Shown here piece after piece: positions 1 through 64,000 of a stretch of 64,000 bases of DNA; positions within the stretch are counted from its first letter, which is position 1, and each line of letters starts with the position of its first letter. The stretch comes from an uncultured bacterium (GTDB taxonomy: Bacteria; Patescibacteriota; Saccharimonadia; UBA4664; SCTI01). Location of the stretch: positions 212,170 through 276,169 of the forward strand of contig CAVRJJ010000001.1 in NCBI GenBank assembly GCA_963721685.1, given 5' to 3'. Both the position numbers and the translations under genes were made by a program. Under the pieces are notes generated by a model, which worked only from the letters and a program-made list of their open reading frames with translations, made no database searches and had not been told where the DNA came from.

Positions 1-290
1 GCATTCACCGATACCGACTTGCACGAACATTTAAAGGATCGTGAGATCAAAACCATTATTGTGGTAGGCGGCTATGGTTCTACTTGTGTACTTGCGACGG
101 CACTTATGGGTCAGATGTTTATGGTTATAACGTCTTCGTGCCAAAAGACTTGACCGCTGATTTAGACTCTGCTGATCCACGGGAAGATCCCTCGTCTCTG
201 TCCGGGAGTATTGAAGGCATTTGGATTAGTTTTTGGTTATACCCCGGAGTCTCCTGCAATTGCAAATACTTGGAAGGAAGCCGCTTCTAA
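1..290 (+). pseudogene. 3' fragment of an isochorismatase/cysteine-hydrolase-family gene (5' end outside window); frame switches from frame 1 (1..153) to frame 3 (84..290) at a GGG run near 108-112
   Basis: Frame-1 translation ...HLKDREIKTIIVVGGYGSTCVLATA fits the isochorismatase-like core (I.TLVV.G.....CV..TA). The downstream GY.V.V..D..A motif (SDVYGYNVFVPKDLTA) lies in the other frame. One extra G would join them. Confidence 0.3.
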
Positions 291-318
291 AATGTAGGTT
301 TAATTCTCGGTATAGGCG

Positions 319-348
319 TTTGCATTTATCGTCCTAATATGATATTAT
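319..348 (+). promoter_or_regulatory. sigma70-type promoter with extended -10 (TTTGCA/TTGCAT at 319..325, TGaTATTAT at 340..348) upstream of high-GC ORF 391..909
   Basis: Spacer of 17-18 nt. The TGn extended -10 is directly visible. A GGGAGAG RBS follows, 7 nt before the ATG. Confidence 0.4.
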
Positions 349-390
349 ATCGAAATCCGTTAACCACCCTCGTTCCTTAGGGAGAGTGCC

Positions 391-909
391 ATGCCCAATC
401 GACCCGAACGCCTCTGGATGTTGATGGACGTCACCGAACTGCCGCCTACGGCGGATCTGCCGACCTCGGACGCCGAGACCCGCTTCTTCAAGGGCGACAT
501 CGATGACCTGATGGCCTCTACTGGCTGGCTCACCGAGGATGACCTCATGGTCTTCCTTGAGAGCTACGACCAGCAGACTGGTCTCGACAACGAGACCGTC
601 GCGGCCAAGATGTTCAAGGCGTTCATGCGGTTCAACGACCGCGCAGCGACGCACAGTCCCGGCATGTCGTATGAGTTCCGCGAAGTCGTCGAAGACGAGC
701 GGGTTGCTCGGGGTCTGTCCGCAAGCCCGCGCTACGTGACAACCCGGCTGACCGTCAACACCGAGACCGAGTCGATCGCACGCGCGAGCGTCATCGACCT
801 CAGTCTCCAGCTCTCGGCAGTGGCCTGCTGGGTGCCGGACGGCAAGGCCGAGTACGCCAGGATCCTCCGCGACTGGGCGATCAGCCTCGAAGAGAAGGCT
901 GCCGTCTAG
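391..909 (+). CDS. hypothetical protein; foreign-composition (about 63% GC, very high GC3) ORF, cassette 1
   Basis: 172-aa ORF with a strong third-position G/C bias (ccc aat cga ccc gaa cgc ctc ...), unlike the flanking AT-rich host DNA. It has its own promoter, RBS and terminator hairpins. I recognise no protein family. Confidence 0.6.
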   Translation: MPNRPERLWMLMDVTELPPTADLPTSDAETRFFKGDIDDLMASTGWLTEDDLMVFLESYDQQTGLDNETVAAKMFKAFMRFNDRAATHSPGMSYEFREVVEDERVARGLSASPRYVTTRLTVNTETESIARASVIDLSLQLSAVACWVPDGKAEYARILRDWAISLEEKAAV

Positions 910-923
910 GCACATCACGTTCG

Positions 924-985
924 GACAGGCTCTCAGCATACCGGAGAGCCTGTCACAGCCCCGCGAGGCAGAGCCCTGCGGGGCT
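924..985 (+). terminator. two consecutive GC-rich hairpins (GACAGGCTCTC-loop-GAGAGCCTGTC at 924..954; AGCCCCGC-loop-GCGGGGCT at 957..985) 3' of ORF 391..909
   Basis: Perfect 11-bp and 8-bp inverted repeats are seen directly. No clear U-tract follows, so they may act as a terminator or an RNA-stability element. Confidence 0.4.
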
Positions 986-1005
986 AAATCATGCCATGGG
1001 CGTAT

Positions 1006-1047
1006 ACATAATTTGTTCGGATAACGTCCCATAGCCCCAGCCATACA
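1006..1047. repeat. conserved 42-bp junction motif ACATAATTTGTTCGGATAACGTCCCATAGCCCCAGCCATACA (copy 1)
   Basis: Near-identical copy at 3951..3992 (ACATAAATTGTTCGGATAACGTCCCATAACCCCAGCCATATA), 39/42 nt identical. Both lie immediately 3' of a high-GC cassette hairpin. Confidence 0.8.
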
Positions 1048-1144
1048 TTTTACATCTGTTAATATTTTTAGGGTAAGTGGGATTGCACAACTCTTTTACG
1101 ATTTCTAGTGAATATTTGTCTGGCCTACAGGTTATACTACATTA

Positions 1145-3235
1145 ATGATTCATAATAAATGGTTTCGCATATTGCTCCCATCAATACTTATAATTCTATG
1201 GCTGGGCTTAGGCTCGGCCGGTGGCCCTATCTTTGGCAAAATTTCTGAAGTCTCAACAAATGATCAAGCTGCATTCCTACCTGCTTCTGCAGAATCTACA
1301 CAGGTGCAGAAACTGCAAAGTAAATTCAATAATGGTCAGGCAATACCTGCAATCGTCATATTTGAATTTGATGAGCAGATAAATCCTGCTGAACTCCCAA
1401 CTTTTAATGCGCTTGGTGAAAAACTGAAAGTAGATGGCATTCAGCAAGTTATAGGTCCAATTCCATCAGATGATTTGATGGCGCTTGAATATATTGCCCC
1501 AGTGTCTAATGATAGCGTACTAAAAACAGTCATTAATGATTTACGCCAAGCTGCTGATAATAATTCACCAGACGGCGCAAAGACATTTGTTACAGGACCA
1601 GCAGGCTTAAGTGCGGACTTGTCTAAAGCATTTGAAGGTATCGACGGAATTTTGTTGGTAGTTGCCTTAGGTGCCGTGTTTATAATCTTGCTACTGGTAT
1701 ATCGTTCATTACTATTGCCTTTTCTCGTTTTGATCAATGCAATGCTCGCACTGTGTGCTGCAATCATTACGGTTTATTTGTTAGCCAAATACAACTTGAT
1801 TGAGCTAAATGGTCAAAGTCAGGGTATATTATCGATTCTCGTAATTGGTGCCGCTACTGATTACTCACTACTGCTTGTGTCCCGCTATAAGGAAGCGTTG
1901 AGCCGCACTAATGATAAATGGGAAACTATCGCATTTGGTATAAAAAGCTCGTTTGAACCGATTCTAGCATCAGCCGCAACAGTTGTTCTAGCACTACTTT
2001 GTCTATTGTTCTCGGATTTAAATTCAAACAAAAGTCTCGGCCCGATTGCTGCCACAGGGATAGCATTCTCGCTATTGGCAACACTCACATTCTTACCTGC
2101 TCTTCTTGCTACTTTTGGCAAAACAGCATTTTGGCCGAGTAAAATTGCCCAACCGGAGAATAAAAAGGCGGTAGCAATCAAGACAGGCCGTGAAGAACTT
2201 TCGGGTATTTGGAACAGGGTTGGAGGTTTAATAACAACTAATGCTCGTACTACATGGATCGTAATAACCGTACTACTGACGATGGCATCGCTCGGCCTCT
2301 TACAGCTAAGGGCTAGCGGAGTACCCCAGTCAGAATTAATTTTGTCACAATCAAACGCAGCCGATGGCCAAAAAGCAATCGCCCGTCACTTCGATGCCGG
2401 ATCTGGCGCCCCGGTAATTATTGCTAGCTCGCAAGCGTCTCAAAAGGGAGTAGTTAATATTCTTGAAACAAATGATAAATTAGCGATGCTCACGGCCTAC
2501 AGCGATCGTGGTCAAACTAATAACCTCAATGAGGCAAAAGTGATCGAAGGCAAAGTATTACTGAGTGCTACATTAAAAGAAGACCCGTACTCGGAGCAGG
2601 CCAGGTCGACTATTTTGTCGCTAAGAGATGAATTGAACCAAGTCGCTAGTGCTCAAGTTGGAGGTACTACTGCTATTGCAGCCGACACGAGCATTACCGC
2701 ACAACGTGATCTGAAATTAGTCGTACCATTAGTACTGCTCGTCATCTTTATAGTTTTAGCACTGCTGCTTCGGGCATTGCTTGCGCCTCTTATTTTGATT
2801 ATGACTGTAGTACTGAGTTTCGCCGCAACATTGGGCGTTTCTGCACTCATATTCAATAATATTTTAGAATTTCCGGGCGCTGACGCAACGGTACCTCTTT
2901 TCGGTTTTGTATTCTTGGTTGCATTAGGTGTAGATTACAATATTTTCTTAGTATCTCGTATAAGAGAGGAGACTTTTAAGTACGGTACACGTGCAGCGAC
3001 GCTCCATAGCTTAGGCAAAACTGGTGGAGTCATAACATCTGCAGGAGTAGTACTGGCCGCGACATTTGCCGCTCTTGGGATTATCCCGATTCTCTTTCTG
3101 GCGCAAATAGCATTTATAGTAGCCTTTGGCGTATTACTAGATACGGTTATCGTTCGGTCATTATTAGTACCGGCCTTATTTACAGATTTGGGCTCAAAAG
3201 TATGGTGGCCATCAATAATTTCTAAAGAAAAATAA
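1145..3235 (+). CDS. MMPL-family (RND superfamily) membrane transporter
   Basis: 696 aa, two blocks of about 6 TM helices separated by soluble domains, a typical MMPL layout. The gene is about 40% GC, lower than the rest of the window. Confidence 0.8.
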   Translation: MIHNKWFRILLPSILIILWLGLGSAGGPIFGKISEVSTNDQAAFLPASAESTQVQKLQSKFNNGQAIPAIVIFEFDEQINPAELPTFNALGEKLKVDGIQQVIGPIPSDDLMALEYIAPVSNDSVLKTVINDLRQAADNNSPDGAKTFVTGPAGLSADLSKAFEGIDGILLVVALGAVFIILLLVYRSLLLPFLVLINAMLALCAAIITVYLLAKYNLIELNGQSQGILSILVIGAATDYSLLLVSRYKEALSRTNDKWETIAFGIKSSFEPILASAATVVLALLCLLFSDLNSNKSLGPIAATGIAFSLLATLTFLPALLATFGKTAFWPSKIAQPENKKAVAIKTGREELSGIWNRVGGLITTNARTTWIVITVLLTMASLGLLQLRASGVPQSELILSQSNAADGQKAIARHFDAGSGAPVIIASSQASQKGVVNILETNDKLAMLTAYSDRGQTNNLNEAKVIEGKVLLSATLKEDPYSEQARSTILSLRDELNQVASAQVGGTTAIAADTSITAQRDLKLVVPLVLLVIFIVLALLLRALLAPLILIMTVVLSFAATLGVSALIFNNILEFPGADATVPLFGFVFLVALGVDYNIFLVSRIREETFKYGTRAATLHSLGKTGGVITSAGVVLAATFAALGIIPILFLAQIAFIVAFGVLLDTVIVRSLLVPALFTDLGSKVWWPSIISKEK

Positions 3236-3311
3236 ACACATAAGCTTAAAGTTTTATTGACTGAAATTAACAAATTCGGTTCTAACATCGTCTATGATAC
3301 TCAGCCAAGTA

Positions 3312-3340
3312 TTGACAGACCAATTGGCTTATGGTATTAT
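3312..3340 (+). promoter_or_regulatory. consensus sigma70-type promoter TTGACA(3312..3317)-N17-TGgTATTAT(3332..3340) upstream of high-GC ORF 3478..3864
   Basis: Perfect -35, 17-nt spacer and extended -10. The -10 overlaps the motif TATTATATATCGATCCG, which resembles TATTATATCGAAATCCG at 343..359. Confidence 0.45.
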
Positions 3341-3477
3341 ATATCGATCCGCCGCATGCAGTACTTATGTTGCTTGCGATAGCGGGGCTCATATTGAAGG
3401 TTAATGATATTGAGTGGTAGCAGTACTTCGGAAGGACCGCGGCGGAAACCGCAAACAACAACCGAAGGGAGTCCACC

Positions 3478-3864
3478 ATGGACACCAAGACCACGAAGAT
3501 CAGCAGCATCACAGGCGGGCGCAGTGCGACCGAAGAGACCACGAACATCACCGGGGTCATCATGGAGCACAGCGTTTCGGACGTGACGTTCAAGGACGTC
3601 ATCGGCCGGAGCATGCCCGACTGGCTAAACAAGCACGGCAAGGTGACGGTGACCGTTCGCGAGAACGGCGACCACAACCTCGTTGTGCTTGAGCTGGAAC
3701 TGACAGACATCAGGCTGTTGACGGAAGACGGCTGGAACAACTCCTTCAGCTATCGCGCGATTGTGCGCGGTGGCCCAAGGGACCGTATCGGCCAAACCGT
3801 CGACGGCAAGATCATCATGCAGTCAGCCGGAGGAACGTCCTTCGGCAACCTGCACGCGGCCTAG
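3478..3864 (+). CDS. hypothetical protein; foreign-composition high-GC/high-GC3 ORF, cassette 2
   Basis: 128-aa ORF with almost every codon ending in G/C, and AGGGAG-like RBS (GAAGGGAG) 8 nt upstream. No family recognised. Confidence 0.6.
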   Translation: MDTKTTKISSITGGRSATEETTNITGVIMEHSVSDVTFKDVIGRSMPDWLNKHGKVTVTVRENGDHNLVVLELELTDIRLLTEDGWNNSFSYRAIVRGGPRDRIGQTVDGKIIMQSAGGTSFGNLHAA

Positions 3865-3913
3865 CCGCAACCGCCCCCGGTTAGGGGATGAGCTCCGCAC
3901 CTACAAGATGAAG

Positions 3914-3948
3914 GAGACGTCCCCGGCAACGGGGGCGTCTCTCTTTCT
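3914..3948 (+). terminator. rho-independent-like terminator: GAGACGTCCCCG-GCAA-CGGGGGCGTCTC followed by TCTTTCT
   Basis: 12-bp stem with one mismatch and a GNRA-like loop, followed by a T-rich tract. Confidence 0.5.
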
Positions 3949-3950
3949 AC

Positions 3951-3992
3951 ACATAAATTGTTCGGATAACGTCCCATAACCCCAGCCATATA
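3951..3992. repeat. conserved 42-bp junction motif (copy 2)
   Basis: See 1006..1047. Confidence 0.8.
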
Positions 3993-4131
3993 GTTTTTGC
4001 TCAATATACATATTAAAATTTTCTTTCCCTCGCCTAAGGCATAACCGCTATTTTCTGTTGTTATGCTCGCTCCGGTTGGCTAAGCATATGCACTATACTG
4101 AACAAGTATCAAAATTTAAGGGAGAGTATAT

Positions 4132-5070
4132 ATGCATAGATTTATAGCAAAGCTAGCAACCACAGGAATAATAGTAGGGGCGCTGGCAGCACCAGCCATG
4201 GCCGCTAACTCAACAGTTGTTGTGACGCCTGCCAACTTGCAAGGATGGGCGCTCAACCGTGATGCCTCAACCTCGACACCGTATGAGTTTACCGAAGCAA
4301 AAGCCAGCATCGGCAACGGCAGTGTTTATGTGAAGCCAATCGGTGGTACCGTTGCGAAAGATAAGTTTATTGCTGAAAAGACATTAGGTTCACTCGCTTC
4401 AGAATTAAATTCTGTTGCATATGACTTTCTGATTGCCGGAAATGGAACAACCGCTAGTGCCAATCATTTTTACCTAAATGTGTACACCAATCTACCCGGA
4501 TCATCTACGTTCTATGATTGCCGATTTGATTACGTACCAACAGCAGGATCGACCTCTGCGTTCACTACCGCATCCTTCACGTCAACTTCAGCCGCGACAG
4601 CCGTAGGTGACCGAGCAGAAGATGGTTTTACCTGTCCTACTACTTGGGGCGCCATGCAGGCAGGAAGCACCATTAAGTTCATTGCGGTAAATGTGGGCGA
4701 CACCTCCCTGAGCGATGCAGGATTGGCTGGTTACCTAGACAAGGCCGTTATCAACTCAGGCGGTAACGTGACTACTTATGATTTCGAGCTAAGGAATGTC
4801 CCAACTAATGCTAACCAGTGTAAGAATGGCGGCTTCGCTAGCCTCACCAACAATAATGGTGTAGTTTTCAAAAACCAGGGCCAGTGCGTACAGTTCGTAA
4901 ACTCAAACCGATGGAGTAACTTCAATATTGTTTCGGTATTCAATACCGTAGTTCAGAAGGCAACATCGGGGAATGCCAACTCGTCATCCAACACTGTTGG
5001 CGGCAGCGCTACGAGCGGCAATGTTTCAAATACCAATAGCACCACAACAACTGTTAAAATCAAAAACTAA
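4132..5070 (+). CDS. secreted Ser/Thr/Asn-rich protein of unknown function with N-terminal signal peptide
   Basis: N-terminus MHRFIAKLATTGIIVGALAAPAMA-ANS is signal-peptide-like, the RBS is GGGAGAG, and a clean terminator follows. Confidence 0.55.
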   Translation: MHRFIAKLATTGIIVGALAAPAMAANSTVVVTPANLQGWALNRDASTSTPYEFTEAKASIGNGSVYVKPIGGTVAKDKFIAEKTLGSLASELNSVAYDFLIAGNGTTASANHFYLNVYTNLPGSSTFYDCRFDYVPTAGSTSAFTTASFTSTSAATAVGDRAEDGFTCPTTWGAMQAGSTIKFIAVNVGDTSLSDAGLAGYLDKAVINSGGNVTTYDFELRNVPTNANQCKNGGFASLTNNNGVVFKNQGQCVQFVNSNRWSNFNIVSVFNTVVQKATSGNANSSSNTVGGSATSGNVSNTNSTTTTVKIKN

Positions 5071-5092
5071 CCACCCAAAACTTAAATAAAAG

Positions 5093-5118
5093 AAAAAGCC
5101 GGCATTGGTCGGCTTTTT
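5093..5118 (+). terminator. rho-independent terminator AAAAAGCCG-gcattggt-CGGCTTTTT
   Basis: Perfect 9-bp stem including an A-tract and U-tract, so it may act in both directions. Confidence 0.7.
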
Positions 5119-5188
5119 CGCTGTCAATATAATTATCATTTAAACTAGAACGCCTCGCCGGAGCGAGGGCTCTAGCGAGACGTGGGGA

Positions 5189-5677
5189 TCAGATGACCCC
5201 GACGAGTTCTTCGAGTTCATCAAGGGAGAGGGAGAGGCGGCCGATGAAGTCGTCCCCCTCAACGATGTACTGCGCGCAGAGGCACCTCAGCCAATTGCTG
5301 TGGCGAGTATTACCTCTCTTGAGCTCATCAATCCACTGCTCGGCCCTGGCGGCTTCGCGCCAAAGCCAGAACTCCCTGATCTCATGGTGGTAGGAACCGA
5401 TCTCCTCGGGCCTAATGCCGTAACCGAGCTTTCTGGCGTCAGAAAGACGCGAGAGCTCGGGATGGATTGTCCGCCCGTAAAGGACGAAGGCGTGTGGTTC
5501 CAGGTTGCCCTGACGGCACTCGGCCAACGCCTTCCTGGCTTCAGCCTTGGCCTCCTGCATCAGCTCAGTGTCTTCGATCTTGGGAACCTCGTAGGTGAGG
5601 GCCACCGAAGCCCAGCCCGCCCCAGTCCTGGCAAGCTTTTTAAGCGCGCGAAATCGGGGGCGATTTTGCAATCCCAT
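5189..5677 (-). CDS. hypothetical protein; high-GC/high-GC3 ORF
   Basis: 162 aa. The minus-strand frame has about 75% G/C at third positions, while the overlapping plus-strand ORFs lack this bias. A CAGGAGCG RBS precedes the ATG. Confidence 0.5.
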   Translation of the reverse strand: MGLQNRPRFRALKKLARTGAGWASVALTYEVPKIEDTELMQEAKAEARKALAECRQGNLEPHAFVLYGRTIHPELSRLSDARKLGYGIRPEEIGSYHHEIREFWLWREAARAEQWIDELKRGNTRHSNWLRCLCAQYIVEGDDFIGRLSLSLDELEELVGVI

Positions 5678-5802
5678 AGGTGTACGCTCCTGGTAGACGA
5701 TTGATGATCACTACAGAGTTTATTTATTAAAGCATAAAGTGAACAATAAGTCCAGTTTGTACATGATAGCAAGTATCAGCGTCAAGGCCTATACTCACTT
5801 AT

Positions 5803-6333
5803 ATGAAGAAGCCACTCATCGCCATACTTGCCGTAGGGATCATTGCTACTGGGGCTTACATTATGATAAGCACCAACGGCCCGCAGCCGGCTAAAGACCC
5901 TAAACCGGCGGTGGTTAAGACGCCGGTAGCTCCGGCGGCGCCGAAGGAAGTAACCATCCGCGCGGCGTTTATGATATTTACCAATGGAACCATTAGAATC
6001 TTTACCGATCCGAAGTACCATAGCCGCTCAGCCGATGTTTTTATCACGCCCGAAACACCTAATGTCTTGCTGGTAAAAAAGGCAGGCATAACCTGGCAGC
6101 AGTTTTTTGATACGCTGCCGGCCCCCATGAAAGTCAGCCAAGACTGTTTAATGACCGGTACCGGCCAGAGCTTCTGCAATGGAAGCGCTGGGACCCTGAG
6201 ATTTTACTTAAATGGCACAAAAGTTGACGATTTGCTAACACGGGAAATCAAGAGCGCCGACAAAGCCTTAATTAGTTACGGGCCAAATGAAGCCCAGCTT
6301 TCGGGACAGCTGCAAGCAATTCCGAATCCATAA
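5803..6333 (+). CDS. membrane-anchored/secreted hypothetical protein
   Basis: N-terminal hydrophobic segment followed by a Pro/Ala/Lys-rich linker. Confidence 0.45.
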   Translation: MKKPLIAILAVGIIATGAYIMISTNGPQPAKDPKPAVVKTPVAPAAPKEVTIRAAFMIFTNGTIRIFTDPKYHSRSADVFITPETPNVLLVKKAGITWQQFFDTLPAPMKVSQDCLMTGTGQSFCNGSAGTLRFYLNGTKVDDLLTREIKSADKALISYGPNEAQLSGQLQAIPNP

Positions 6334-6418
6334 GGGTTTAAATAGCCCGCTATATCTTCTGCATATTGACGAAAATGGTAGAGAAGCATAAGCTTTACGC
6401 AGGAGGAAACAGTTCCTA

Positions 6419-7009
6419 ATGGCTCATGTACTTATCAAACACACCCTGCTGATTGGCGCACTTTCCTTAACGGTTGTTGGCAGCGCTTTGGCCGAACCTA
6501 ATATTAAGGCCCAGGAAGCCCGCAACAGCCAGGTTGCCGCGCAAGATGCGGGGGAAGTTAAGCGCGCGGAAGCTAAACTTAAGTCCGCTGACGCCAAACT
6601 AAAAGCTTGTCAGAAGCGTGAAGCTACTATTAATAAGAAAATGCTGCAAATTGTGGCCCGCGGCGAGAGGCAAATAGCAATCTTTACCCAAATTGCCGAC
6701 CGCACCCAGGCTTTTTACACCGCAAAAGGCAAAACGCTTAGTAATTATGCTGAACTGGTTGCTGAGGTGGAAAATAGGAAAAATCGGGCGCAGTCGGCTT
6801 TGGATCAGATGAAGTCTCACAGCGGGACGTTTATCTGCGATGCAACCGACCCAAAGGCGGTGACCCTCCATTTTAAAGAAAGCTTAAAGCGCGAAATTGA
6901 AGCCTTAAAACTGTATAAGACAGCGGTTAAGAATTTAATTGTCGGTGTCAAAAGCGTGCAGGGAAGTACCGCTTCAACCGAGGGTACGTCTAGCGGGGCA
7001 AGGCCATGA
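6419..7009 (+). CDS. secreted coiled-coil protein, unknown function
   Basis: Signal peptide ending ..SALA-EP, an AGGAGG RBS, a Lys/Ala/Glu-rich heptad-like sequence, and a 4-nt ATGA overlap with the next gene. Confidence 0.5.
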   Translation: MAHVLIKHTLLIGALSLTVVGSALAEPNIKAQEARNSQVAAQDAGEVKRAEAKLKSADAKLKACQKREATINKKMLQIVARGERQIAIFTQIADRTQAFYTAKGKTLSNYAELVAEVENRKNRAQSALDQMKSHSGTFICDATDPKAVTLHFKESLKREIEALKLYKTAVKNLIVGVKSVQGSTASTEGTSSGARP

Positions 7010-7290
7010 AACTGCGCAAAGTTCAATCCGGGTTTGCCGGGCTTGAAATAATCTTGGTTGTGGTGGCCGTTGCCTTTATTGGGTACGTTGCCTACCAGGT
7101 ATACGACGCCAATCAAGCCGAGAATGCAATGGTAAACGAGAAAGCCAAGACAGCCGAGGAAAACATCATCGCTCCAAGCATTAATTCAACGAATGATCTA
7201 ACCACGGCTGAGCAGACATTGGATCATATTGATCCTGAGGCCATCAATACCGATAGCGCTGAGCTTGATAACGAGTTAGCTGCTTTTTAG
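7006..7290 (+). CDS. type IV pilin/pseudopilin-like protein (class III signal peptide)
   Basis: N-terminus ...QSG/FAGLEIILVVVAVAFIG fits the prepilin motif, with G-F at the cleavage site, E at +5 and a hydrophobic helix. Confidence 0.5.
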   Translation: MKLRKVQSGFAGLEIILVVVAVAFIGYVAYQVYDANQAENAMVNEKAKTAEENIIAPSINSTNDLTTAEQTLDHIDPEAINTDSAELDNELAAF

Positions 7291-7485
7291 CTTACGCTCC
7301 AAAGAATAATCTATCCTATTCTGCTAAAATAGTGGTTCTAACCAGGGGGAAGCAGGATGATGAGATACTGGCGGCTGTTCTTAATCTTTAAGGTTGTTAA
7401 GTGGTTATTGCGCCTGCGGAAGCGAGCCTAAATTACCCGCACACAGACGTTTGGCGCGAGTTTTTCTTCCCGCTACGCCCAGCAT

Positions 7486-8328
7486 TTGGGGGTGGATCCG
7501 CAAGCTTGCCTGATTGCCGCCTTAGACGATCTGGGCATCCGCCGCTTCCGTCTTATGGGGCCGTGGGATCTGATAGAGCCAAAACCAGGGAAATACGATT
7601 TTAAGGACCTCGATTGGCAAATGCAGCACGTTGCTAAACGGGGCGGGGAGGTCAGCTTAACCTTAGGGTTGCGCCAGCCGCACCATCCGGAGTGCCACCT
7701 GCCCCAGTGGGCACGCGAGCTGGCACATGATGCGTGGGAAGCGGCGCTGCTGGCGTTTATCAAAGTTGTTGTCAATCGTTATAAAGATAATAAAACGGTC
7801 GTTAGCTGGCAGCTGGAGAATGAAGCGTTAAACGATGATTTTGGCCAGTGTGTAGATTTCGATAAAGAGCGGTTGGAGAGGGAGCTGCAACTCGTCAAGC
7901 AACTGGATGATAGGCCGGTGATTATGAGCTTAAAGAACCATTGGAGTTGGTCGGCGCCCGGGCCGGTGCCAGACATCTATGCTACTTCGATTTATTTGCG
8001 AATTCACCACAAGGGAAAACTGCGGAACCACATTATACCGCCGTGGTATCAACGGCTGCGTGCCCAGTACTTTCAATTGCGATATAAGCGGCCGTTCTTT
8101 ATTCATGAACTCCAAGCCGAACCATGGTGCCCACGGGGAACCCAGCACGCACCAATTAAAGAGCAAGATTTGTCTATGAACCCCAAGCAGTTCCGCTATG
8201 CAATCTCCTATGCACTTCGCACTGGTATTACGCCTATCGATCTCTGGGGACTGGAATGGTGGTATTACCGTAAAATGTTGTTTGATGATCCGGCGATGTG
8301 GAAAGAGGCGCGGAAGGTGTTTAAGTAA
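7486..8328 (+). CDS. glycoside-hydrolase-like TIM-barrel protein (GH5/GH35/GH42-like), TTG start or 5'-truncated
   Basis: The WQLENE segment resembles the NEP catalytic-acid motif of GH clans. The frame is open from 7432 with no ATG before the TTG at 7486. Confidence 0.4.
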   Translation: MGVDPQACLIAALDDLGIRRFRLMGPWDLIEPKPGKYDFKDLDWQMQHVAKRGGEVSLTLGLRQPHHPECHLPQWARELAHDAWEAALLAFIKVVVNRYKDNKTVVSWQLENEALNDDFGQCVDFDKERLERELQLVKQLDDRPVIMSLKNHWSWSAPGPVPDIYATSIYLRIHHKGKLRNHIIPPWYQRLRAQYFQLRYKRPFFIHELQAEPWCPRGTQHAPIKEQDLSMNPKQFRYAISYALRTGITPIDLWGLEWWYYRKMLFDDPAMWKEARKVFK

Positions 8329-8432
8329 GGGGCAGGCAATAGGGTGTAAGCGAGGGCGGGCAGCCTGCCCACATACTTATACCGGGATAAGGAGTATACT
8401 GCTTTGCAGTAACCTAAAAAGATAGTACAGAC

Positions 8433-8924
8433 ATGGACACAAAGCTCACAAAGCAAGTAAAGCAGGCGCGGTTCGACCTTGAAAGCGCTTTACATAATTC
8501 GGGCTTATCAATCTCCCGGCAGGACTTAGACTTGAAATACACCCAATTCGTAAACACGCATCCGGGTATGCCCCGAGAAAATTTAATTGGCAAGAAAGAT
8601 AGCGATTGGCTACATACGGATGAAGCCGCCAAGTTAACTAAAATTAAACAGCGTGCCCTTGATGGCAAACAAGGTATTCGTGAGCTATTTAAAAGCACGC
8701 TTAGCGGGGGTGAAGCCGGCGATGTTTATTACAACGACATTCGGGTGGAGCCCATTTGGGAAAATGACAAGGTCGTGGGCATCTATACCGTAGCAATTGA
8801 TATTACTCAGTTCCAGAATGCCTTAATAAAGCTGGAAAAGCTTAACGGCACCCTGCTTGAACATATGGATGCGATGCTGGGACGTCAGCCCGACCAGCGA
8901 CAACCATATAAAAGTATTATTTGA
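8433..8924 (+). CDS. PAS-fold sensor-like protein
   Basis: The C-terminal 110 aa have a PAS-like pattern (…DVYYNDIRVEPIWENDKVVGIYTVAIDITQ). Confidence 0.35.
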   Translation: MDTKLTKQVKQARFDLESALHNSGLSISRQDLDLKYTQFVNTHPGMPRENLIGKKDSDWLHTDEAAKLTKIKQRALDGKQGIRELFKSTLSGGEAGDVYYNDIRVEPIWENDKVVGIYTVAIDITQFQNALIKLEKLNGTLLEHMDAMLGRQPDQRQPYKSII

Positions 8925-8940
8925 AGAAGATCAGTTTTTT

Positions 8941-9402
8941 ATGAATAGCTTACATTTCACCATTGACGCCCACGCGTCCAAGCAAAACGTTTGGAACGTC
9001 ATGCTCGACAATAGCACCTACCGGGAATGGACAGCCGCCTTTCACCCAGGATCGTACTTTGAAGGAAGTTGGGAGAAAGGGGATAAAATATTATTTTTAG
9101 TACCCGACAAAGACAATAATGTGAGCGGTATGGTCAGCAGGGTTATTGAAAACATTCTTTACAAGTATCTCTCCGTCGAACATGTAGGTGAGGTTATTAA
9201 AGGGAAGGAAATAACCACCAGCGTGCGAGCCAAAGCCTGGGCGGGTATCCGCGAAAACTACAGCTTTAGTGAGAATGATGGTGTGACCACCCTGCAGGTA
9301 GGTATTGATAATGACGGAAAAAATAAGGAAATGGTCGAGATATTCGAGCAAATGTGGCCCCAAGCCCTTGATAAGTTAAAGGAAATTGCCGAACGACCTT
9401 AG
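8941..9402 (+). CDS. SRPBCC (Bet v1/AHSA1-like) domain protein
   Basis: The TIDAHASKQNVWNVMLDNSTYREW..F segment is typical of the AHSA1/SRPBCC family. The start is placed at the internal ATG at 8941, because the 8857 start would overlap the upstream gene. Confidence 0.5.
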   Translation: MNSLHFTIDAHASKQNVWNVMLDNSTYREWTAAFHPGSYFEGSWEKGDKILFLVPDKDNNVSGMVSRVIENILYKYLSVEHVGEVIKGKEITTSVRAKAWAGIRENYSFSENDGVTTLQVGIDNDGKNKEMVEIFEQMWPQALDKLKEIAERP

Positions 9403-9483
9403 ATTGCCATGAACAAATGAGTACAGATTACATTTCAGCTTCTTATGCTTGCTATCAAACCTAGCAGGATAAACAATAGTCGT

Positions 9484-9954
9484 ATGCACAAATTTCTTCA
9501 TATTGGCGAAACCGCCCCAGGCTTTAACTTAATTGATCATAAGGGAAAGCTTTATTCGCTAGACCAGTCACTACGCAAGGGTCCGGTAGTATTGCAGTTT
9601 TATCCATTCGATCAATCACCAAACTGTAAAGAGCGGCTCTGTTTTATTAATCAGCTCCGCGATGAATATTGGTCGGAGGGAATAAGCGTTTTTGGTATTA
9701 ATAACGCCGCGCAAGAATCACACGCTAACTTTGCTGATAAAATTAACCTAACAATGCCCCTCCTTTCAGATCCCGACTTTCAGACGGCGCGATCATATCA
9801 AGCCCTCTTTGAAATTGGACCCATAAAAGTAATCCGCACCACCACGGTCGCTATTGGCACGAACGGCAAAATAATGTTCTATAAACGCGGAAACCTCCCG
9901 GCCAAAAAAGCTCTGATTGATTTTATTTCCCGACCCGACACACCTTCTATCTAA
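9484..9954 (+). CDS. peroxiredoxin, Bcp/AhpC-TSA family
   Basis: TAPGFNLIDHKGKLYSLDQSLRKGPVVLQFYPFDQSPNCKERLC has the thioredoxin-fold peroxiredoxin signature with a peroxidatic Cys. Confidence 0.7.
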   Translation: MHKFLHIGETAPGFNLIDHKGKLYSLDQSLRKGPVVLQFYPFDQSPNCKERLCFINQLRDEYWSEGISVFGINNAAQESHANFADKINLTMPLLSDPDFQTARSYQALFEIGPIKVIRTTTVAIGTNGKIMFYKRGNLPAKKALIDFISRPDTPSI

Positions 9955-11185
9955 CATGGCTGCGCTTAAAGTCATAAATCATTTTTTCATATACCAACAA
10001 TAGTTTTTTGATTTGGTGGGACTGCGCTACGCTATCACGCTTGGCTAGCATAGCCAGGCTCATATTGTGGATGCGGTCCGGACGGCCAATCAACTTCCTT
10101 ATTGACCTCGCAATAGCCGAGGCATCCGGACTTTTCGTTAAGATTCCGCCGCTTTTGGGAACCGTTTCGCTCAAGTCGGGGTCGCAGTAAATCACTGGGA
10201 GGCCGGTGGCGATAGCCTCTAGTAATACAATCCCCTGTGTATCAAAATCGAATGAAGTGTAAACCAATACATGGTGCTTTGCCATCTCCCGCAAAATAAC
10301 CCGCTGGCTCACCGCGCCATGAATTTTTACCACCTTAGCTAGCTGATTGGCTTGAATAAAAACTTGAAGCAACGCCAGCTGCGGTCCATCGCCATATATA
10401 TCAACCTTAATACCGGCTCCCACTTCCTTGATTGCTTTTAAAAATTCAATGGGGCGCTTTTCTGGAGAAACCCGACCGCACCACATAACGCGAAGCGGCA
10501 CATCCTCCCCGTAGTTGCGCGGTTCAACCTTGTCGAGATGTTTCCAGACGCTATCTTCAATCCCATTAGAAATAACAGTGAGCGGCTGGTTCATGCCAAA
10601 ATGCTGCAGTTTGTCGGCAAAATGCTGGGAGGGGACTATCACGTGGTCGGCAAAATTAGCGTGATTAACCATTAACCGCCACATATTGCGGGCGGTTAAA
10701 CTTTTAGTATGGGCACCATCGGTCCGGATGTGTTTTTTCTTATGCGGAATGTGGCCACTATGCAGTCCAACCAGCGCAGAGCTTACCAGCCCGGATAGGG
10801 GAAGCGCTTTTTTGGCAAATACATCCTCCCGGCCATGCATCGTCTGGGCCACCGGAAGATGCAGGGCTTTGGCCGCGAGCAGGCCGGCAACACCAGCTGT
10901 CATGTCGGTGTGGACGTGGACAATATCAACCTTATGGCGCTTAATTTCACGCGTCGCCGCTTCAATAACTTTCCGCGTTCTGCCGGGAAGAGCGTATTTT
11001 CCCAGTTTAAATAATTTAAAAACCGGAAGCGCGACAATTGTTTTATCGTCGTTCGGCTGGTGGCTGGGGCAAAACACCAAGACCTCATGACCAAGCGCCT
11101 CAAGCGCCATTTTTTGTGACCATATAGAAGACTGGACGCCCCCAACCGTTGGTAAGTAATAATCGGTGAATATTGCTATCTTCAT
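9947..11185 (-). CDS. glycosyltransferase family 4 (GT-B fold)
   Basis: N-terminus MKIAIFTDYYLPTVGGV plus a C-terminal E..(8)..E-like motif region typical of GT4. Confidence 0.8.
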   Translation of the reverse strand: MKIAIFTDYYLPTVGGVQSSIWSQKMALEALGHEVLVFCPSHQPNDDKTIVALPVFKLFKLGKYALPGRTRKVIEAATREIKRHKVDIVHVHTDMTAGVAGLLAAKALHLPVAQTMHGREDVFAKKALPLSGLVSSALVGLHSGHIPHKKKHIRTDGAHTKSLTARNMWRLMVNHANFADHVIVPSQHFADKLQHFGMNQPLTVISNGIEDSVWKHLDKVEPRNYGEDVPLRVMWCGRVSPEKRPIEFLKAIKEVGAGIKVDIYGDGPQLALLQVFIQANQLAKVVKIHGAVSQRVILREMAKHHVLVYTSFDFDTQGIVLLEAIATGLPVIYCDPDLSETVPKSGGILTKSPDASAIARSIRKLIGRPDRIHNMSLAMLAKRDSVAQSHQIKKLLLVYEKMIYDFKRSHVR

Positions 11186-11244
11186 AGTTCTTCCGTGTAT
11201 TCTATCAGCTTCACAGCGTTGTGCTAGTGCTAGAATAGAAGCCG

Positions 11245-12396
11245 ATGCACCACTACAAACACAACCATTACCACACCCTTCGGTTAAGCGAGCTCAAGCG
11301 GCTTAATTGGGCGCACACCATAAAATCGCTGTCATCAAGTATGACGCTTATTTTTGTACCTATTTACCTCTATAACCTGGATTACAGCCTTCAGGCAATC
11401 CTGTGGTACTTTTTACTCGCAAACATATTGTGGATTGTATTTTTATATCCTTTTATGAAATTATCCAATAAAATTGGCGCCCATAAAGCCATGGGAATCA
11501 GCCTTATATTTCAGGGGATAGAGGCCCTGCTGCTCGCGACCTTATCGGTTTTCAACTGGCCGCTTTGGCTGCTAGCCGTGTTTTTAGCGTTCGCCTGGAT
11601 ACTGTATTGGCCCAATTTTAGGGCCTGCTTTGCCAAAAGCCTGCTGCATAAAAGAGCCGGGTTGGCCGCGGGGCTATCGGCCGCGCTTACAACGCTGGCC
11701 TACGGCATCGCCCCAGCGATCGGAGGGGCGATAGCCAGTGGTTTTAGCATCATAATTTTGTACGTGGTATCAATCGGACTTTTTGCCTTAGCCGCCATAC
11801 CACTCTTCGGCTCTAAGGAAATTATCCAGAATGACCCGTTTGTTTTAAAGGCTTTGAACGTACGTAAAATTAAACGCGACTTACTAGCCAATATGGGTGA
11901 CAATATCGACGACAGCATCTTGAGTATTATTTGGCCGTTATTTATATTTTTAGTTGTTCCCAGCTATGTGGGGGTGGGCATTTTAAGCTCGGTTTCGGTA
12001 ATTGCCGGGATGCTTATTGCCTTGTACGTGGGTAAGCGTGAAGAACTAAAAGGGGCGCGCAAATACCTAAGACGCGGTACCCTGCTTACCAGTATTACCA
12101 ATGGTATTCGTTTGCTCGCTCAATCAGCCGGTCAAATTGCCGGTGTCAATTTTGTTAATGGTCTGGGGCACGCGCTCATGGCCACCCCGTATAACGCCCG
12201 TTATTACGAAAATGCCGGCAAAGAACCTTTGCTGCCGTATGTTTTTGCCATGATGACAGTTGCCGGAATAGCCAATCTTTTTTTGTTCTCGGTACTACTC
12301 GGCATAAGCCTGATTGCCCCTATTCAAACCGTCTTATTAGTTGGGCTCTTACTTGCAGTGCCAGCCGGTTACGCGGTGAGGCTAATTCGAAATTAA
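11245..12396 (+). CDS. polytopic membrane protein (MFS-like transporter)
   Basis: About 10-12 predicted TM helices. The start may lie at an internal Met. Confidence 0.4.
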   Translation: MHHYKHNHYHTLRLSELKRLNWAHTIKSLSSSMTLIFVPIYLYNLDYSLQAILWYFLLANILWIVFLYPFMKLSNKIGAHKAMGISLIFQGIEALLLATLSVFNWPLWLLAVFLAFAWILYWPNFRACFAKSLLHKRAGLAAGLSAALTTLAYGIAPAIGGAIASGFSIIILYVVSIGLFALAAIPLFGSKEIIQNDPFVLKALNVRKIKRDLLANMGDNIDDSILSIIWPLFIFLVVPSYVGVGILSSVSVIAGMLIALYVGKREELKGARKYLRRGTLLTSITNGIRLLAQSAGQIAGVNFVNGLGHALMATPYNARYYENAGKEPLLPYVFAMMTVAGIANLFLFSVLLGISLIAPIQTVLLVGLLLAVPAGYAVRLIRN

Positions 12397-12508
12397 CATC
12401 AACAAACTTTAAATTTTGACATTCGCAAAATAGTGACTTAGTAAAGCAAAAACTTATCCTTACATACAGGTAATGCTATGATTGCTGTATATGACGATTG
12501 GATAGTTT

Positions 12509-13270
12509 ATGGCCTCAGCAATAGTAGTTAACAGTTTAGTTAAGACTTACGGAAAAGGCGAAGCCCGTTTTACCGCTTTAAATGATATCAGCCTTGAAAT
12601 CCAAGAGGGTGAAAGTGTTGCCATTCTCGGCAAGAGCGGGTCTGGTAAGTCAACCTTAATGCACCTCATGGCACTACTGGACAAACCAACCAGCGGCCAA
12701 ATAGTCATAAAAGGCCAAGACTCATCAAAACTGTCCGGCCGAAAACTAAACCGTCTTCGCAATAAAGAGTTTGGCTTTGTGTTCCAGCAATTTTTCCTAA
12801 ATGCCAACGCCAGCGTACTAGATAACGTCTTACTGCCACTAAAGATTGCCGGCATGAGCCGCCGTGAGCGTAAACAAAGGGGCTTAGAAACCCTGCGCAA
12901 TGTTGAGCTGGAAGATAAGGCCAAAAGCAAAGCCAACAATTTAAGCGGCGGGCAGAAGCAACGGGTAGTTATTGCGCGGGCTTTAGTGAACGATCCGGCC
13001 ATCCTCTTTGCCGATGAACCCACCGGCAACCTTGATAGTGTTACCGGGAAAAACGTGGAAGATCTCTTGTTTGCCTTAAACAAGAATCAAAATATCACGT
13101 TAATTATTGTTACCCATGACGAAGACCTCGCCGCCCGCTGTGACCGGCAAATCCGCATTCGTGACGGCATAGTTCAGTCCGCTTCTTTACCGAAGCCACC
13201 GGTCCAACCCGAACAGCGGGTGAGAACACTACGACCAGCCATAAAGCGCCCCCGAAAGGTTCAGTTATGA
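12509..13270 (+). CDS. ABC transporter ATP-binding protein (LolD/MacB-type)
   Basis: Walker A GKSGSGKST, signature LSGGQKQRV, Walker B ILFADEPT. Confidence 0.9.
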   Translation: MASAIVVNSLVKTYGKGEARFTALNDISLEIQEGESVAILGKSGSGKSTLMHLMALLDKPTSGQIVIKGQDSSKLSGRKLNRLRNKEFGFVFQQFFLNANASVLDNVLLPLKIAGMSRRERKQRGLETLRNVELEDKAKSKANNLSGGQKQRVVIARALVNDPAILFADEPTGNLDSVTGKNVEDLLFALNKNQNITLIIVTHDEDLAARCDRQIRIRDGIVQSASLPKPPVQPEQRVRTLRPAIKRPRKVQL

Positions 13271-14559
13271 AAACTCTCGATCTACTTACCACCGCCAGTG
13301 GCAACATTTGGCGCAGCAAGCTACGAACCTTTCTAACGGTTACCGCCGTCTTCATTGGCGCCTTCACCCTAACCCTTACCACCGGTATTGGCTCGGGAAT
13401 TTCCAGCTATATTGAAAAAGAGGTTAACAATCTTGGCGCTAAAGACGTGCTTATTGTCCAGCCAAAAGGTAGTGATGAAATTCCAGGCAGCACTAAACCA
13501 AAGAAATACGACCCTAATACCAAGGTTGTGGCCGTGAGTGACTTCAGGGGCTCCAGCGCGGTAATTACGGACGCGGACTTAGGGAAAATTGAAAAAATTA
13601 AAGGTATAGAATCGGTTGAACCTGCCAAAAGCGTCGCGCCCGATTACATTGCCGGAGAAAATAACCAAAAGTATCAGGTAAGGATTTCACAGTTTATTCC
13701 CGGCTCAAACTTAACCCTAACCGCGGGTAAGCAAGTTATCTCCGGGACTACTGTTAACCAGGTAATTTTGCCGGGTAGCTATGTTTCAACCCTTGGTTAT
13801 AAAAAAGCTGCAGACGCGATTGGTAAAACCGTTACACTTGGCATTAGTTCGGCTTCCGGCAAGCAGAGAACCACCCAAGCAACTGTTATTGGCGTACAAC
13901 AAAGCGGCCTAGCGGCAGATGGCGGTGTGACTGCCAACCGAACCCTACTAGACCAGCTTTACAAGTTCCAATCCGAAGGCCTACCGCAAGCTTCAACCAA
14001 CCAGTACCAGCTTGTGTTTGCCAAGTTTGATAGCAACTATACCACTCAACAAAAAGCTGAATTAAAGAAGAAGCTTTCGAACGCGGGTTATACCGGCCAA
14101 ACAGTGCAAGACCAAATTGGCACCTTTACCGCTGTCATTGATGGGATTATTTTAGTCCTTAACGCCTTCGCCGTTATTGCTTTGCTGGCTGCCAGCTTTG
14201 GGATCATTAATACCCTTTTGATGTCGGTTCAGGAAAGAACCAAAGAAATTGGGTTGATGAAAGCTATGGGCATGGGCGGGGGACGCATATTCAGCCTGTT
14301 TAGTTTTGAAGCAATCTCATTGGGCTTTTGGGGCAGCGTCATTGGCGTCGCGGTTGCCGCTGGTGTGGGCCAGATTGCGAATAAAATTGTTTCCGAAGGC
14401 TTCTTAAAAGAACTGGTTGGCCTGCAGATCTTTGCCTTTACGCCGCAGAACATTGCCGGGATCATCGCACTGGTTGTAGGTATCGCCTTCTTAGCGGGCA
14501 CGCTTCCAGCTTCTAAGGCGGCCCGGAAAAATCCCATCGACTCATTACGTTACGAATAA
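13267..14559 (+). CDS. ABC transporter permease, FtsX/MacB-like
   Basis: N-terminal TM helix, a large periplasmic domain and a C-terminal FtsX-type 3-TM bundle. Overlaps the ATPase gene by 4 nt. Confidence 0.85.
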   Translation: MKTLDLLTTASGNIWRSKLRTFLTVTAVFIGAFTLTLTTGIGSGISSYIEKEVNNLGAKDVLIVQPKGSDEIPGSTKPKKYDPNTKVVAVSDFRGSSAVITDADLGKIEKIKGIESVEPAKSVAPDYIAGENNQKYQVRISQFIPGSNLTLTAGKQVISGTTVNQVILPGSYVSTLGYKKAADAIGKTVTLGISSASGKQRTTQATVIGVQQSGLAADGGVTANRTLLDQLYKFQSEGLPQASTNQYQLVFAKFDSNYTTQQKAELKKKLSNAGYTGQTVQDQIGTFTAVIDGIILVLNAFAVIALLAASFGIINTLLMSVQERTKEIGLMKAMGMGGGRIFSLFSFEAISLGFWGSVIGVAVAAGVGQIANKIVSEGFLKELVGLQIFAFTPQNIAGIIALVVGIAFLAGTLPASKAARKNPIDSLRYE

Positions 14560-14574
14560 GAAGTTAAGTATTAC

Positions 14575-14946
14575 TTAGGTTTTATTGAGCTTCATATTGG
14601 TAGTAGACGGCGGGGCTATAAATTTTTCCACTACACAATAGTGCTTCGTTCGTTCAAGGACGGTTTCAACTTCCTTTACTTCATGTCCACATTTAACAAT
14701 AAAATGTTTCGCGTTCTTGTGGACTCGGTCGTAATCCTTGGTATTTATTACAATTTTGTCGCTGCAGTCTTCATTCGAGCATTCACAGTAAAGTTCAGTC
14801 GTAAATTCATTTATGCCCGACTGAGCAATCAGTTTTTTAATGCCAGCTTTAATTCGTTGATTCTTTTTTTTGAAAATAAGCTCATTTTCGACAAGGCGAC
14901 GCTTTGATGTTGAATCCATAGTTACATAATACGCCAAATAGCACAT
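14575..14946 (-). CDS. small Cys-rich hypothetical protein in a low-GC (about 35%) island
   Basis: Contains CECSNEDC...KCGHEV...C, a possible zinc-ribbon. The likely start is an internal Met (MDSTSKRR). Confidence 0.3.
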   Translation of the reverse strand: MCYLAYYVTMDSTSKRRLVENELIFKKKNQRIKAGIKKLIAQSGINEFTTELYCECSNEDCSDKIVINTKDYDRVHKNAKHFIVKCGHEVKEVETVLERTKHYCVVEKFIAPPSTTNMKLNKT

Positions 14947-14985
14947 AAATCGTACCCAAAAAAACTGTTATAGTAGAAGCATAAG

Positions 14986-15894
14986 ATGAATAAATTTTTT
15001 AAGGTTTTAGTGGGATCGATACTAGGGTGCGGTTTAATAGGATTGATTGCCTATTTGCTGCAAACCGGGTCGATTGCCGTGCTTGATCCCCGAGGGCTTA
15101 TAGCGTCCGAGCAGTATCAATTAATGCTACTAACCACGCTGTTGATGCTGGTTATTGTGGTACCGGTTTTTGTAATGACTTTTGTTATTGCCTGGAAATA
15201 CCGCGCCAGCAACACCACTGCAACTTATTCACCAGACTGGGACCACAGCCGGCTGGCGGAAACGCTATGGTGGGCGATACCGTGTGTGATTATTGGGATA
15301 TTAGCAATTATCATCTGGAAGAGCAGTCATGACCTTGATCCGTTTAAGCCGCTTGTGTCAGACAAAAATCAACCCATTACCATTCAGGTGGTAGCCCTTC
15401 AATGGAAATGGTTGTTTATCTACCCGGAGCAGCAAATCGCCAGCGTAAATGAAGTCCGGTTTCCCGCGGATACTCCGGTCAACTTCAACATCACGGCAGA
15501 CGCCCCCATGAATTCCTTTTGGATTCCGCAGCTTGGAGGGCAAGTCTACGCGATGGCCGGGATGGAAACCCAATTGCACCTCATAGCCGACAACCCCGGC
15601 ACCTTTGCCGGATCATCAGCTAATTTAAGCGGAGCTGGCTTTGCTGATATGCGATTTGAAGCCAAGGCCACCTCACAAACGGATTTTGACCGGTGGGTAA
15701 AAGCAGTCAAAGAAAACGATCCAAATAAGTTTTTAAATAAACAAGCGTACGCAAAACTGGCAAAACCGGGCAAAGCAGAAATTCCAACTTCTTACGCCTC
15801 GGTAGCGGACGACATATACCGTAGCGCTATTATGAAGTATATGGCTCCCCAGACAGAAACTAACCCGCACCAAATGCATCCGGAGTCGCTATGA
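14986..15894 (+). CDS. cyoA: cytochrome o ubiquinol oxidase subunit II
   Basis: Lipobox-like ILGC, two TM helices and a cupredoxin fold (...[17 protein letters not shown]) that lacks CuA ligands, as in quinol oxidases. Confidence 0.85.
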
Positions 15895-17867
15895 GCCCAC
15901 TAGGACGGCTTGGCATAGATGATGTTATTCATGGGCCCATCGCGACGTTTGGTCAATTAAGCGTGATCCTGGGGGCCTTAACAGCCATTGGTCTGCTGTT
16001 TTATTTCAAACGATGGAAGTGGCTGTGGAAAGAATGGCTTACTTCCCTTGACCCGAAAAAGATTGGCGTCATGTACATCATAATCGCTTTCTTAATGTTG
16101 TTGCGCGGGGTTATGGACGCGGTTATGATGCGGGCACAACAAGCCTTATCGGTAGGGGACGCGAACGGCATTTTATCGTCAGACCATTTCCAGCAAGTGT
16201 TTTCCGCCCATGGCACGATAATGATTTTCTTTGTGGCGATGGGCTTAATGTTCGGGTTAATCAACCTGGTTGTCCCGCTGCAAATTGGCGCCCGCGATGT
16301 GGCCTTTCCGTTTTTAAACTCAGTGAGCTTCTGGCTGTTCGCCGCGGGCATGGCAATGGTAAATGTTTCATTAATAGTAGGGGAGTTTGCCGCGGCCGGA
16401 TGGTTGGCCTATCCGCCCCTGTCGGGGCTGGAATATAGCCCCGGGGTAGGGGTTGATTATTGGATATGGAGCTTGCAAATCGCGGGTGTGGGAAGCTTAC
16501 TGGCAGGCATTAATTTCCTGGTAACCATTATAAAAATGCGGGCACCTGGTATGACACTAATGAAAATGCCCTTGTTTACCTGGAGCGTGCTCTGCAGCAT
16601 GCTGCTTGTTGTGTTTGCCTTTCCTATTCTTACCGCCACGCTGGGCATGCTATCGCTCGACCGGCTAATGGGGATGCATTTTTTTACCTCCGACTTTGGG
16701 GGCAACCCCATGATGTACATTAACTTGATTTGGGCTTGGGGGCATCCGGAGGTTTATATCCTGATTCTGCCGGCGTTTGGAGTCTTCTCCGAGGTGGTCG
16801 CGACGTTTTCCAGCAAACGCTTATTCGGGTATGTGTCGATGGTGTGGGCGCTCGGGGCAATTACGGTGTTATCATTCCTTGTTTGGCTGCACCATTTTTT
16901 CACTATGGGAGCCGGAGCCAACGTCAACGCCTTTTTCGGAATCATGACAGCGGTGATTGCTGTTCCCACTGGCGTAAAGGTCTTCAACTGGCTATTTACG
17001 ATGTACCGCGGGCGCATTCGCTTTACCACTCCAATGTTGTGGTTTTTTGGATTTGTAGTGACTTTTACGATAGGCGGTATGGCCGGGGTATTAATGTCGG
17101 TACCAGCCATCGATTTCCAGGTACATAACAGCCTATTTCTGGTGGCCCACTTCCACACCATGGTAATTGGCGGGGTAGTCTTTGGTTTCTTTGCCGGTAT
17201 TACCTACTGGTTTCCCAAAATTTTTGGGTTCAAGCTCCATGAAAAGTTAGGAGTCTACGCATTCTGGTGCTGGATCATTGGTTTTTCAGCGGCCTTTATT
17301 CCACTTTATATCTTGGGCTTAATGGGGGCCACCAGGCGCCTCGACCACTATGACGCTTCATTAGGATGGCAGGGGCTTTTCATCGTTGCCGGAATTGGCG
17401 TAGCCATCATTTTGCTGGGCATTGGATTCCAAATTCTGCAAATGATTGTCAGTGTCTTGCAACGAAAGAAGAACCGCGACATTACCGGCGATCCTTGGGA
17501 TGGCCGAACCCTGGAGTGGGCAACCGCTTCGCCGGCACCGGTCTATAATTTCGCGGTTACTCCCGAGGTCCGTGATCGGGATCCGTTTTGGGTTTTGAAA
17601 CAATCCTCTGCAAATAAGACTATGCCAACCTACACCGATATAGTCCTCCCCAAAAACACGCCGATGGGACTGTATATCGCGGGGGCGGCGTTTATCATTG
17701 GGTTTGGGCTCATTTGGCATATTTGGTGGCTGGCAGCGGTGGGGTTGATTGGCATGCTTGCCTGTATTGTCTGGCGCTTAGCGGATGAAGCAACCGAATA
17801 TACTATTTCCGCTGCCACCATCGCGCAGCAAGAAGCACACCACGCCAAAAGGAAGGCCGCTCAATGA
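15891..17867 (+). CDS. cyoB: cytochrome o ubiquinol oxidase subunit I (heme-copper oxidase)
   Basis: 658 aa with conserved His ligands ([14 protein letters not shown]) and a GHPEVYIL motif. Confidence 0.95.
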
Positions 17868-18442
17868 CAAAAATCACCGCTCACGTTGAAGAATCAAAAA
17901 CTGTGCTAGGGTTTTGGGTTTACCTGATGACCGACTGTATCCTGTTCGCCAGCCTATTTGCTACCTACGCGGTTTTGCAAAACAACACCTTTGGCGGTCC
18001 GTCAGGTCAGGAATTGTTTAGCTTGCCTTTCGTGTTACTTGAAACGCTTATTTTACTTACCAGCAGCTTTACCTGCGGACTTGGATTACTGGCATCCCAT
18101 CGGGGCAAAAAAAACCAGGTAATGGCATGGTTTGGCGTAACCTTTTTGCTGGGGCTTGCATTTTTAGCTCTAGAACTTAGCGAGTTTAGCCACCTGGTAG
18201 CCGAAGGCAACAGCTGGCAACGCAGCGGCTTTTTATCGGCCTTTTTCACGTTGGTCGGAACACACGGACTTCACATTGCCACCGGCCTTATGTGGATTGT
18301 GGTTATGATGATTAGAGTGTGGCGTGGCGGTTTAACAACGGTGAATCTGCGCCGCTTAACCGTTTTAAGTTTGTTTTGGCACTTCCTCGATATCGTTTGG
18401 ATCTTTATTTTTACCTTTGTTTACTTGATGGGGGCGTTGTAA
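17864..18442 (+). CDS. cyoC: cytochrome o ubiquinol oxidase subunit III
   Basis: 5-TM subunit III pattern, overlapping cyoB by 4 nt. Confidence 0.85.
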
Positions 18443-18443
18443 G

Positions 18444-18818
18444 GTGGGCCACAAATCCTCAGCCCCGGGGAGTGGGCAGGGGTCAATAACTTCATACATG
18501 GTTGGGTTTTTCTTATCCCTCATCTTAACCTATGAAGCTTACCTTTTAGTCACTTACCACATCCTCAGCGACCGACTGCTGCTCGCGGCCGTGGTGGTAG
18601 CAGCGGTCATGCAGCTCGTGGTCCAACTAGTCTTTTTTCTTCATCTCGGTAGTGAGTCCAAACCTCGCTGGAACCTGATAGTATTTTTGTTTACCCTAAT
18701 GGTTCTGGTGATTTTAGTCTTTGGTTCACTCTGGATCATGCACAACCTAGACTACCACATGATGTCCCCGGTAGAAACGGATACGTATATTCAGCATGAA
18801 GAAGGGATTAAGAGATAG
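18444..18818 (+). CDS. cyoD: cytochrome o ubiquinol oxidase subunit IV
   Basis: 124 aa with 3 TM helices, positioned between cyoC and cyoE. Confidence 0.6.
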   Translation: MGHKSSAPGSGQGSITSYMVGFFLSLILTYEAYLLVTYHILSDRLLLAAVVVAAVMQLVVQLVFFLHLGSESKPRWNLIVFLFTLMVLVILVFGSLWIMHNLDYHMMSPVETDTYIQHEEGIKR

Positions 18819-18940
18819 CACGGTTAGCGCGTTACTACTGGCTGGTAAAGCCGGGGATTGTATACGGAAACAGCATAACCGCCAGTGCCGGCTACTTCTT
18901 AGCGGCGCAGGGGCGTCCTTCTCTCACGGTTTTTATTGCC

Positions 18941-19675
18941 ATGTTAGCGGGGATAGCTCTCGTCGTTGCCGCTGGTTGCGTTTTTAATAATATTCTCGAC
19001 CGCGCAATCGATAGCGCAATGGCAAGAACACGTACCCGAGCTTTAGTAAGCGGCACCATTAGCCCCAAGCAGGCCCTTAGCTATGGCTTAATGCTCGGCA
19101 CTATCGGATTGCTTATATTAGCGGTCGGTACCAATTTGCTAACAACCGCCCTGGCTTTGGCCGGCCTGGTGATATATGTGGCGGTGTATGGCTTTTGGAA
19201 GCGGCGTTCAGTGCATGGAACGCTAGTAGGAAGTCTGGCCGGGGCTGTTCCGCTGGTAGCCGGTTACTGCGCCGCTTCTAACCAATTTGATAGGGGGGCG
19301 TGGCTTTTATTTATTATCCTGGCGCTTTGGCAAATGCCCCACTTTTACGCGATTGCCATGTACCGTTTAGGCGACTACAAAGCCGCCAAACTCCCGGTTT
19401 TACCGGCGGTAAAAGGCATGAAAGCCACAAAGCGCTCGATATTGGGTTATATTTTAGCGTTTATCATTGCCACTTCAACCCTAACCGTCTTTGGCTACAC
19501 CGGATACAGTTTCGCGGGCGTTATGATAATCCTTGGCCTAGCCTGGTTTATAAAGGGTGTCCGCGGCTTGCACGTGGAAGATAACACGAAATGGGCACGT
19601 TCAATGTTTAGTTTTTCGTTAGTGGTTTTGATGAGCCTGTCAGTTATGCTGTCGGTTGGCGCGATACTGCCATAA
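18941..19675 (+). CDS. cyoE: protoheme IX farnesyltransferase (heme O synthase); conserved N-terminal region extends in frame to 18812 without an ATG/GTG/TTG
   Basis: UbiA-family motifs (NxxxDxxxD-like NNILDRAIDSAM, YxxxxxR). The in-frame upstream translation ...ARYYWLVKPGIVYGNSITASAGYFLAAQG matches CyoE/CtaB N-termini. Confidence 0.8.
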   Translation: MLAGIALVVAAGCVFNNILDRAIDSAMARTRTRALVSGTISPKQALSYGLMLGTIGLLILAVGTNLLTTALALAGLVIYVAVYGFWKRRSVHGTLVGSLAGAVPLVAGYCAASNQFDRGAWLLFIILALWQMPHFYAIAMYRLGDYKAAKLPVLPAVKGMKATKRSILGYILAFIIATSTLTVFGYTGYSFAGVMIILGLAWFIKGVRGLHVEDNTKWARSMFSFSLVVLMSLSVMLSVGAILP

Positions 19676-19691
19676 CCGTTATAATAAACCT

Positions 19692-19946
19692 ATGATTTTA
19701 CTGCTCCATATTAGCGTTGCCTTGATTAGTATTGCTTACACCACTTATCTTTGGTTCTCGCCGTCAAAGGCCAAGTTTAAGGTAAGTTATATTCTGGTAG
19801 GACTCACCTTAATCAGCGGCACTTTTTTAGTTGCTAGCCAGCCTGCCCACATGATTCAAGCCTGCACCTCAGGCCTTATTTACACCACCTTGGTCTCGGC
19901 GGTTATTGCCGCTTCCCGCCAAAAGGCCGCCCGCGTTCGTGCCTAG
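19692..19946 (+). CDS. small 2-TM membrane protein, unknown
   Basis: Two hydrophobic helices. The start was chosen at the internal Met. Confidence 0.3.
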   Translation: MILLLHISVALISIAYTTYLWFSPSKAKFKVSYILVGLTLISGTFLVASQPAHMIQACTSGLIYTTLVSAVIAASRQKAARVRA

Positions 19947-19985
19947 CGCTTGCCGACCAAAGCATAACTAGTTTATGCTGACGGT

Positions 19986-21590
19986 ATGTCAGACACAATT
20001 CCCTGGTACAAGCATGCCGTGATTTATCAGATTTATCCCCGTAGCTTTGCGGACTCAAACGGCGACGGGGTAGGGGATCTGCAGGGTATAACCAACCATT
20101 TGGATTATTTAGCAGATCTGGGTGTTGACGCCTTGTGGCTATCACCGATTTTTGAATCGCCCATGGCCGACTTCGGATACGATATTTCCGACTACCAAAG
20201 TATTGATCCGGACTTTGGAACACTGGCCGATTGCGAGCGGCTTATTAAAGAGGCCCATCGCTGTGGCCTTAAGATATTAATGGATCTAGTGCCCAACCAT
20301 AGCTCCAGCCAACATCCCTGGTTCCTGGAATCAAAATCATCATCTGCCAATGCCAAGCGCGATTGGTATGTTTGGAAAGACCCCAAGCCGGACGGCTCAG
20401 AACCTAACAACTGGGGAAGCGTGTTTGGTGGACCGGCCTGGACATTTGATGAAACCACTAACCAATACTACCTGCATAGTTTCCTTAAGGAGCAACCTGA
20501 CCTCAACTGGGCAAATCCGGAAGTACAGCGTGCCATTCAAGAAGCAATGCGTTTCTGGTATGACCGCGGGGTAGACGGCTTCCGGGTTGACGCTATCCTG
20601 TTTACCGCCAAAGACGCGGACTTCCGCGATAACCCTGACAGAAATAGCTCAAAAATGATGACAATTGAAGCCGATAGCGAATATATTGAAGAAGTACTTG
20701 AGACAGCTTATAGCTACGGAGTTAGTAAACATCTGGCTGAGTATATTGGCGTACTCACCGAGGTAACCAAAGAATATGACGAACGCTGCTTGTTCCTGGA
20801 GGCCTACCCCGACAACTATCATCCCCAAGGCTTTGCCGACCTTTACAAATATTGTGATACCAGCGTGGCAGCCTTCTTTTACTTCGGTTTGCTGGCGGCG
20901 GCCGAAGGCTGGGAAGCCGATAAGTTTAAACACTGGGTCAACGGGTTTCAGGCAGCCATCCCTCATGACGGCATTCCAACTTACGTTCTTGGCAACCATG
21001 ATATTAGCCGTCTGGTAAGCCGCATTGGGCGAAAGGCCGCGCCGGCGGCAGCGCTAGCATTATTGACCCTGCCGGGAGCAAAGTTTATTTACTACGGTGA
21101 AGAGCTTGGCATGGCTGATGTTTCCATCCCCCCTGAACTGGCCCATGATCCCAGCCCGGTTACCCGCGACCCGGAACGTACTCCTATGCAGTGGACAGCC
21201 GGCCCGCAGGCTGGCTTTTCCAGGCACACACCATGGCTGCCGCTGGAGCGGGACTACAAGCACCGCAATGTTGAAACCCTGGCCCAAGACGAGCAGTCGC
21301 TGCTAAGGTTGTACCGTCACCTCATAAGCCTTCACAGGGACCATCCAGCGTTAAGGGCAGGAGACTATCTGCCACTCACCACCGGCCACGCGCAGGTGTT
21401 TGGCTTTAAACGGACCCTTGGCAAACAATCGGTCACGATTCTCATTAATTTTTCGGCTAAGGCAGTCGTTGCCAAAACAAAAGGGGGTAAAGCAAAGCTG
21501 CTGGCTTCCAGCCGTATGGACGAGCGCGACATTATGATTAACCTTGCCAGCCCTAGCTTGCGCCCCTATGAAGCGATTGTAGCTGAATGA
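19986..21590 (+). CDS. GH13 alpha-glucosidase / oligo-1,6-glucosidase family
   Basis: Motifs YQIYPRSF, DLVPNHSS, GFRVDA and EEVLE. Confidence 0.9.
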   Translation: MSDTIPWYKHAVIYQIYPRSFADSNGDGVGDLQGITNHLDYLADLGVDALWLSPIFESPMADFGYDISDYQSIDPDFGTLADCERLIKEAHRCGLKILMDLVPNHSSSQHPWFLESKSSSANAKRDWYVWKDPKPDGSEPNNWGSVFGGPAWTFDETTNQYYLHSFLKEQPDLNWANPEVQRAIQEAMRFWYDRGVDGFRVDAILFTAKDADFRDNPDRNSSKMMTIEADSEYIEEVLETAYSYGVSKHLAEYIGVLTEVTKEYDERCLFLEAYPDNYHPQGFADLYKYCDTSVAAFFYFGLLAAAEGWEADKFKHWVNGFQAAIPHDGIPTYVLGNHDISRLVSRIGRKAAPAAALALLTLPGAKFIYYGEELGMADVSIPPELAHDPSPVTRDPERTPMQWTAGPQAGFSRHTPWLPLERDYKHRNVETLAQDEQSLLRLYRHLISLHRDHPALRAGDYLPLTTGHAQVFGFKRTLGKQSVTILINFSAKAVVAKTKGGKAKLLASSRMDERDIMINLASPSLRPYEAIVAE

Positions 21591-22039
21591 AAATCCACTA
21601 TAGCTTGCTTATTAAGGCCCCAATAGAAACGGTTTTCGCATTTGTAGAAGTAGAAGATAGCACAAAAAAATGGAATCCCATTCTTGAAGAGGTTACCAAC
21701 CCGGACGGCTTTAATCCAAAGCATCCGGTGGGAACCAAATTTGTCCAGGCCGTCCGCGAACCAAAAGCCGTGCAACACCTTATTGGTAAGGTAACCGCCT
21801 ACAATAAACCCCACTTGCTTGGCTTAACCCTTACCCACTACGACTACACCGCCCGGATGACATATCGCTTAACCCGTGAAAACAAAGGAACCTTGGTTGA
21901 TTTGGAATCTGATTTAACCAGTACTAACTGGTTCCACAGCTTATTCTTACCGGTAATGCAGTTTTTTAATAAGCGGCAAATTATCCGACAAATGTACCAG
22001 CTTAGGATAGCGGCCGAAAAAAAAGTAAAAAAGTCTTGA
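21587..22039 (+). CDS. SRPBCC-superfamily protein (polyketide cyclase/START-like)
   Basis: 150 aa. N-terminus MKIHYSLLIKAPIETVFAFV is typical. Confidence 0.5.
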   Translation: MKIHYSLLIKAPIETVFAFVEVEDSTKKWNPILEEVTNPDGFNPKHPVGTKFVQAVREPKAVQHLIGKVTAYNKPHLLGLTLTHYDYTARMTYRLTRENKGTLVDLESDLTSTNWFHSLFLPVMQFFNKRQIIRQMYQLRIAAEKKVKKS

Positions 22040-22192
22040 CGCCATTTGGACGCGGCGGTGTATACTTCTAAGTACCATCGTTGAGGTGGTAGGTAGACGA
22101 CAGAAATGCCCCTACCGCAAAAAGGAGCCCGTTAAACGGCTTCCTTTTTGTTTTTACGATGTGCTTGAAATATTCACGGATTAGTTCATAGA

Positions 22193-22222
22193 TTGACAAG
22201 TACCATAATAATATGTTATTAT
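22193..22222 (+). promoter_or_regulatory. sigma70-type promoter TTGACA(22193..22198)-N18-TGtTATTAT(22214..22222) upstream of high-GC ORF 22320..22748
   Basis: Same -35/extended -10 pattern as at 319..348 and 3312..3340. Confidence 0.4.
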
Positions 22223-22319
22223 CTCACAAACCAAAAAGGAGCAAAAAACAGTTGTAAACTGCTTATGCCTCAAGTAGTGTAAGGGCAAGGACCTACAACG
22301 ATGGGGAGTTCTTTACCAC

Positions 22320-22748
22320 ATGCCAGTACCAGCGACATCGCCGCTACGGCTCGTCACCGCGAGCCATCCTGCCGTACCAGCCGAACGGCCGCGTCTCAGA
22401 GCTGTACCTGATGCAACCGATGTGACGGCTTTCGATCTCGAGGAGCTCGACCTTGAAGGGGCGGAAGTCGCCTTCGCCGAGATCTACCGCGCATACCTGC
22501 TGTACTTCGGTCCCACCGACGCCAGCCAGCGTCTCGAAGACCTCCGCTTGGAGTTCAGCCTCGGGTTCACGCCCCTGGACGATCTTCTCGAGCAGAACCG
22601 GGCCCTCATCGACGGCCTGAGTCAGGGCATGGGCAACCAGCTCACGGCAGGCTCCAAGTGCAATCCGCTCATGACGCCGGGATCCACATTCCTCAGCGCA
22701 CCGCGGAGCACGGGACGTCGCGACGAGCTCGAGCCGCTCATCGCCTGA
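22320..22748 (+). CDS. hypothetical protein; foreign-composition high-GC ORF (cassette 3)
   Basis: 142 aa, acidic and Leu/Asp/Glu-rich, with strong GC3 bias. No family recognised. Confidence 0.5.
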   Translation: MPVPATSPLRLVTASHPAVPAERPRLRAVPDATDVTAFDLEELDLEGAEVAFAEIYRAYLLYFGPTDASQRLEDLRLEFSLGFTPLDDLLEQNRALIDGLSQGMGNQLTAGSKCNPLMTPGSTFLSAPRSTGRRDELEPLIA

Positions 22749-22764
22749 CGGCACTTCCTGGTTC

Positions 22765-22857
22765 GCCGCCTCCTAATTGCAATCGGATTCGTTCCGATCA
22801 TTAGGAGGCGGCGCAACCGCGGCACCTCTCTTAGCAGCTACGAAAAGGAGGGGTGCC
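22765..22857. terminator. long perfect hairpin GCCGCCTCCTAAT-(22 nt)-ATTAGGAGGCGGC (22765..22812) plus a second imperfect hairpin (22821..22857) between convergent genes
   Basis: 13-bp perfect stem seen directly. Likely a bidirectional terminator for ORF 22320 (+) and cfa (-). Confidence 0.5.
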
Positions 22858-22873
22858 TTCCTCCTGGAATCAT

Positions 22874-24055
22874 TTAAGCTTTATACAAGAATTCCCGGGT
22901 GAGCGGCAAGTCGTTATTAATCCCTTTAGTAAAAACCATTTGTGACAAGTCATTAATGCCATGGCGGAAGGACGCGCTGGAACCTGCTAAGTATAGCCGC
23001 CACATTCGAATAAAGCGCTCATCATACATTTTAGTAATTTTCGGCACATGCTTTTCAAAGCGACGTGACCACTCGTCCAAGGTCATAGCGTAATGAATTC
23101 GCAAATTTTCATAATCGGTAAGGCGGAAATTATAGTTTGGCAATAACGACAGGATCTCCCGGGTGCTGGGGATGTAGCCGCCGGGGAAAATGTACTTATC
23201 AATCCAGGGGGAGGTGCCAACTTCGGTTTGCTGGGTAATGGAATGCAGCGCCGAAACACCGCCCGGCTTTAATAGCCCGTCAACTACGTTAAAATAGTGC
23301 CGGTGATTACCGCGCCCAACATGCTCCAAGATTCCCACGCTCACAACTCGGTCATATTGCTTGGTGGCGGGCAAAAGATCCTGATAATTAATATTTTTAA
23401 AGGTTGCCAGGTCGGCGACGCCTTCTTTTTTAGCAAGTTCGGTCGCGAACTCATACTGTTCGCGGCTTAGCGTCACGCCTAAGCCCTTGGCACCGTAGTG
23501 CTTAGCCGCCCGCACCACCAAATGCCCCCAACCGCACCCAAGATCAACAAACTCATGGCCTGGCTGCAACTGAAGCTTACGCAGCACGTGGTCGATCTTT
23601 TGGCGTTGGGCTTGCTCTAAGCTATCTGTGGGGGTGCGGAAATAAGCACAGGTATAGGTCATAGTGTCATCAAGCCACAGCTTATAAAAATCATTCCCCA
23701 GATCGTAGTGGCTTTGAATTAATTTCTTTTGGTTTTGTCGGACATTCTTATTGGGACGGTACACGCGCAACTTGCCTAAGAATGAGTCTACCAGCGTTTG
23801 GTTCTGGTTAATAATTTTTAGCAAGTCGTCCAATCTACCGGTGCGAAATTCAATCCGCCCGTCCATATAGGCCTCTCCAAAGCCTAAATCAGATTTACGC
23901 ACGAGCTCACCGGCGACCTTGGGGTCTTTCAGCAACAAGCTAACAGTTGGCTTGCCGCGACCATAGGTTTGGCGCTCTTCACCCCAATAATCTATCTCAA
24001 GGGCGCCCGTTGTAAAGCTGCCCAAGACCTTGCCCAGTAGCGTTTTTGCTATCAT
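22874..24055 (-). CDS. cfa: cyclopropane-fatty-acyl-phospholipid synthase family methyltransferase
   Basis: SAM-binding VDLGCGWG, LGFGEAYMDG near the N-terminus and YFRTPTDSLEQAQ. The start is set at the internal ATG (24055) to give a canonical length and avoid antisense overlap with the next gene. The longest ORF starts at 24196. Confidence 0.8.
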   Translation of the reverse strand: MIAKTLLGKVLGSFTTGALEIDYWGEERQTYGRGKPTVSLLLKDPKVAGELVRKSDLGFGEAYMDGRIEFRTGRLDDLLKIINQNQTLVDSFLGKLRVYRPNKNVRQNQKKLIQSHYDLGNDFYKLWLDDTMTYTCAYFRTPTDSLEQAQRQKIDHVLRKLQLQPGHEFVDLGCGWGHLVVRAAKHYGAKGLGVTLSREQYEFATELAKKEGVADLATFKNINYQDLLPATKQYDRVVSVGILEHVGRGNHRHYFNVVDGLLKPGGVSALHSITQQTEVGTSPWIDKYIFPGGYIPSTREILSLLPNYNFRLTDYENLRIHYAMTLDEWSRRFEKHVPKITKMYDERFIRMWRLYLAGSSASFRHGINDLSQMVFTKGINNDLPLTREFLYKA

Positions 24056-24128
24056 ATCCCAAATGGTACACCACCCAAAGGGTCGTGAACAATAGCTATA
24101 ATGGCTTTGCAGTCGTACAATTGACGTT

Positions 24129-24656
24129 ATGATTGTACGAATGGCAGCAGTTTGCTCGATAGATGGCAAAATAACCAGGGGAGCCAACGTAGACACGGCC
24201 AGCTGGGCTTCCCCTGAAGACCAAACTCATTTTAGGTCACTGGTAGCAAGCCATGACGTGGTGGTAATGGGACGAAAAACCTATGAGGCATCCCGGCGCT
24301 TAATTGAACGAAACCCGGGCAAGCGGCGGGTAATCCTTACGCGCCATCCTGAAAAATTTGCCAGCGAAGTCATTCCCGTCGAACGCGAGTTTAGCGCTGA
24401 ATCGCCCCAAGCACTCGTTCAGCGGCTGCAGCGCGACGGTATTGAAAGCCTATTAGTGGTGGGCGGGGGGGAGATAAACGGCCTGTTCCTAGCCTCCCCC
24501 CTGGTTGATGAACTTTACCTCACCATAGAACCGGACATTTTTGGCAAGGGAACCGGTTTAGTAAATAATCAGCCGCTTTTGGTACCGCTTCAGCTCATAA
24601 GCCTCAAGCGGCTTAATTCACAGGGAAGCATACTCCTACATTACGGGAGACGCTAG
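24129..24656 (+). CDS. dihydrofolate-reductase-like / RibD C-terminal-domain family reductase
   Basis: MIVRMAAVCSIDGKITRG...VVVMGRKTYEA...ILTRHP pattern. Confidence 0.65.
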   Translation: MIVRMAAVCSIDGKITRGANVDTASWASPEDQTHFRSLVASHDVVVMGRKTYEASRRLIERNPGKRRVILTRHPEKFASEVIPVEREFSAESPQALVQRLQRDGIESLLVVGGGEINGLFLASPLVDELYLTIEPDIFGKGTGLVNNQPLLVPLQLISLKRLNSQGSILLHYGRR

Positions 24657-24694
24657 CCCAGGGGATGTTATCCGGTATATACTAGGGAAAGCTT

Positions 24695-26206
24695 ATGAAA
24701 CGTATTATTCCGACCACGATGGTGTCACAACACCCCGACCACGCCACTATTCCGTTTTGGCATGACCGGGAGTTTATCCGCACCAACTACGAGCCGCGTG
24801 AAGCATATTTTATGTTCGCTGAACTGGGCGTTGAGGAATATAAGTGGGACTGGGAGGGTAAGCTGGTTGATGAATCGGTAATGGAGCGGTTGCTCAGCGA
24901 CTACTACGATTACTTCAAAAAGCACCCGATTGGGCACGACAAATTCATAACCTTCCGGCTGCCTAATCCAAAAGTTGAAACCGAGTTTAGGGTAGGACGG
25001 GCGTTTATGGCTCTGTTGTCTTCCTCGGTATTGGCCAACCACTTCAATCTACCCTCAAAACCGTTGTTCGAAGTAATTTTGCCGATGACGGAAACAGCCA
25101 CAGAATTAATCGATATCAAGGAAGCTTTCGAGGAAATTGCCAGCCTCAAGCATCCGCTGTATCGTTTTAACGAGCAGACCCTGAAATATGTTCAGATGAT
25201 TCCATTGTTTGAAGAGGTGGATACCATTATCCGCTCCGACGAAATTGTAAAAGAATATGTCGCGCTGCACGAGAAGGCTTTTGGATCGCCTCCCGGTTAT
25301 ATCCGCCCCTATATTGCGCGGTCTGACCCGGCGCTGAATTCCGGCATGGTGGCAACGGTGCTCGCCACCAAAATTGCCCTATCGCGCTACAAGCGCTATT
25401 CCGAAGCCTCAGGCATTCCGATGTATCCAATCCTTGGTTCCGCCTCGCTGCCGTTCCGCGGCGGCCTCACCCCTTATTCAGTGGAAGCCTTTGCAAATGA
25501 GTATAAGGGCATTCGCACCGCCCTGCTCCAAAGTGCCTTCCGTTACGACTACCCCAAGGACGACGTTATCAAAGCCGTTAAGCAACTCCACGAGTTGCTA
25601 CCAAAAGCGCAACCCGCCAGCGTCCCGCCAGCTGATGAAGCCGAGCTGATTAAGATTATTCCGGCTTTTGAAGCCGCCTATCGTTCAACCGTAGAAGGCA
25701 TCGCGGAGACAATCAACCATCTCGCTTCCCAACTCCCCAGGCGGCGCGAGCGGGTGCAACACATTGGCCTATTCGGTTATTCCCGAGGGGTGGGCGGGGT
25801 TAAGCTGCCGCGGGCAATCGGATTTACCGCGGCACTCTACTCACTTGGTACGCCACCGGAATTTATTGGTACCGGACGCGGCCTGCGTGAAGCCAGAAAA
25901 CAAGGAAAGCTGGATCTCCTGGAAAAATATTATCTCAACATAAAGGCAGACCTGATGCGCGCTGGCAAATTTATTAATCAAGACGTTTTAGCCAAATTAG
26001 CCGCCACCAACCCATCGTGGGAAGGCATTCAGGAAGACATTCGAGAGATTGAATCCTACCTGGGCATAAAGTTGGAGCCAGAAACCGACGAGGAACGGCA
26101 GCACCACGACCTAACCACCCAGATTTATGACCACCTAACCAATGAAGGTGAAGCGTTAACAGATCTCATTGAATCGGCGGCGCGTATGCGTCACAGTATG
26201 GGATAG
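24695..26206 (+). CDS. ppcA: archaeal-type phosphoenolpyruvate carboxylase (PpcA family)
   Basis: N-terminus IPTTMVSQHPDHATIPFW resembles the atPEPC signature (MSTQHPDN). The length is about 500 aa, against about 900 for bacterial Ppc. Confidence 0.6.
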   Translation: MKRIIPTTMVSQHPDHATIPFWHDREFIRTNYEPREAYFMFAELGVEEYKWDWEGKLVDESVMERLLSDYYDYFKKHPIGHDKFITFRLPNPKVETEFRVGRAFMALLSSSVLANHFNLPSKPLFEVILPMTETATELIDIKEAFEEIASLKHPLYRFNEQTLKYVQMIPLFEEVDTIIRSDEIVKEYVALHEKAFGSPPGYIRPYIARSDPALNSGMVATVLATKIALSRYKRYSEASGIPMYPILGSASLPFRGGLTPYSVEAFANEYKGIRTALLQSAFRYDYPKDDVIKAVKQLHELLPKAQPASVPPADEAELIKIIPAFEAAYRSTVEGIAETINHLASQLPRRRERVQHIGLFGYSRGVGGVKLPRAIGFTAALYSLGTPPEFIGTGRGLREARKQGKLDLLEKYYLNIKADLMRAGKFINQDVLAKLAATNPSWEGIQEDIREIESYLGIKLEPETDEERQHHDLTTQIYDHLTNEGEALTDLIESAARMRHSMG

Positions 26207-26216
26207 GAGGAATATC

Positions 26217-27428
26217 ATGCTACAAACCGCCCATGCCTTCATTAACCGAGCCGGACACAAACTTAAGCTTAGCGAAGCAGAAATTAAAGATATCCTGCAG
26301 CCAAACGCTGAGCACCAGTTTGATATCGCGCTCAAAGACGGCAAAACATTTAAAGGTTACCGCGTTCAGCACAACAATAAGCGCGGCCCTTATAAAGGGG
26401 GGATTCGCTTCCACCCGGAAGTGAACCTTGAAGAAGTGCGCGCGCTGGCCACCCTTATGAGCTTAAAGACCGCGGCGGTTGGACTTCCGCTCGGCGGCGG
26501 GAAAGGCGGCGTTGCGGTTAACCCGCGTGAACTAAGTGCCTGGGAACTCGAAGAAATCAGCCGGCAGTTTGTGGCCAACCTGCACCCGCACATCGGCCCG
26601 GACAAGGATGTTCCGGCTCCTGACGTGAATACCAATTCAGCCATCATTGACTGGATGGTGGATGAGTATGAAAAACGCACCGGCGATACTACTAAAGCCA
26701 GCTTTACCGGCAAGAGCCTTGGCAATGGAGGGAGCTTAGGCAGGGATGCCGCCACCGGCAGGGGAGGAGTTTTTGCGCTACGCGAGGTATTGCGCCACGA
26801 GGGCAATGAAGGCAAGCCGCTCACCGTTGCCGTTGAAGGTTTTGGAAACGTAGGGTCGTTTTTTGCTACAGTAAGCGCCGAAGACCATCATGAGTGGAAG
26901 TTGCTCGCGGCCGGGGATTCAAAAAGCGGCCTTTACTCAGATGAAGGACTGGCCCCCACCACACTTGCCCATTACAAGCGCGAGGGCGGCAGTTTTAAGG
27001 AATACAACGAGGAAAACGTATCCCTAATTGGCAAAGACGAGCTGCTTGCCATGGATGTCGATGTGTTGGTGTTGGCCGCACTGGGCGATACGATCACCGA
27101 AGCAAACATGGCGACCATCAAAGCCAGCTATATTTTAGAGCTGTCCAACGCGCCACTTAACGAGACCGCCCACGACTATTTATCGAAAAAGGGAGTCGTT
27201 ATTGTACCAGACATTATTGCCAACTCCGGCGGGGTGATTGTCAGCTATCTTGAATGGATGCAAAACCGCCAAGACGAGCATTGGACGGAAGCCCAAGTGA
27301 ACCAACGATTAGAAAAATACATGGTGATGGCAGTTGACGATCTGTGGGATCTTGCCCAAAAAGAGGGCGTTGGACTGCGCGAAGCTGCCTTTATGCTGGC
27401 TATGCAACGCCTTACAGTGCGCGATTAA
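26217..27428 (+). CDS. gdh: Glu/Leu/Phe/Val dehydrogenase family (glutamate dehydrogenase-like)
   Basis: Motifs KGGIRFHP and GLPLGGGKGG, plus a Rossmann GFGNVGS. The ATG at 26217 is preceded by GGAGG. Confidence 0.9.
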   Translation: MLQTAHAFINRAGHKLKLSEAEIKDILQPNAEHQFDIALKDGKTFKGYRVQHNNKRGPYKGGIRFHPEVNLEEVRALATLMSLKTAAVGLPLGGGKGGVAVNPRELSAWELEEISRQFVANLHPHIGPDKDVPAPDVNTNSAIIDWMVDEYEKRTGDTTKASFTGKSLGNGGSLGRDAATGRGGVFALREVLRHEGNEGKPLTVAVEGFGNVGSFFATVSAEDHHEWKLLAAGDSKSGLYSDEGLAPTTLAHYKREGGSFKEYNEENVSLIGKDELLAMDVDVLVLAALGDTITEANMATIKASYILELSNAPLNETAHDYLSKKGVVIVPDIIANSGGVIVSYLEWMQNRQDEHWTEAQVNQRLEKYMVMAVDDLWDLAQKEGVGLREAAFMLAMQRLTVRD

Positions 27429-27464
27429 CTACTCGGTGCTTTACACTGTTTTCCTGATTTAGTG

Positions 27465-27545
27465 TTTGTAGGATACTAAATTCAGGTTAAATTGTTATTA
27501 AAAATGCCCTGCAGTAGTATCCTAGGGACACTATTTTGGTGAAAC
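27465..27545 (+). promoter_or_regulatory. conserved intergenic element, copy A (GGATACT ...38 nt... AGTATCC inverted repeat; candidate promoter/operator or structured 5' leader)
   Basis: 71% ungapped identity over 75 nt with 59652..59726. Lies upstream of the DEAD-box helicase gene. Confidence 0.4.
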
Positions 27546-27723
27546 AATCTAGTGCGCAACGTACCCACGACGAGATCTACTGGTAGGGGTATTGTCAAAT
27601 CCCGTTAGGTATGCTATAGTTACTTTAATTGCTATCATGATAAATGCCGAGTCTTTCTACCTATCTCGTTGTTTGTCTCTGGGCGAGAAACACGAGAACC
27701 AATAATCAGAAAGGCATAATTTT

Positions 27724-28941
27724 ATGCATCAGCGAAGCCTTAAGGCTCCGTCCGGACAACGTAATGGCCGGACATTTCCTAATTCCCGATACCGACCCAA
27801 CCAATCAAGCGGACGACGGGCTGGATTCCAGGGAAGTTATATCAACCCAACCAAGTTTGTAAATAAAGCAACAGAAAAAGCCGACCAGGCAATTTTTGAA
27901 CCAATCCACAAGTTTAGCGACTTTGGTTTCAGCCCCGAGCTGCAACGTAATTTGGCAAACCGAAACTACACCACACCGACTGCCGTCCAGGACGGTTCTA
28001 TTACCGCCATTATGGAGGGAAAAGATTTAATTGGATTAGCCAATACCGGCACCGGTAAAACGGCGGCGTTCGTGCTGCCTATCATTCAGCAACTACAGCA
28101 ACAGCGCCACCAAAACCGGGTATTAATTATGGCCCCTACCCGCGAGCTGGCCATCCAGATTGATGATGAGTTTCGCGCTTTTGCAACCGGCCTCGGGCTT
28201 TATAGCGTGATGTGCGTAGGGGGCGTGGCAATTGCCCGTCAAATCAGCCAGCTCAACCGAAAGCCTCACGTGGTTATTGGTACGCCCGGCCGTTTAAAAG
28301 ATTTAGTTAATCGGCGGGCGCTCAACCTTACCCAGGCCAACATTTTAGTGTTGGATGAAGCCGACCGGATGCTTGATATGGGGTTCGTGCGGGACATCCG
28401 CTTCCTTATTGCCCAGCTGCCTGCCAAACGCCAGTCACTCTGCTTCAGCGCTACTGTTACCCCTGAAATCAAAGTTTTAATGGATGATCTTTTACATAAC
28501 CCGGTGCTCGTATCGGTTCGTGTTAGCGAAACCAGCGAGCATGTGGAACAAGATGTTATTAAAGCTGGTTCGACAACCGAAAAATTATCTATTCTGAACG
28601 AGCTATTGCGCAAGCCAGAGTTCGATAAGGTCCTTATTTTTGGCCAGACCAAGCGCGGGGTTCAAAACCTGGCGGACAAGCTTACCAAAGACGGCCTGCC
28701 AGCTGAAGCCATTCACGGCAACAAGTCCCAGTCTCAGCGCCAACGGGCCTTAAAGGCCTTTAAAACCAATCAAGTAGGGGTGCTGGTTGCCACCGACGTA
28801 GCGGCCCGCGGTTTGGACATCCCCAATGTCAGCCATGTGATTAACTACGACCAACCAAACAACTACGAAGACTATATCCACCGGATTGGGCGAACGGGAC
28901 GGGCCGGTAACAGCGGCCACGCCCTGACGTTTATTTCCTAA
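27724..28941 (+). CDS. DEAD-box ATP-dependent RNA helicase
   Basis: Q-motif region, AxTGTGKT, DEAD, SAT, HRIGRTGR. The N-terminus is Arg/Gly/Ser-rich. Confidence 0.9.
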   Translation: MHQRSLKAPSGQRNGRTFPNSRYRPNQSSGRRAGFQGSYINPTKFVNKATEKADQAIFEPIHKFSDFGFSPELQRNLANRNYTTPTAVQDGSITAIMEGKDLIGLANTGTGKTAAFVLPIIQQLQQQRHQNRVLIMAPTRELAIQIDDEFRAFATGLGLYSVMCVGGVAIARQISQLNRKPHVVIGTPGRLKDLVNRRALNLTQANILVLDEADRMLDMGFVRDIRFLIAQLPAKRQSLCFSATVTPEIKVLMDDLLHNPVLVSVRVSETSEHVEQDVIKAGSTTEKLSILNELLRKPEFDKVLIFGQTKRGVQNLADKLTKDGLPAEAIHGNKSQSQRQRALKAFKTNQVGVLVATDVAARGLDIPNVSHVINYDQPNNYEDYIHRIGRTGRAGNSGHALTFIS

Positions 28942-28973
28942 CGGCTAAAGCATAAATAGTATAGAATAGCTGT

Positions 28974-29915
28974 ATGCACAATATGGTTGGTTTAATGGTC
29001 GCAAGGTTTGAGGCTCTTCCAGCCAAGAAAATCTTACGTTTTGCCTTCGCTGCGATGATTGTCATCATGCTTCTCGCGCATCGAACATTCCTAACACCTG
29101 ATATTTTATTCTTTATGTTGTTCGTCATCATCTTGTCGTTTGGTATGGCAAACCAGTTTATGAAAATGTTTGTTCCCTTTGTGGGGCTTTTGATTTCTTA
29201 TAATGCGTTGAGAAATTTTATTCCCTACGTTACTGAGCGGGTGCATTTCCACGAAATGATTAACTACGACTTAATTATTGGCGGAGGAACGCTACCCACA
29301 ATATGGCTGCAACAACTGCTCTACCATGGCCAGTTAGCGTGGTATGACTTTTACTTTTACGGGCTTTATATGCTGCATTTCATTGTGCCACTAATCCTGG
29401 GGGTACTCATTTGGCGGCGGCGGCCACAAGCTTATTGGCAGTATGCTTGGTCGTTCATAATGCTGTCGTACGCGGCTTTCGTAACGTACGTGTTGTTTCC
29501 GGCGGCACCACCTTGGATGGCATCAGAGATGGACATGATAGCGCCCATTCAAAGAATATCCACCGACATTTGGGCGGCTTTAGGGATACAAAGCTTCCCC
29601 ACAGTCTATGCCCAACTCAGTCCTAATCTTGTAGCGGCGGTACCATCGCTGCACGCGGCTTACCCTACCTTGGTAGCCCTGTTTGTTGGAAAGCTGTTCG
29701 GTTGGCGTTGGGGCGCCCTAGCATTTATTTATCCGGTGTCAATTTGGGTTGGCATTGTGTATATGGGGGAACATTATGTGTTCGACGTGCTCGCCGGTGT
29801 TGGCTACGCTTTAATAGCGTTCTTGGTTATCCCCCAGGTTAGCGGGCTGTGGCGCCAATTGCGGGCGCGCCGAACTCCCGCCCCTAAGCTTAAGGCCTCA
29901 GAACCTCATAAGTAG
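28974..29915 (+). CDS. PAP2-superfamily-like polytopic membrane protein
   Basis: PSLHAA and HYVFD resemble PAP2 motifs 2 and 3. There are about 6 TM helices. Confidence 0.4.
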   Translation: MHNMVGLMVARFEALPAKKILRFAFAAMIVIMLLAHRTFLTPDILFFMLFVIILSFGMANQFMKMFVPFVGLLISYNALRNFIPYVTERVHFHEMINYDLIIGGGTLPTIWLQQLLYHGQLAWYDFYFYGLYMLHFIVPLILGVLIWRRRPQAYWQYAWSFIMLSYAAFVTYVLFPAAPPWMASEMDMIAPIQRISTDIWAALGIQSFPTVYAQLSPNLVAAVPSLHAAYPTLVALFVGKLFGWRWGALAFIYPVSIWVGIVYMGEHYVFDVLAGVGYALIAFLVIPQVSGLWRQLRARRTPAPKLKASEPHK

Positions 29916-30495
29916 CGTCAGCGTTCATACGTATTAAACGGGAGGCCGGGGCAGTAACGGTTCCGCCATCAACATATCCATCAACCTGGTCTCCAAAGTA
30001 TGCTTGGGCTTCGTTAAGGTTTGTGGCCGGTGGCAGGCCTTCCGGATTGGCGCTGGGCGCTATCAACGGGCCGGTTTGAGTAAGCAGTGTTTTCAAGTCG
30101 AACTTATGTGGCAATCGAAACGCTAAACTAAAGCTGCCGCGGTGCAGAAAGCCAAGGTCAGAATCGGGACAGGGCAGGACGACACTGGTTGGTCCGGGCC
30201 ACAACTCATCTAGGACCCGGTGGATAGCGGGGTTAACCGCTACAGAAAACTTTTTTAATTCAGCTACATCCGCGATTAAAATAATCGGCGGTTTTTCCGG
30301 ACTCCTTTGTTTCAAAGCGTAAACTCGTTCAACCGCATCTGGTTTAAGCGCGCTCGCCGCCGCGCCATAAATCGTATCGGTTGGCATTACAACTACGCCG
30401 CCATTTATGATAACGTTAACAACTTCTTGGTAAGATGAATAAATGGAAGACACAATAATTACCAGTATATGCTTGGGATAGACTTTTACAATCAA
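29890..30495 (-). CDS. tsaC: L-threonylcarbamoyladenylate synthase, YrdC/TsaC family
   Basis: MPTDTIYGAAASAL...ILIADV has the YrdC fold signature. Confidence 0.8.
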   Translation of the reverse strand: MIVKVYPKHILVIIVSSIYSSYQEVVNVIINGGVVVMPTDTIYGAAASALKPDAVERVYALKQRSPEKPPIILIADVAELKKFSVAVNPAIHRVLDELWPGPTSVVLPCPDSDLGFLHRGSFSLAFRLPHKFDLKTLLTQTGPLIAPSANPEGLPPATNLNEAQAYFGDQVDGYVDGGTVTAPASRLIRMNADATYEVLRP

Positions 30496-31154
30496 GATAA
30501 CCTGACGGTAGCCAAAGCCTTATTGGGCTGCGAGCTGGTCTATAACCCGCCTAATGGAGAACCAATTGGTGGGCGAATTGTGGAAACCGAAGCCTATGGC
30601 CAAGACGACGAAGCCAGCCACTCGTTTAGAGGACTCACCAAGCGCAATGCGATCATGTTTGGTCCAGGCGGCTACGCCTACGTGTATTTCACTTATGGGA
30701 TTCACTATTGTTTTAACGTAGTGGTGGGCCAACCGGCTACGCTGAAGCAGTTCTTATTCGCGCGCTGGAGCCCACCAGAGCCATCGCGACCATGGAACGC
30801 AACCGACGCACCACCGACCGCCATAATCTTTGCAGCGGGCCGGGGAAGCTGGTTCAGGCCTTAGGCTTAGGCTTAGAACATAACGGCGCCAGCCTAGTGT
30901 CACCTGAATTGCATATACTTAAGCGGTCCGCGCTTCCCCAAATAGTTGCCGGACCACGAGTGGGCATTAGCCGAGCGATTGATAAACCTTGGCGATTTAT
31001 GGTTGCCGGTAGTCCATGGATCACGAAACACAAGCTCAATAACGCCGCCCGGGAGATTCACGTCGTGACCCCACGCTTAAAGCGCAGCTTATTACCTTGG
31101 TTGTCTCTTAGCGCTTTCCGTCTTGGGGTGGGTATTAACCAAGAGGGAGGGTAG
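30469..31154 (+). pseudogene. mpg: DNA-3-methyladenine glycosylase (Mpg/AAG family) split by a 1-nt frameshift near 30721-30745 (ORFs 30469..30864 and 30792..31154)
   Basis: The first ORF carries ...ETEAYGQDDEASHSFRG...GIHYCFNVV. The rest (AVLIRALEP...LCSGPGKL...PRVGISRAIDKPWRF) continues in the +1 frame. Confidence 0.75.
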
Positions 31155-31175
31155 CCGCTGCCCACGAAGCCTTTA

Positions 31176-31634
31176 ATGGTACCTCCGGGCTATTATCCGG
31201 TGGTTGGGGTATCTGATGGCGACACCATTACCGTCACCATTGCCGCTAAAAAAGAAATAGTCCGTTTAATTGGTATTGATACGCCGGAAACCCGGGATCC
31301 ACGTAAACCCGTCCAATGTTTTGGCAAAGCCGCCTCCACCTACGCCCACACCCTGTTAGACGGCAAGGTTGTGCGGCTGGAAAGTGACCCCACCAATAGC
31401 GACCGCGATAAGTATAAGCGGTTGCTTCGCTATGTGTACTTGCAGGATGGCACGTTAGTGAACCGGAGCATGATTGACGGCGGCTACGCCTTTGCCTATA
31501 CCTTGTTCCCGTTTACTAAGATGGAGGAGTTCCGCGCCGCCGAACGGCAGGCCAGGGAAGCTAATGTTGGATTATGGGCGGGTTGTGAAGTAATAAAAGA
31601 AGGGGAGAAGTCCCAAACCCAAGACCAACCGTAA
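31176..31634 (+). CDS. thermonuclease (staphylococcal nuclease, SNase-like)
   Basis: GDTI.V......RL.GIDTPE...P....G..A......LL.GK.V.LE......D.Y.R.L.Y pattern. Confidence 0.85.
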   Translation: MVPPGYYPVVGVSDGDTITVTIAAKKEIVRLIGIDTPETRDPRKPVQCFGKAASTYAHTLLDGKVVRLESDPTNSDRDKYKRLLRYVYLQDGTLVNRSMIDGGYAFAYTLFPFTKMEEFRAAERQAREANVGLWAGCEVIKEGEKSQTQDQP

Positions 31635-31637
31635 GCC

Positions 31638-32078
31638 CTAGTTGTTCGAAGGAACCATTTCCGGCTTACCCACCTTGGCGCTTAAGATGAGCTGGCGGGT
31701 TTCGCCTTCTGAATCTTTAATCGTGGTGTCTTGGGTTTCGTTATAATAGGTCACCAAATGATGGCTCATAATTTCTTGAAGATCTTTTTGCTTAAACTTC
31801 AGTTCCTCTAGCTCACTGTTAATTGCTTGGTAGTCCCGATCAGCCTCAAGCAGCTTTTTAGCTTGTTGACGCTTGGTTTTAAGCTCGGTTAACTCTTCCT
31901 GCATTTCTTTGTACTCCTGGTTTTGCTCAAGGACATCCTTCAAGTTATCCCGCATGGCCTTCATTTTCTGCCGAGTTTCTTCCATTTCCGTCATTAGGCG
32001 ATGAATAGCCGCGACCGTTGTTTCATCTTCCATGTTTGTATTCGCCTCCTTATATCTTGTCCCAGTATATACTATCAA
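31638..32078 (-). CDS. coiled-coil protein, unknown; 4-nt overlap with the upstream helicase gene
   Basis: Heptad-rich Glu/Lys/Gln sequence. Confidence 0.4.
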   Translation of the reverse strand: MIVYTGTRYKEANTNMEDETTVAAIHRLMTEMEETRQKMKAMRDNLKDVLEQNQEYKEMQEELTELKTKRQQAKKLLEADRDYQAINSELEELKFKQKDLQEIMSHHLVTYYNETQDTTIKDSEGETRQLILSAKVGKPEMVPSNN

Positions 32079-33256
32079 TCACCAATAATAATGAGCTTCC
32101 GTTCGGCCCGGGTAACGGCCGTGTACAGCCAGCGCCGCCAATCGTCATCATCCATGTGTTTGTTGCGCTCTTCAAACACCAAAACGGTATCGGCCGAAGA
32201 TCCTTGGGCTTTGTGCACTGTCAGCGCGTAGCCAAAATCAAACAAGTCACCGCGGACCTTTAGCTCGGGCGCTTTGGGAAGACGCGAGACAGTTTCGCGC
32301 GAACCAAACTGCTCGCGTAAGAGATAGCATTGCCGTTCAAGATGGTCAATTAAGATCCCGGCCTCCCACCAAAGGGATTCCGGGTCATTATCGGCCGGCT
32401 GAATCCATTTTACTATCCCCGTCATACCGTTATACAGCTTGCCCTTAGGATTGTTGCGCAAACAAATCAGCTGCTCGCCGGGCTCTGGATCGGAGGACTC
32501 AAATCCACGCCGCGCCCGCAAGTCCCGGTTCAACTTCACTCTCGTATGGTTGTAGCCGCAGAGGATAAGCCAGGAAGGATCCCAAGCTTCCAGCAGGTCC
32601 TCCATAGCGCTCCCCAGATCATCGCCTCGGCGGCTGTATTTTACCACCTCATCGCCATCACCGTAGCGTCCGGGCGGAATATAACCGGTAGTACGAGCCA
32701 GCGTAGCTACTTCCACAATCGGGCTGTCAATCGCCTGGCGGTAGACCTTTTCAAGCTTAATCATTGGCTCATCCATGAGGTTGAAGCTGGCGCCAACCGG
32801 GGGCAGTTGGCCATGGTCGCCCACCGCTAAAATCGGCAGCTTAAAACTGAGCAGATCGTTCCATAAGTCTTCCGTTACCATGCTGGCTTCATCCACAATA
32901 ATCAGGTTGGCTTTCAACGCTTGGCGGCGCCGCCACCCGGTTACCTGGCCGTCACTACCCAGCTCGGTATTGTAAATTAATCCGTGAATAGTTGTTAAAC
33001 TATCATTTTTGCGGCTAATTCCTTGGCGCTTTAAAGTTTGGTCCATAACCCGGACGGCTTTGCCGGTAAAGGCGCAAAAAGCCACTTTTACATCCGGGTC
33101 GTTATCGCGCAAGGCTTGCCGAACATGGCCAACCATAGTGGTTTTACCGGTGCCAGCGTAACCACCCAGGGTAATGAATTGCTGCGAACCGGCGCGGTAC
33201 CACCGTCCAATTGTCTGGAGTGCATTGATCTGGTCGGGTGATAGTTGGTAAGACAT
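32075..33256 (-). CDS. RecD/TraA-family (SF1B) DNA helicase
   Basis: Walker A GYAGTGKTT, DExx LIIVDEASMV, C-terminal YALTVHKAQGS. Confidence 0.8.
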   Translation of the reverse strand: MSYQLSPDQINALQTIGRWYRAGSQQFITLGGYAGTGKTTMVGHVRQALRDNDPDVKVAFCAFTGKAVRVMDQTLKRQGISRKNDSLTTIHGLIYNTELGSDGQVTGWRRRQALKANLIIVDEASMVTEDLWNDLLSFKLPILAVGDHGQLPPVGASFNLMDEPMIKLEKVYRQAIDSPIVEVATLARTTGYIPPGRYGDGDEVVKYSRRGDDLGSAMEDLLEAWDPSWLILCGYNHTRVKLNRDLRARRGFESSDPEPGEQLICLRNNPKGKLYNGMTGIVKWIQPADNDPESLWWEAGILIDHLERQCYLLREQFGSRETVSRLPKAPELKVRGDLFDFGYALTVHKAQGSSADTVLVFEERNKHMDDDDWRRWLYTAVTRAERKLIIIGD

Positions 33257-33385
33257 TATACTAGTTTAGCATTTGCGACTTCCAAAAAATGGCAGCTTTA
33301 GAGCCTACCGGTTTGTGGTAACTACCAATGCGGGCTAACCCACCGCGAGCGTAGAGTGACAATATAGATAAGAGGAGGGTTTGCA

Positions 33386-33592
33386 ATGACGGCAATAAAT
33401 CGAGCTGTTTCCGACGCACAAGCGACGGCAATATTGGGGTCTGAAGCGGCCCCCATCAATAAGGTCCGACAACTGGTCGCAATCGGCTACGAAGAAGAGG
33501 TAGCTGAGTTTATGGTGAGCGGTGTCCAGTCCGGCCAGCATCAAATGCTGTACTATGAGCAGCTACCCCAGGCTGACTACGCCGACGAATAA
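33386..33592 (+). CDS. small acidic hypothetical protein
   Basis: 68-aa ORF with an RBS-like GAGGAGGG sequence upstream. Confidence 0.25.
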   Translation: MTAINRAVSDAQATAILGSEAAPINKVRQLVAIGYEEEVAEFMVSGVQSGQHQMLYYEQLPQADYADE

Positions 33593-33606
33593 GCTATACT
33601 GTAGCC

Positions 33607-34443
33607 ATGAAGTATGGCTTACACATCTCCACCGCCGGCAATTTAAGCACAACTCCCGGCCGGGCTAAGGCGATAGGAGCGGACGCGTTGCAAATTTTTG
33701 CCGGCAGTCCGCGAACCTTTAAGCAGCCTATTTACAACGCTGAACTCACCGCAGGGTTTAAGCAGGCCTGCCAAGAGCTAGCCATGCCTTCCTTCATCCA
33801 CATGCTGTATTTAACCAGCTACGGGTCTCCTGATGACAAGTTGCGGGCTTCATCAATTGGGGCGGCCAAACAAACCATGAAAAACGCCGATTTACTGGGG
33901 GTTAAGGGGGTAGTGACCCACCTGGGCTCCCACAAGGGTCTAGGAACCGCCACCGTCATCGACCGCCTGAGAGACGCCCTTTTGGAAGTAGTGGGCAAAA
34001 CCAGCACCAAGCTGCTTTTGGAGAACTCAGCTGGAGCCGGCGGCAATGTGGGCAACAGCATTGATGAATTAGCCCTTATTTATGAGGCGGTTGGTCGTAA
34101 CCCGAAAATTGGCTTTTGCCTCGATACCGCACATTTATTTGCTTCTGGATATGATGTCAGGACGAAAGACGGATGGAAAGCGGTTTTGGATGAGTTCGAT
34201 AAAAAAATTGGCTTGGAGCATCTCGGGGTAATTCACTTGAATGACTCCAAAGTGGAGCTGGATAGCAAACGCGACCGTCATGAAAATATTGGCCAGGGCT
34301 TTATTGGCGAAGACGGCTTTAAGGTCATTTTGAATGAGTCGCGCCTTCAGCATATGGTCGGATTGCTGGAAGTCCCTGGCATGGACGGCAAAGGCCCGGA
34401 TAAAATCAACCTAGATAAGCTGCGTGAGCTAACCGCTGTGTGA
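33607..34443 (+). CDS. nfo: endonuclease IV (AP endonuclease family 2)
   Basis: TIM-barrel AP endonuclease motifs (HxxY, HLGSH, LENSAG, HLNDSK). Confidence 0.85.
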   Translation: MKYGLHISTAGNLSTTPGRAKAIGADALQIFAGSPRTFKQPIYNAELTAGFKQACQELAMPSFIHMLYLTSYGSPDDKLRASSIGAAKQTMKNADLLGVKGVVTHLGSHKGLGTATVIDRLRDALLEVVGKTSTKLLLENSAGAGGNVGNSIDELALIYEAVGRNPKIGFCLDTAHLFASGYDVRTKDGWKAVLDEFDKKIGLEHLGVIHLNDSKVELDSKRDRHENIGQGFIGEDGFKVILNESRLQHMVGLLEVPGMDGKGPDKINLDKLRELTAV

Positions 34444-34508
34444 TTCCGCAATTCGCCCGGCAAGCTGACCAACCCTTATTTCCGGAGATATTTTGGAACC
34501 GACCTACC

Positions 34509-35300
34509 ATGAAAAACCGGGGCGGCAGACTGCTTGTCTTGGGCGGACAAAAAAACCAGTTTAATGAACTCCAGGCTATTTATCAAATTGCCGAAGCAGC
34601 GGGAATTGGCGAGATTCAGGCAGTTATGCCTGATACGTTGCGCCGGATTGTTGGGGAAACCGGTTTTGCGCGATTCGTCCCGGCCTCCAACTCCGGATCG
34701 CTGGGCAAGACGGCGCTGGGACAGATCCTGCATTTGGCAGGGGATAGCGACGCTATAATAATTGGCGCTAATCTCACCAACAACGCCGAAACCGCGATGC
34801 TGGTTGAATCGCTTATCCGGGAACTTGATTCCCGTATTATTTTTACCGAAGAAGCCTTTGAACTACTGAAATTTCATCCTGAGCTTATTACCGGCAACCC
34901 TAAGGCCTTGGTGATCACCACAATGGGGGGCTTATTTGCGCTCGCAAACAATCATCACATGCCAATTGCAACCAACCCCAGCTCCGGGGTTATAGGAAAA
35001 ATGGAAATCCTGGAGCAACTGGCTTCAATTAGCAAAAGCCAATACTTAGTGTTTGATGGGAAGGTTATGGTAGCCGCCGAAAGCGAAATGAGCTTAACAC
35101 CATTAAGCGCTTCCTTAGGCAGCCTTCCAGCCGCGGCGGTTGGCCTCGCTGCGACCTTTTGGGTCCAACATTCAAGCAAGCCGTTTACAGCCTTAACAAC
35201 CGCGGCATACGTATTGGGAAAGGCTTTAAACGAAGAAACCTCAACCTATACGGAGATCGGCGAACAAATTGCCACCGTTTTGCGGAAACACGAGCAATAG
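34509..35300 (+). CDS. YjeF-C-terminal-like (carbohydrate-kinase fold) protein, degenerate
   Basis: GGRLLVLGG..........AAGIGEIQAV resembles NAD(P)HX-dehydratase N-terminal motifs, but the key residues diverge. Confidence 0.3.
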   Translation: MKNRGGRLLVLGGQKNQFNELQAIYQIAEAAGIGEIQAVMPDTLRRIVGETGFARFVPASNSGSLGKTALGQILHLAGDSDAIIIGANLTNNAETAMLVESLIRELDSRIIFTEEAFELLKFHPELITGNPKALVITTMGGLFALANNHHMPIATNPSSGVIGKMEILEQLASISKSQYLVFDGKVMVAAESEMSLTPLSASLGSLPAAAVGLAATFWVQHSSKPFTALTTAAYVLGKALNEETSTYTEIGEQIATVLRKHEQ

Positions 35301-35318
35301 ATTTTAGCATGGCAAACA

Positions 35319-36116
35319 ATGATACTATTAAATATAGTGGCTATGGTTAAACCAATCTATTTTCGAGGAATTAAAATTGCTTTTTTTGCAGTTATCGCGC
35401 TCCTGTGCGTGGTGTTATTTTTTTTCGGGGCCAACGAACTACGGCCGAAAAACTCCTTTATCCAATCGGCCCAGGCAATTGCGGACTTAAAAAGGGCGAC
35501 TGGAGAATTGAGAATATTACTGCAAGACACCTCAAGTGGTTCCGACCAAATTGCCCGCAAGTATATATTTTATTTGGACCGGATGGAGCAGTCCTGCCAA
35601 CACGTTGCCGTTGCTACTAACGGCCCTGACTTTGCCAGCCTTACATCCGCCGAAATAGGTAGCATGAAGCAAAGCCTGGCCCTATGTAATGATCTGGTAA
35701 TGCTGGTTGCCGCGTCAAAAAAGCAATATGATACGCTGCAACCGCTCTTAACTGCCGATGCCAGCCCCCCGCGGTACCAAACCTTGCCCCCCTTCAAAAA
35801 CCAGATGAAACAACATCATACTAAGGTAGTTGAATCGGCACTTAAGCAGCTTTCTCCAGCATCATCAGACAAAACTGCATTTCCTTCTACCGCTGCAAGC
35901 GAGCTCAAGCAGCTTCGGACGTCTGTCAAGAACAGCCCTGGACTTAGCTACTTGCCAAATTTGGAAGCGTTTCAACTGAAAATGGCCGGGGAGCGCCAAC
36001 ACTATTGGTCGGCTTATGCCGACATTGATTCGCTTGAGCATAGCCTTACGACACAATTATCAAGATATTGCAGCGCTAATGAGGTAAAAAAGAGACTCTC
36101 TTACCAATGCCACTAA
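35319..36116 (+). CDS. membrane-anchored hypothetical protein
   Basis: Single N-terminal TM helix, otherwise a helical soluble domain. Confidence 0.4.
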   Translation: MILLNIVAMVKPIYFRGIKIAFFAVIALLCVVLFFFGANELRPKNSFIQSAQAIADLKRATGELRILLQDTSSGSDQIARKYIFYLDRMEQSCQHVAVATNGPDFASLTSAEIGSMKQSLALCNDLVMLVAASKKQYDTLQPLLTADASPPRYQTLPPFKNQMKQHHTKVVESALKQLSPASSDKTAFPSTAASELKQLRTSVKNSPGLSYLPNLEAFQLKMAGERQHYWSAYADIDSLEHSLTTQLSRYCSANEVKKRLSYQCH

Positions 36117-36126
36117 CCGACGCCGG

Positions 36127-39100
36127 TTACTTATTCCAGAAAAAGCGTTTAGATCCGCCGCAGAACGCCGCCCCATGGCGCAAACGTTTTTCTAAAGTGG
36201 GTACCGTACAGCGGGTAATTTCTGGCCAGGCATTATAAGTAGTGAGTAAAGTTCCGCTGGATTTTACCACGCGCAAGCAGTAGGTACTTTCATAGGTTGC
36301 CTTTGATAGGTCTAAGTCAAAATCCCAGCGCCCATACTCACCTGCGGCAATCGCCTGTGTATTCGTAAAATAGTTGTTGGTAATGTAATTCTGCGGTCGT
36401 ATCGTTGCGCCCCCTTGAGTTGGGTCACTGCCGCTTGAAACCAAACCACCGTAATTATCGGCAGGCTGGCCCCCCCAATTAACCGGTGGGCTCATGGTCA
36501 TGACGCGGTTGCCGGTGCCTGTGGCGGCAACCGCCACGAACACTCCGTTGTTGTAAGTGACGGAGTACCAATCGTTATCCTCGACGCTGGGGCGGATGGT
36601 CCAGGTAATGCCGTCGGGGCTGGTCATCACGCGGTTGTCGGAGCCGGTGTAGCTGACCGCCACAAACAACCCGTTGCCGTGAGTGACGGAGTACCAATCG
36701 TTATCCGCCGCGCTGGTGCGGGGGGTCCAGGTAATGCCGTTAGGGGAGGTCATGACACGGTTGCCGGTACCGGAGGCGGCAACTGCCACAAATAACCCGT
36801 TGCCGTGAGTGACAGATTGCCAAATATTATTAGCTGCGCTGGTGCGGATGGTCCAGGTAATGCCGTCGGGGGAAGTCATGACCCGGTTGCCGGAGCCGGT
36901 GTAGCTGACCGCCACAAATAACCCGTTGCCGTAAGTGACGGAGTACCAATCGTTATCCGCCGCGCTGGTGCGGGGGGTCCAGGTGGTGCCGTCGGGGGAA
37001 GTCATCACCCGGTTGCCGGTACCAGAACTTGCGACCGCTACAAACAAGCCATTGCCGTAGGTGACGGAGTACCAGAGGTTATCCGCGGCGCTGGTGCGGA
37101 TCGTCCAGCTAATGCCGTCGGGGGAAGTCATCACCCGGTTGCCGGTACCGGTGGCGGCAACTGCCACAAATAACCCGTTGCCGTAAGTGACGGAGTACCA
37201 ATCGTTATCCGCCGCGCTGGTGCGTGGGGTCCAAGTGATGCCGTCGAGAGAGGTCATGACGCGGTTACCGATACCAGAACTTGCGACCGCTACAAACAGG
37301 CCATTGCCGTAAGTGACGGAGTTCCAGGAATTGTCCGCGGCGCTGGTGCGGCTTACCCAACCGGCAATACCAACATCATGATAGGTCTCACTATTAGAGC
37401 ACACGCTACCGCTGCGAGCTGCATAATGCAATGCAAAATTACTATCACCAGGGTCGGCATCTCCTGTGGTAGCACCGAGATTCATGCGCAGCCGTAACGA
37501 ATCGCTACTTGCCGCAGTCGTAACGGCGTCTTGTGATGACAGCGCTTCACCCACAGCGGCGTCGACCCCCGGAGCAGTCATAACTCGGTTGCCGGTGCCG
37601 GATGCTGCCACTGCTACAAACAAGCCGTTGTTATAAGTTACGGCCTGCCATAAGTTGTCTGCCGCGGAGGTTTGGGAGGTCCAGGTAATACCATCAGGTG
37701 AAGTCATCACCCGGTTGCCGGTCCCTGATTGCGCTACCGCTACAAACAACCCGTTGCCGTAAGTGATGGACTGCCAGGATTGATCAGCACTGGTGCGGGG
37801 GGTCCAGGTGGTACCATCGGGGCTGGTCATCACCCGGTTACCGATACCAGAACTTGCGACCGCTACAAACAACCCGTTGCCGTATGTAACGGAATTCCAA
37901 GTATTATCCGCGGCGCTGGTACGGGAGGTCCAGGCAGTGCCGTTGAGGGAGGTCATCACCCGGTTGCCGGTGCCGGTTTCCGCCACCGCTACAAACAACC
38001 CGTTGCCATAAGTGACGGATTTCCAATCAATGTTAGCGGCGGCAGTGCGGGGTGTCCAAGTGATGCCGTCGGGGGAGGTCATCACCCGGTCATTAATGGT
38101 TCCGGTAACACTTGGACTTACCGCTACATACAGACCATTTCCATAAGCGATACCGCTCCATGCATTGTCAGCGGCACTGGTGCGGGGGTCCAGGTGATCC
38201 CGTCGGGAGAGGTCATAACCCGGTTGCCGGTCCCGGTAGAACCCACCGCTACAAACAACCCGTTGCCGTAAGTAACAGAGTTCCAATAATTATCGGCGGC
38301 ACTGGTGCGGGGGGTCCAGGTAATGCCGTTAGGAGAGGTCATAACCCGGTTGCCGGTCCCGGTAGAGCTTACCGCTACAAACAGATCTTTGCCATATGTT
38401 ACGGATCGCCAATCATTATTTGCCGCTGAAGTGCGGGAGATCCAGTTACTGGCGGTTGACTGCGTGGTAGTGCCCGAGGTCATTACTCGATTACCGGTAC
38501 CGCTATTTGAGACTGCCACAAACAAACCATTTCCGTAAACGACACCAAACCAAGCATTGTCTGCCGCGGAGGTTCGGGAGGTCCAGGTGATACCATCAGG
38601 TGAAGTCATGACCCGGTTTCCGGTGCCGCTGTTTCCTACAGATACAAATAGACCGCTAGCGAAAGTAACTGACCGCCACAAGTTGTCTGCTGAGCTGGTC
38701 CTTGATGTCCAGGTAATACCATCAGGTGAAGTCATGACGCGATTGCCGGTACCAGTGGTGGCCACTGCCACGAACAAACCGTTACCGAAGGTAATTGAAG
38801 TCCAGTTATTGTCTGCCGCGGAAGTTCGGGATGTCCAGGTGATGCCGTCGGGGGAGGTCATGACGCGGTCACCGGTACCGGAAGCTGCCACTGCCACGAA
38901 CAAGCCATTGTCGTAGGCGACTGATTGCCAACTATTATTAGCTGCACTAGTGCGGATAGTCCATGTGATACCATCAGGTGAAGTCATGACCCGGTTGCCG
39001 GTACCAGAGGTGGCTACTGCCACAAACAAGCCGTTGCCGTAAGTAACGGAGTTCCAGTTGTTATCCGCCGCGGAAGTTCGGGGAGTCCAGGTGGTACCAT

Positions 39101-40141
39101 CAGGTGAAGTCATGACCCGGTTGCCGGTACCAGAGGTGGCTACTGCCACAAACAAGCCGTTGCCGTAAGTAACGGAGTTCCAGTTGTTATCCGCCGCGGA
39201 AGTTCGGGAGTCCAGGTGGTACCATCAGGTGAAGTCATGACCCGGTTGCCGGTACCAGAGGTGGCTACTGCCACAAACAAGCCGTTGCCGTAAGTAACGG
39301 AGTTCCAGTTGTTATCCGCCGCGGGGGTATTGCGTGAAATCCAGTTAACCCCAGCAGTTCTTTCCTCTTGACCAAACCAACGATGTGAAGCTTGTGTATA
39401 ATCGGCGTTTTGAGAATATGTCACTGCCGCATAAACTGAGGCAATTCGAACATCATCATCTTGGGCAGATGGCCCCCCAGAACCCAGCCGATTGCGGGTT
39501 ATTTGAACTTGCATGCTGTCAAGATCGCTTTGAGTCCAGGTGCCGTTGAAGGTTACAGCCGAACACCACGCCCAGGTGTTGAAGGCTGGTGTACAGGTAC
39601 CTGCAGTCTGTAACGTTCCATTTATACGTAAATTTATACTTAAAGAATCTAGTGTACTACCATTGGCATTGGTAGCACTTTGGGCATGCACATTTATGCT
39701 GACCTGAGACACTGATAGTACATTAGAGGCATTGGTTAAACCGAATTCCTCCACCTCACCTCCGGATCCCGCGGTACCTGTGCCTATATAATCGGCCGTA
39801 TTGGCAGTTGCTCCTTCATCCACATGATCACAATGAGGTCCGCCAGAACACGTAGAATCGTTAGTGCCAACCACATTGGGCCAATCAGACGTAATGTCAA
39901 AGCTTGGAACAATATTGCTAGTGGCGGCGTAAACGGGAGTTTGGAACATCACAATTGTTCCCGCCAGCAAAGACAAAATAAATACAATTGCGGGTACTTT
40001 ACTCCGAGAGAGCTTGGCTAACTTGAAGCTTGGTGGTGTTCGCTTTCGTGTTGACCTTAGCCGCCTCAATATTGGCAATAGCACATTGCGTTGCTTTTTC
40101 CTTTGATGCTTTGGGGCACTGTTTTGGATGGGAATTATCAT
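36127..40141 (-). CDS. giant BNR/Asp-box repeat surface protein (about 1338 aa if corrected), currently split into three ORFs by two 1-nt frameshifts in G-runs (about 38185 and about 39207)
   Basis: At least 30 tandem 40-aa units of VMTSPDG(I/T)TWTPRTSAADN.W.SVTYGNGLFVAVA..GTGNR containing the S-x-D-x-G-x-T-W Asp-box. An N-terminal signal anchor is present. Confidence 0.7.
38970..39330. repeat. three near-identical 120-bp tandem copies (one 40-aa BNR unit each); the middle copy differs only by one G fewer in a G-run
   Basis: Identity at the DNA level, seen by direct comparison of 38971..39090, 39091..39209 and 39210..39325. Confidence 0.8.
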
Positions 40142-43100
40142 TAGTTTGTGTACTGGTAACTTATTTCACCAATTCGGACCTTGTTGCTGGACTTCGAAAT
40201 TACCCGCACAGTGATGGTGATTAGGTCGTTGGCGGCATAGGTACAACCACTGAGCGTTACGCTCTGCTCGGTCCAAGTAGCCGCCGTGCCAGGCAGAACC
40301 GATACCGAGCTAGCGCATGCGGTCCCGGCGCCATCCTTAACGGTTACCAGAATATCGTTATTTGCCGTTGAGGTTGAATCGCCATAGGCCCAAATTTTAA
40401 AGGTACCAAATCCCGACGCGTACTCGCTGGGAATCTGATTTCTTACAATAACGTCGTAATCATTGAGAGTCCCGGTGCTATTGAGCCATTCATAATAGTT
40501 ATGAATATTGGTGCCATCGTAATTGGAGGTAATAGAGCCGCTATTATTACTGCCATCGGCTGAAAGTATGCCTCCCGGATATTCAGGGACAATATAGTTC
40601 TTACGCGTCGAGCCGCCTCCTCCGCCGCCACATGATCCAAAGGCGAGGGTACCGGGCGTGGCACTATTTTTCAAACACTCGTTAGCGGCACCCGCGGTAG
40701 TGGGTAAAACTAAATTGTAGCTTGTCGAGGTCGTACCTACGCTTATCGTGACGGTGTTGGCGTTAGCTGAGTTATAAACCACCAGCTTGCCAGTTAGGGC
40801 AGATGCCTTGCCAAAAAGCACTTGGTTTGCCGAGGTATCTACGCCCAGCACCGTATTACCTGCTGTGTTTTGAACCTGAAGTGCAGCCGCTGAATTAGCC
40901 TGGAACTTTACTAAGCCGCTTGAAGACACGTCACCTGCTATGTGAGCGCTCCCACCAACATTTAGGCCACCCTGGATGCTCACACCGCCACCTATGGCAG
41001 CGTTGCCGATGGTAGTCAAAGTGCCAGATTCTATGCCGCCTGCTTCCAGCTGTTGCACGTAAGCTCCGCCGATATCGTAGATAGTCATATTGCTTGAATT
41101 GTAGTTTGCCACGTAAGCGTAGCGGCCTTGGACGTAAACTGAAGTTGGTGCGTCGCCAGTGGCAACCGTTCCAGTTAATACTGGGCTGGACGGGTTTGAG
41201 ACATCAAAGATGTTCATGGAATCCCCAAGGTAGTTTGCCACATAGGCGAACCGATCCTGGACGTAAACTGAAGTTGGTGCGTCGCCAGTGGCAACCGTTC
41301 CAGTTAATACTGGGCTGGACGGGTTTGAGACATCAAAGATGTTCATGGAATCCCCTACGTAGTTAACCACATAAGCATAGCGGCCCTGAACGTAAACTGA
41401 GTATGGATTACTGTCTGTGGCAATAGTGCCGATCTGTGTTGGACTGGCCGGGTTGGAAACGTCATATATATCTAGGTCATCCCAAAAATAGTTCGCAACA
41501 TAGGCATAGCGGCCTTGGACGAAGATTGAGTACCCCCCACTGGTGCTTGCGAATGTTCCAGCAAGAACTGGACTGGACGGGTTAGCTATGTCGTAGATAG
41601 TCATGGAGTCGGAATTATAGTTTGCTACATAGGCATAGCGGCCTTGTACGTACACTGAGGCTGGTGCGTCGCCCGTCGAGACTGTTCCGGCCAATACAGG
41701 CGTGGACGGGTTTGAGACGTCATAGATGGTCATGGAGTCTCCAAGGTAGTTTGCCACATAAGCATAGCGGCCCTGGACGTACACTGAACCTGGTCCGTCG
41801 CCAGTGGCAATAGTCCCGACTTGTGTCGGACTAGAGGGGTTTGAAACATCAAAGATTGTCATTGAATCCGCGCCGTAGTTTGCAACATATGAATAACGTC
41901 CCTGGACGTAAACTGAGTATGGGTTAGTTCCAGTGGAAATCGTCCCTGTAGTGCTAGAAGGAATTTGCCCGGAGACATATAGTTGTCCGGCGGAAGTACC
42001 AATAGCTCCTACCTGGACCCGCATATTGGTTGTGTCTACATTGAAAACATTGGTTCCGCTAGTGGCGTTCTGTATCTTAAAGGCAGAGGTGGAATCAGTT
42101 TGGTTGCGTAAGGTGGTCGCCCCCCCATCAGCGATCTTAAACACATCTTGGGCGGTAGCGGTGGTATCTCGGATTGTAAGTAAGTTGCCACTACCGGCGC
42201 TTTCAATCCTGAGTCCTTCAACCGCTCCGGTAGCAAGCTGTTCAACCTTAAGGACAGCTCCCGAGGAGACCCCGCCGCTTGCGGGGTTTTGGAAGATCAA
42301 GTTACCGTCAATGGCTGTTAAGGCGAGGGTGGCATCGGCACTGTCAACATCCGCGGCATAAGCCTGCTGAAGAGTGGAACCTCCTCCAGCACCACACCCA
42401 AGATCAGTGGTATTACACAAGGTCTTGTACGTCGGGGTTCCCGCAACATCTTCCACGACCATGAACTTCCCGGTTTGGGAGTTGTAAATGAGGCCGCCGT
42501 TGACCGCGGTGGGCAAGTTGGCAGTATTTGAAGAATCAACTACGAATAAGGTGGTGTCAGTGCCGGTGGAGGCGGTGGCGTTACCGACGATAAGCCGGTT
42601 ATTGGTGGTGTCGGCGGTAAAGAGGGTGTCGGCATTACTGCGTTGGATTTTAAAGGCAGTGATTGAGTTAGCAGTATTTTCAAACAATACATCACCTGTG
42701 CCGCTCATGGTGAGGATGGGCCTGGTAAACGTAAAGGTAGTACCGGCGGCAAGGTTAGTTGTGAATGACGCCGACACAGTCAGCGTGGTGTCATTTGTTA
42801 TGACGGCTACGCGGCGAGCTTCGCCGCCGGCAAAAATGGTGTCTCCTACCCTTAGCTGAGTAGTAAACACAGTACTTACGTTACCGGTAACAGTGGTGCC
42901 AGAACTACTAATTGTGCCTGTACCGGCCACGGCTGAGTTCTGAACCTGGAAACGGTTCTGGACATCAGCGAGCAAGCCAATACCAACGCCGCCTGTAGTG
43001 GTACTGGCGCTCAAAACATTCGCCCCTGTAGATGTTTGAACCTGGAAGGCGGAGGTTGAGTTGGTAGTGGTTCTATGCGTGGTGGCACCACCATTACCTA

Positions 43101-45327
43101 CCGTAAATACCGTATCGGCAGTTATGTAATTGCCGGTACCACCATATCGAGTGACCTTAAGCGCGTCAAAGTTACCACCCTGTTCGGCCGTTAATGCCGG
43201 TCCAAGGTAATTGCTCGCCCAGGTTCCAAAGCTGTCAGTTACTTCAAAATAGCCGCCGCCGCCTTTGGCTGTGTATACAAGTTCAGAGTCAGAAATCTGA
43301 AATAGGAGAGCGCCATCAGTCCCTTTTCCTTGAATAAAAGTGCCACCGCCAGCAATAGCAATAGCCGGCGAGCCGCGGCCAGCATTATTTATGTTGAGCC
43401 CACCTTGCAAGTTAATAGCTTTAGCGTTCAACTCTCCATAGCCGGCAGTTGATGAACCAAGCGTGGAGCCAGTTATCACTTCTTGGCCGTTGGACGATAT
43501 CAAGCGTACATATTTGAGACTATTGTTGAAGTAATCATAATAACTAATTCGAGCGAAGCCGTCGGAGCCAAGAGCCAGTGAAGTCTTGTAGCCGACGTAT
43601 CCCGCACTATCCAAGGCAGTAAGGGTTTTCGCGGAACAATCAGCGTTGGTACACTGGCCATACATTAGGGCATGTTTACTGCTATTGTAGTAGCTAATTC
43701 GAGCGAAGCCATCAGAGCCAATGCCTAAAGAGGTATACAGCCCCGTATGATCGGTATTGTCTACGGTGGTGAGGTTGTTGGTGGAGCAATCAACATTGGT
43801 GCATTGGGCAAACTTGAGGCTTGTGTTACTTGAATCGTAGTAACTAATGCGGGCGAAGCCGTCGGAGCCGACCTTAATTGATGTGTCGTAATTAGAGCCC
43901 GTGTCGACCGTTGTTATAACTTTTGTACTACAATCGGCGTTGGTACATTGAGCATACATCAGGTCAAAGTTAGACGTATCCTGATAGGCGATACGGGCGA
44001 AGCCGCTAGCATCCAGATCCAACGAAGCGTAGCTGCCTCGGGTACTTGTAGAGTCCACAATAACATTATTTTTCGTACTACAGTCGGCGTTGGTACATTG
44101 GATGAATTTAAGGTCGGTACCTGAATTGTGCCGGTAGGCTATACGGGCGAAGCCGTCGGAGCCAAGAACTATAGGTGTAGCGGCGTTCCCAGCGACCGTG
44201 CTAAGCACCGTAGTATTTTTAGTACTGCAGTCAGCGTTTGTGCATTGAATGAATTTTAGCTCGGAATCCGTAAAATGCTTGTAGGCGATGCGGGCGAAGC
44301 CGTCGGTACCGATAGCTATCGAGCTATAATCACCTACAAAGTTGGAGCTTTCCAGCGTGGTGATAACAGGGCTGGTGCAATTAGCATCGGTACACCGGGC
44401 AAACATTAGGTCATGGTTGGTTAAGTGTTCGTAGGTAATGCGGGCGAAGCCATCCAGGCCAATGGCAATTGAAGAGCTGGTACCTACCCCTCCCGTATCG
44501 GCAATCTTGGTTATTACGTTGCTCGTTAAACTGCCCGGTGTTATTGATTCTAGGTTGCCAGTTGAAATCTTAAGCGCAGATGTGTCGGCAGTGAACAGGT
44601 TTACAGCGCTGGCGTTTTGGATACTAAAGGCCGTAGTACTTGTTCGGCTAATTAATTGGTCCCCATTTGTAAAAGTATTGGCCGCGTCGTTGCGGGCATA
44701 GCTGGTGCCATCAACCCCGTCAAGCTTGTCGGCGTTGAACGCGTAGGGAGAAGAGCCTAAGGGCTGGCGCGGAGTCATTATTTCGGCGCCACTAAAGACG
44801 GCGCAGCCATTAGTGGCGCAGGTAGCTCCTGATGAGGGCATCTCAACCTCCACAAACAAGCTGGTTTGAGTGAAGTCAAAGGTGGATAGGGAAGTGATGT
44901 CACCGAATTGGATGGAAAATAGGCCGTTGGTTACCTGCACGCGGTTGTCGGTGCCGGTGATGATCCTATCTTCCTGGAAAACGTTACTTCCACCTGACGA
45001 GGCAGTATATATGCGGAACTTGATGTTGTAGAGACCATCCGCAACAGTGTTGCCAGCGGCGTTGGTCAGCCGACCCTGGAAATTAATCTTGTACGGGATG
45101 GTGGAGGCGGCTTGAGCGGGAGGGGAGAGCAGGGGAATAACGGCGCTGAATGTTAAGCCGAAGAAAAGGGCTGCCAAGGCAGCGATAGCCGGTTTCTTGG
45201 TTGAAAAGCTACGTTTGAGCAGGTTGGGCAAAAATTTAAGAGACCTTAAAGCGCCCAACCGAGTCGGGTTCATTGGTAACGGGGTATTCTGACTGCCCGA
45301 AGATCGCTTCTGGTAGTGCCCGTTCAA
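40141..45327 (-). CDS. giant (1728 aa) secreted/anchored surface protein with 8 Cys-containing 50-aa repeats and 8 LVIVD-type beta-propeller repeats
   Basis: TTG start with an AAGGAG RBS 12 nt upstream, and a signal anchor. Repeat A is ..GSDGFARIAY....LKFIQCTNADCSTKN. Repeat B is SVYVQGRYAYVANY.GDSMTIYDVSNPSSPVLAGT, which is LVIVD-like. Confidence 0.75.
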   Translation of the reverse strand: MNGHYQKRSSGSQNTPLPMNPTRLGALRSLKFLPNLLKRSFSTKKPAIAALAALFFGLTFSAVIPLLSPPAQAASTIPYKINFQGRLTNAAGNTVADGLYNIKFRIYTASSGGSNVFQEDRIITGTDNRVQVTNGLFSIQFGDITSLSTFDFTQTSLFVEVEMPSSGATCATNGCAVFSGAEIMTPRQPLGSSPYAFNADKLDGVDGTSYARNDAANTFTNGDQLISRTSTTAFSIQNASAVNLFTADTSALKISTGNLESITPGSLTSNVITKIADTGGVGTSSSIAIGLDGFARITYEHLTNHDLMFARCTDANCTSPVITTLESSNFVGDYSSIAIGTDGFARIAYKHFTDSELKFIQCTNADCSTKNTTVLSTVAGNAATPIVLGSDGFARIAYRHNSGTDLKFIQCTNADCSTKNNVIVDSTSTRGSYASLDLDASGFARIAYQDTSNFDLMYAQCTNADCSTKVITTVDTGSNYDTSIKVGSDGFARISYYDSSNTSLKFAQCTNVDCSTNNLTTVDNTDHTGLYTSLGIGSDGFARISYYNSSKHALMYGQCTNADCSAKTLTALDSAGYVGYKTSLALGSDGFARISYYDYFNNSLKYVRLISSNGQEVITGSTLGSSTAGYGELNAKAINLQGGLNINNAGRGSPAIAIAGGGTFIQGKGTDGALLFQISDSELVYTAKGGGGYFEVTDSFGTWASNYLGPALTAEQGGNFDALKVTRYGGTGNYITADTVFTVGNGGATTHRTTTNSTSAFQVQTSTGANVLSASTTTGGVGIGLLADVQNRFQVQNSAVAGTGTISSSGTTVTGNVSTVFTTQLRVGDTIFAGGEARRVAVITNDTTLTVSASFTTNLAAGTTFTFTRPILTMSGTGDVLFENTANSITAFKIQRSNADTLFTADTTNNRLIVGNATASTGTDTTLFVVDSSNTANLPTAVNGGLIYNSQTGKFMVVEDVAGTPTYKTLCNTTDLGCGAGGGSTLQQAYAADVDSADATLALTAIDGNLIFQNPASGGVSSGAVLKVEQLATGAVEGLRIESAGSGNLLTIRDTTATAQDVFKIADGGATTLRNQTDSTSAFKIQNATSGTNVFNVDTTNMRVQVGAIGTSAGQLYVSGQIPSSTTGTISTGTNPYSVYVQGRYSYVANYGADSMTIFDVSNPSSPTQVGTIATGDGPGSVYVQGRYAYVANYLGDSMTIYDVSNPSTPVLAGTVSTGDAPASVYVQGRYAYVANYNSDSMTIYDIANPSSPVLAGTFASTSGGYSIFVQGRYAYVANYFWDDLDIYDVSNPASPTQIGTIATDSNPYSVYVQGRYAYVVNYVGDSMNIFDVSNPSSPVLTGTVATGDAPTSVYVQDRFAYVANYLGDSMNIFDVSNPSSPVLTGTVATGDAPTSVYVQGRYAYVANYNSSNMTIYDIGGAYVQQLEAGGIESGTLTTIGNAAIGGGVSIQGGLNVGGSAHIAGDVSSSGLVKFQANSAAALQVQNTAGNTVLGVDTSANQVLFGKASALTGKLVVYNSANANTVTISVGTTSTSYNLVLPTTAGAANECLKNSATPGTLAFGSCGGGGGGSTRKNYIVPEYPGGILSADGSNNSGSITSNYDGTNIHNYYEWLNSTGTLNDYDVIVRNQIPSEYASGFGTFKIWAYGDSTSTANNDILVTVKDGAGTACASSVSVLPGTAATWTEQSVTLSGCTYAANDLITITVRVISKSSNKVRIGEISYQYTN
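41101..41357. repeat. two near-identical tandem copies of about 125 bp inside the LVIVD-repeat region
   Basis: 41146..41228 and 41266..41357 are identical over about 85 nt. Confidence 0.7.
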
Positions 45328-45477
45328 ACTAGCTTTTTACTCCTTTGTGTTTGCTCACACCAAACTGCAGCTAACTACAGTGAGATGTAGCTTAAAGTAT
45401 AGTGCTTATGCTTAAGCATTACAAGGCGGTTATGCTTATTTTAGTGTTGGGTTTTTAATATAAAAAACGACTATTTG

Positions 45478-47670
45478 TTAGCGTACCGTCACCGTGACTG
45501 ACTTTGTCCCGACGTTACCAGCAGAGTCCTTGGCCTTGACGGTGATGGTATGAGTACCTTTCCAACGCTTGGGCTTGGTGTTCCACGTGGTGCTAAGATA
45601 GCTGGAACTAGCTGAGGCGTAGAGGGCGTTATCAATGAATATCTGGAGAGAGACTACCCCGACGTTGTCAGTAGCCTTGGCGGAAATGGTCACCGTGCCG
45701 GAGAGGGTAGCGCCGCTGGTGGGGGCGGTTATGGTGACGACCGGCAGGGTGGTGTCGGTGGTTATATTCTTTACCGTCACATTGACAACTTGGGAAGTAC
45801 CGACGTTGCCGGCAGCGTCGTAGGCTTTGGCAGTCAGGCTGTAAGCGCCGTTTGCTACCACAGTGGTATTCCAGCCGTAACTATAAGGAGAGCTAACATC
45901 CTCACCAAGCTTGGAGGCACCTTGGTAGAACTCAACCTTAGTGACACCAACGGCGTCGCTGGCGCTGGCTGTGAGCTGCGCTGTTCCGGAAATGGTAGCG
46001 CCAGCAGCGGGAGTGCTCAGACTCGCGGTAGGGGCGGTGGTGTCACCGGGGACGGGCGGAGGGGTTGGAGCCGGGGGCGGGGTTGTGGAAGCGGTGCCGC
46101 GGTAGGCATTCCACATACTCTTCACGAATAGGCTGTAACGATTGCCGGTATCTTTACTGGTTCCGTGCAGGGCTGGAAAGCGACCAATGCCGTTGCTTGC
46201 ATCAGTATCTTTTATGCAACTCCCTTGACCGTCCGGGCCATATTTAACTCCATAGTTTGTGGAAAAACTAGGATCTAAATATATTACCGGCGCGCAAGGG
46301 TCAGATTGTGTGAAAAATCCAAAATTTACCCAGCGGTCGGCATAATCAAGCAGCGTCTGTGAAGCCCACAGGCTCTTCATTTCCGGCATTAGATGGTGCG
46401 CTATGGCGATTGCCTTATACGGCTGGGCGGTAATCTTTTGATAAGAAGCACTCGGCAAATTACCCCCATCTATATAGCCATACGGGTCGGGCTGGGACTT
46501 ATTTCCAGCACTATTATCTTTCAATGTTTCCCAGTAATTTCGTTCTACAACGCTTGGTCCGGCGCCGCCCCAGAGTAATCGACCCTCTTTGCCAACTCGT
46601 ATATGCGAATCTTCATGCAGGCTTGGCGTAGCCGCGATCTTGGATTTTAAGGTCGCATCATCCAGCAAGGTAGCCGCAAAGACAATTGGCAGTTTGTGCC
46701 CGGGGTCGTGGCCTGCTCCTGCTCCCCAGACTTCACCTTGGATTAGCATGTGGTTCCAGTCAATTCCCGCTTGCACGTAAGCGGTCAGGGCGGGCATTTT
46801 AGCGCTCAGCGGGTCATCAAGCATAAGAGCCAAAGCGCCATCACCGGTTTGCACGGCGTTATCACCGCCATAATTAGGCATACTATCGATGGGACGGAGT
46901 TGTCGGGAGTAGCGACCGCCCAAATGGTCTAGCCTAACCTGCTTAAACCGAGCCGTGGCCACATCGAGGGTCATTTTACTCTCAACGGAAGGCTTGGATG
47001 GTAATAGGCTTGTTTTGAGCTGGCTAACATAGTAATAGGGCTTGGCGGTGCCAATGTATGGTGGCCGGAAAACAGTTGCTCCGTCCCCGGGGGGCGGGCT
47101 AGCGACTACTGTGAGTACCGCGGCTGTCTGAATACAAGATGCGTTAAATCCGGCACAGGTGCTCGTTTCCGGCGCGCTCACCGTCTTCACGACGGATTGC
47201 CCTGGCGCCGCGTTATAGGGTAAAGCTGGGATCATGGCCGGGGTAAAGCTGGTATTACCGGTGCTCCCACCAATCCTAGCGTCGAAACCCTGTTGATCGC
47301 CGGCATTAACATTAGGGTTCACCTCCCAGCCGTTGCGGCCGGTAATATAATCCGGGGATATGCTGGTTATTCGAACCGCGGTATCACCGGCATTAAGCGT
47401 AACCCAGTAGTCGCCGTTGGCAAATGTCCCGCAAGGATAAGGTTTATCAAACGTCCAAGTAATGCCGTGCTGTGCCACTTGAGTACACATTCCCGTAGCC
47501 GCAAAACTACGGAGTACCACAAAGATACCTATCCCAATTAACAGAGCAGCAATAATACTGGCAATGAGTGGATTAAACGATTGGGATCTTAGTAATAGTG
47601 ACTTTGGCGCAGCCTTGGTTTTTTCATCTGCTATTGTAGGTTCCACAAACTTTTCCCTTTGTTTAGTCAT
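45478..47670 (-). CDS. surface protein (730 aa) with N-terminal TM anchor and two C-terminal bacterial Ig-like (Big) domains
   Basis: The C-terminus carries two copies of an approximately 90-aa T.S.T....GAT.SGT..L.A.A.D.VGV..V.F pattern typical of Big/Ig-like domains. Confidence 0.65.
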   Translation of the reverse strand: MTKQREKFVEPTIADEKTKAAPKSLLLRSQSFNPLIASIIAALLIGIGIFVVLRSFAATGMCTQVAQHGITWTFDKPYPCGTFANGDYWVTLNAGDTAVRITSISPDYITGRNGWEVNPNVNAGDQQGFDARIGGSTGNTSFTPAMIPALPYNAAPGQSVVKTVSAPETSTCAGFNASCIQTAAVLTVVASPPPGDGATVFRPPYIGTAKPYYYVSQLKTSLLPSKPSVESKMTLDVATARFKQVRLDHLGGRYSRQLRPIDSMPNYGGDNAVQTGDGALALMLDDPLSAKMPALTAYVQAGIDWNHMLIQGEVWGAGAGHDPGHKLPIVFAATLLDDATLKSKIAATPSLHEDSHIRVGKEGRLLWGGAGPSVVERNYWETLKDNSAGNKSQPDPYGYIDGGNLPSASYQKITAQPYKAIAIAHHLMPEMKSLWASQTLLDYADRWVNFGFFTQSDPCAPVIYLDPSFSTNYGVKYGPDGQGSCIKDTDASNGIGRFPALHGTSKDTGNRYSLFVKSMWNAYRGTASTTPPPAPTPPPVPGDTTAPTASLSTPAAGATISGTAQLTASASDAVGVTKVEFYQGASKLGEDVSSPYSYGWNTTVVANGAYSLTAKAYDAAGNVGTSQVVNVTVKNITTDTTLPVVTITAPTSGATLSGTVTISAKATDNVGVVSLQIFIDNALYASASSSYLSTTWNTKPKRWKGTHTITVKAKDSAGNVGTKSVTVTVR

Positions 47671-47682
47671 AAGATATGAATG

Positions 47683-47990
47683 TTATTTCACTGTTACCGT
47701 TACTGTCTTCGTCCCGACATTACCGGCCGCGTCTTTAGCTTTGACGGTAATGGTATGGGAGCCTTTCCAGCGTTTGGGATTGGTATTCCAAGCGGTAGAC
47801 AGGGAGTTGGAGCTAGTGGAGGCGTAAAGGGCGTTGTCGATGTATACCTGGAGGGAAACTATCTCGACATTGTCGGTAGCCTTGGCGGAGATGGTTACCG
47901 TACCGGAGAGAGAAGCGCCGCTGGCAGGTGTGGTAATGGTAACGACCGGAAGGGTGGTGTCGGTGGTTGGGGCGGGAGGGGAGTGGGGGT
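47683..47990 (-). pseudogene. out-of-frame C-terminal Ig-like (Big) domain of gene 47895..49445; paralogous at DNA level to 45478..45790
   Basis: The reverse-complement translation PTTDTTLPVVTITTPASGASLSGTVTISAKATDNVEIVSLQVYIDNALY...ITVKAKDAAGNVGTKTVTVTVK* is about 85% identical to the C-terminus of gene 45478..47670. The frame is lost inside the C-rich PT-linker at about 47990-48000. Confidence 0.6.
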
Positions 47991-49445
47991 GGGAGTGGGG
48001 GTAGGAGCTGGAGGAGGTGTGGTAGTTGAACTGCCGTGCTCGTAGGCGCCCACGTCAAAGTAAGGCTGTGTCCCGCTACCGGTGTTAGTAATCGCAGGAA
48101 TGTCTATCCGTCCATTGCCGTCCTTGTCCGTAGCGGGAGCCGCTTCACTGGTACCGGCATCGATACCAAGAGAACCTGCGGCTAAATGGTGCTTATTAAC
48201 CGCGTCATAGGTCGGGGATCCAATAACATCCCCGGGAGCCAGAGAAACGCCGGATATCGCGCCTAAAAGGTTGTGCCCTCTTGAGGAGAAGGCGGTACCA
48301 GCTACCTCTAAAGCAGTCATGATGTTATTGGATAAATTCACCCCAGTCGCGCCACCGGAGAAACGGAACTGGCCTGCAACGGTATTGTTCATTATTTTCG
48401 CGTTGGATACCTCATAAATATTAACCTCACGGAACCCGCTAGCCGTAGGGTCCGAACAGGTACGATTTAGTATTATAGCGGAGGTAATGACGTTATTTTC
48501 AAGTGTAAGGCCGCTTACCGGGCCATCTTTAATAAAAAACCCTTGGGCGTCCATGTCATGGATGTAGTTGTCCCGAACAATCAAATTCTCACCGCCGGCA
48601 AATGTCCGCACCGAATCGGTATGAACACACGTCGTGCCCACTAAAGCCCGCCGCTGTCCACTAATGTCATTATTCTCAATTGTTAGATTGGAAAATTTGC
48701 GGGCGTTAACACCAACCACTCCGCCGGTTATAATATTACCGACAATTTTGACATGGGAAATTGATTGCTCACAAGTCTTCGTTCCATCAGCCGCAGTTGT
48801 ACAGCTACCCGATGAAAAAAAGACTCCGGTACGGCTAACAGTTTGGGCAAGGTCATCAAGCTCGATCTGGTTATTTTCAATAGTAACGTTGCTAACTCCA
48901 TCTTGAAGCGTAATACCAAGAGGAAGCTGCTTATTATTCCGAATCGTGATATTTACGACATTGTCGGGGTCGGTGGTCTTAGCTTTCTCTTCACCAATAC
49001 CGATACCGGCGATTTTTCCAAAATTTGCAATTACAATACTAGTTGAATTTTTAATTATATTAACCTGAGACAAACTTGTCTGCGCTTCCTCGCCTTGATG
49101 CGGCTGAAGAGTAAGGGGGAGGTAGCGCATATTTCCTGAAATGGTAATGTCGGGATAGGGCGTACTGGCTTTACGGAAGATTACCGTGCCGGCAACATCG
49201 CCGGGAAGTTGGGCAAGCGCGGGAGTAATGCTGCACCACGGCGTGGAAATAGTAACTTGGGCAGGAGTGCGTGCATCACTGCACTGACCCCCTAGGGAAT
49301 CCTTATCAATAAAGTATTGTGAGCCCTCGGATGCCCGCGTCGCTAGTACCACGAACACGCCCACACCAATTAATAATGCGGCTGCCAGGCCGGCAAAAAC
49401 CGGGTTAAACGGTCGTTTTTGTAATAATGGCGATTTGGGAGACAT
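47895..49445 (-). CDS. right-handed parallel beta-helix repeat surface protein with Pro/Thr linker; its C-terminal Ig-like domain is out of frame
   Basis: Tandem PbH1-like turns NVTIENNQI / NLTIENNDI / GLTLENNVI / NAKIMNNTV, followed by a TTTPPPAPTPTPTPTP linker. Confidence 0.7.
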   Translation of the reverse strand: MSPKSPLLQKRPFNPVFAGLAAALLIGVGVFVVLATRASEGSQYFIDKDSLGGQCSDARTPAQVTISTPWCSITPALAQLPGDVAGTVIFRKASTPYPDITISGNMRYLPLTLQPHQGEEAQTSLSQVNIIKNSTSIVIANFGKIAGIGIGEEKAKTTDPDNVVNITIRNNKQLPLGITLQDGVSNVTIENNQIELDDLAQTVSRTGVFFSSGSCTTAADGTKTCEQSISHVKIVGNIITGGVVGVNARKFSNLTIENNDISGQRRALVGTTCVHTDSVRTFAGGENLIVRDNYIHDMDAQGFFIKDGPVSGLTLENNVITSAIILNRTCSDPTASGFREVNIYEVSNAKIMNNTVAGQFRFSGGATGVNLSNNIMTALEVAGTAFSSRGHNLLGAISGVSLAPGDVIGSPTYDAVNKHHLAAGSLGIDAGTSEAAPATDKDGNGRIDIPAITNTGSGTQPYFDVGAYEHGSSTTTPPPAPTPTPTPTPLPPQPPTPPFRSLPLPHLPAALLSPVR

Positions 49446-49549
49446 AAGCGTGTTATATAGCTTAGCTTAATGGGTTAATTATGCTTATGCTTAACAATAC
49501 ACATTGCTTCTATATTTTGCAAACGAACACGGTTAAGTGATACAGAGTA

Positions 49550-49636
49550 TGGTACCGCTGGTCGGGCTCGAACCGACACGCTATTGCTAGCACGGGATTT
49601 TGAGTCCCGCGTGTCTACCAATTCCACCACAGCGGC
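49550..49636 (-). tRNA. tRNA-Leu (anticodon CAA), type II with long variable arm
   Basis: The reverse complement GCCGCTG-TG-GTGGAATTGGTAGACAC-G-CGGGA-CTCAAAA-TCCCG-TGCTAGCAATAGCGTG-TCGGTTCGAGCCCGA-CCAGCGGT-A-CCA folds as a cloverleaf. It has a GTTCGAGC T-loop and an encoded CCA. Confidence 0.85.
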
Positions 49637-49726
49637 ATATCAGTTGCGGTTGGCTATCGAACCTAAAAAGATTATCATACTTACATACTGATTTAAATTA
49701 CAAAGACTTTATGAGCCAATCTGAAA

Positions 49727-50903
49727 TTGTTCGTTTTCCACAATCATCCACCCGCTAGTCGGGAAAACAACCCAGACGGGGTCAAAGAAGCGCGCCAGCG
49801 CATTGCGGGCTTAAGCAATCCCTACCTAGCCCACGCCGCGCCGTCCAAAGAAGATCTGGTGGGAGCCGTGCAACCGGTTAGCCCGGCAGCAGAGGCAAGC
49901 AATGAGAAACCAAGCCCCTCCACCCCTTTTACCCTTACTTCGTCAGAGCAGCCTTCCGAAACTTCTGAGGCCAGCACTGACGACGCGGTGATAACGCGAG
50001 AAAACGTACTCCCCGAACTTGCGCATTTATTACCGCCTGTCCATGGGGCGGTGACCCAACAGGCAGCTGCCCACCCTGTACAGCCTGCCGCTCCGGTTAT
50101 CCCGGCAAATCCGCTGGAACAGCTGGCAGCAGCCGCCCCTAAAACCACTGCCCGCGCCCGTCGTAAACGTCCTGATACTGCACCAAAAAGCCTTCCCAGT
50201 CGCTTTATGCCGTTAGTAGTTGGTGTTGTAACCTTTGTGCTGGTTCTGCTGGCAGCTAAAGCTCCTGTCTTGCTTAACCAGTTTGGCTACCTAACCCAAG
50301 ATAAGCCCGCCCCAATCGTTGCGCCAGCCCAAGCGGGTGCCGTTACCGTACCCCCTGAGCCGGTTATTAGTATTCCTAAAATAAACGTCAATGCACCGGT
50401 TATTTACACCGACAACAACGCCGAATCGGTAATCCAAAAGCACTTAGAAAACGGGGTGGTCCATTACGACAATACCGCCCTTCCCGGCACCAACGGTAAT
50501 AGCGTAATATTTCGGCCACTCTTCAAATGACTGGTGGGAGCCGGGAAACTACAAATTTGTGTTTGTTCTGTTGGATAAACTGGTGGCCGGGGATACCTTT
50601 ACGGTTAACTACAACTCTAAGCAATACGTGTATGAGGTTACCGGCAGTAAAGTGGTACCGCCCACCGATTTAAGCGTGCTCAATCAAACCGACGAGCCGA
50701 CAATGACCCTAATTACCTGCACGCCCCCAGGTACGAGTTGGCAACGACTGGTTGTTACCGCTAAGCAAATTGGTCCGCCCACCACCAGCGAAACGCCTGC
50801 CCCAAAACCCACCGAAAGTGTAACGCAAAGCGAAAAGTTGCCCGGTAATGCGCCGGGCATTGGCCAGCGCATTTCAGAGTGGTGGCGTAACTTAACCGAT
50901 TAG
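49727..50903 (+). pseudogene. sortase (class E-like, long Pro/Ala-rich N-terminal region plus TM) split by a +1 frameshift in a T-run at about 50510
   Basis: ORF1 ends ...ALPGTNGNSVIFRPLFK*. The next frame reads YFGHSSNDWW... (His motif), and ORF2 carries TLITCTPPGT (catalytic Cys). Deleting one T restores ...NSVIFGHSS.... Confidence 0.7.
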
Positions 50904-51028
50904 GAAGGATATCCCGTACTCCCGTAAGATGATTTTTCGTAAGTGGACAGCTCCAGTGGTGTTCGGCGAAGCCACAATAACCGATTTACTGTCTGCCGAC
51001 GGCGTGGCTGCCAATACGCTAACCTTGG

Positions 51029-52303
51029 TTAGCGTATGCAGGTAGTTCCCGTCGTACTCACCGAGCACTGTGGAGTTGCCTTGTTTAAACAGTAAGTGGT
51101 TGTTGCCAAACCACAGTTGAGTCCGGAAACGTTCGCGGCCGCGACCGCTGACGGGAAGCTGCGGGTGGTGTGCTCCTGGAGGTCATAGGTAGATATATGA
51201 GACTCATCATACTGCAGCAAGTAGCGCCCTTCTTTATTAAAAACCGCCAAGACGCCCGTGGCCGGCAGTTCAATGGGGTGGGGATTGTGATATACGTTGC
51301 GGTAAAGGGTGGTTTTACGGGTATCCTGCGCTACCACCGCCACTACGGGTGTGCGAATATAATTGGTAAAATCAATTGAATAGCTTTGGCTGGGAGGCAA
51401 GCCCGCGACTAGTTGCTTGGTTTCGTCGTTGGTATCCAGCGACCACAATGAAGGCTGTGGTGTGGTTTTTGTGACATATAGCACCCGGCTTCCGTCAAAC
51501 CCAAAGCCGGCAACCTTCGTTGCCAGCACCGGCGAAACGGTACTGTCACTTACATTCAAGCGACGCAAACTTTGCTCATTAAGCCAGTAAAGTTGGCGCC
51601 AATTAGTTGGGCTGAAGGTCAAATTTTCAGGGTTTACAGCAAACGCGGCGGTAATGGAAACGGGTGTTTCAGTTGCCGTGTTTGCCACTAGCAACAAGCC
51701 GGTGTCGCTTCCCTTTGTTCGGCGCACCAGCATATGCGAGCTATCATTTGACCAGCTAAGAACACTGAGCGTCTCAGGTGCCGCAACGTCAGGCGTCGTG
51801 GGCAAGGGGAGAATTCGGCTCTGTGAATCGTTTTCGGTATTAAGCGACCACAAGCCGGCCTGCTCGCCGGTCGGGACAACAAAGGCCACCCGGCTATTGT
51901 CGGGACTGGCGACCATCTGGCTTAGCGCGCTGTGGGTAGCAATAGATTCGGTTTTAAGCCGGTCGCGCAACAATAAGACATACTGGTGCATACTTACCAG
52001 CGAGGGCTTAACATGAATTTTTTTATGCCAGGTTCGATAACCGGTCCGCGACAGGGTAAGATCGTACCACCCCTCCTCAAAACTGTGGCGAAACGGTGTT
52101 GCGGTGCCAAGCACTTTCGTCCCTAGCGTAACCTCGGCACCGTTGGGGGTAGAGCTTAACAGAAGCAAGCCACGCTGAACCAGCTTGCCGGTGGTAAAAT
52201 TATAAGTGTAACCATTGCCGTAAGCTACCAGTAAAACAGTACCCCCGAGAACAATCACGGTGGCGAGAATATAGCTTATAATGCCAAGGAATTTTCGTGA
52301 CAT
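51029..52303 (-). CDS. PEGA-domain membrane protein with C-terminal beta-rich (propeller-like) region
   Basis: N-terminal TM helix, then TPNGAEVTLGTKVLGTATPFRHSFEEGWYDLTLSRTGYRTW, which fits a PEGA fold. Confidence 0.45.
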   Translation of the reverse strand: MSRKFLGIISYILATVIVLGGTVLLVAYGNGYTYNFTTGKLVQRGLLLLSSTPNGAEVTLGTKVLGTATPFRHSFEEGWYDLTLSRTGYRTWHKKIHVKPSLVSMHQYVLLLRDRLKTESIATHSALSQMVASPDNSRVAFVVPTGEQAGLWSLNTENDSQSRILPLPTTPDVAAPETLSVLSWSNDSSHMLVRRTKGSDTGLLLVANTATETPVSITAAFAVNPENLTFSPTNWRQLYWLNEQSLRRLNVSDSTVSPVLATKVAGFGFDGSRVLYVTKTTPQPSLWSLDTNDETKQLVAGLPPSQSYSIDFTNYIRTPVVAVVAQDTRKTTLYRNVYHNPHPIELPATGVLAVFNKEGRYLLQYDESHISTYDLQEHTTRSFPSAVAAANVSGLNCGLATTTYCLNKATPQCSVSTTGTTCIR

Positions 52304-52389
52304 ATCGCTCGTACTATAGTGTAAGACCGTGCATATTACCAGAGTACGAAATGTAGCTGTTAAGCTTTAAACCAGGTATAATCACTGGT

Positions 52390-53397
52390 ATGTTTGGAAA
52401 AAAATTAGCCGTCGATCTAGGTACTGCCAATGTACGCATCTATGAGCCAAAGCAAGGGGTCATTATTAATGAGCCTAGTGTGGTTGCCATTAGTACAACC
52501 GATAATTCGGTTATGGCAATCGGCCTTGAAGCCAAAGAGATGCTTGGCCGGACACCGGATACGATTGTCGCGTCACATCCGCTCAAGGACGGCGTTATCG
52601 CCGACTACCGCATCACCCAAGCAATGATTCATCATTACATTGGCAAGGCTCTAGGTGGGTTCAGACTTACCCGCCCCGACATAATGATAACGGTGCCGGC
52701 CGGAGCCACTTCTACCGAGCGCCGGGCAGTAATCGACGCGACATTGGCGGCAGGAGCGCGAGCTGCCTATATAATCCGTGAACCAGTCGCGGCCGCCTTA
52801 GGCGCTAACGTGCCCATTGCCTCGCCGGCGGGCAATATGGTAGTAAATATTGGCGCCGGTACCACCGAAATTGCCATTATGTCACTAGGAGGTGTGGTAG
52901 CCCAGCACTCAATTCGGGTAGGAGGAAATAAGCTTGACGCCGCTATCGCCGAAGGCATCCGCCGGTCCCACGGGCTGGCTATTGGAGCTCAAACGGCCGA
53001 AGAAATAAAAAAGGAGTTTGGCAGCGCTTTAATCATCAAGCAGGACAAGAAACGTGAAATCCGGGGTCGCGATGTGGTGGCGGGGCTACCGAAAACCATA
53101 ACGATTAATTCTCATGAAATTACCCATGCCATGGCTGATGAATTGGAGAAAATTGTGTTGGCAATCCGCGCTGTTTTAGAAAAAACCCCGCCGGAGCTTT
53201 CGAGCGACATCATTGACCGCGGCATGCTTATAACCGGTGGGGGAGCCTTACTGGGAAACTTGGATAAACTGCTAACCAATATCACCGGTGTCCCCTGTGT
53301 AGTAGCCGAAGAAGCCCAGCTGTGTGTGGTTAAAGGAGCCGGGATAGCGCTTGATAACCTGGATGAATATAAACGCAGCTTGGCGGGACTGAAGTAA
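52390..53397 (+). CDS. mreB: rod-shape-determining actin-like protein MreB
   Basis: Motifs LAVDLGTANV, VVNIGAGTTE and GGGALL. Confidence 0.9.
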   Translation: MFGKKLAVDLGTANVRIYEPKQGVIINEPSVVAISTTDNSVMAIGLEAKEMLGRTPDTIVASHPLKDGVIADYRITQAMIHHYIGKALGGFRLTRPDIMITVPAGATSTERRAVIDATLAAGARAAYIIREPVAAALGANVPIASPAGNMVVNIGAGTTEIAIMSLGGVVAQHSIRVGGNKLDAAIAEGIRRSHGLAIGAQTAEEIKKEFGSALIIKQDKKREIRGRDVVAGLPKTITINSHEITHAMADELEKIVLAIRAVLEKTPPELSSDIIDRGMLITGGGALLGNLDKLLTNITGVPCVVAEEAQLCVVKGAGIALDNLDEYKRSLAGLK

Positions 53398-53401
53398 ACC
53401 T

Positions 53402-54700
53402 ATGAACAAGGCAACCAGTCCTGACAACCTCGTTAAGTGGACGCAACGAGGCCTGTTGCTGCTAATTGCGCTCATGCCCTTCCACGCGTTTTTCAGTATC
53501 TCGCTCGGACATCTCTTTGGTTACCAGGAACTATGGCAAGGCTGGAAGGAAGCCCTGCTGGTTTGTTTACTGGGACTCAGCCTGGTAACTGCCTTTAAGG
53601 ACCCCTCAAGGTGGGAGCGTTTGCGCAATCCCATAACTTACAGCATGGTTGGCTTTGGTGTGGTGGCGCTGGTGGTTACGGCTTTTCATTTCAGTTCCCT
53701 CACCGTCGCTATCTTCGGAATAAAGACTGATTTAGAATTTTTGGTCGCTTTTTTTATTGCCCAGCTGGTTGCCGATAGCCGTTTTGTGGCGCGGGCAATC
53801 AAAACGATTGTCGTAAGCTCCGGGGCAATTATTGGGTTTGGACTTTCCCAGATATTTATCCTACCAAAAGACTGGTTGGCGCAGTTTGGCTACAACGCCA
53901 CCACCATCCAGCCGTATTTGCCGCTCGACCCAGCCGTTGACGCGGTACGTATTGTCGCTACCCTTGGCGGACCCAACCAGCTAGGTTCATTTTTAATCTT
54001 GCCCCTTTGTCTGGTGCTGTGGTTTTTCCTGCGGCGTCCGCGCATATGGCAGGCCCTCTACTTAATCGCCGGATTAGTGGTGCTTTGGCATACCTACTCC
54101 CGAGGTGCCCAAATCGCCCTGGCCGCCGCGTTTGGCATTGTACTACTGCTGCGCATGCGCCGGCTATGGCGCTTGCCGGCATTATTAGGCTTGGTGGCCG
54201 CAGCGGCGGTGGCCCTTAACCTCATAATCACCTATGCCGGGACGTACCCGAAATTACAGTATTATCTTTTCCACCAATCAACCCAAGATACCGGCATTGC
54301 TGCGTCTACCGAGCAGCATAGCACGGCTCTTCAAAAGGGAATTGAGCATGTCGCTAACCAGCCCGCGGGGCAAGGTCTTGGCAGTGCCGGTCCGGCTTCC
54401 TTCCATAGCGATACGCCGATTATTCCCGAAAGCTTTTATTTGCAACTGGGAATTGAAGCCGGACTTCTTGGGCTTATACTGTTTTGCATCGGCCAAGCCT
54501 TCTTGGGACTGCGGCTTTGGCAGCTAAGTTCGCAAAAGCCCAAGGGCAATGAAAAGTGGCTGTCCCCAGCAGCCGGAGCGGCGGTTGCAACACTAACCGG
54601 AATAGCTATTTTGAACCTGGTTTTACATGGCTGGACCGACAGCTCCACCGCCTTGATTTACTGGAGCTTCGCCGGCGCCGTGCTAGGAGCAAAAGCATGA
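53402..54700 (+). CDS. O-antigen-ligase-like (Wzy_C) polytopic membrane protein
   Basis: About 10 TM helices with HTYSRGAQIALAAAF in a large outer loop, typical of the WaaL/Wzy_C family. Confidence 0.5.
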   Translation: MNKATSPDNLVKWTQRGLLLLIALMPFHAFFSISLGHLFGYQELWQGWKEALLVCLLGLSLVTAFKDPSRWERLRNPITYSMVGFGVVALVVTAFHFSSLTVAIFGIKTDLEFLVAFFIAQLVADSRFVARAIKTIVVSSGAIIGFGLSQIFILPKDWLAQFGYNATTIQPYLPLDPAVDAVRIVATLGGPNQLGSFLILPLCLVLWFFLRRPRIWQALYLIAGLVVLWHTYSRGAQIALAAAFGIVLLLRMRRLWRLPALLGLVAAAAVALNLIITYAGTYPKLQYYLFHQSTQDTGIAASTEQHSTALQKGIEHVANQPAGQGLGSAGPASFHSDTPIIPESFYLQLGIEAGLLGLILFCIGQAFLGLRLWQLSSQKPKGNEKWLSPAAGAAVATLTGIAILNLVLHGWTDSSTALIYWSFAGAVLGAKA

Positions 54701-55837
54701 AGGTTGCCTTAGTCCACGACTGGCTCAATACCAAACAAGGGGGAGGGGAAAATGTCTTACTGGAAATGGCGGCGCTGTTTCCAGACGCCCCAATCTATAC
54801 TTTGCTCTATGACGCGGAAACATTTGACGGGAAGCTTGATCCTTCACGGATCCGGCCTTCCAACCTGCAGCGCTTACCGCGCTTCCTGCGAAAGCGCCCC
54901 CGCTACCTGCTGCCGTGGCTGGCTACCGCCATCGAGCAGTTTGATTTTAGCGAGTACGACGTGGTTATTTCTTCCTCCAGCGCCTTTGCCAAAGGCATAA
55001 TTACGAAGCCAGCAACACTGCATATTTGTTACTGCCACAGCCCAATGCGCTTTGTGTGGGATTACTGGCCGGCTTATATCCAGGAACAACGGGTTGGGCC
55101 GTTACGCCGGGCGGCCATCCATTTACTTACCTCCCGCCTGCGGCAATGGGATTACTACAGCGCGGCGCGGGTGGATTGCTGGATTGCCAACTCCCAGACC
55201 ACCGCCAAGCGCATCAACAAATACTACCGCGTTAACGTTGATGCGGTTATTTACCCCGGGGCCGATATCGGCGCTTTTAGCCCCACCGGCCACAAAGGAG
55301 CTTATTTTGTAACGCTCAGCAGCCTAACCCCCTATAAGAAAATTGATTTGGCAATTACCGCCTGCAATCAAATAAAGGCTGAATTAATAGTGATCGGCGA
55401 TGGGCCAGACCGAGAGCGGCTCAAGCAGATAGCCGGCCCGACCATCCGGTTTGCTGGCCGTGTTAGTAACGCCGAGCGGGCCAACCTGCTGAGCGGCGCT
55501 CAGGCTTTGCTTTTTCCTAATGAAGAGGACTTTCGGCATTGCACCAATTGAAGCCATGGCTAGCGGTACCGCGGTTATCGCTTACCGTAAAGGAGGGCTA
55601 ACCGAAACCGTTAAAGACGGGGTGACAGGATCCTTTTTTGACAACCAGCAAGTAGATGAGTTAATAGCGGCATTACAGGCGTTTAAGCCGCGGAACTTCA
55701 AGCAGGCCGACCTCACCCAACAGGCGCACAAGTTTAGCGACACGGCATTTCGTAAACACCTCAAAGAATACGTCGATACGGCTTACCGGAAGCATAAAAA
55801 TCAGCATCATGACCAATTCCTAGCCCGTCCATACTAG
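54697..55837 (+). pseudogene. glycosyltransferase family 4 split by a +1 frameshift in a T-run at about 55531
   Basis: ORF1 ends ...LLFPNEEDFRHCTN*. ORF2 begins ..FGIAPIEAMASGTAVIAYRKGGLTETVKDGVTG (GT4 C-terminal motif). Deleting one T gives EEDFGIAPIEAMA. Confidence 0.7.
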
Positions 55838-55839
55838 GA

Positions 55840-56692
55840 GTGAATGTTAATGCCCTGACGATGGATCAGGCCATAGAGCTCGATTATCCACCAGGCGGGC
55901 GCCAAAACAGTGTCGGCCCAATACGTGGTTAAGCCCTATGTTGAATTTTTTGACCGCGCGTATCATGATCCTGAAATTCGGGTGCTGTTAAACCATGCTT
56001 GGCTGCGGCTGCCCGACGGTGTTTCCGCCCAATGGGCCGCGGCCTATTTAGCCGGTCCGCCAAAACTTAGCCGGGCCCTGAAATTAGCCATTAACATTAT
56101 TACCAACCCGCAGGCCATAAATAACCCTTTGCCTGAAAAATTTGGGGGGGCGGTCTTTACCTGGCGACTTTTGGAAGCCTGTGCCAACCACCATCTAACG
56201 GTCTACCTTATCGGGTCACCGAAAAGCGGTACTATTAAGCAAACCGCTCAGTCTATTCGTAAACGTCTGCCCCAACTGGCAATTGTTGGCACGTGGCCAG
56301 GCCATTGGGGGGGCATGGAAGGCGGGCACTTACGCGCGCGTCTCCAAACCGCCCCGCTCGAAGCTAAGTTACTTGCCGACCTGCAAAAACAGCGGCCGCA
56401 TATTGTCTTGGTAGGTATGGGATTTCCTCTGCAAGAAGAGCTCATGGCTAAACTAGTGCCCCAATTATCTCAAGGGGTGTTGATTGGCGAAGGGGGAACC
56501 TTCGACTATGACAGCTTTGGCGGTAAACGGGCTAAAGCCCCCGCCTGGATCCAGCGCAGCGGCCTTGAATGGTTGTGGCGGCTGCTTTTCGAGCCCTCGC
56601 GCTGGAAACGGCAGCTGGCGATCCCGCGCTTTATGTGGACCGTTTACCGCAGCAGCCAAATGAAGCCCAAAACTTCTTCCACCTTGCAATAA
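55840..56692 (+). pseudogene. WecB/TagA/CpsF-family glycosyltransferase with an N-terminal frameshift at about 55881 (GTG start at 55840)
   Basis: Upstream frame VNVNALTMDQAIEL..., then IIHQAGAKTVSAQYVVKPYVE... in the +1 frame, continuing into ...LRLPDG...VGMGFPLQE...GEGGTFDY. Confidence 0.65.
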
Positions 56693-56728
56693 AGTACTGT
56701 ATGATAGGAAGCATAAGGGTTTTTAGAA

Positions 56729-57829
56729 ATGCAGTGTCCCAATTGCGGGAAATCCGGTTTCGTAGCTATCAATGGTAAGCGCTTTTGCAGTAACTGCGGT
56801 TCAACCGTAGCTGCCGCTTCGGCCACACCGACAATGTCTGAAATTGGCTCTGCCAATAAAACGCTTGATTTGCGCTCTGACCAGGCTATTCAAGATGCGG
56901 TAGCGGCCAAGCCTCTTCCGGCCGGGCAGCTTCATGGCCGGCAGGTAGCCGGCGCCGCTTTACGAGACATTCGTCCTAAGCCATCATCTCCTCCAACTGC
57001 CGCCGTGCCCGTCCCCGCTCTGCCGGTAGCCCCGCCTCCCATAGCTCCCGTACCGGCTGTTGCTGTTGCTCCCGCTACTCCACCGCCGCCAGCGCTGTCT
57101 CCGGCCCAAACCGCGACCACGCCAAGCCAACCGGTACCGGCCGTCCCAGCCCTGGACGCGTCACTACCGTCACCATCATCGATTCCAAGAAGCCCGTATA
57201 TCCAAAAACTGCCGCCGAATCCGGCGCTCAGCAGCCAATCTCAGCCAAATCCACTGCCCAACGCGGTAGCGGCAAATATCGAGGGCCTTTCCAGTATGAC
57301 GCCGGCACCAGCGCCCGTTCCGCCAGTTTCCAGCGAACTGCAGCAGGCGTTAAAAGCCGCTAAGCATTCAAGCGCCTTGCCCAATATCACTAAAGTAGCG
57401 GCCGCAATTGGCGCGATTGGTATTATGTCGGGACTGATTTGGCTTCAAAACGCCCCCAAGCTAGCCTTTAACAATGCCGCTGCTAAGGCTGGCATCAACG
57501 CCAGTTTGCCTACCTATATTCCGTCGAGCTACCGCCAAACCGGCCCAACCACTACCTCAAGTGGACGCATCAGTATAAATTTCGCCAGCACTACCAGCCA
57601 AACACCTTTAAGCATTGTTCAGCGCCGCACCAATTGGGACTCCAACTCGCTGCGCGAAAACTATGTAAGCCAGCAAACCAGTGATTTTTTGGCGGTACAA
57701 GGACAAGGCTTAGTTATTTACCTTGATGATGACCAAGCCAACTGGGTAAACCATGGCGTGTGGTACCAAATTGTCGGAACGTCCAAACTAGGCCGCGAAC
57801 AGGTTCTAAAGATCGCGTACGGACTATGA
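56729..57829 (+). CDS. zinc-ribbon / Pro-rich linker / single-TM protein with C-terminal extracytoplasmic domain
   Basis: N-terminus MQCPNCGKSG...CSNCGS is a C-x2-C...C-x2-C ribbon. A PAPV-rich region and a TM helix (AIGAIGIMSGLIWL) follow. Confidence 0.45.
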   Translation: MQCPNCGKSGFVAINGKRFCSNCGSTVAAASATPTMSEIGSANKTLDLRSDQAIQDAVAAKPLPAGQLHGRQVAGAALRDIRPKPSSPPTAAVPVPALPVAPPPIAPVPAVAVAPATPPPPALSPAQTATTPSQPVPAVPALDASLPSPSSIPRSPYIQKLPPNPALSSQSQPNPLPNAVAANIEGLSSMTPAPAPVPPVSSELQQALKAAKHSSALPNITKVAAAIGAIGIMSGLIWLQNAPKLAFNNAAAKAGINASLPTYIPSSYRQTGPTTTSSGRISINFASTTSQTPLSIVQRRTNWDSNSLRENYVSQQTSDFLAVQGQGLVIYLDDDQANWVNHGVWYQIVGTSKLGREQVLKIAYGL

Positions 57830-58167
57830 CCGATTCTGCCTGGGAACGGTTAATTGACACCATTGACGCTACCCTTGGCATAAGCCGCCATGGGCGCGAG
57901 CAACAACCATTGCCCGACCAGCCACAGCTAACGCAAAGCATTGAATTCTTTGAGTTTACTAAGCAAGGTGAAGATTTCCGCCTTGAACGTAGTTCCGGCC
58001 CTGCCATAGTTGACCGTAAGACTCACTACAGCCACCGGGAGGGAACTGCCAACCGTATCGAATACATTTACGATGAGAACGAAATATCCCACAAAGTAAC
58101 GCTCTATCGTCGGGAGAGCTCCGCCGATGAATGGGCGCCGGTGGATCTGGCAAAACTTGGCCTCTAG
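57826..58167 (+). CDS. hypothetical protein
   Basis: ATGA overlap with the upstream gene. No family recognised. Confidence 0.3.
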   Translation: MTDSAWERLIDTIDATLGISRHGREQQPLPDQPQLTQSIEFFEFTKQGEDFRLERSSGPAIVDRKTHYSHREGTANRIEYIYDENEISHKVTLYRRESSADEWAPVDLAKLGL

Positions 58168-58202
58168 TTGCAGTCAACTAGTGCTCCCGGTAAGCTTATC
58201 CT

Positions 58203-59585
58203 ATGACAACACCCGTACGCGTTCGTTTTGCGCCTAGCCCCACCGGCGCTCCCCACATTGGCAACATCCGTTCAGCTTGGTTCAATTATCTTTTTGCCAA
58301 GCATCATAAGGGTAGCTTTATCTTGCGGATTGAAGACACCGACCGCCAGCGCCTGATACCGGAATCAGTAAAGCAGATCCAAGATAGTTTGCAGTGGTTG
58401 GGTATGGACGCCGACGAAGGTCCTTCATATCAGTCGGAGCGCCTCGAAATCTATGCCAAGCAGGCAGAAATCCTTCTTAACCAAGGTGTCCTGTATGAGG
58501 ACTACACCGCGCCCGAACAGCTGGAGTCCTTACGCGCCACCGCCCGCGCCGCCAAGCAGCCGTTTCGCTTTACGCAGAAGCAAGCCACCCTGGAACCCGC
58601 TAATCCCAGCCAAAGGCCTGTCCTGCGCTTTAAGGTGGCGTCTGGTGACGATGTGGTGTGGGAGGATGCCGTGTGGGGCGAGCAACGCTGGCAGCGGGGT
58701 GTGTTGGAAGATTTCGTAGCCGTTAAAGCCGACGGCTATCCAACCTACCACTTTGCCAATGTGGTTGACGACCATCTTATGAATATCAGCCACGTCATCC
58801 GTGCGGCCGAGTGGATTCCCAGTACTGCCAAGCATTTGCTTTTGTATGAAGCCTTTGGTTGGGACCCCCCGGTGTTTGCGCACCTTCCGCAAGTGCTTGG
58901 CGCCGATAAGGCCAAGCTGAGTAAGCGGCACGGGGCAAAAGCGGTCTTGGAGTATCGTGATGACGGCTATTTGCCCGAAGCGCTCCAAACCTATTTGGCC
59001 AGCCTTGGCTTTAACGACGGCACAACCCAAGAAATTTATACCACTAAAGAACTCATTGAAAAGTTTAGCTTTGAGCGTGTGCATTCCAGCCCGGCCGTCT
59101 TTGATATGGAGCGCTTATCCTGGATAAACGGCGTATACATCCGTAACCTTAGCCTAGACGAACTATATGGCAGATGCCAAAAATTCTGGCCACAAGCGGC
59201 CCATTCCTCGGATGATGCCTACCGCAAACAAGTACTAAGCCTGGTACAGGAACGACTTAAATTCTTAAGCGAACTGCCCGCCTTAACCGGTTTTTTCTTC
59301 GAGGAGCCATCGGTAAATCCAAGTCTTTTCCCCAAGCAGCTTTCAGCTAGTGAGCGGACCAAGTTGCTTGCCAAAGTCATAGCAACGCTTAAGGAGAGTG
59401 ATTTTTCCGAAGAAGACCTGGAAAAGCGGCTGCGTCAGCTGGTATTAGAAAATGAACTGAAAACCGGCGTGGCATTTGGGGTAATCCGCGTGGCCATAAC
59501 CGGAGCGACCGCCGCGCCAGGATTATTTGAAACACTGCATACCCTCGGTAAAGACAATAGCTTGCGGCGGCTTGAGCATGCTTAA
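58203..59585 (+). CDS. gltX: glutamate--tRNA ligase
   Basis: HIGH-type motif PSPTGAPHIGN, KMSKS-type KLSKR, class I fold. Confidence 0.9.
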   Translation: MTTPVRVRFAPSPTGAPHIGNIRSAWFNYLFAKHHKGSFILRIEDTDRQRLIPESVKQIQDSLQWLGMDADEGPSYQSERLEIYAKQAEILLNQGVLYEDYTAPEQLESLRATARAAKQPFRFTQKQATLEPANPSQRPVLRFKVASGDDVVWEDAVWGEQRWQRGVLEDFVAVKADGYPTYHFANVVDDHLMNISHVIRAAEWIPSTAKHLLLYEAFGWDPPVFAHLPQVLGADKAKLSKRHGAKAVLEYRDDGYLPEALQTYLASLGFNDGTTQEIYTTKELIEKFSFERVHSSPAVFDMERLSWINGVYIRNLSLDELYGRCQKFWPQAAHSSDDAYRKQVLSLVQERLKFLSELPALTGFFFEEPSVNPSLFPKQLSASERTKLLAKVIATLKESDFSEEDLEKRLRQLVLENELKTGVAFGVIRVAITGATAAPGLFETLHTLGKDNSLRRLEHA

Positions 59586-59651
59586 TTGTTACACCCTTAA
59601 TTAGTAGCAATAATCCACCCCAAACAGTTTTATTTGGTTTAGTATCCCGAG

Positions 59652-59726
59652 GATACTATTTTCTGGTTAAATATATATTAAAATTGTCTCAAAATAGTAT
59701 CCTTCAGCCACTATTTGCGTAAAAAG
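59652..59726 (+). promoter_or_regulatory. conserved intergenic element, copy B, preceded by an extra AGTATCC-cga-GGATACT hairpin at 59641..59657
   Basis: See 27465..27545. Lies between gltX and the DUF3048-like gene. Confidence 0.4.
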
Positions 59727-59785
59727 AAGATTACTGGGTGCCGCGGACAAGGAGCGAGCAACCATAACCGGCATATGGTACCATT

Positions 59786-60967
59786 GTGTATATGAACGAT
59801 AGCGGCAAAGATCCTGAAATTGAAGATATCCAGATAAGTAGCAACAACGATTCGCCTGCCGGGGGAGCGCCCTTTCCGGCACCGCCGGAGCCGCCGCCGG
59901 AACCAAGTAAATGGACTCGCCTCAAGGGCTTTTTGGCAACCCACCGTACCCGCGTTATTATTGCGGCCGGTCTTCTGCTTATCGCGCCCGTCGCGATATG
60001 GTCATACATGCAGACCACCAAACCGATTACCCCGGTTTCAAAAACCGTTAAAGTCCCCAAGAAGCCGCCCAAGCCAACGACCAAAGCCTCATTGTTAACC
60101 GGTGTAGAGATGGAGCCGGCAATAGCCGACCGCGCCCTGAGGGCCGTTATTATTGAAAATTCTCCTGAAGCGCGCCCCCAATCCGGCCTTAGCCAGGCGG
60201 GCGTTGTATATGAAGCGTTAGCCGAAGGCGGTATAACCCGGTTTCTAACCTTCTTCGTTGAAAACCAACCGCCCTCCATTGGGCCGGTGCGAAGTTTGCG
60301 CCCCTATTTCAGTGATTGGTCACTTGAATACGCTTCTCCCATTGTGCACGCCGGCGGTAGCGCCGAGGCGCTTGGCCAGGTTATTCCCTTGCAAGTGAAA
60401 AGCCTTAACGCGCTTGGGGGCGGGGTGGGCTCGTATTTTACGCGGGCAAGCGACCGCTACGCGCCACACAACCTCTACATCACCAATGAGGCTCTCGACC
60501 GGCTGCTTCAGGCCAACAACTACACCCAACCAGCCCAGTTTACTCCTAATGCCCGCAAGAAAGATGAGCCGCCAACCACGCCGGCCCACGCCATCATCGG
60601 CATCGATTATTCCTATAGCGGGTTTCAGGTTGAGTATCGTTACAACCAGACCTGCAACTGTTATGACCGGTTTATGGCGGGGGGGCCACATATAGACCGC
60701 AATACCGGTGCGCAAATCCAAGTTAAGAATGTCGTGGTTCAGTATATGCCAACCAGCTATGATGGCACCGGTCACGCCATTATGGGCACCCCTGGCAGCG
60801 GAAAAACCATAGTTTTTCGAGACGGGGGAGCGGTAGAAGGAACGTGGACGAAAGCCGCCCACACCGAGCGGACCAAGCTACTGGATCCGGCCGGCAAAGA
60901 AATTCCCCTCAATAGGGGAAATACCTGGTACGCGATTGTCCCGGACAACCGTACCGTCAGCTTTTAG
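59786..60967 (+). CDS. DUF3048 (YerB-like) family lipoprotein/secreted protein
   Basis: PEARPQSGLSQAGVVYEALAEGGITRFLTFF...IGPVRSLRPYF...VHAGGS matches the DUF3048 core. Confidence 0.6.
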   Translation: MYMNDSGKDPEIEDIQISSNNDSPAGGAPFPAPPEPPPEPSKWTRLKGFLATHRTRVIIAAGLLLIAPVAIWSYMQTTKPITPVSKTVKVPKKPPKPTTKASLLTGVEMEPAIADRALRAVIIENSPEARPQSGLSQAGVVYEALAEGGITRFLTFFVENQPPSIGPVRSLRPYFSDWSLEYASPIVHAGGSAEALGQVIPLQVKSLNALGGGVGSYFTRASDRYAPHNLYITNEALDRLLQANNYTQPAQFTPNARKKDEPPTTPAHAIIGIDYSYSGFQVEYRYNQTCNCYDRFMAGGPHIDRNTGAQIQVKNVVVQYMPTSYDGTGHAIMGTPGSGKTIVFRDGGAVEGTWTKAAHTERTKLLDPAGKEIPLNRGNTWYAIVPDNRTVSF

Positions 60968-60977
60968 CGCTCAACTA

Positions 60978-61481
60978 CTACTCTACGCCCAACAGTTCAA
61001 TCTCAAAGACTAGGGTTGAATCGGGCGGTATGCTGGCCCCGGCACCCCGGCTGCCATAACCAAGCTCGGGCGGGATAACCAGCTTACGCTTGCCGCCGAC
61101 CTTCATGCCTTCAACGCCTTGATCCCATCCCTTGATAACCCGGCCACCGCCAAGCGGAAAGCTAAACGATTCGTTACGGTCATACGAGCTGTCAAATTTA
61201 GTGCCGTCAGTTAACGTTCCCACATAGTTAACGGTAACGTTCTTGCCGGCCACCGCTTCAGCGCCGGTTCCTACTTTTATATCGGTTTTTTGCAATTCCA
61301 TAACAGCTCCTTGGTTAGGTTTTTCACTTATCCGGGGAGCTTTTTCACTACCACCACTTAGAGAATCCTGCTGCTTTGAATCAGGAGCAATAGCGCTGCG
61401 GTTAAAGAAAAGGGTGGTTCCAGCTACCAACGCTACAATAACTACCACCCCTCCAATACCCACAGCCGTACTTCGATTCAT
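60978..61481 (-). CDS. membrane-anchored FKBP-type peptidyl-prolyl cis-trans isomerase
   Basis: [62 protein letters not shown]. Confidence 0.9.
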
Positions 61482-61516
61482 AGGTATTTAGTATACCAAA
61501 CGCCGCTTTGTAGCCG

Positions 61517-62158
61517 CTAGTAGCAGGTGCTGGGCCAAGGGCTACAGCCGCGCCGCGCAAAAGTATCGGCGGCTTTAGCGTCCTGAACCTCTGGCGGTGC
61601 ATCCGAAGCTACCCGGTAGCCGCCGTAGTTGTTCCAGGTACCAACATCATACTGGTAGGCGCCGTAGTACCCGTTACCGGTGTTGGTGGCGTAATTGCCA
61701 CCGGATTCACGCATCCGAATGCGGCTTAAAATGTCCCCGCTCGGAGCCGAGCCGGTTACCACTTTGTTCTGCCGGGAGGTGTTGTAGCCTTGCTGAGCGG
61801 AACTGGCAACAGCCACTACGGGTTCACCATAGCCAGCTGGCAGCGGCCGCTCAACGGTAGGCTCGGTTGGAACAATAAGTTCTTGTCCGGGATTAATTTG
61901 GTCGGGGTGCTGCAGATCGGTATTGGCATTCCACAACGGCCGCCAGCTTTCCAGCTGATTGCCTGCCGCTATAGAGGCAAGGGATTCGCCCCCGGCAACT
62001 ACGTGTTTTTGAATTGGTTTTTCAGGTGCTTTTTCTGCCGTTTCCGCGGCAGCTACCGCTTTACCGGGTTTAATCTTAGAGTCCTCGGACTGTACCTTAC
62101 CCACATTTAAGGGAATGGTAGCTGCTACTAGCAGCATCACAAAAATAAATCGACGCAT
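61517..62158 (-). CDS. secreted LysM-domain protein with C-terminal Rpf-like (transglycosylase-like) domain
   Basis: LysM segment HVVAGGESLASIA...GQELIVP. C-terminus ESGGNYATNTGNGYYGAYQYDVGTWNNYGG...CSPWPSTC has the Transglycosylase-like/Rpf pattern. Confidence 0.7.
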   Translation of the reverse strand: MRRFIFVMLLVAATIPLNVGKVQSEDSKIKPGKAVAAAETAEKAPEKPIQKHVVAGGESLASIAAGNQLESWRPLWNANTDLQHPDQINPGQELIVPTEPTVERPLPAGYGEPVVAVASSAQQGYNTSRQNKVVTGSAPSGDILSRIRMRESGGNYATNTGNGYYGAYQYDVGTWNNYGGYRVASDAPPEVQDAKAADTFARRGCSPWPSTCY

Positions 62159-62436
62159 AGTATTCCTTCGTTATTGATTGTAAACCCACTGGCATAAACC
62201 CGATAAGGCCGCTCACACAGGGCACAGGGAGGTAAGCTACCAGAGCCTAAAAAGTAGGTCAATAGGGCATACTCACAAAAATTGACATGATTGACACGCA
62301 AATTACCCACTTTTTAACCTGTTCCAAGCACAAGCTAAAAATGTGGAGTTTTAGGTTTTCAAAACGCTTGAAAGTGGTATAGTAGCTTCACGGCGGCCCA
62401 ATTCGGTGGGTCACCAATCGACCCGAAAGGGGAAAT

Positions 62437-62751
62437 ATGTCGCTCTTTGAGCAGAAGCAGTCACTGCCCGTCAGAGTTAGGCGGCAAGCGGTAGGCGCAA
62501 CTTGCCAAGTGGCAAACGTGGTCTTAAGGAATGCCAGCGGTGGCATCTGGATTGGCTTCGCCGTAGGAGCCAACCAGTACACAAAGAACCTGGCCAAACG
62601 TCAGGAACGGGCAGTCCAGCAGCGGCGCTCACTGCCCAAGTTCTCGTGGACGGAGATGTTCCTCGAGTCCAGCGATTTCGCTTTGGTGGGTGGCTGCGTT
62701 GGCCTTGCAGCCTCCACAGCCAATGGCGTCATCCGCTGGATCACGGACTAG
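62437..62751 (+). CDS. hypothetical small protein with two Gly-rich hydrophobic segments; high-GC ORF
   Basis: RBS GAAAGGGG. Contains GGIWIGFAVGANQY and LVGGCVGLAASTANGVI. Confidence 0.4.
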   Translation: MSLFEQKQSLPVRVRRQAVGATCQVANVVLRNASGGIWIGFAVGANQYTKNLAKRQERAVQQRRSLPKFSWTEMFLESSDFALVGGCVGLAASTANGVIRWITD

Positions 62752-62777
62752 CCCGGCCAGCTTCGAAAGGGGATGTG

Positions 62778-62996
62778 ATGTCTGAACTGCCTGAGTGGCT
62801 GAGGACGATTCGCGGTGCTACGCTTCTGGGGGTAGCATGGGCTGCACTCATCACCCTCGGTAACCCAACCGAGAGGCGCAGGTTCATCTACTACGCGCGG
62901 ATGCTCGGCGGAGGCGGCGCGGCAGCGGGCGCAGCTGTTGTGATCACCAACGCAGCCACTGACTGGACGATGTCGAAGGTGGCATTCTGGCGCTAG
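62778..62996 (+). CDS. hypothetical small membrane protein (glycine-zipper-like 2-TM); high-GC ORF
   Basis: RBS GAAAGGGGATG. Contains LLGVAWAALITLG and GGGGAAAGAAVVITNAA. Confidence 0.4.
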   Translation: MSELPEWLRTIRGATLLGVAWAALITLGNPTERRRFIYYARMLGGGGAAAGAAVVITNAATDWTMSKVAFWR

Positions 62997-63102
62997 CCCA
63001 CCGCCGCTTCAACGAACACGCACGCGAGGGGGAGAGCTTCACCGCTCACCTCCTCGCCGCGTTGACACCCCATTACCGAAACGTCATCATATAATTTGAT
63101 CC

Positions 63103-64000
63103 ATGACAACCACACCAAAACTTCATTTTCTGCCCGGCAACACCATTACAACGCTTGTGAATGGCGAAGAAACCTATCCGGCAATGCTGAAAGCCATCCA
63201 TAAAGCCAAAACTTCAATTTATTTTGCCAATTTTTGCGTCCAAAAGGGGAAAGCTTCCGACTTATTTTACCAACCCCTGCTCAACGCTGCCCGCCGCGGT
63301 GTTAAGATCTACATTCTTCTAGACGCTTACGGCGCTGAAAAAACCGATCCCAAGCATCTGTCCGATATGCGCACCGACCACATTGACATCGCGTGGTTTA
63401 ATCCCAGGCAAAAGCTTCGCCCCCTGCGCTACAATAAGCGTTTGCATAAAAAGTTGTTAATAGTTGACAACATCATTGGATTTACCGGCGGAATTGGTAT
63501 TGCTGACTTATGGTTAAACGGCGCAAACTATCCCGCTCCCTGGCGCGACACCCATTTTCAACTTAAAGGCCCAATTGTCGGAGAGATGGCAGGATCATTC
63601 ATCCGCAGCTGGAATCGCTTTAGTACCGTGCAGCTACCAGAACAAAAGCCCATAACCGCGCCCGCCAAAGAGGGGACAGTCCCGATGGCGCTGGTTGACA
63701 CGGCACCGCTAAGCCCAACGAATAGGGATCTTACCACTCTTTATGAGGAACTTATTCGACAAGCCATCCATTCTATTGATATTTCAACCGCTTACTTCGG
63801 CCCAGCTGCTCGTCTCCGCCGCTCGCTGGTCGAGGCAGCTAACAGGGGAGTGAAGATTCGCATCCTTACCAACGGACCGCACCCTTCCCACCAAGTCGCA
63901 ATGCAAGCCGGCCGTTCCTACTATATGGGTCTCTTAAGAGCAGGTACTGAAATTTACGAGTACCAGCCAACTAAAACCCACAGCAAACTCATTGTTATTG
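63103..64000 (+). CDS. phospholipase D / cardiolipin-synthase-family protein, 3' end outside window
   Basis: Not in the ORF track because no stop lies in the window. Translation MTTTPKLHFLPGNTITTLVNGEETYPAMLKAI...HKKLLIVDN (HxKx4D motif). Confidence 0.75.
   Translation, partial: MTTTPKLHFLPGNTITTLVNGEETYPAMLKAIHKAKTSIYFANFCVQKGKASDLFYQPLLNAARRGVKIYILLDAYGAEKTDPKHLSDMRTDHIDIAWFNPRQKLRPLRYNKRLHKKLLIVDNIIGFTGGIGIADLWLNGANYPAPWRDTHFQLKGPIVGEMAGSFIRSWNRFSTVQLPEQKPITAPAKEGTVPMALVDTAPLSPTNRDLTTLYEELIRQAIHSIDISTAYFGPAARLRRSLVEAANRGVKIRILTNGPHPSHQVAMQAGRSYYMGLLRAGTEIYEYQPTKTHSKLIVI

Follow-up and report, generated by a model that had tools for sequence, protein, structure and literature searches.

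Patescibacteria, which live attached to other bacteria, have tiny genomes in which few mobile elements are recognised, and the ways in which they gain and exchange accessory genes are, to our knowledge, little understood. Movement of small units by a recombinase encoded elsewhere is familiar from Acinetobacter plasmids, in which Xer-dependent pdif modules are small, free of a recombinase of their own and bounded by short sites on which the host recombinase acts in trans; these sites are plasmid-borne, XerC/XerD dif-like 28-mers in alternating orientation. In Prochlorococcus, a genome-reduced host without classical mobile elements, flexible genes reside in tRNA-adjacent islands (bioRxiv 10.1101/2020.12.28.424599). 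The tycheposons found there are bounded by partial tRNAs, with newer arrivals pushing older ones inward, and carry a hallmark tyrosine recombinase together with replication modules (primase, helicase or polymerase) and cargo of up to 10 kb or more (bioRxiv 10.1101/2020.12.28.424599).

Here we describe a locus in a 64-kb stretch of DNA (the window) that shares features with these systems. On balance, we read region 300–1050 as a promoter-bearing, single-gene cassette (cassette 1) whose insertion occurred at tRNA-derived att sites through site-specific recombination, with a recombinase acting in trans. Its elements are as follows.

319–348, + strand: promoter-like site of cassette 1 (TTTGCA, 18 nt, TATTAT with TG), with TGATATTAT at 340–348
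381–386, + strand: Shine-Dalgarno-like GGAGAG, 4 nt ahead of the ATG, as read from the sequence
391–909, + strand: ORF1, 172 amino acids, acidic (pI 4.5), member of a tiny ORFan family
924–954, + strand: hairpin 1, an 11-bp perfect GC-rich stem with a 9-nt loop
957–985, + strand: hairpin 2, a GC-rich stem lacking a downstream T-run
1003–1051, + strand: joint J1, with a GTTC box (1015–1018), 21 nt and GCCA (1040–1043), ending in GCCCCAGCCA

ORF1 is a genuine coding gene, compositionally foreign and under purifying selection. Its GC content was 0.632 (0.61, 0.45 and 0.84 at the three codon positions), in agreement with a previous sequence-only reading of this DNA that had reported about 63% GC with extreme G/C third positions. 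The GC3 comparison proposed in that reading revealed no uniformity, with 0.84 in ORF1 against 0.528 ± 0.055 (range 0.35–0.61) in the 45 other ORFs of the window (z = 5.6), and the value of 0.84 was confined to the + frame. Surroundings of about 40% GC had also been claimed, which holds for the local flanks (0.36 at 251–350 and 0.32–0.38 at 1001–1150) and the adjacent MMPL-family gene but not for the genome as a whole (approximately 50.6%). Comparison of ORF1 with a 77%-identical homologue on an independent contig (L001) yielded a dN/dS of 0.25 over 170 codons, and a coding gene of foreign composition is what the earlier proposal of an acquired gene had envisaged. The codon usage had been taken as actinobacterial; high GC3 would suit any high-GC donor and does not single out Actinobacteria.

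No transmembrane segment or signal peptide was predicted in the ORF1 protein, profile searches against Pfam, PHROGs, NCBIfam, PADLOC and PDB returned zero matches, and AlphaFold2 models built from two- and three-sequence alignments were poor (pLDDT of 45 and 48 respectively). The product is predicted to be a small acidic cytoplasmic protein. As a low-confidence guess, it might serve as an accessory interaction protein, e.g. an immunity or anti-defence factor, such functions being typical of cassette cargo. On the opposite strand, an ORF spanning 334–1044 exceeds ORF1 in length (236 amino acids).

Judged by its signals, ORF1 looks like an expressed gene. The promoter-like site agrees with the consensus at 9 of 12 positions with the TG present, and TGATATTAT with TTTGCA 18 nt upstream would correspond to a sigma-70 promoter with an extended −10 element. 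It had been described as a near-consensus promoter with an extended −10; the TG-extended −10 stands, whereas a 9/12 match is better termed promoter-like. A promoter scan of the window gave six sites against 9.1 expected from shuffles, i.e. such sites are not enriched. The sequence TGNTATTAT occurs at only four sites in the 64 kb, three of them upstream of the high-GC ORFs 1, 2 and 4; the fourth (TGGTATTAT, at 57418) was considered as a further cassette and rejected, as it sits within a Pro/Ala-rich ORF. A shared left end was likewise rejected, the likeness between the promoters of cassettes 1 and 2 being limited to the TGnTATTAT box.

The ribosome-binding site and the two perfect hairpins of the sequence-only reading were both recovered, GGAGAG being correctly positioned at 381–386 and the hairpins following ORF1 at 924–954 and 957–985. 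The hairpins of cassette 1 are strong, their fold departing from shuffled sequences (z = −4.3), and in the L001 homologue the stem of hairpin 1 is kept and its loop differs, the 3′ end of this homologue retaining GACAGGCTCTC...GGAG. A T-run is absent after both hairpins; hairpin 2, although not called as a canonical intrinsic terminator, is probably a terminator or an RNA-stabilising structure. With its promoter-like site, putative ribosome-binding site, hairpins and conserved joint, cassette 1 appears to be the self-contained unit that had been suggested, and the window holds several units of this kind, as had also been supposed. Those downstream contain the following features.

1145–3235, + strand: MMPL-family transporter gene, low GC3 (0.35), forming the unit between J1 and J1b
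3277–3310, + strand: joint J1b, CGGTTCTAACATCGTCTATGATACTCAGCCAAGT, with GTTC-N21-GCCA architecture, after the stop codon of the MMPL gene and ahead of the −35 box of cassette 2
3312–3340, + strand: promoter-like site of cassette 2 (TTGACA, 17 nt, TATTAT with TG), 11/12 matches
3478–3864, + strand: ORF2, 128 amino acids, GC3 of 0.84, matching no known family
3910–3946, + strand: hairpin of cassette 2, GC-rich and followed by TTTCT
3948–3996, + strand: joint J2, the second copy of the motif

A conserved 42-bp motif had been noted at 1006–1047, and it falls within the 49-nt repeat of J1, which recurs at J2 with 90% identity; the 21-mer core of the motif has two matches in the window against zero expected. 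The GCCCCAGCCA at the end of J1 is identical to the tRNA-Gln 3′ acceptor strand plus discriminator and CCA, and the best reading of the motif is that it would represent a recombination joint derived from the tRNA-Gln 3′ end. A model built solely from joints outside the window and then scanned over it (the external-only model) found J1 (24.8 bits), J2 and the third joint, J1b (11.8 bits, E = 0.018), whose score was reached in 0 of 100 block-shuffled windows. J1b, which lies within the 76-nt gap ahead of the cassette 2 promoter, was also obtained in a separate model scan (E = 0.019), and the promoter-like site of cassette 2 begins 5 nt past its CCA (3305–3307). All three window joints carry the tRNA-Gln end, and the pattern GTTC-N20-R-GCCA aligns gap-free across 10 of 10 Gln-type joints. 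No joint was detected to the left of cassette 1 with the external-only model, positions 296–323 being at best a degenerate look-alike with no match at E ≤ 10, and a junction-like match in the MMPL ORF (1190–1212, minus strand; E = 0.35 with the same model) was attributed to chance. The 64-kb window contains no tRNA-Gln gene, its sole tRNA being tRNA-Leu (49550–49636); the array starts beyond the window, and the linkage between array and tRNA therefore rests on related contigs.

Other identities for the motif were rejected. An attC-like hairpin was dismissed on the basis of RNAalifold, which gave only a trivial 4-bp stem without covariation for the Gln-type joints (n = 5) and 0 conserved pairs for the Asp-type joints described below (n = 6). 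A true tRNA, a tRNA-like RNA and any Rfam family were discarded as well, no Rfam match being found, and a minus-strand gene for a small peptide was discarded because the frame differs between the two motif copies. Exact-motif scans of species-representative genomes and viral contigs produced zero matches; an Asp-type seed matched viral contigs 21 times, in all cases by the seed only, which we ascribe to chance.

A scan of 58 ORFs or fragments from the window detected no integrase or transposase domain, in line with what had been stated for the vicinity of cassette 1, and this absence does not imply an absence of site-specific recombination. Three further high-GC units with promoters and hairpins (5189–5677, 22320–22748 and 62437–62996) have no joint, and high-GC genes must therefore also enter this genome by another route.

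The related arrays were found on metagenome contigs. Contig L044 carries an intact tRNA-Gln(CTG) at 205–279 followed by three joints in the same orientation, the third of which, 1.8 kb downstream of the tRNA, contains the 21-mer of the window. This 21-mer is also present beside unrelated sequence on L042 and L043, the former of which has two more joints bounding small units. Altogether, the 21-nt left arm is identical beside five unrelated cargos, with 24–26 nt common to four of the five. On contig L045, some 12 small ORFs, all on one strand, lie behind a tRNA-Asp(GTC). At least seven of them end in a motif of approximately 44 nt whose last part is the tRNA-Asp end (GGCCCGCCA), with the joints spaced 617–932 nt apart and putative promoter boxes directly after the joint (CCA|CATTGAC...TATAAT). 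Repeats of a tRNA 3′ end thus lie beside the intact tRNA on L044 (tRNA-Gln, 3 joints) and L045 (tRNA-Asp, at least 7 joints), the window having joints only. In these joints the distance from GTTC to the tRNA end exceeds that in the real tRNA by 5 nt (Gln) or 6 nt (Asp). That two different tRNAs each have matching joints speaks for att sites rather than for a generic regulatory repeat. Gene order in the L045 array was identical in all six samples carrying it, and neither presence/absence polymorphism nor a circular cassette was observed. No recombinase was found on contigs L042–L050 (10 ORFs being scanned on L045).

Relatives of ORF1 were sought in 5.8 billion clusters with a word-indexed search and in 1.84 billion representatives with an exhaustive HMMER search. 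The family is tiny, with only three relatives (P0002, P0003 and P0004) among the 1.84 billion representatives, none of the three having a known domain and all lying in low- or mid-GC contexts. P0004, encoded within the L045 array, is a distant homologue (profile E = 1.2e-9; 34% identity by tblastn). The family occurs in four differing contexts, in three of which its GC3 (0.84, 0.74 and 0.61) is above that of the neighbouring genes. No match was obtained by tblastn for ORF1 against known phages and plasmids or for ORFs 2–4 against known phages, viral-contig scans with ORF1, ORF2 and ORF3 gave nothing credible, and no donor homologue of ORF1 or ORF3 was found in protein collections. The matches in Actinomyces, Schaalia or Corynebacterium that the sequence-only reading expected did not materialise, P0002–P0004 being all that was found, and ORF1 homologues were not detected in Actinomycetota genomes or their phages. 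A host-derived origin of ORF1 is unproven because no relative lies in a demonstrably high-GC genome. As the family recurs in arrays and keeps its high-GC signature, we infer that ORF1 came from some high-GC donor pool.

The preferred reading can be laid out as follows. The cassette chain would be chromosomal and belong to a Saccharibacteria/Patescibacteria-like bacterium, an assignment drawn from the relatives of one gene and from gene content. Each cassette would consist of its own promoter right after the preceding joint, one gene, terminator-like hairpins and a joint of about 45 nt. In the joint, a GTTC box would be separated by a constant 21 nt from the final 10–12 nt of a tRNA gene (here tRNA-Gln, GCCCCAGCCA), and such joints may be att-type scars of site-specific recombination at the tRNA gene 3′ end. 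New cassettes would arrive at the tRNA end, displacing older units downstream, and the recombinase would be encoded elsewhere and act in trans. How recombination proceeds, which way the array grows, the trans-acting recombinase and the role of the protein are all inferred. More tentatively, Saccharibacteria/Patescibacteria might own an integron-analogous capture platform, with chains of promoter-bearing cassettes at tRNA 3′ ends (at least Gln and Asp), joints of about 45 nt and a trans-acting recombinase, that recruits foreign, mRNA-bounded segments of an ORF plus terminator; we regard this wider proposal as possible rather than probable. The foreign composition begins at or near the start codon and stops past the terminator hairpins, and these mRNA-like borders would allow for capture by way of an RNA intermediate whose source was a high-GC host or one of its mobile elements.

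The rival that survives best supposes no dedicated cassette system, the joints being scars of ordinary integrase-carrying islands or prophages that integrated serially at tRNA-Gln and decayed to single genes. Serial integration at tRNA genes that leaves displaced partial tRNAs and degenerate remnants behind is well documented (Islander, PMC4383910; tycheposons), and the lack of a recombinase beside the arrays is as expected once decay has occurred. We nevertheless consider this unlikely: the units are very small and regular (as in the seven joints 617–932 nt apart on L045), there is one intact ORF with its own promoter per unit and integrase fragments are nowhere to be seen. Moreover, the joints are no simple duplicates of the 3′ half of the tRNA, their GTTC box lying 5 nt (Gln) or 6 nt (Asp) farther away than in the real tRNA, and the 21-nt left arm is identical beside five unrelated cargos.

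Plain horizontal transfer from a high-GC host or its phage into an intergenic region, for instance by natural transformation and illegitimate recombination, would make the motif a native intergenic element (a terminator, operator or REP-like sequence) that had no part in the arrival of the gene. The three joint-less high-GC units are in keeping with this, as is L001, in which the sequence upstream of the ORF1 homologue is entirely different from that in the window and the foreign composition starts from the ATG on. The MMPL gene, moreover, has many actinobacterial relatives (40–45% identity), so that such transfer does occur in the lineage. A native element, however, is at odds with a motif that bears the exact tRNA-Gln 3′ end and forms chains behind tRNA-Gln, with the analogous Asp arrays that carry the tRNA-Asp end, and with the lack of both an Rfam match and a conserved secondary structure; nor was a donor homologue found, for ORF1 and ORF3 in protein collections or for ORFs 1–4 in known phages. 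We therefore hold this alternative to be improbable.

Finally, it is very improbable that assembly produced the high-GC segment as a chimera or that ORF1 is a chance frame in GC-rich non-coding DNA, a reading for which one may invoke the long spurious ORFs that high-GC DNA yields (the antisense ORF being even longer than ORF1), the poor structure predictions and several window genes that look frameshifted, so that the assembly may contain errors, but which is largely refuted by the dN/dS against an independent contig, the restriction of the high GC3 to the + frame, the correctly placed ribosome-binding site, the distant protein-level homologue P0004, an independent Logan assembly of run ERR12037361 that reproduces the MMPL-ORF2-next gene order and hence the context of cassette 2, and the same switch from low to high GC at the start codon of the L001 homologue, which make misassembly of the ORF1 segment unlikely.

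A tRNA-linked, integron-like gene collection in Saccharibacteria/Patescibacteria is apparently undescribed: nothing relevant to such arrays in CPR or Saccharibacteria was found in the incomplete literature collection searched, and a paper on 'hypervariation' in Gracilibacteria was rejected as a precedent, as it concerns a repeat protein. If the cassette interpretation is true, a tRNA-anchored array of self-expressing cassettes would provide a concrete mechanism for the flexible gene pool of Patescibacteria, one searchable by a sequence model, and would constitute a second answer, evolved independently, to the problem solved by integrons. The emerging genetics of Saccharibacteria would gain natural insertion sites and promoters, and cassette ORFans such as ORF1, with its foreign composition, would be candidates for host-interaction, immunity and anti-defence functions.

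In comparison with known systems, the pdif modules differ in that the sites described here lie on a chromosome as direct repeats of tRNA 3′-end origin. Tycheposons resemble the proposed arrays in forming islands beside tRNA genes with partial-tRNA bounds, and unlike in that the units here are single genes with 0 hallmark genes between joints. The islands that target tRNAs by tyrosine integrases (Islander-type) resemble the proposed arrays in having att sites that overlap the tRNA 3′ end and direct repeats of displaced partial tRNAs bounding the units, and successive integrations would stack their units downstream of the tRNA; in contrast, the present units measure 0.6–2.3 kb and have one gene, without integrase, excisionase or replication genes, and the joints keep only the last 10–12 nt of the tRNA together with a non-tRNA GTTC box at a fixed distance. 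With regard to integrons, the anchor here is a tRNA gene 3′ end instead of attI beside intI (no integron integrase was identified among the 58 window ORFs or fragments and the 10 L045 ORFs scanned), the joints have no conserved hairpin whereas attC is defined by its folded structure, and the cassettes seem to bring promoter-like boxes of their own whereas integron cassettes use Pc. Both nevertheless consist of same-orientation chains of small, mostly single-gene cassettes with mostly unassigned cargo, whose composition is unlike that of the host genome, and in both every cassette has a conserved recombination site at its 3′ end and lacks a recombinase of its own, and growth proceeds, or here would proceed, by insertion at a single anchor.

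The conserved 42-bp junction motif that the sequence-only reading placed behind the first high-GC gene proved to be repeated: the copy at 1003-1051 (joint J1) recurs at 3948-3996 (J2) with 90% identity, and its 21-nt core occurs twice in the window against none expected by chance. The window motif terminates in GCCCCAGCCA followed by TA, corresponding to the acceptor 3' strand of tRNA-Gln, the discriminator and CCA. An exact 21-mer scan of metagenome contigs matched three (L042, L043 and L044); a further contig, L045, carries a distant relative of the cargo gene. Features on these contigs were as follows.

L044, 205-279: intact tRNA-Gln(CTG), ending ...GCGCCCCAGCCA (tRNA call)
L045, 6079-6154: tRNA-Asp(GTC) (tRNA call)
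L045, 11458-12456: Fic-domain unit (precomputed annotation)

Downstream of its tRNA-Gln, L044 contains three joints in the same orientation that end in ...CCAGCCA or ...CCAACCA, each with (T/A)AGCA-type sequence behind it; the window's motif is the third of them (around 2086-2120). On L042, two more joints come after the motif and bound small units, one of them GC-rich, and on L043 it lies beside yet another, different sequence. In a CCA-anchored alignment all 10 Gln-type joints fitted GTTC-N20-R-GCCA gaplessly. Since the GTTC (T-loop) of the true tRNA-Gln lies 5 nt nearer the CCA than that of the joint, the joint does not simply copy the tRNA 3' half; what it retains is the tRNA's final 10-12 nt, together with a separate conserved box. 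We found no conserved secondary structure in the joints, which are therefore not attC-like, and no Rfam match in 1-6500. The L042 unit at about 1330-1850 (minus orientation; 53-62% GC), between two Gln-type joints, has no convincing ORF and could represent either a high-GC cassette in decay or non-coding cargo. A degenerate joint at 1979-2004 of the same contig, ~60 nt upstream of its joint j1, would leave an almost empty unit.

An HMM trained only on seven external joints, none from the window, scored J1 and J2 at 24.8 and 24.7 bits, respectively, and revealed a third joint, J1b, at 3277-3310 (11.8 bits, E 0.018), a score reached by none of 100 block-shuffled windows. J1b shows a complete GTTC-N21-GCCA architecture and occupies the 76-nt gap from the stop codon (3235) of an MMPL transporter gene to the TTGACA -35 box (3312) of cassette 2. 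Cassette 2 is thus a unit of ~680 nt with joints at both sides, comprising promoter, 5' UTR, ORF2 (128 aa), hairpin and its own joint. The MMPL gene (1145-3235, +) fills the unit from J1 to J1b, and cassette 1, whose cargo is ORF1 (391-909, +; 172 aa), is the unit ending at J1. No left joint was detectable for cassette 1 (~296-323 resembles a degenerate joint by eye only), and a tRNA-Gln gene would be expected before the first base of the window. Inside the MMPL coding region (1190-1212, -), a weak resemblance to the joint's right half (CCCAGCCATAGAATTAT) is probably due to chance (E 0.035 under the full model and 0.35 under the external-only one). The MMPL gene has a GC3 of 0.35 against a genome mean of 0.53, its closest relatives are from a Patescibacteria MAG (49%), a Saccharibacteria MAG (41%) and then dozens of Actinomycetota (40-45%), and it looks like an older transfer now filling one array unit. 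These relatives, together with gene content, make it reasonable, if tentative, to place the organism in Saccharibacteria/Patescibacteria. The following signals surround ORF1.

319-348 (+): promoter-like site TTTGCA-18-TATTAT, with TG before the -10 (9/12 match)
4 nt upstream of the ORF1 ATG (+): RBS GGAGAG (from sequence)
924-954 and 957-985 (+): two strong hairpins (fold z = -4.3)

The predicted RBS and double hairpin were thus recovered; of the supposed near-consensus extended -10 promoter, the TG-preceded TATTAT stood, but the site as a whole is only promoter-like. Promoter-like sites are generally not enriched in the region. The 64-kb window contains only four TGNTATTAT sites: high-GC ORFs 1, 2 and 4 each have one upstream, and the fourth falls within a Pro/Ala-rich coding region. 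Transcription of each cassette would start at an extended -10 promoter of its own, and the hairpins may terminate or stabilise the transcript; neither cassette 1 hairpin is followed by a T-run.

The ORF1 relative P0004 is carried by L045 (14.6 kb) and, in other samples, by five shorter contigs that represent this locus. Downstream of the L045 tRNA-Asp lie ~12 small same-strand ORFs (array 6079-13463), at least seven of which end in a ~44-nt motif (..AAAATAGTTCCAGAyTTCC...CGGCCCGCCA) that finishes with the tRNA-Asp 3' end and is spaced at 617-932 nt; the seventh copy, left out of training, was recovered at E 0.001. The joint around 8140-8174 retains a longer stretch of the true tRNA-Asp end, and several ORFs have their stop codon within the joint itself (..AAATAGTTCC..). 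Immediately 3' of the CCA, several joints continue into CATTGAC...(about 17 nt)...TATAAT-like boxes, so that each unit would begin with a promoter of its own. Within the array only the P0004 unit is GC-rich (GC3 0.61 vs ~0.36 in its neighbours), and, like ORF1, it has two hairpins downstream. Nearly all other array products lack a Pfam match, and no recombinase domain was found in the 10 L045 ORFs scanned.

Arrays thus follow two different intact tRNA genes, each with joints matching its own 3' end. This is the pattern expected if DNA integrates site-specifically at tRNA genes, and not one that a generic terminator, an operator or a REP element would leave. With moderate confidence, we read these loci as single-gene cassettes integrated at tRNA-derived joints. 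Integration would proceed by site-specific recombination within a shared block that spans the extreme tRNA 3' end and the sequence just downstream (CCAGCCAWAGYACTTATGC in L044 and L042), with new cassettes entering at the tRNA and a recombinase, presumably encoded elsewhere, acting in trans; the sequence-only reading had noted no integrase or transposase nearby, and the window as a whole contains neither. Decayed conventional islands, which share the tRNA anchor and partial-tRNA repeats, are an unlikely source. Such islands have integrase and replication modules; the units here are single-gene and have neither.

The cargo of cassette 1 is indeed foreign in composition. ORF1 has 63.2% GC (window 50.6%; immediate flanks 32-38%), with 0.61/0.45/0.84 at codon positions 1/2/3, and its GC3 is a 5.6-sd outlier from the 45 other window ORFs (0.528 +/- 0.055, maximum 0.61), the reverse of the uniform GC3 that would have spoken against a transfer. 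A high-GC donor is implied by this composition. The actinobacterial homologues that had been expected did not appear: a word-indexed search of 5.8 billion clusters returned only ORF1 itself and P0002, and HMMER, run exhaustively against 1.84 billion representatives, added only P0003, a paralogue that is truncated or frameshifted and lies on this 405-kb contig beyond the window, and P0004 (169 aa; profile E 1.2e-9; 34% tblastn identity). ORF1 had no match in Pfam, PHROG, NCBIfam, PADLOC or PDB, nor among known phages, plasmids or viral contigs; its product is acidic (pI 4.5) without a hydrophobic segment, and its AlphaFold2 models were unreliable (pLDDT 45-48). The foreign segment begins near the start codon, stops shortly after the hairpins and is therefore mRNA-shaped, which is compatible with, but not evidence of, cassette capture through an RNA intermediate.

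Three more high-GC units (GC3 0.71-0.73, z 3.3-3.7) have promoter-like sites and GC-rich hairpins and no tRNA-type joint. These are listed with the transposase that adjoins P0002, the ORF1 homologue on the independent Logan contig L001.

5189-5677 (-): ORF3, singleton ORFan
22194-22862 (+): ORF4 (22320-22748), TTGACA-18-TATTAT with TG and two long hairpins
62370-63000 (+): two small membrane ORFs (62437-62751, 62778-62996), both with RBS CGAAAGGGGA
L001, 3-554 (-): IS630-like transposase, directly upstream of the ORF1 homologue

Not every foreign gene of this genome therefore came via the array, and the ORF1 family also occurs beside a transposable element without a recognisable joint, L001 terminating before any joint could show. 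The units without a joint, and the different DNA upstream of the L001 homologue, would suit unrelated horizontal transfer next to a native repeat, which we nevertheless regard as improbable given joints that match two tRNAs.

An artefact, whether assembly chimera or chance open frame, is hardly credible. P0002 is 77% identical to ORF1 and their codon alignment (dS 0.48, dN 0.12) gives a dN/dS of 0.25, which indicates purifying selection on the + frame; the L001 DNA upstream of P0002, with its transposase at 46% GC, is unrelated to the window, high-GC composition sets in at the homologue's ATG, and its hairpin 1 keeps the stem with a different loop. An independent assembly of run ERR12037361, whose contig begins ~138 nt upstream of MMPL, within the repeated motif, preserves the order MMPL, ORF2, following gene, making the chimeric misassembly once considered very unlikely. 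Window gene content is chromosomal (PEP carboxylase, glutamate dehydrogenase, GluRS, MreB, sortase and a cytochrome bo3-type oxidase operon). The last, at 14986-19675 in this Patescibacteria-like genome, is a complete operon for a quinol oxidase, with subunits II, I, III and IV, and is accompanied by a UbiA-family gene resembling heme O synthase. Next to tRNA-Leu(CAA) (49550-49636) lies a series of very large surface-protein genes rich in repeats (36127-49445, -), with EPTP/DUF6242-like 126-nt tandem repeats, LVIVD repeats of 129-nt period, Big_7 domains and a beta-helix. Several genes are split or truncated.

1-290: isochorismatase C-terminal part, frameshifted
30469-30864: methylpurine DNA glycosylase, half only
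49727-50903: sortase split over two ORFs
55520-55837: glycosyltransferase fragment

These are either pseudogenes or long-read assembly indel errors, and an artefact of the latter sort could also account for the frameshifted P0003.

Full-text literature searches, incomplete in coverage, turned up no account of arrays of this kind in CPR or Saccharibacteria, an absence that does not prove novelty. Tycheposons, like other tRNA-targeting islands, have the tRNA anchor and partial-tRNA repeats in common with these arrays and differ in the modules that they carry. The window system departs from integrons in the three defining features examined, with no intI found, no attC hairpins and cassettes that carry promoter-like sites of their own; yet in working, as arrays of small recombinase-less cassettes at a single anchor, integrons are its closest likeness.

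Follow-up and report, generated by a model that had tools for sequence, protein, structure and literature searches.

Three foreign-looking modules in a Saccharimonadales genome are separated by short direct repeats, which are probably att-type scars of integrations at tRNA-Gln. Within the window, by which we mean the whole 64-kb (64,000-nucleotide) stretch of DNA that was analysed, the modules and repeats follow one another in the order cassette 1, R1, MMPL, R2, cassette 2, R3. The genome is that of a Candidatus Saccharimonadales (TM7) bacterium. What the analysis establishes is the repeat itself, its tRNA-Gln ancestry, the family to which it belongs, the arrays of that family beside tRNA-Gln elsewhere, the placement of the repeats at module boundaries, and the atypical composition of the modules. 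The initial annotation had recognized the order of cassette 1 (391–909), MMPL (1145–3235) and cassette 2 (3478–3864), which we confirm, and had proposed one composite accessory island. That proposal is broadly right, but the island consists of three modules and three repeats rather than of two cassettes ending in the same motif.

Scanning the window with the motif pattern as written gave exactly two exact matches, at 1006–1045 and 3951–3990 on the + strand, and 100 shuffled controls gave none. Both reported copies are real, with none expected by chance. The two cores are identical at 38 of 40 positions. The pattern, described earlier as 42 bp long, is in fact 40 nt, and the repeat around it extends to 49 nt with 90 per cent identity (R1, 1003–1051, vs R3, 3948–3996, both on the + strand; repeat family D11). 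The flanking DNA of R1 and R3 does not align beyond these 49 nt on either side. A third, diverged copy, R2 (3278–3310, + strand), follows the MMPL stop codon, precedes the −35 box of cassette 2 and was recovered with a profile built from other genomes only. The top three hits of this profile in the window are R3 (E = 1.4e-6), R1 (E = 2.1e-6) and R2 (E = 1.1e-3), and the fourth-ranked hit has E = 0.09. R2 is also recovered by nhmmer (E = 1.6e-3), is the best hit in the window with a tail-only profile (E = 0.011) and keeps the exact 21-nt spacing (GGTTC-N21-GCCAAGT) described below. With an E-value of about 1e-3, it can be regarded with moderate confidence as a weak family member.

Judged from its sequence, the motif corresponds to a partial tRNA-Gln 3′ end, comprising the T-loop, the acceptor 3′ strand, the discriminator, CCA and a few trailer bases. 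Its last 12 nt are identical to the 3′ end, plus 2 nt, of a Saccharimonadales tRNA-Gln(CTG) in metagenome contig L003. From the T-loop to the trailer, R1 and Saccharimonadales tRNA-Gln agree in 26 of 33 aligned positions; the corresponding values are 26 of 37 for R3 and 28 of 37 each for the L001 copy and the L003-622 copy, and in none of these four comparisons did any of 2000 shuffles score as high. R2 matches at 27 of 34 aligned positions (P = 0.008). Every alignment of a family copy to tRNA-Gln needs a single 5-nt gap, which nhmmer places identically. This 5-nt insertion relative to the tRNA marks the repeat family GTTC-N21-GCCA-WAGCACTTAT and, because all members have it, indicates that they are not direct copies of chromosomal tRNA. 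GTTC sits exactly 21 nt upstream of GCCA in ten non-tRNA copies (alignment A5), and a scan of spacings peaks at N = 21, with nine occurrences vs a background of about one. Diverged members retain only GTTC, the spacing, and CCAGCCA with the trailer, which are the tRNA-derived parts. The motif represents just the 3′ third of the tRNA, a 5′ half is missing upstream of it, and cmscan of positions 1–8000 (E up to 10) found no Rfam or tRNA-model hit at the motif. The window itself has no tRNA-Gln; the sole tRNA that ARAGORN finds there is tRNA-Leu at 49550. Both the tRNA-Gln origin of the motif and the third copy had been missed by the initial annotation.

The motif core also occurs in three unrelated metagenome contigs (L001, L002 and L003), whereas searches of GTDB representative genomes, phages, plasmids and IMG/VR gave no match. 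An identical 24-nt core is present in at least four genomes; since the three contigs were retrieved with an exact 21-mer, the apparent conservation of this arm is partly a selection effect. In L003, an intact tRNA-Gln (205–279) precedes family members located at 597, 1425 and 2084, and every one of them is on the + strand. The array begins at this tRNA, and a 19/20-identical copy of the tRNA tail and trailer lies 350 bp downstream, which is a classic direct repeat around an insert. L001 holds four family copies in 2 kb. Within these arrays, which lie in contigs of other Saccharimonadales, the copies share one orientation and have small accessory genes between them, encoding an AadA-like nucleotidyltransferase, YdeI/OmdA, an alpha/beta-hydrolase and small peptides.

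The copies in other genomes contradict the simple local duplication that the initial annotation had set against its own reading. TAYACATAA, a 9-nt extension at the 5′ end, is common to R1 and R3 and was not seen in other genomes, and the two are therefore each other's closest relatives, as would follow from a duplication or gene conversion confined to this genome and of no wider meaning. However, the duplicated DNA is limited to the 49 nt, the core recurs in three unrelated contigs and the family is anchored at tRNA-Gln in L003, and we give such an event almost no credence as an explanation of the repeat. A regulatory role, in which the conserved arm would be an operator or activator site for the downstream gene and the resemblance to tRNA would be secondary, gains some appeal from the invariance of a 24–28-nt core among the copies found and from the features that begin 100–150 nt downstream on the + strand of four of five copies (MMPL, the gene at 4132–5070, a YdeI-like gene in L003 and a promoter in L001). 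Yet the downstream genes are unrelated, the neighbour in L002 is convergent, the motif sequence lacks dyad symmetry, and what the diverged members keep is the tRNA-derived parts rather than a common operator, which makes a regulatory site quite improbable.

Alternatively, the repeat itself could be a SINE- or MITE-like element, that is, a tRNA-Gln-derived, non-autonomous mobile or proliferating intergenic sequence, whose nearness to foreign modules would be incidental or would reflect a shared preference for permissive intergenic spots. Its short length, tRNA derivation, multiple copies, fixed GTTC-N21-GCCA architecture unlike that of tRNA and lack of a linked integrase are all in keeping with such an element, as is the recurrence of the 24-nt core across genomes. 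On the other hand, the arrays are same-oriented, and one of them begins at an intact tRNA whose tail and trailer are duplicated. Moreover, just three copies are found in the 64 kb, all within 3 kb, and the family is missing from other Saccharimonadales loci amounting to about 70 kb. Neither terminal inverted repeats nor target-site duplications, as would mark a MITE or IS end, are evident in what is a limited test, in which none of the inverted-repeat pairs reported involves 900–1100 or 3900–4050 and inspection of the sequence shows none. We consider a SINE- or MITE-like origin unlikely, and att-type scars remain our preferred reading.

All three modules are compositionally atypical and foreign-looking. 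Their GC3 values are 0.84 (cassette 1), 0.35 (MMPL) and 0.845 (cassette 2), vs 0.52–0.60 in housekeeping or native genes; their GC contents are 63 per cent (cassette 1 ORF), 42.7 per cent (MMPL) and 60 per cent (cassette 2 ORF), vs 50.6 per cent for the window, in agreement with the earlier remark that MMPL falls below the window average. Cassette 1 has a promoter-like site, TTTGCA-18-TATTAT with an upstream TG (319–348, + strand; 9/12 consensus match), which probably functions as a promoter; the box TG-N-TATTAT-ATATCGA(A)ATCCG is common to it and the promoter-like site of cassette 2. The ORF (391–909, + strand), supported by GC3 and frame, encodes a 172-aa orphan protein with one relative only among 5.8 billion proteins and no Pfam, PHROG, PADLOC, phage or IMG/VR match; substitutions relative to the homologue in L006 are biased toward the third codon position. 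Two GC-rich, terminator-like hairpins follow on the + strand at 924–954 and 957–985 (fold of 910–1055, z = −3.9), and the first of them is conserved in L006.

The second module is a gene for an MMPL/RND-type transporter of 696 aa (1145–3235, + strand; PF03176, E = 1e-106), whose nearest non-CPR relatives are from Leifsonia (59 per cent). Comparison of synteny around MMPL, as the initial annotation had recommended, showed that orthologues in other Saccharimonadales (L009–L014) have unrelated neighbours and no conserved synteny.

Cassette 2 has the best promoter consensus match in positions 1–6000 (TTGACA-17-TATTAT with TG, 3312–3340, + strand; 11/12), with −35 and −10 positions that are kept in two other genomes, L007 and L008. 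It is followed on the + strand by a conserved 5′ leader of about 140 nt (3341–3477), which is alignable in three genomes and has a weak consensus fold with only three compensatory pairs, and by an ORF (3478–3864, + strand), recognized by composition and substitution pattern, that encodes a 128-aa orphan protein. This protein has two relatives among 5.8 billion proteins and nine representatives among 1.84 billion, and no family, PDB or viral match. A GC-rich terminator hairpin with a T-rich tail (3910–3946, + strand; fold of 3862–4000, z = −3.5) is likewise kept in L007 and L008. Homology with these two genomes starts at the −35 box and ends at the terminator T-run, and so covers precisely the stretch that R2 and R3 enclose. 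In L007 and L008 the homologues sit at a different locus, from which the motif is absent. With homology stopping at the T-run and no motif present, the motif does not belong to the cassette as its own 3′ terminus. GC-rich cassettes 3 and 4 also lack such repeats, as do cassette 2 homologues elsewhere, which means that the cassettes are independent of the repeats. In an independent assembly of the same sample, contigs break at 1007, where one of them starts, and at 5141–5170, an indirect, assembly-level observation, and cassette 4 is intact inside a 10.3-kb contig.

These boundaries also bear on the suggestion of a conserved 3′ RNA element, in which the motif would serve the cassette transcripts as, for instance, a tRNA-like signal for processing or stabilization. 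tRNA-like 3′ processing signals are known in other systems, and on the coding strand the motif comes after two cassettes and is similar to a tRNA 3′ end. However, strong terminator hairpins precede it, the genes on either side of the L003 copy are transcribed divergently, and cassette 2 homologues occur without it. Folding of 71 nt around each copy on both strands, a check that the initial annotation had proposed, gave z values from −1.0 to +1.0 (+0.2 for each copy on the + strand), with no stable or conserved structure, and the covariance-model search described above found no match. A 3′ RNA element is thus very improbable, and we return to integration at tRNA-Gln.

Among the possibilities raised initially, an att-like site is the one now favoured, given the partial tRNA-Gln, the arrays beside tRNA-Gln and the position of the repeats at the boundaries of compositionally foreign modules. 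No integrase, recombinase or transposase Pfam hit was obtained in about 47 scanned window ORFs, and none was found among the ORFs of L001–L003; any activity of the motif in recombination is therefore putative. Neither an excision product nor an empty site was observed, and module sizes of 0.3–2.9 kb are very small for integrase-borne elements. Under the proposed mechanism, integrative DNA would recombine site-specifically with the 3′ end of the tRNA gene and leave a partial tRNA as the att-site duplication. Repeated integrations at the same site would push older insertions outward, producing a same-orientation array of modules split by partial tRNAs. The junctions may have been made by a tyrosine or serine recombinase encoded elsewhere, with the crossover presumably within the CCCCAGCCA/trailer part, which would leave the tRNA intact, and with the conserved arm TTGTTCGGATAACGTCCCATAG putatively coming from the element side (attP-derived). 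By now these sites may be inactive scars, or they may remain in use in trans. The mechanism predicts a + strand tRNA-Gln gene a short distance upstream of the window start.

Acinetobacter plasmid pdif modules and IMEX, in which small accessory modules are flanked by short conserved sites and contain no recombinase, are similar in outline. Sites of the dif type are 28-bp dyads (11-6-11) that often alternate in orientation, whereas, on inspection, the repeats described here are direct, asymmetric and tRNA-derived. In integron gene-cassette arrays, too, single-gene modules stand in one orientation, and every module is followed by a short repeat of the recombination type whose conserved ends enclose a variable middle; an AadA-type gene adjoins one copy of the present family. 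Integrons comprise intI, attI and Pc, their cassettes are mostly promoterless, and their attC sites are imperfect palindromes with R″/L″-L′/R′ cores. In contrast, we found no IntI, attI or Pc, both cassettes carry their own strong promoter-like sites, and the repeats are tRNA-derived, do not fold as attC-like hairpins and lack RYYYAAC/GTTRRRY cores. An integron attC array was accordingly rejected (z between −1.0 and +1.0, no RYYYAAC...GTTRRRY pair, no intI found).

The tycheposon islands of Prochlorococcus are tRNA-anchored islands that arise from site-specific integrative elements (Hackl et al., bioRxiv 10.1101/2020.12.28.424599). They resemble the present locus in having partial copies of tRNA 3′ ends as att repeats, successive elements split only by a partial tRNA, degenerate partial tRNAs from older events, accessory or niche cargo genes, and a host whose genome is small, streamlined and poor in classical mobile elements. 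Unlike them, the window locus has no visible integrase or replication module, its modules are single genes of 0.3–2.9 kb, its repeat has the family-specific 5-nt insertion, and its host is a CPR epibiont; its target, tRNA-Gln, is outside the seven tRNA/tmRNA targets listed for Prochlorococcus, and mobility here is putative. Genomic islands of this type are familiar; the lineage that carries this one is not. A bolder reading, which we hold to be doubtful, is that in Saccharimonadales a trans-acting recombinase inserts and shuffles self-contained single-gene modules of promoter, ORF and terminator at GTTC-N21-GCCA sites that mimic tRNA-Gln. On this reading, the modules with the strongly foreign GC3 of about 0.84 perhaps come from high-GC actinobacterial hosts or from mobile elements of these hosts. 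Such a cassette-capture platform would be integron-like in function but would rely on partial-tRNA sites in place of attC hairpins.

Saccharibacteria live as epibionts on Actinobacteria and have tiny genomes. Gene gain at the locus would have brought in an MMPL exporter with actinobacterial closest outgroup relatives and very-high-GC3 orphan genes. If the sites are only old scars, the locus merely adds a new lineage to those with an ordinary genomic-island footprint. If they mark a recombination hot spot with partial tRNA-Gln repeats, GTTC-N21-GCCA-WAGCACTTAT provides a searchable signature for flexible regions of Saccharibacteria genomes, which would also help to find the recombinase and to trace where the foreign genes came from.

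The pattern reported in the initial annotation, described there as 42 bp but 40 nt long as written, has exactly two matches in the window, both on the plus strand (1006–1045 and 3951–3990), and none in 100 shuffled sequences. Two positions distinguish the cores. At its full length the repeat spans 49 nt with 90 per cent identity (R1, 1003–1051, and R3, 3948–3996), beyond which the flanking DNA of the two copies does not align. The octamer ACACATAA (3949–3956 in R3) is a 5′ extension common to both. The proposed gene order was borne out: cassette 1 (an orphan open reading frame [ORF], 391–909) is followed by the MMPL transporter gene (1145–3235, plus strand; PF03176, E = 1e-106) and cassette 2 (an orphan ORF, 3478–3864), and the MMPL gene is indeed poorer in GC than the window (42.7 versus a mean of 50.6 per cent). 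Including a diverged third copy (R2, 3278–3310), the locus reads cassette 1, R1, MMPL, R2, cassette 2, R3, in a single orientation throughout. All three modules are atypical in composition, deviating in different directions.

The exact 21-mer of the motif is present in three metagenome contigs (L001–L003), one of which, L003, carries an intact tRNA-Gln(CTG) with ...GGTTCGAATCCTAGCGCCCCAGCCA as its 3′ end and TAGTACTTATGC coming next. The window motif closes with 12 nt (GCCCCAGCCATA) that reproduce this tRNA 3′ end and two bases of the trailer without a mismatch; bacterial tRNA-Gln in general likewise ends in CCCCAGCCA. In L001, the copy runs on into ...AGCCAAAGCACTTATGC, the tRNA trailer, and further tail-plus-trailer strings lie in L003 (at 622 and about 1447) and in L001 (at about 1990, about 1290, and 366). 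When ten non-tRNA copies were aligned, GTTC stood exactly 21 nt upstream of GCCA in all of them, with a variable middle, and a scan of GTTC–GCCA spacings gave a sharp peak at N = 21 (9 occurrences versus about 1). The same interval is 16 nt in the real tRNA, and a single gap of 5 nt is all that nhmmer needs to align the 3′ half of the true tRNA to the family profile. Pairwise alignment to the tRNA T-loop, CCA, and trailer matched R1 at 26/33 aligned positions, R3 at 26/37, and the L001 copy and the L003 copy at 622 at 28/37 each, scores that were equaled by 0 of 2000 shuffles. From the identity to the tRNA 3′ end, the N21 spacing, the single gap, and the shuffle test, we therefore conclude on sequence grounds that the motif is a partial tRNA-Gln with a 5-nt insertion that defines the repeat family (GTTC-N21-GCCA-WAGCACTTAT). 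A 30-mer of the motif is absent from GTDB representative genomes, and two matches of an 18-mer to such genomes do not extend past the seed and were dismissed as chance. Neither the 21-mer, the tail repeat, nor a 17-mer had a real match among viral contigs (IMG/VR), and plasmid and phage sequences searched with the motif by blastn gave none.

The third copy, R2 (GGTTC-N21-GCCAAGT), is located downstream of the MMPL stop codon and ahead of the −35 box of cassette 2. It matches the family profile (E = 1.6e-3) and was not among the sequences from which that profile was built. With a profile built from other genomes only, the best matches in the window are R3 (E = 1.4e-6), R1 (2.1e-6), and R2 (1.1e-3), the next being at 0.09; with a profile of the seed-free tail copies alone, R2 is still on top (E = 0.011). 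The interval between R2 and R3 coincides with the unit conserved in L007 and L008, two loci with cassette-2 homologs. A further ACACATAA follows the MMPL stop codon directly (3236–3243), 32 nt before R2; extending the R2 homology to take in this octamer was rejected as not significant (p = 0.04 and 0.32). A marginal match to the 3′ half of the family (CCTAAGCCCAGCCATAGAATTAT, 1190–1212, minus strand; E = 0.04–0.12) falls within the first 25 MMPL codons and is probably a coincidence of coding sequence.

The suggestion that the motif might be a conserved 3′ RNA element found no support: 71 nt folded around each copy gave z-scores near zero on both strands, the sole folding parts near the copies are the upstream terminators, and Rfam had no match at the motif even at E up to 10. 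Elsewhere, Rfam weakly matches 7671–7784 (plus strand) to sX11, a proteobacterial sRNA (30.7 bits versus a gathering score of 70, E = 0.009), probably without meaning. A minus-strand ORF beginning in the motif (MAGxMGRYPN...) was judged non-coding: the two changes that separate the copies are non-synonymous, and the long ORF is the antisense of a GC-rich gene. By-eye comparison with dif/Xer sites, DnaA boxes, and the lac operator revealed no symmetry or convincing match.

The cassettes themselves have GC3 values, in the annotated frame, of 0.84 (cassette 1) and 0.845 (cassette 2), compared to 0.52–0.60 in housekeeping genes, and substitutions between the ORFs and their homologs are concentrated at third codon positions. 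Judged by their codons, both ORFs are real plus-strand genes. Each has a strong sigma-70-like site upstream (the best two matches in 1–6000) and GC-rich hairpins downstream. Among 5.8 billion proteins, cassette 1 has one relative and cassette 2 has two, with nine cassette-2 representatives among 1.84 billion. The proteins have no Pfam, PHROG, or PADLOC match, tblastn against phages and an IMG/VR search were both without a match, and the best PDB match of the cassette-2 profile is non-significant (E = 0.29). AlphaFold models are poor and unreliable (pLDDT 44–46). The profile search yielded only a few extra orphan proteins, plus matches to repeat proteins that are probably spurious.

We ruled out the motif as a part of the cassette, as the cassette-2 homologs in L007 and L008 lack it. 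Similarity between the window and these two loci runs from the −35 box through the leader (about 140 nt) and the ORF to the two terminators and ends at the T-run. The two loci show mutual synteny (HisKA, cassette, DinB), whereas the window has cassette 2 at another place. The leader, kept in all three genomes (window 3341–3477, L007 about 3700–3841, L008 about 830–976), includes CCGCCGC...GCGGCGG segments and has a weak consensus fold with three compensatory pairs; it has no Rfam match and may have a regulatory role. A promoter/start box (TG-N-TATTAT-AT(AT)CGA(A)ATCCG; 336–362 and 3329–3356) is common to cassettes 1 and 2, which encode unrelated proteins, and AATCCG stands at the same place in the L007 and L008 homologs. 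The only cassette-1 homolog (L006, 3–554, minus strand) adjoins a gene with transposase-type HTH domains (HTH_29/32/33); its similarity to the window begins near the ATG, and hence its promoter region differs. Directly upstream of cassette 1, an isochorismatase-like C-terminal region spread over two frames (1–290; ORFs 19–153 and 84–290) is, from by-eye translation, probably a pseudogene.

Two further GC-rich orphan genes (5189–5677, minus strand, 59 per cent GC; 22320–22748, plus strand, 64 per cent GC; GC3 0.72–0.73) have the same build as the cassettes, each being preceded by a −35-like TTGAC(A/G) box and followed by GC-rich hairpins. Neither carries a partial-tRNA repeat or matches anything in the protein libraries. 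It seems that self-contained, compositionally foreign single-gene cassettes form a class in this genome, one independent of the repeat.

The nearest named relatives of the MMPL protein are from Candidatus Saccharimonadales MAGs, followed, outside this order, by proteins of Leifsonia (Actinobacteria) and other Microbacteriaceae (about 59 per cent identity). Such kinship is compatible with an old gene transfer between epibionts and actinobacterial hosts; the GC3 of the gene is now unusually low (0.35). Synteny of the MMPL locus is not conserved: orthologs have unrelated neighbors, and their loci yielded no repeats and no empty site. In another Saccharimonadales genome (L012, 1–6100), an island begins at a tRNA-Asn and carries OLD-family/UvrD (Gabija-like) and KAP-NTPase genes; the MMPL ortholog follows some 2 kb past it, and a marginal repeat-family match (6029–6063; E = 0.05) sits at the far edge of the island. 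The window itself encodes quinol oxidase subunits, an archaeal-type PEP carboxylase, MreB, GltX, glycosyltransferases, and very large repeat proteins. It belongs to the chromosome of a soil-type Saccharibacterium, and its proteins are recorded from a 405-kb contig. Very large ORFs at 36100–45330 (minus strand), with tandem repeats of 126, 129, and 150 nt in up to 16 copies, adjoin Big_7, beta-helix, and PEGA proteins and probably encode epibiont surface or adhesin proteins.

A comparable array in L003 starts at the tRNA-Gln. Its first insert (about 330 bp) encodes a small membrane peptide and has the tail of the tRNA on one side and a 19/20-identical repeat on the other; next in order are a pseudogene of a hydrolase, then a YdeI/OmdA gene, then the motif copy. 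In L002, an AadA-type gene adjoins the motif. A GC-richer stretch of about 590 nt in L001 (about 1312–1900, read on the minus strand) lies between two repeat copies behind a promoter-like site; no ORF in it exceeds 72 aa and Rfam gives no match, so it may represent a decayed cassette or else a non-coding RNA. The sample was also assembled independently (Logan), giving separate contigs for 1007–5170 and 5141–6122. The breaks fall at R1 (left edge) and island 3 (terminator), which fits, as indirect evidence, a branching sequence context at the locus; cassette 4, one of the further GC-rich orphan genes, is by contrast contained in a contig of 10.3 kb.

Among known systems, the locus comes closest to a tRNA-anchored genomic island built by integrative elements, such as the tycheposons of Prochlorococcus (Hackl et al., bioRxiv 10.1101/2020.12.28.424599). 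It differs in showing no integrase, in having modules of one gene each and a fixed insertion of 5 nt in the repeat, and in being hosted by a CPR epibiont. An integron array is somewhat alike in working but has an attC hairpin and IntI, both lacking here, where the cassettes bring their own promoters. Our literature searches found no account of such arrays in Saccharibacteria/CPR, a weak sign of novelty.

The initial annotation's readings of the motif as att-like and of the locus as a composite island are supported in part, by the tRNA-derived repeats and the array of modules; a recombinase near the motif was not found in the window or the small contigs L001–L003. We lean toward the view that the repeats are att-type scars of DNA integrated site-specifically at the tRNA-Gln 3′ end, where successive insertions would leave an array of modules. 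Because all copies carry the 5-nt insertion, they would descend from the element-side site rather than the chromosomal tRNA. Integration would leave the tRNA intact only with a crossover downstream of the insertion, in the CCCCAGCCA/trailer segment, which would make the conserved TTGTTCGGATAACGTCCCATAG the element-derived arm. The sites may be scars or may serve in trans. No tRNA-Gln lies within the window; since all three repeats are on the plus strand, the model predicts a plus-strand tRNA-Gln a short way upstream of it.

Follow-up and report, generated by a model that had tools for sequence, protein, structure and literature searches.

Region 3300-3950 of the window, the 64-kb stretch of DNA that was analyzed, contains a single-gene transcription unit built around a small orphan gene, ORF2, and the anatomy of this unit, from promoter through leader and coding region to terminator, is conserved on four other metagenome contigs. 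The 49-nt repeat at its 3' end is a separate, rare element, independent of the unit and not a built-in cassette boundary. An earlier sequence-only reading had treated this unit (cassette 2) and another on the far side of an MMPL gene (cassette 1) as modules of a possibly mobile system with a common insertion site. What stands of that proposal is an autonomous, conserved unit found in different neighborhoods, with a tiny, patchy protein family and atypical composition; what falls is the repeat as its boundary. What the locus offers is a well-documented orphan gene unit next to a conserved repeat that still lacks an explanation; it does not demonstrate a mobile-cassette system. Our favored account, an autonomous moron-like ORF2 unit with a separate repeat that is most likely an att-type junction remnant, is a tentative one, whose chances we place a little short of even. 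Feature coordinates are collected in Table 1.

Table 1. Features of the ORF2 unit, cassette 1 and the sequence between them, in window coordinates
Feature	Position	Strand	Remarks
Cassette 1	319..985	+	Promoter-like site 319-348; ORF1 391-909; GC-rich hairpins 924-954 and 957-985
49-nt repeat, copy 1	1003..1051	+	3' of cassette 1, 94 nt upstream of the MMPL gene
MMPL/RND transporter gene	1145..3235	+	GC 0.43; lies between the two repeat copies
Putative sigma-70 type promoter of cassette 2	3312..3340	+	TTGACA, 17-nt spacer, TG-extended -10 TATTAT
Conserved 5' leader, ~130 nt	3347..3477	+	Start inferred ~7 nt after the -10 box
Helix P1, 5' strand	3348..3355	+	TCCGCCGC; pairs with 3439-3446, 8 nt, 100% complementary
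Leader box, 11 nt	3382..3392	+	GCGGGGCTCAT; complementary to the 3'-UTR box
Helix P1, 3' strand	3439..3446	+	GCGGCGGA; 31 nt upstream of the start codon
ORF2	3478..3864	+	128 aa, GC 0.60, GC3 0.84; orphan-family member
3'-UTR box	3888..3898	+	ATGAGCTCCGC; reverse complement of the leader box
Intrinsic-terminator-like hairpin and T-rich run	3914..3950 (hairpin 3914-3941)	+	T-run TCTCTTTCT
49-nt repeat, copy 2	3948..3996	+	Core TTGTTCGGATAACGTCCCATAACCCCAGCCA at 3958-3988

Anatomy of the ORF2 unit

The promoter, the 137 nt separating it from the start codon, the GC3-rich ORF and the 3' hairpin that had been described from the letters alone were all recovered at their coordinates. The promoter matches the consensus at 11 of 12 positions, has TG upstream of the -10 hexamer and is the top promoter-like site within the first 6 kb; from these features it is presumed to be active. 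An A/C-rich stretch and a strong Shine-Dalgarno sequence lie upstream of the ORF2 start. GC content of the ORF is well above the 0.506 of the whole window, and codon substitutions relative to its homologs are most numerous at position 3 and fewest at position 2, which is a coding signal. The arms of the 3' hairpin, GAGACGTCCCCG/CGGGGGCGTCTC (3914-3925 and 3930-3941), are 92% complementary and are followed by the T-rich run; the fold is more stable than shuffled sequences (z = -3.8). Promoter and intrinsic terminator, as judged from sequence, bracket a single gene, and the arrangement is kept in the homologous loci. The unit lies between the MMPL gene and, at 4132, a gene for a 312-aa protein. 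Window neighbors that also include glycoside hydrolase, peroxiredoxin and oxidase genes indicate an ordinary chromosome and not a prophage.

Recurrence of the unit and its protein family

The four contigs on which the unit recurs from promoter to terminator are L001, L002, L016 and L017. The -10 block (TATG-N-TA..AT) is kept in alignments of all four, and terminator hairpins with T-runs stand at the equivalent place in each; leader blocks and the Shine-Dalgarno sequence are likewise common to L001, L002 and L016, and L017 has the same layout. At least two further genomic contexts are represented. In L001 the unit is found between a gene for a PAS/HisKA histidine kinase and one for an IMS-domain (DinB-type) polymerase, an order with which L002 looks syntenic by reading, and in L016 three small genes precede it.

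ORF2 belongs to an orphan family of about nine small proteins with no known domain, 108-128 aa in length and hydrophilic as read from sequence. A word-index search of 5.8 billion returned three proteins, and seven genuine small members were found among 1.84 billion representatives. GC3 is 0.74-0.85 in three members on contigs whose overall GC is 0.49-0.51, and the composition of the unit is atypical for its hosts. This high GC3 has persisted through 45-59% amino-acid divergence. Pfam, NCBIfam, PHROG and PADLOC returned nothing above threshold for ORF1, ORF2 or the other GC-rich ORFs, and a PDB sequence search gave nothing meaningful (best E = 0.29). AlphaFold2 models have pLDDT values of 48.5 for ORF2 and 44.8 for ORF1, which do not support a fold search; the low-confidence ORF2 model has four strands and one helix. 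Viral, phage and plasmid collections hold no relative of either ORF and no copy of the repeat, and a literature search found no description of gene units of this kind.

The leader and its pairings

A covariance model of the leader (R1) gives 89-120 bits for the window, L001, L002 and L016 and has no score elsewhere in the 165 kb scanned, so it reveals no further leader copies there. Neither leader nor repeat matches Rfam at the gathering threshold, and positions 250-5800 have no match at E <= 1. Helix P1, of 8-10 bp, occurs at the equivalent position in all five leaders. L001, L002 and L016 carry U·G variants; in L017 the helix is ACTGTCACC/GGTGACAGT, with six of nine pairs changed on both sides. 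P1 is backed by covariation, namely one fully compensatory variant together with the G·U variants. Individual shuffles matched the P1 helices in 0.8-5% of trials, the helix is absent from the pairings predicted in full-length transcript folds, and the leader by itself is no more stable than shuffled sequence (z = 0.18).

The leader box and the 3'-UTR box are present as a pair in four loci and lost jointly in L017. L001, L002 and L016 have the leader box in the form GCGGAGCTCAT. Box-to-box pairing reaches a probability of 0.95-0.99 in three of four full-length transcript folds. The variants seen in the boxes are three wobbles plus an A·C mismatch, with zero compensatory changes, so that RNA pairing is indistinguishable here from a DNA inverted repeat. 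A general comparison of 5'-UTR/3'-UTR duplexes across all GC-rich units gave no informative signal. A search of the genome collection with the leader pattern matched twice only, in MAGs of Phycisphaerales and Thermogutta; as no relative of ORF2 is encoded at either locus, both matches were rejected as chance.

These observations suggest how region 3300-3950 would function as an autonomous transcription unit, complete with a single gene, in a soil-type Candidatus Saccharimonadales chromosome. A strong extended -10 promoter would fire about 7 nt upstream of the conserved leader. Over its first 8-9 nt the leader would pair at long range, as helix P1, with a stretch lying 31-49 nt ahead of the start codon, while the internal 11-nt box could base-pair with the reverse-complementary box of the 3' UTR. 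Beyond the A/C-rich stretch and Shine-Dalgarno sequence, the transcript would run through the 128-aa GC3-rich ORF to the intrinsic terminator. We infer that leader and end-to-end pairing may lend the mRNA stability or control its translation so that expression is high. In this account the whole unit would pass on as a single block, by inheritance or by transfer, much as a phage "moron" does.

Cassette 1 and other GC-rich units

ORF1 of cassette 1 encodes 172 aa at a GC3 of 0.84, and its sole homolog is P0125 on L015, with 77% identity. Homology between L015 and cassette 1 begins at the ATG and includes the first 3' hairpin arm, and the 5' flank is unrelated. A resemblance between cassettes 1 and 2 around the -10, noted previously, is real but short: TATG-N-TATTAT, six nucleotides, then ATCCG. 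Other GC-rich units in the window, all without the repeat, lie at 5189-5677 on the minus strand, 22320-22748 and 62437-62996. The MMPL transporter has its closest relatives among actinobacterial genes, and its relatives at 67-70% identity are non-syntenic, with different neighbors in each genome, which leaves no definable empty site for comparison.

The 49-nt repeat

The two 42-bp motifs reported earlier do agree at 39 of 42 positions, and the match extends to 49 nt at 90% identity, in the same orientation and 2945 bp apart in a repeat search. Each copy stands 7-20 nt from the last hairpin after ORF1 or ORF2. The window contains exactly two occurrences of the 21-nt core TTGTTCGGATAACGTCCCATA, while none of 100 shuffles contained any match, and the repeat has only these two copies in 64 kb. 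A metagenome scan found three more, on L005, L006 and L007, with unrelated flanks. Across window and metagenome copies the invariant core is 24-31 nt, of the form TTGTTCGGATAACGTCCCATAGCC with a CCAGCCA-type tail and sharp edges. The core has no match in the genome collection, and the repeat is absent from L008-L014, from about 100 kb of sequence from related genomes and from the 3' UTRs of L001 and L002 as searched with nhmmer; the L005 non-coding region has no Rfam match. With two copies in 64 kb and no palindrome, it does not qualify as a REP or MITE.

No consistent fold and no attC-like hairpin were found on either strand. Fold z-scores of the three metagenome copies range from -0.75 to +1.26, the structure predicted at the window copies stems from the adjoining terminators, and 3948-3996 holds neither an inverted repeat nor a palindrome. 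The sole GTT in the core is GTTCGGA, with C at an R position. A minus-strand frame, ATG GGA CGT TAT CCG AAC AA (MGRYPN), was rejected as coding because conservation stops after seven codons and synonymous variation is lacking.

Several features hint at a tRNA-associated attachment site. The direct repeats bracket a block, MMPL plus ORF2, of deviating GC (0.43 and 0.60, against 0.51 for the window). A 12-nt stretch of the repeat, GCCCCAGCCATA, exactly matches a tRNA-Gln of L007, comprising its last 10 nt and the first 2 nt of trailer; none of 2000 shuffles reached such a match, which is post hoc and from another genome. L005 and L007 contain further tRNA-end-like repeats (GGCCAGCCAWAGCACTTAT) between single genes. 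Neither window copy has an intact tRNA beside it, the only tRNA of the window being tRNA-Leu at 49.5 kb. A tRNA-like fold of the repeat itself was considered and rejected, as T-arm positions are unpaired and ARAGORN found nothing there. Pfam detected no integrase or recombinase among 48 window ORFs, including every long ORF at 1-36 kb, and the bracketed block holds only MMPL and ORF2. The repeat most likely marks places where accessory DNA has recombined, and would be an att-type remnant akin to the 3' end of tRNA-Gln. On this reading cassettes 1 and 2 would have it in common through adjoining junctions of one kind, and neither would itself carry it.

Alternative explanations

An integron-like system, in which the GC-rich ORFs are mobile cassettes and the 42/49-nt 3' motif is the site of a dedicated recombinase, would account for two unrelated GC-rich ORFs each followed by the repeat, for the short promoter/ATCCG module on their 5' sides and for a Logan contig of run ERR12037361 that starts near window position 1007, where repeat copy 1 has its left edge. 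This reading is not supported, and we consider it improbable. All four homologous ORF2 units and the three other GC-rich window units lack the repeat, so the proposed conserved 3' boundary does not hold; the 5' flank of the ORF1 homolog is unrelated; the L007 copy sits between divergent OmdA/YdeI-type genes of ordinary GC, with no high-GC ORF in front; and the repeat has no internal inverted repeat, stable fold or GTTRRRY core. No integrase was found among the scanned ORFs, and, in contrast to typical integron cassettes, the units have promoters of their own. The repeat did not prove to be a common intergenic sequence, which would have spoken against any such role; since it is rare, it may still serve as a recombination site of another kind. 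One such possibility, as doubtful as the integron itself, is an undescribed Saccharimonadales cassette exchange with a promoter/ATCCG left arm and a tRNA-Gln-like right arm of 31-nt core, which would install self-expressing, GC-rich orphan genes at defined sites of the chromosome with no linked integrase. It could rely on a trans-acting recombinase or on competence, with exchange taking place across short homology arms; a possible source of the orphan genes is the mobilome of high-GC actinobacterial hosts, and the mRNAs of these genes would close on themselves by 5'-3' pairing.

Somewhat less improbable, though still unlikely, is that the 35-49-nt element is a cis-regulatory site of the gene downstream, whether operator, upstream promoter element or RNA-processing signal. 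Four of five copies have a plus-strand transcription unit 60-140 nt downstream (MMPL at 1145, the exported-looking 312-aa product at 4132, an OmdA/YdeI-type gene in L007 and a promoter-driven GC-rich region in L005), and a 24-nt core invariant across genomes, with sharp edges, is what a protein-binding site would show. The downstream genes, however, are functionally unrelated, L006 has its next gene on the other strand, neither a palindromic nor a repeated half-site can be made out, and the element is not found near MMPL genes of related genomes. Fainter is the case for a phase-variable switch, with the boxes at 3382-3392 and 3888-3898 as DNA inverted repeats across which an invertase flips the ORF relative to a fixed promoter. 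The boxes are indeed perfect or near-perfect inverted repeats that bracket the ORF and leave the promoter outside, and their joint retention and joint loss would fit, but no recombinase gene is nearby, all five assembled copies are in the ON orientation, 11 bp is short for known invertons, and three of four variants are G·U-compatible on the sense strand, slightly favoring RNA. An artifact, with GC-rich islands as assembly chimeras or contaminating high-GC reads and the repeat as a product of assembly, is suggested by the sharp change in composition and by short-read assemblies of this region, which are fragmented. Independent assemblies effectively refute it: the AT-rich promoter is joined identically to the GC-rich body of the unit in five of them, an independent Logan contig has ORF2, MMPL and the 312-aa gene together, and the repeat is present in three other assemblies.

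Comparison with known systems

Among the closest counterparts of the ORF2 unit is the phage moron, likewise a single gene with a sigma-70 promoter and factor-independent terminator, of deviating GC, patchy in distribution and inserted between unrelated genes. The ORF2 unit differs in residing in an ordinary chromosome rather than a prophage, in having no relatives in phage or viral collections and in its long, conserved, structured leader. Because it recurs in different contexts without the repeat, it reads as a moron-like, horizontally moving gene; such mobility is suggested by patchiness and context.

Integron cassettes are comparable in that unrelated small ORFs are followed by a common short sequence in one orientation. 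Here, in contrast, an attC-type imperfect hairpin is lacking, as are IntI, attI and a cassette array, and homologous units elsewhere do without the site. With integrative elements that target tRNA genes the locus has in common 49-nt direct repeats around a 2.9-kb block of deviating GC, a repeat tail identical to a tRNA-Gln end and its trailer, and, in L007, arrays of tRNA-end-like repeats between single genes. Unlike those elements, the block has no integrase and no intact tRNA at either end, and the tRNA-like part is limited to 12 nt, the remainder of the core lacking a T-arm fold. The complementarity of boxes recalls hok-type mRNAs, short transcripts in which conserved long-range complementarity likewise connects the leader with the 3' UTR; the hydrophilic ORF2 protein, at 108-128 aa, differs from a small hydrophobic toxin, and there is no sign of an antisense RNA gene.

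The Saccharimonadales live as ultra-small epibionts and have reduced genomes; to our knowledge, little is established about their acquisition and expression of accessory genes. Their chromosomes carry small, self-sufficient gene units of strongly deviating codon composition, and in at least one such family a structured leader and leader-to-3'-UTR complementarity have been retained across genomes. Should the leader prove functional, it would be a new cis-regulatory RNA for the phylum; should the 31-nt-core element prove to be a recombination site, it would provide a handle on the entry of accessory DNA, including the actinobacterial-like MMPL transporter. As a minor observation, and a lead only, the short words GTTCGGAT and CCCCAGCC are common to the repeat and the 3' UTR of the ORF2 homolog in L001.

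Cassette 2 and the ORF2 family

Cassette 2, the unit at about 3300-3950, contains every item that the sequence-only reading had listed for it, namely promoter, ORF, hairpin and adjoining repeat, and that observation is confirmed as correct and non-random. The promoter-like site is the top-scoring one within the first 6 kb of the window, ORF2 is GC-rich in a window of overall GC 0.506, and the hairpin segment with its T-run folds far better than shuffled sequences (z = -3.8).

Features in and around cassette 2, elsewhere in the window, and helix P1 at the homologous loci
Feature	Location	Strand	Details
49-nt repeat, copy 1	1003-1051		
MMPL/RND transporter gene (Pfam)	1145-3235		between repeat copies
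Promoter-like site	3312-3340		TTGACA-17 nt-TATTAT, TG before -10; score 11/12
P1, window	3348-3355 / 3439-3446		TCCGCCGC / GCGGCGGA (5' / 3' strand)
P1, L001 and L016			ATCCGTCGC / GCGGCGGAT; one U·G pair
P1, L002			ATCCGCTGC / GCGGCGGAT; one U·G pair
P1, L017			ACTGTCACC / GGTGACAGT; same place, 6/9 pairs changed on both sides
Leader box	3382-3392		GCGGRGCTCAT
ORF2	3478-3864		128 aa; GC 0.60, GC3 0.84
3'-UTR box	3888-3898		reverse complement of leader box
Hairpin	3914-3941		GAGACGTCCCCG/CGGGGGCGTCTC, then T-rich run
49-nt repeat, copy 2	3948-3996		
GC-rich orphan unit	5189-5677 (span 5139-5704)	minus	promoter/GC-rich body/hairpin, no motif
GC-rich orphan unit	22320-22748 (span 22190-22880)	plus	promoter/GC-rich body/hairpin, no motif
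GC-rich orphan unit	62437-62996 (span 62360-63070)	plus	promoter/GC-rich body/hairpin, no motif
Haem-copper oxidase operon, complete	14986-19675		COX2, COX1, COX3, COX4_pro, UbiA-type prenyltransferase
Methylpurine-DNA glycosylase gene; sortase gene	30469-31154; 49727-50903		each split into 2 ORFs
Very large ORFs	36127-49445	minus	up to 1728 aa; 126-, 129-, 150-nt tandem repeats
GluRS-DUF3048 gene pair	58203-60967		PEGA-domain gene nearby

A word-index search of 5.8 billion proteins returned only two relatives of ORF2. A profile search run exhaustively over 1.84 billion representatives returned seven genuine members, each 108-128 aa, plus two matches rejected as spurious repeat proteins; with window ORF2 and P0002, the family comes to about nine. 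No family library searched recognises it. DNA was compared at four loci, on metagenome contigs L001, L002, L016 and L017. In all four, an extended -10 box of the same type (TATG-N-TA..AT) and a leader of 130-160 nt with a strong Shine-Dalgarno sequence precede the gene, and a GC-rich hairpin carrying a T-run comes after it. Substitutions among the copies are commonest at codon position 3 and rarest at position 2, which marks ORF2 as a real gene under purifying selection. GC3 is 0.74-0.85 on contigs of GC 0.49-0.51 (window copy, L001, L002), and the AT-rich promoter is joined to the GC-rich body identically in independent assemblies, which rules out chimerism.

The gene's surroundings differ. 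It lies between the MMPL gene and a gene for a 312-aa protein in the window, between a PAS/HisKA histidine-kinase gene and an IMS (DinB-type polymerase) gene on L001, with which L002 is apparently syntenic judging from its upstream sequence, and downstream of three small genes on L016. These comparisons argue for a conserved, autonomous, modular unit, and cassette 2 has probably moved horizontally. The proposal of a modular, possibly mobile cassette was thus partly right: conservation at four loci with differing neighbors upholds the modular unit, and the repeat as its boundary falls away. The GluRS-DUF3048 pair is common to the window and L001 (8955-11797), which identifies the two as related Saccharimonadales genomes; despite this, their ORF2-family genes occupy different positions.

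The moron genes of phages likewise have their own promoter and terminator, deviant composition and patchy distribution, but the ORF2 unit lies outside any prophage, and no relatives were found in phage and viral collections.

Predicted leader pairings

A modest novelty here is the orphan gene family itself, whose conserved leader had not been described before and shows complementarity to the 3' UTR. The putative helix P1 would join the opening 8-9 nucleotides of the transcript, counted after a 6-nt spacer from the -10 box, to a complementary stretch located 31-49 nt ahead of the start codon. Single-sequence shuffles reach such helices in 0.8-5% of trials; positional agreement across five loci is the stronger argument. 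Because the leader alone is no more stable than shuffled sequence, and the 5' strand of P1 takes other partners in full-length folds, the evidence for P1 is comparative rather than thermodynamic.

The leader box and its complement, which lies about 25-45 nt beyond the stop codon, both occur in the window, L001, L002 and L016; L017 has neither. Full-length folding predicts that they pair with probability 0.95-0.99 in three of these four loci. Of the four variants, three are G·U wobbles and the fourth is an A·C mismatch; compensatory changes are absent, and pairing in RNA is only weakly favored over an inverted repeat acting in the DNA. Run over 165 kb, a covariance model built on the leader found only the four loci with both boxes, and Rfam gave no match. 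Such functions as we infer, here and for the ORF2 unit and the repeat, are conditional: the 5' helix and the pairing of the two ends would serve to protect or gate an mRNA that is strongly expressed, and the ribosome-binding site would stay open thanks to the A/C-rich stretch that separates P1 from the Shine-Dalgarno sequence. The 5'-3' complementarity recalls fold-back inhibition in hok-type mRNAs, but the ORF2 protein is no small toxin.

The 49-nt repeat

The two copies of the repeat are 90% identical over 49 nt; a search of the window finds its 21-nt core exactly twice, and none of 100 shuffles had any match. The sequence-only reading took this motif for the 3' boundary of a cassette. It is absent from all four homologous ORF2 units (a profile search concurs for L001 and L002) and from three other GC-rich units of the window. 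Nor was it found in the surroundings of MMPL genes from related Saccharimonadales (about 100 kb), in the genome collection or in viral contigs. A metagenome scan added three copies to the window's two, on contigs L005, L006 and L007. It is no common intergenic repeat. Neither does a high-GC ORF regularly precede it: the L007 copy (2081-2123) is flanked by a divergent pair of OmdA/YdeI-type genes whose composition is ordinary, the L006 copy adjoins an AadA_C fragment, and the L005 copy has a degenerate second copy before it and a promoter-driven GC-rich region after it. All five share an invariant TTGTTCGGATAACGTCCCATA, continued by the same GCC in four; a CCAGCCA-like tail follows the core, and similarity ends abruptly on both sides. 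On sequence grounds we regard the repeat as a separate element and not a cassette boundary; as a rare conserved element, with its 31-nt core and tRNA-Gln-like tail, it is again modestly novel.

The motif is not palindromic and has no consistent fold on either strand, and it does not fold as a tRNA T-arm. Coding on the minus strand (ATG GGA CGT TAT CCG AAC AA) was rejected because conservation stops after seven codons without synonymous variation. An integron-like system is not supported: the motif has neither attC structure nor the GTTRRRY core, no integrase occurs among the scanned ORFs, and the site does not travel with the cassette.

We prefer to read the repeat as an att-type junction. Its last 12 nt (GCCCCAGCCATA) exactly reproduce the 3' end of the L007 tRNA-Gln and the two trailer bases next to it, a match noticed post hoc and reached in 0 of 2000 shuffles. 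Shorter repeats, GGCCAGCCAWAGCACTTAT, with single genes between them, occur in L007, downstream of that tRNA, and in L005. The window copies are direct repeats bracketing exactly the MMPL gene (GC 0.43) and ORF2 (0.60), both deviating from the window's 0.51. Site-specific insertions made one after another at the 3' end of a tRNA leave just this pattern, and it resembles tRNA-targeting integrative elements in its direct repeats and tRNA-like tail. Unlike those elements, the window has no integrase and no intact tRNA beside the repeat; a Pfam scan of 48 ORFs showed no domain of integrase, transposase or phage type in any of them. The main alternative, a regulatory site for downstream genes, draws on the start of a plus-strand unit 60-140 nt downstream in four of the five copies.

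On L007 (205-2125), downstream of the tRNA-Gln (205-279), single genes alternate with repeats of the tRNA's 3' end and trailer, GGCCAGCCAWAGCACTTATGC (at about 620 and 1450), ahead of the long motif; several genes are split by frameshifts, and the array looks like serial insertions at the tRNA 3' end. On L005 (about 1270-1860, minus strand), a TTGACG-17-TAACAT promoter right after the motif leads into about 580 nt of GC-rich sequence, without reading frame or 3-base periodicity, closed by a repeat, CCAGC..GGCCAAGACACTTAT, and a terminator. This stretch is a candidate for a non-coding RNA, unmatched in Rfam.

Other GC-rich units and the neighborhood

ORF1, in cassette 1 (319-985), has one homolog, 77% identical, on contig L015. 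Upstream of the homolog's ATG the sequences are unrelated, and the contig stops short of the motif position. The 5' likeness seen between cassettes 1 and 2 is real (TATG-N-TATTAT, 6 nt, ATCCG) and too short to decide its meaning: it may be a shared promoter module or the strong-promoter consensus of this genome. ATCCG begins the P1 strand in the ORF2 family; cassette 1 has no partner strand, and the L015 homolog lacks the whole block. The three other GC-rich units (GC about 0.59-0.62) each bear an extended -10 promoter of their own and, at the 3' side, GC-rich hairpins, the last encoding two small ORFs, the second hydrophobic-looking. Four ORFs looked up from them are singletons at 90% identity in a 15-billion-protein collection. 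A set of GC3-rich orphan genes, self-expressing to judge from their signals, is modestly novel for a Saccharimonadales chromosome.

The closest relatives of the MMPL protein (65-73% identity) come from metagenome contigs; those named Candidatus Saccharimonadales are more distant (55-58%), and the nearest named ones beyond Saccharimonadales contigs are from Leifsonia and other Microbacteriaceae (about 59%), which would fit an exchange of genes by these epibionts with actinobacterial hosts. The gene's GC is well under the window mean, and its neighbors differ in every related genome examined. A 4164-nt Logan contig (run ERR12037361) carries MMPL, ORF2 and the 312-aa gene; its ends coincide with the left border of motif copy 1 (about 1007) and with the 3' hairpin of the 5189-5677 unit (about 5170), breaks that may stem from differences between strains at those junctions or just from low coverage.

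The remaining window is ordinary chromosome, with glycosyltransferases, an ABC transporter, the cytochrome oxidase operon, an amylase, and genes for PEP carboxylase, glutamate dehydrogenase, MreB and GluRS. The split glycosylase and sortase genes are either pseudogenes or frameshift errors, and the very large repeat ORFs presumably encode surface proteins.

Follow-up and report, generated by a model that had tools for sequence, protein, structure and literature searches.

Several described systems provide a background for short, single-gene islets in bacterial genomes: the phage 'morons' (reportedly of Juhala and Hendrix), the gene cassettes of integrons, the classical ORFan islets, and the anti-defence genes (anti-CRISPR, and Ard- or Ocr-like). 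ORFans in bacteria usually have a higher AT content than the genome they belong to. A phage moron is defined by its own promoter, its own terminator and a deviant GC content (PMC3594210). Those Saccharibacteria that have been cultivated live as epibionts on Actinobacteria and are naturally competent (PMC10633639). In the literature that we searched, we met with no account of islets like these from Patescibacteria.

Here we analyse 64,000 nucleotides (the window) of a Saccharimonadales chromosome and, within it, a unit termed cassette 3, placed between two convergent genes, one SRPBCC/polyketide-cyclase-like and the other encoding a cyclopropane-fatty-acid (CFA) synthase. Our preferred explanation, which we think has about an even chance of being right, is that cassette 3 represents an ORFan islet acquired recently from a high-GC donor and organized as a stand-alone, moron-like transcription unit. 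As in a phage moron, one ORF for a small protein has its own (predicted) sigma-70-type promoter and its own 3' hairpin, lies between unrelated genes and departs from its flanking genes in GC content; unlike a moron, cassette 3 is chromosomal, has no phage or prophage around it and no significant PHROG or phage DNA or protein match, and its promoter is host-like in composition and, judging from cassette 1, would lie outside the transferred piece.

The four islets of the window (Table 1) resemble integron gene cassettes in being short and single-ORF, in having an inverted repeat after each ORF, in occurring several to a genome and, for cassette 1 in one comparison, in a homology boundary near the start codon. 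They differ in having promoters of their own, in being scattered (at 0.4, 3.5, 5.2 and 22.3 kb) with no array, and in their hairpins, which are GC-rich perfect stems with no R''/L''/L'/R' layout or GTTRRRY core; no IntI or attI was found among the genes scanned. Like classical ORFan islets, the cassettes are atypical in GC, GC3 and amino-acid usage, small, intergenic, and lineage-restricted or unique in sequence, but they are GC-richer, are paired with the region's closest-to-consensus promoters, and have no tRNA, integrase or IS adjacent to them (the only tRNA in the window lies at 49.5 kb). By the usual tests for a genomic islet, cassette 3 has an atypical composition, while neither a donor or homologues nor mobility signatures were found for it. 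With anti-defence genes the likeness is a general one—a small acidic orphan protein, a strong predicted promoter, rapid sequence turnover—and cassette 3 differs from them in having no mobile-element context, no aca-like HTH regulator and no similarity of family or fold.

Table 1. Features of cassette 3 and of the three other GC-rich islets (positions in the window)
Feature	Position	Strand	Remarks
Cassette 1	320-985	+	TTGCAT-N17-TGaTATTAT (320-348), ORF 391-909
Cassette 1 ORF	391-909	+	172 aa, GC3 0.84; hairpins 924-954 and 957-985
Cassette 2	3312-3943	+	TTGACA-N17-TGgTATTAT (3312-3340), leader ~130 nt
Cassette 2 ORF	3478-3864	+	128 aa, GC3 0.85; terminator hairpin ~3913-3943
Cassette 4	5147-5771	-	TGcTATCAT extended -10 (5771-5763)
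Cassette 4 ORF	5677-5189	-	162 aa, GC3 0.72; GC-rich hairpin past the stop
Cassette 3: -35 hexamer	22193-22198	+	TTGACA, 6/6 consensus
Cassette 3: TRTG-type extended -10	22212-22222	+	TATGtTATTAT; TG 22214-22215, TATTAT 22217-22222 (5/6)
Cassette 3: predicted 5' leader	22230-22319	+	~90 nt, 37% GC; from predicted transcription start
Cassette 3: start-stop in leader	22236-22257	+	AAGGAG-N10-TTG-TAA
Cassette 3: uORF in leader	from ATG 22301	+	36 codons
Cassette 3: Shine-Dalgarno	22303-22308	+	GGGGAG, 11 nt before ATG 22320 (long, poor spacing)
GC-rich island	22273-22881		61% GC (window 50.6%)
Cassette 3: ORF	22320-22748	+	142 aa, 64.3% GC; orphan
Cassette 3: antisense ORF	22344-22754	-	136 aa, same codon phase; less likely coding strand
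Cassette 3: hairpin 1	22760-22818	+	14-bp perfect stem, extendable to ~18 bp; no U-tract after
Cassette 3: inner stem of hairpin 1	22782-22787 / 22793-22798		6 bp, ATCGGA/TCCGAT
Cassette 3: hairpin 2	22821-22858	+	GGCACCTCTCTT...AAGGAGGGGTGCC then UUCCUCCU

Judged by sequence match alone, the promoter of cassette 3 agrees with the consensus at 11 of 12 positions and has the TG in addition; its -35 and -10 elements are 18 nt apart, and the TATGtTATTAT context fits the TRTG '-16' motif. A preliminary description of this DNA had reported TTGACA-N18-TGtTATTAT before a high-GC ORF, and every one of these elements is in place. The site ranked first in a promoter scan of the 15-30 kb region, and over the whole 64-kb window, both strands included, only two sites reach 11/12 plus TG, namely those of cassette 3 and cassette 2 (3312). 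TTGACA-N14-20-TATTAT was observed twice in the window against an expectation of 0.04, and thirteen sites attain at least 10/12, the best two being the promoters of cassettes 2 and 3. Near-consensus promoters are therefore not the norm of every gene here, and the idea that the cassettes simply have the typical promoter of every gene fails, since sites of this quality are rare and the best two belong to cassettes. What sets these promoters apart is closeness to the consensus, and not the TG-extended -10 type, which is found before certain ordinary genes of the host as well (examples are at 1057, 7322 and 52341): the promoter type of the islets is the host's own, and its nearness to consensus is its only special feature. 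The recurring design reported earlier is borne out by the TGnTATTAT sequences of the window, three of four of which lie directly 5' of GC-rich orphan ORFs. The promoter and leader of cassette 3 together have 37% GC; the leader has no stable structure (fold z = +1.3), and a riboswitch or other structured RNA within it was rejected on leader folding and an Rfam search.

The composition of the ORF is that of foreign DNA, as had been claimed: its GC is 64% against about 48-52% in the flanking genes (0.71/0.49/0.73 by codon position), its GC3 stands against ~0.54 for host genes, and no ORFs in the window but those of the four islets have a GC3 exceeding 0.70. The product (pI 4.5) has one Lys to 11 Arg, giving K/(K+R) of 0.08 (host 0.53 +/- 0.12), and its FYMINK fraction is 0.13 (host 0.26 +/- 0.035). 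No signal peptide or transmembrane segment was seen by eye, and prediction gives three helices at residues 45-110 after a disordered N-terminus of 40 residues. The AlphaFold modelling that had been proposed for this acidic protein yielded a model, though one of low confidence (pLDDT 56 in single-sequence AlphaFold2) and with no fold match. As coding evidence, the GC of the ORF shows a period-3 signal (chi-square 22.4, p = 1.4e-5).

Relatives of the 142-aa protein were sought widely. A word-indexed search of 5.8 billion clustered proteins recovered the query alone, and full HMMER, run on 1.8 billion representatives, returned no real relative besides the query; a match of 27% identity to a 5020-aa protein, spread over 16 stretches, was taken as spurious. 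The best hits in a PDB sequence search and in Foldseek against the PDB (with the low-confidence model as query) had E of 0.1 or worse and 1.9 or worse, respectively. For all four cassette proteins, nothing exceeded threshold in Pfam, PHROGs, NCBIfam or PADLOC (the best PHROG E, 0.028 for cassette 2, is not significant), and searches of phage and plasmid records (blastn, tblastn) together with scans of viral contigs gave no match for cassettes 1-4; one cassette 4 match, of 38% identity over 45 residues, was treated as noise. This absence of relatives counts against a recent transfer from a sampled actinobacterium, which should leave relatives. Any function would be a guess, for which we would offer a protein-binding or inhibitor-type accessory role.

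An unlikely alternative to an imported gene is that cassette 3 represents a dead remnant of foreign coding DNA (arriving, for example, by competence uptake and illegitimate insertion), the 142-aa ORF having no functional protein; the frame would be open only because stops are rare in GC-rich DNA in the original phase, and the promoter would drive a non-functional transcript or be unused. Such a fragment would account for the lack of homologues on either strand, for both strands being open in one phase, for GC1 being close to GC3, for the predicted disorder of the first 40 residues in a low-confidence model, for the poor Shine-Dalgarno spacing, and for an amino-acid composition that is exactly that of translated GC-rich DNA. 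However, a piece of a real gene should match its family in one phased frame, and neither frame does. The ORF also fills its segment, starting after the Shine-Dalgarno and stopping before the hairpins, and when the GC-rich segment was simulated with a Markov-1 model, 1.6% of the runs contained an ORF of 142 aa or more (p about 0.016). All four islets are laid out alike, each taken up by a single ORF, and one of them, cassette 1, evolves as a coding sequence. It would also be an odd coincidence for such remains to lie behind the promoters that match best in the 64 kb.

An antisense frame as open as the sense frame, which the preliminary description did not mention, overlaps the ORF (Table 1). 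GC3 is hardly above GC1 (0.73 versus 0.71) and this frame is open, both of which tell against a firm choice of coding strand. That the gene is the 136-aa minus-strand ORF, with the plus-strand promoter driving an antisense transcript, is nevertheless improbable in our view. The minus ORF is in phase, is co-directional with and 3' of the CFA synthase gene, and has a positive codon score of 15.2 bits, but the plus frame came out best, at 24.2 bits, under a codon model built from cassettes 1, 2 and 4. In the minus frame GC1 exceeds GC3, the start is a GTG with an AGGA merely one nucleotide away, and two strong hairpins separate the ORF from the CFA synthase gene; its AlphaFold2 model reaches pLDDT 40 with no residue at or above 70, and a homology search returned zero homologues. 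From these sequence properties the plus strand appears the likelier coding strand, and the minus strand the less likely one.

The 3' end of cassette 3 is formed by two GC-rich hairpins. The perfect stem of hairpin 1, in which CGCCGCCTCCTAAT (22764-22777) pairs with ATTAGGAGGCGGCG (22800-22813), exceeds in length every other perfect local inverted repeat of the window; a perfect hairpin had indeed been noted before, although the stem length of 13 bp then given is wrong and should read 14. Jointly the two hairpins fold with -63.7 kcal/mol (z = -6.3). Both lack the proper U-tract that follows nearby host terminators (22118-22150 and about 5090-5115). Between the end of hairpin 2 and the stop codon of the convergent CFA synthase gene lie 15 nt, so this hairpin may serve both genes. 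This convergent layout at so short a distance would suit a role of the RNA itself, in which a stable transcript regulates the CFA synthase gene by transcriptional interference or antisense pairing and the ORF is incidental, and read-through is plausible because the hairpins lack U-tracts. We consider such a role very improbable: the body of cassette 3 shows neither significant structure (fold z = -1.2 on the plus and -0.5 on the minus strand) nor an Rfam match at the gathering threshold or with E below 0.2, cassettes 1, 2 and 4 are not similarly convergent with a neighbouring gene, and coding periodicity and foreign composition would go unexplained. With only the 3' hairpins exceptional, a structured non-coding RNA was likewise rejected for the body.

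For one islet, cassette 1, a homologue allows the transferred piece to be delimited. The single homologue, in L081, has the ORF and the 3' hairpin in common with cassette 1 (84% nucleotide identity from the ATG through the hairpin), whereas the two loci are unlike in the DNA before the ATG and in the adjacent gene; the differences within the ORF are distributed over codon positions as 25/19/45, as a coding sequence would show. Since homology begins at the ATG and the upstream DNA is unrelated, the promoter of cassette 1 is local and was not transferred with the gene. By analogy with this one comparison, a local origin is most likely for the cassette 3 promoter also. The L081 homologue adjoins an IS630-like HTH ORF. 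Cassette 4, similarly built and on the minus strand, was missing from the earlier list of islets.

The preliminary description had raised the possibility of a dedicated delivery mechanism, and a capture system, whether integron-like or based on reverse transcription, would place high-GC ORFs behind resident promoters. Four islets of the same layout in 64 kb, three of them with TGnTATTAT, would speak for it, as would the edge of cassette 1 homology at the start codon and the 3' hairpins on each ORF. The details do not bear it out. No integrase, transposase or reverse transcriptase was encoded among the scanned neighbours and 20 further ORFs, a part of the window's ORFs; no direct or inverted repeats beyond chance flank cassette 3; no att site or target duplication was found at cassette 3; and an attC-like site is absent from it, with no GTTRRRY or RYYYAAC at the hairpin ends. 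The hairpins of the four islets differ in sequence and share no core site, and a comparison of the leaders, proposed earlier as a way to a common transcription start, showed them to be unlike in both length and sequence. A 49-nt repeat after cassettes 1 and 2 was considered as a cassette end and rejected: it is absent from cassette 3 and is not cassette-specific, as three metagenome contigs carry it in ordinary intergenic DNA with no adjoining GC-rich ORF. Only one comparable GC3-outlier ORF was present in ~110 kb of other Saccharimonadales loci, and the L081 comparison is contrary to such a mechanism as well. We therefore hold a dedicated capture system to have only a slight chance of being correct; integron, IS and MITE readings of the islets were rejected too, core sites, terminal repeats and target duplications all being absent.

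The neighbours of cassette 3 (UbiA, alpha-amylase family, Polyketide_cyc2, CMAS, DHFR, PEPcase_2 and GDH) are respiratory and metabolic housekeeping genes, and the closest matches of the CFA synthase are in Saccharimonadales MAGs. A scan of a genome collection for an empty site found the closest genomes to have only 47-63% identity in the CFA synthase and no synteny, and the SRPBCC neighbour had no relatives in the metagenome collection; as no insert-free genome was found, we infer the insertion of cassette 3 from composition alone. A cluster of HindIII, EcoRI and SmaI sites at 22877-22900 raised the question of engineered DNA, which was rejected: the sites encode the conserved LPLTRE... C-terminus of the CFA synthase, and the cassette ORFs match no known marker genes. 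Least probable of all is an artefact of assembly or binning, in which actinobacterial reads were chimerically joined into a Saccharimonadales contig, for although the source is a metagenome-assembled genome and the composition changes abruptly, host sequence flanks the island at either end within a contig of 405 kb, a second assembly of run ERR12037361, from Logan, has a 10.3-kb contig with identical gene order, the island edges match functional signals (promoter, Shine-Dalgarno, start, stop, hairpins), and the layout is common to four islands.

Our preferred reading, acquisition of cassette 3 from a high-GC donor, would have proceeded as follows. A piece of coding DNA of ~560 bp, with the actinobacterial hosts, or mobile elements of those hosts, as the obvious candidate donors, would have come to sit in a convergent housekeeping spacer of the Saccharimonadales chromosome. 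The foreign part would comprise the ORF and the hairpins, while the promoter and leader, with their host intergenic composition, are most likely local (recruited or evolved there). A host-type SigA promoter should begin transcription near 22229, the ~90-nt unstructured, AT-rich leader would supply the Shine-Dalgarno, and an acidic, Lys-poor, largely helical cytoplasmic protein of 142 aa would be made from ATG 22320; the two U-less GC-rich hairpins would end or stabilise the transcript ahead of the convergent CFA synthase gene. A more far-reaching hypothesis, to which we assign little likelihood, is that the lineage repeatedly captures high-GC coding pieces, plausibly from actinobacterial hosts or mobile elements of these, trimmed at or near the start codon and keeping the donor's U-less hairpin, and fixes them behind strong resident promoters to yield host-interaction or anti-defence proteins that are highly expressed and evolve fast. 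The route, uncharacterised and with no integron-type recombinase, might for example be competence-fed illegitimate recombination at active promoters or the copying of leaderless donor transcripts.

At present cassette 3 stands as an ORFan islet that is well documented and has a strong predicted promoter, an entry for a catalogue, with no evidence for a new mechanism. If expressed, the four islets would be the clearest candidates in the window for recently imported accessory proteins of an ultrasmall, host-dependent bacterium, and their high GC points to Actinobacteria, on which cultivated Saccharibacteria live. If this is true, the islets would offer a tangible way into two questions: how genes pass from host to epibiont, and how foreign genes are wired into the transcription of a reduced genome.

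Exactly 4 of the 58 ORFs in the window exceed a GC3 of 0.70, with the remaining genes clustering around 0.54, and these four are the ORFs of the GC-rich single-gene units (islets) that we call cassettes 1 to 4. The fourth (5147-5771, minus strand) had been missing from the preliminary description, and matches no protein family, phage or plasmid. In amino-acid usage cassette 3, the unit considered here, is the most extreme: its K/(K+R) is 0.08 vs 0.53 +/- 0.12 in host proteins, its FYMINK fraction 0.13 vs 0.26 +/- 0.035, and its GARP fraction 0.35 vs 0.27 +/- 0.03. The foreign composition proposed earlier is thus supported by GC3 and by amino-acid usage. We hypothesize, with about even confidence, that cassette 3 is an ORFan islet, acquired recently from a donor of high GC and now forming an autonomous unit of promoter, leader, ORF and hairpin.

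Coordinates of the cassettes and associated elements (positions in the window unless a contig is named)
Feature	Position	Strand	Remarks
Cassette 1 ORF	391-909		GC3 0.84
49-nt repeat after cassette 1	1003-1051		
Cassette 2 ORF	3478-3864		GC3 0.85
49-nt repeat after cassette 2	3948-3996		
Cassette 4 ORF	5677-5189	minus	162 aa; GC3 0.72
Cassette 4 extended -10, TGcTATCAT	5771-5763	minus	~80-nt leader; GC-rich hairpin past stop
Cassette 3 -35, TTGACA	22193-22198	plus	
Cassette 3, TG of extended -10	22214-22215	plus	wider context TATGtTATTAT
Cassette 3 -10, TATTAT	22217-22222	plus	18 nt from -35
Cassette 3 leader, start-stop ORF	22236-22257		AAGGAG-N10-TTG-TAA
Cassette 3 leader, upstream ORF	22301-22411		36 codons; AAGGA 9 nt upstream of ATG 22301
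Cassette 3 ORF	22320-22748	plus	142 aa; 64.3% GC; GC3 0.73
Cassette 3 hairpin 1	22764-22777 / 22800-22813		perfect 14-bp stem
Cassette 3 hairpin 2	22821-22858		ends 15 nt before stop of convergent CFA synthase gene
Repeat core, contig L083	1915-1946		
Repeat core, contig L084	23-55		
Repeat core, contig L085	2084-2127		

Islets of this kind are rare elsewhere: ~110 kb of other Saccharimonadales loci yielded a single comparable GC3 outlier among their ORFs, which makes the islets a feature of this genome and not of the whole order. In another Saccharimonadales MAG, a ~330-bp GC-rich patch (L002, 4943-5266; up to 65% GC) carries on its minus strand a small hydrophobic ORF straight after a TGTGgTATAGT extended -10, possibly a further example of the layout. 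On metagenome contig L083 (1290-1840, minus), a promoter-like site precedes a GC-rich stretch of ~530 nt and then a U-tract terminator; the stretch has no ORF above 72 aa, no Rfam match and a fold z of -0.7, and may be a decayed islet or an unknown RNA. Between cassettes 1 and 2 lies an MMPL-type transporter gene (1145-3235) that is a low-GC outlier (GC3 0.35 vs ~0.54), so that the window's opening 6 kb mix high-GC, low-GC and host-like segments, and may be a variable region.

Reading of 21900-23100 recovered every promoter element reported for cassette 3, with the extended -10 in the TRTG '-16' form known in Gram-positive promoters. The arrangement TTGACA-N14-20-TATTAT occurs twice in the window (0.04 expected); -35/-10 pairs with at least 10 of 12 matches occur at 13 sites on both strands of the whole 64 kb, and only two sites, those of cassette 3 and cassette 2 (3312), reach 11 of 12 with an upstream TG. 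TGnTATTAT occurs four times in the window: in the promoters of cassettes 1-3 and once within a gene. Some ordinary genes (for example 1057, 7322 and 52341) also carry a TG-extended -10 box, so this type of promoter belongs to the host; the cassette promoters stand out by their closeness to consensus, not by their type. The objection that every gene here has such a promoter does not apply, as near-consensus sites are rare, and foreign ORFs are indeed associated with host-type promoters close to consensus, the two best sites preceding cassettes 2 and 3. The cassette 3 leader (~90 nt, 37% GC) has no stable fold (z = +1.3). It contains a minimal start-stop ORF and an upstream ORF that runs, in a different frame, into the beginning of the 142-aa ORF; each might alter how the 142-aa ORF is translated.

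GC by codon position in the cassette 3 ORF is 0.71/0.49/0.73, and the period-3 signal is strong (chi-square 22.4, p = 1.4e-5), indicating that the segment is now, or was until recently, protein-coding in this phase. ORFs of at least 142 aa arise in 1.6% of Markov-1 simulations of its GC-rich segment (0.15-3.5% for the corresponding ORFs of the other three islets). Two features count against the plus-strand ORF: the Shine-Dalgarno sequence GGGGAG lies 11 nt from the ATG, and residues 1-40 of the product look disordered. The main rival to a functional acquired gene is that the segment is a foreign piece of once-coding DNA, now dead, with a non-functional ORF; we consider it doubtful.

A gene on the minus strand is unlikely. 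An antisense ORF of 136 aa is open in the same phase, and gave no hits in the homologue search; four weak indicators favour the plus strand as coding. GC3 exceeds GC1 in the plus frame only; a codon model built from cassettes 1, 2 and 4, each of which has its annotated frame picked when left out, scores 24.2 bits for plus vs 15.2 for minus; single-sequence AlphaFold2 gives the plus product three helices at residues 45-110 (pLDDT 56) and the minus product a pLDDT of 40 with zero residues above 70; and the orientation of promoter and hairpins suits the plus strand. The structure prediction proposed for the 142-aa protein thus yielded a helical core, at low confidence; from its size, acidity and this predicted core, one might guess at a binding or inhibitor role. 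No structured RNA was found in the cassette body (fold z = -1.2 on plus and -0.5 on minus; no Rfam match). Antisense regulation of the convergent CFA synthase gene, close as its stop is to hairpin 2, is likewise unlikely.

The perfect hairpin reported past the ORF is present, with a stem one bp longer than the 13 bp first described. Hairpin 1 stretches to ~18 bp, has a 6-bp stem nested inside, and is the longest perfect local inverted repeat of the window; jointly, the two hairpins reach -63.7 kcal/mol vs -39.7 +/- 3.8 when shuffled (z = -6.3). Neither is followed by a real U-tract; U-tracts are present at the nearby host terminators (22118-22150 and ~5090-5115). GC-rich hairpins lacking U-tracts are characteristic of terminators in Actinobacteria.

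Clustered at 90% identity, each of the four cassette proteins remains a singleton. The 142-aa protein matched only itself among 5.8 billion clustered proteins and, with full HMMER, among 1.8 billion representatives; no significant match was found in Pfam, PHROGs, NCBIfam or PADLOC, among PDB sequences or, with the low-confidence model as query, among PDB folds, and none at all in phage and plasmid records (blastn, tblastn) or viral contigs. No donor can be named on this basis, and so complete a lack of homologues for cassette 3 counts against a well-sampled one. Saccharibacteria in culture live as naturally competent epibionts on Actinobacteria (PMC10633639); a host-derived origin fits this lifestyle and the U-less hairpins, without being proven by them.

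Cassette 1 is the sole unit with a homologue (77% amino-acid identity), which lies on the 1.15-kb Logan contig L081. Nucleotide identity is 84% from the ATG through the ORF into the first 3' hairpin, and the DNA upstream of the ATG is unrelated; the common unit is therefore ORF plus hairpin, with promoter and leader local. Differences at codon positions 1/2/3 number 25/19/45, as would be expected of a coding sequence under moderate constraint. The neighbouring ORF on the other strand of L081 (184 aa, 3-554, minus) has IS630-type winged-helix HTH domains (HTH_29, HTH_32, HTH_33), hinting that, in another genome, this family of genes moves along with insertion sequences. In cassette 3 too the GC jump falls at the ORF start, and by analogy its promoter and leader are likely local.

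The dedicated delivery mechanism suggested in the preliminary description is without support, and a dedicated capture system is unlikely. The promoter regions of cassettes 1-3 can be aligned only around the -35 and -10 boxes, and the proposed alignment revealed leaders differing in sequence and in length (about 40, 130 and 90 nt, respectively). The cassette hairpins share no common sequence and lack the attC layout; flanking repeats, whether direct or inverted, did not exceed chance; and 20 further ORFs scanned with Pfam, all ordinary chromosomal genes, included no integrase, transposase or reverse transcriptase. A 49-nt repeat (copies 90% identical) follows cassettes 1 and 2, and was not found at cassette 3. 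Its core, TTGTTCGGATAACGTCCCATA[GA]CC..A[GA]CCA, recurs in three unrelated metagenome contigs, where it is intergenic, ~50-140 nt upstream of a gene or promoter-like site, with no adjoining GC-rich ORF and no Rfam match. The repeat thus looks like a regulatory or intergenic motif of the downstream genes rather than a cassette-specific one; the core could represent a binding site for a regulator, or else a small element conserved in Saccharimonadales.

An assembly artefact is unlikely as well: the 142-aa protein is encoded on the 405-kb contig and on a separate 10.3-kb Logan assembly (run ERR12037361) with identical gene order, which counts against a chimeric join. A polylinker-like cluster of HindIII, EcoRI and SmaI sites (25 nt, 22877-22900) is coincidental, because it lies inside the conserved CFA synthase C-terminus (LPLTREFLYKA) common to distant homologues. 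That CFA synthase has its best matches, in a species-level genome collection, in Saccharimonadales/Saccharibacteria MAGs (47-63% identity), on which grounds we assign the window to this order; also flanking cassette 3 are a cytochrome o oxidase operon and genes for a UbiA-type transferase, an alpha-amylase-family enzyme, an SRPBCC protein, a DHFR-like protein, an archaeal-type PEP carboxylase and glutamate dehydrogenase. The sole tRNA of the window is at 49.5 kb. Between the SRPBCC gene and cassette 3 (22038-22155), a promoter-like TTGACG...TATACT precedes three hairpins (fold z = -4.0; no Rfam match), the last a canonical U-tract terminator; this is either an elaborate SRPBCC-gene terminator region or a small RNA of ~90 nt. 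Tandem arrays at 36400-39300 and 40900-42000 (units of 126 and 129 nt, giving repeats of 42-43 aa that are 60-85% identical) sit within very large minus-strand ORFs (719, 343 and 1728 aa), presumably encoding repetitive surface proteins.

The closest known analogue of cassette 3 is the phage moron, a unit recognised by carrying a promoter and a terminator of its own and by its deviant GC (PMC3594210). Cassette 3 has a predicted promoter and deviant GC, and 3' hairpins that lack a real U-tract, but does not lie in a phage genome, the defining requirement of a moron. The original observation is confirmed and statistically unusual, and cassette 3 would be a new, unrelated example of a kind already known, the transcription unit of one gene gained by horizontal transfer; its moderate interest lies in the co-occurrence of four such units in the reduced genome of a host-dependent bacterium.
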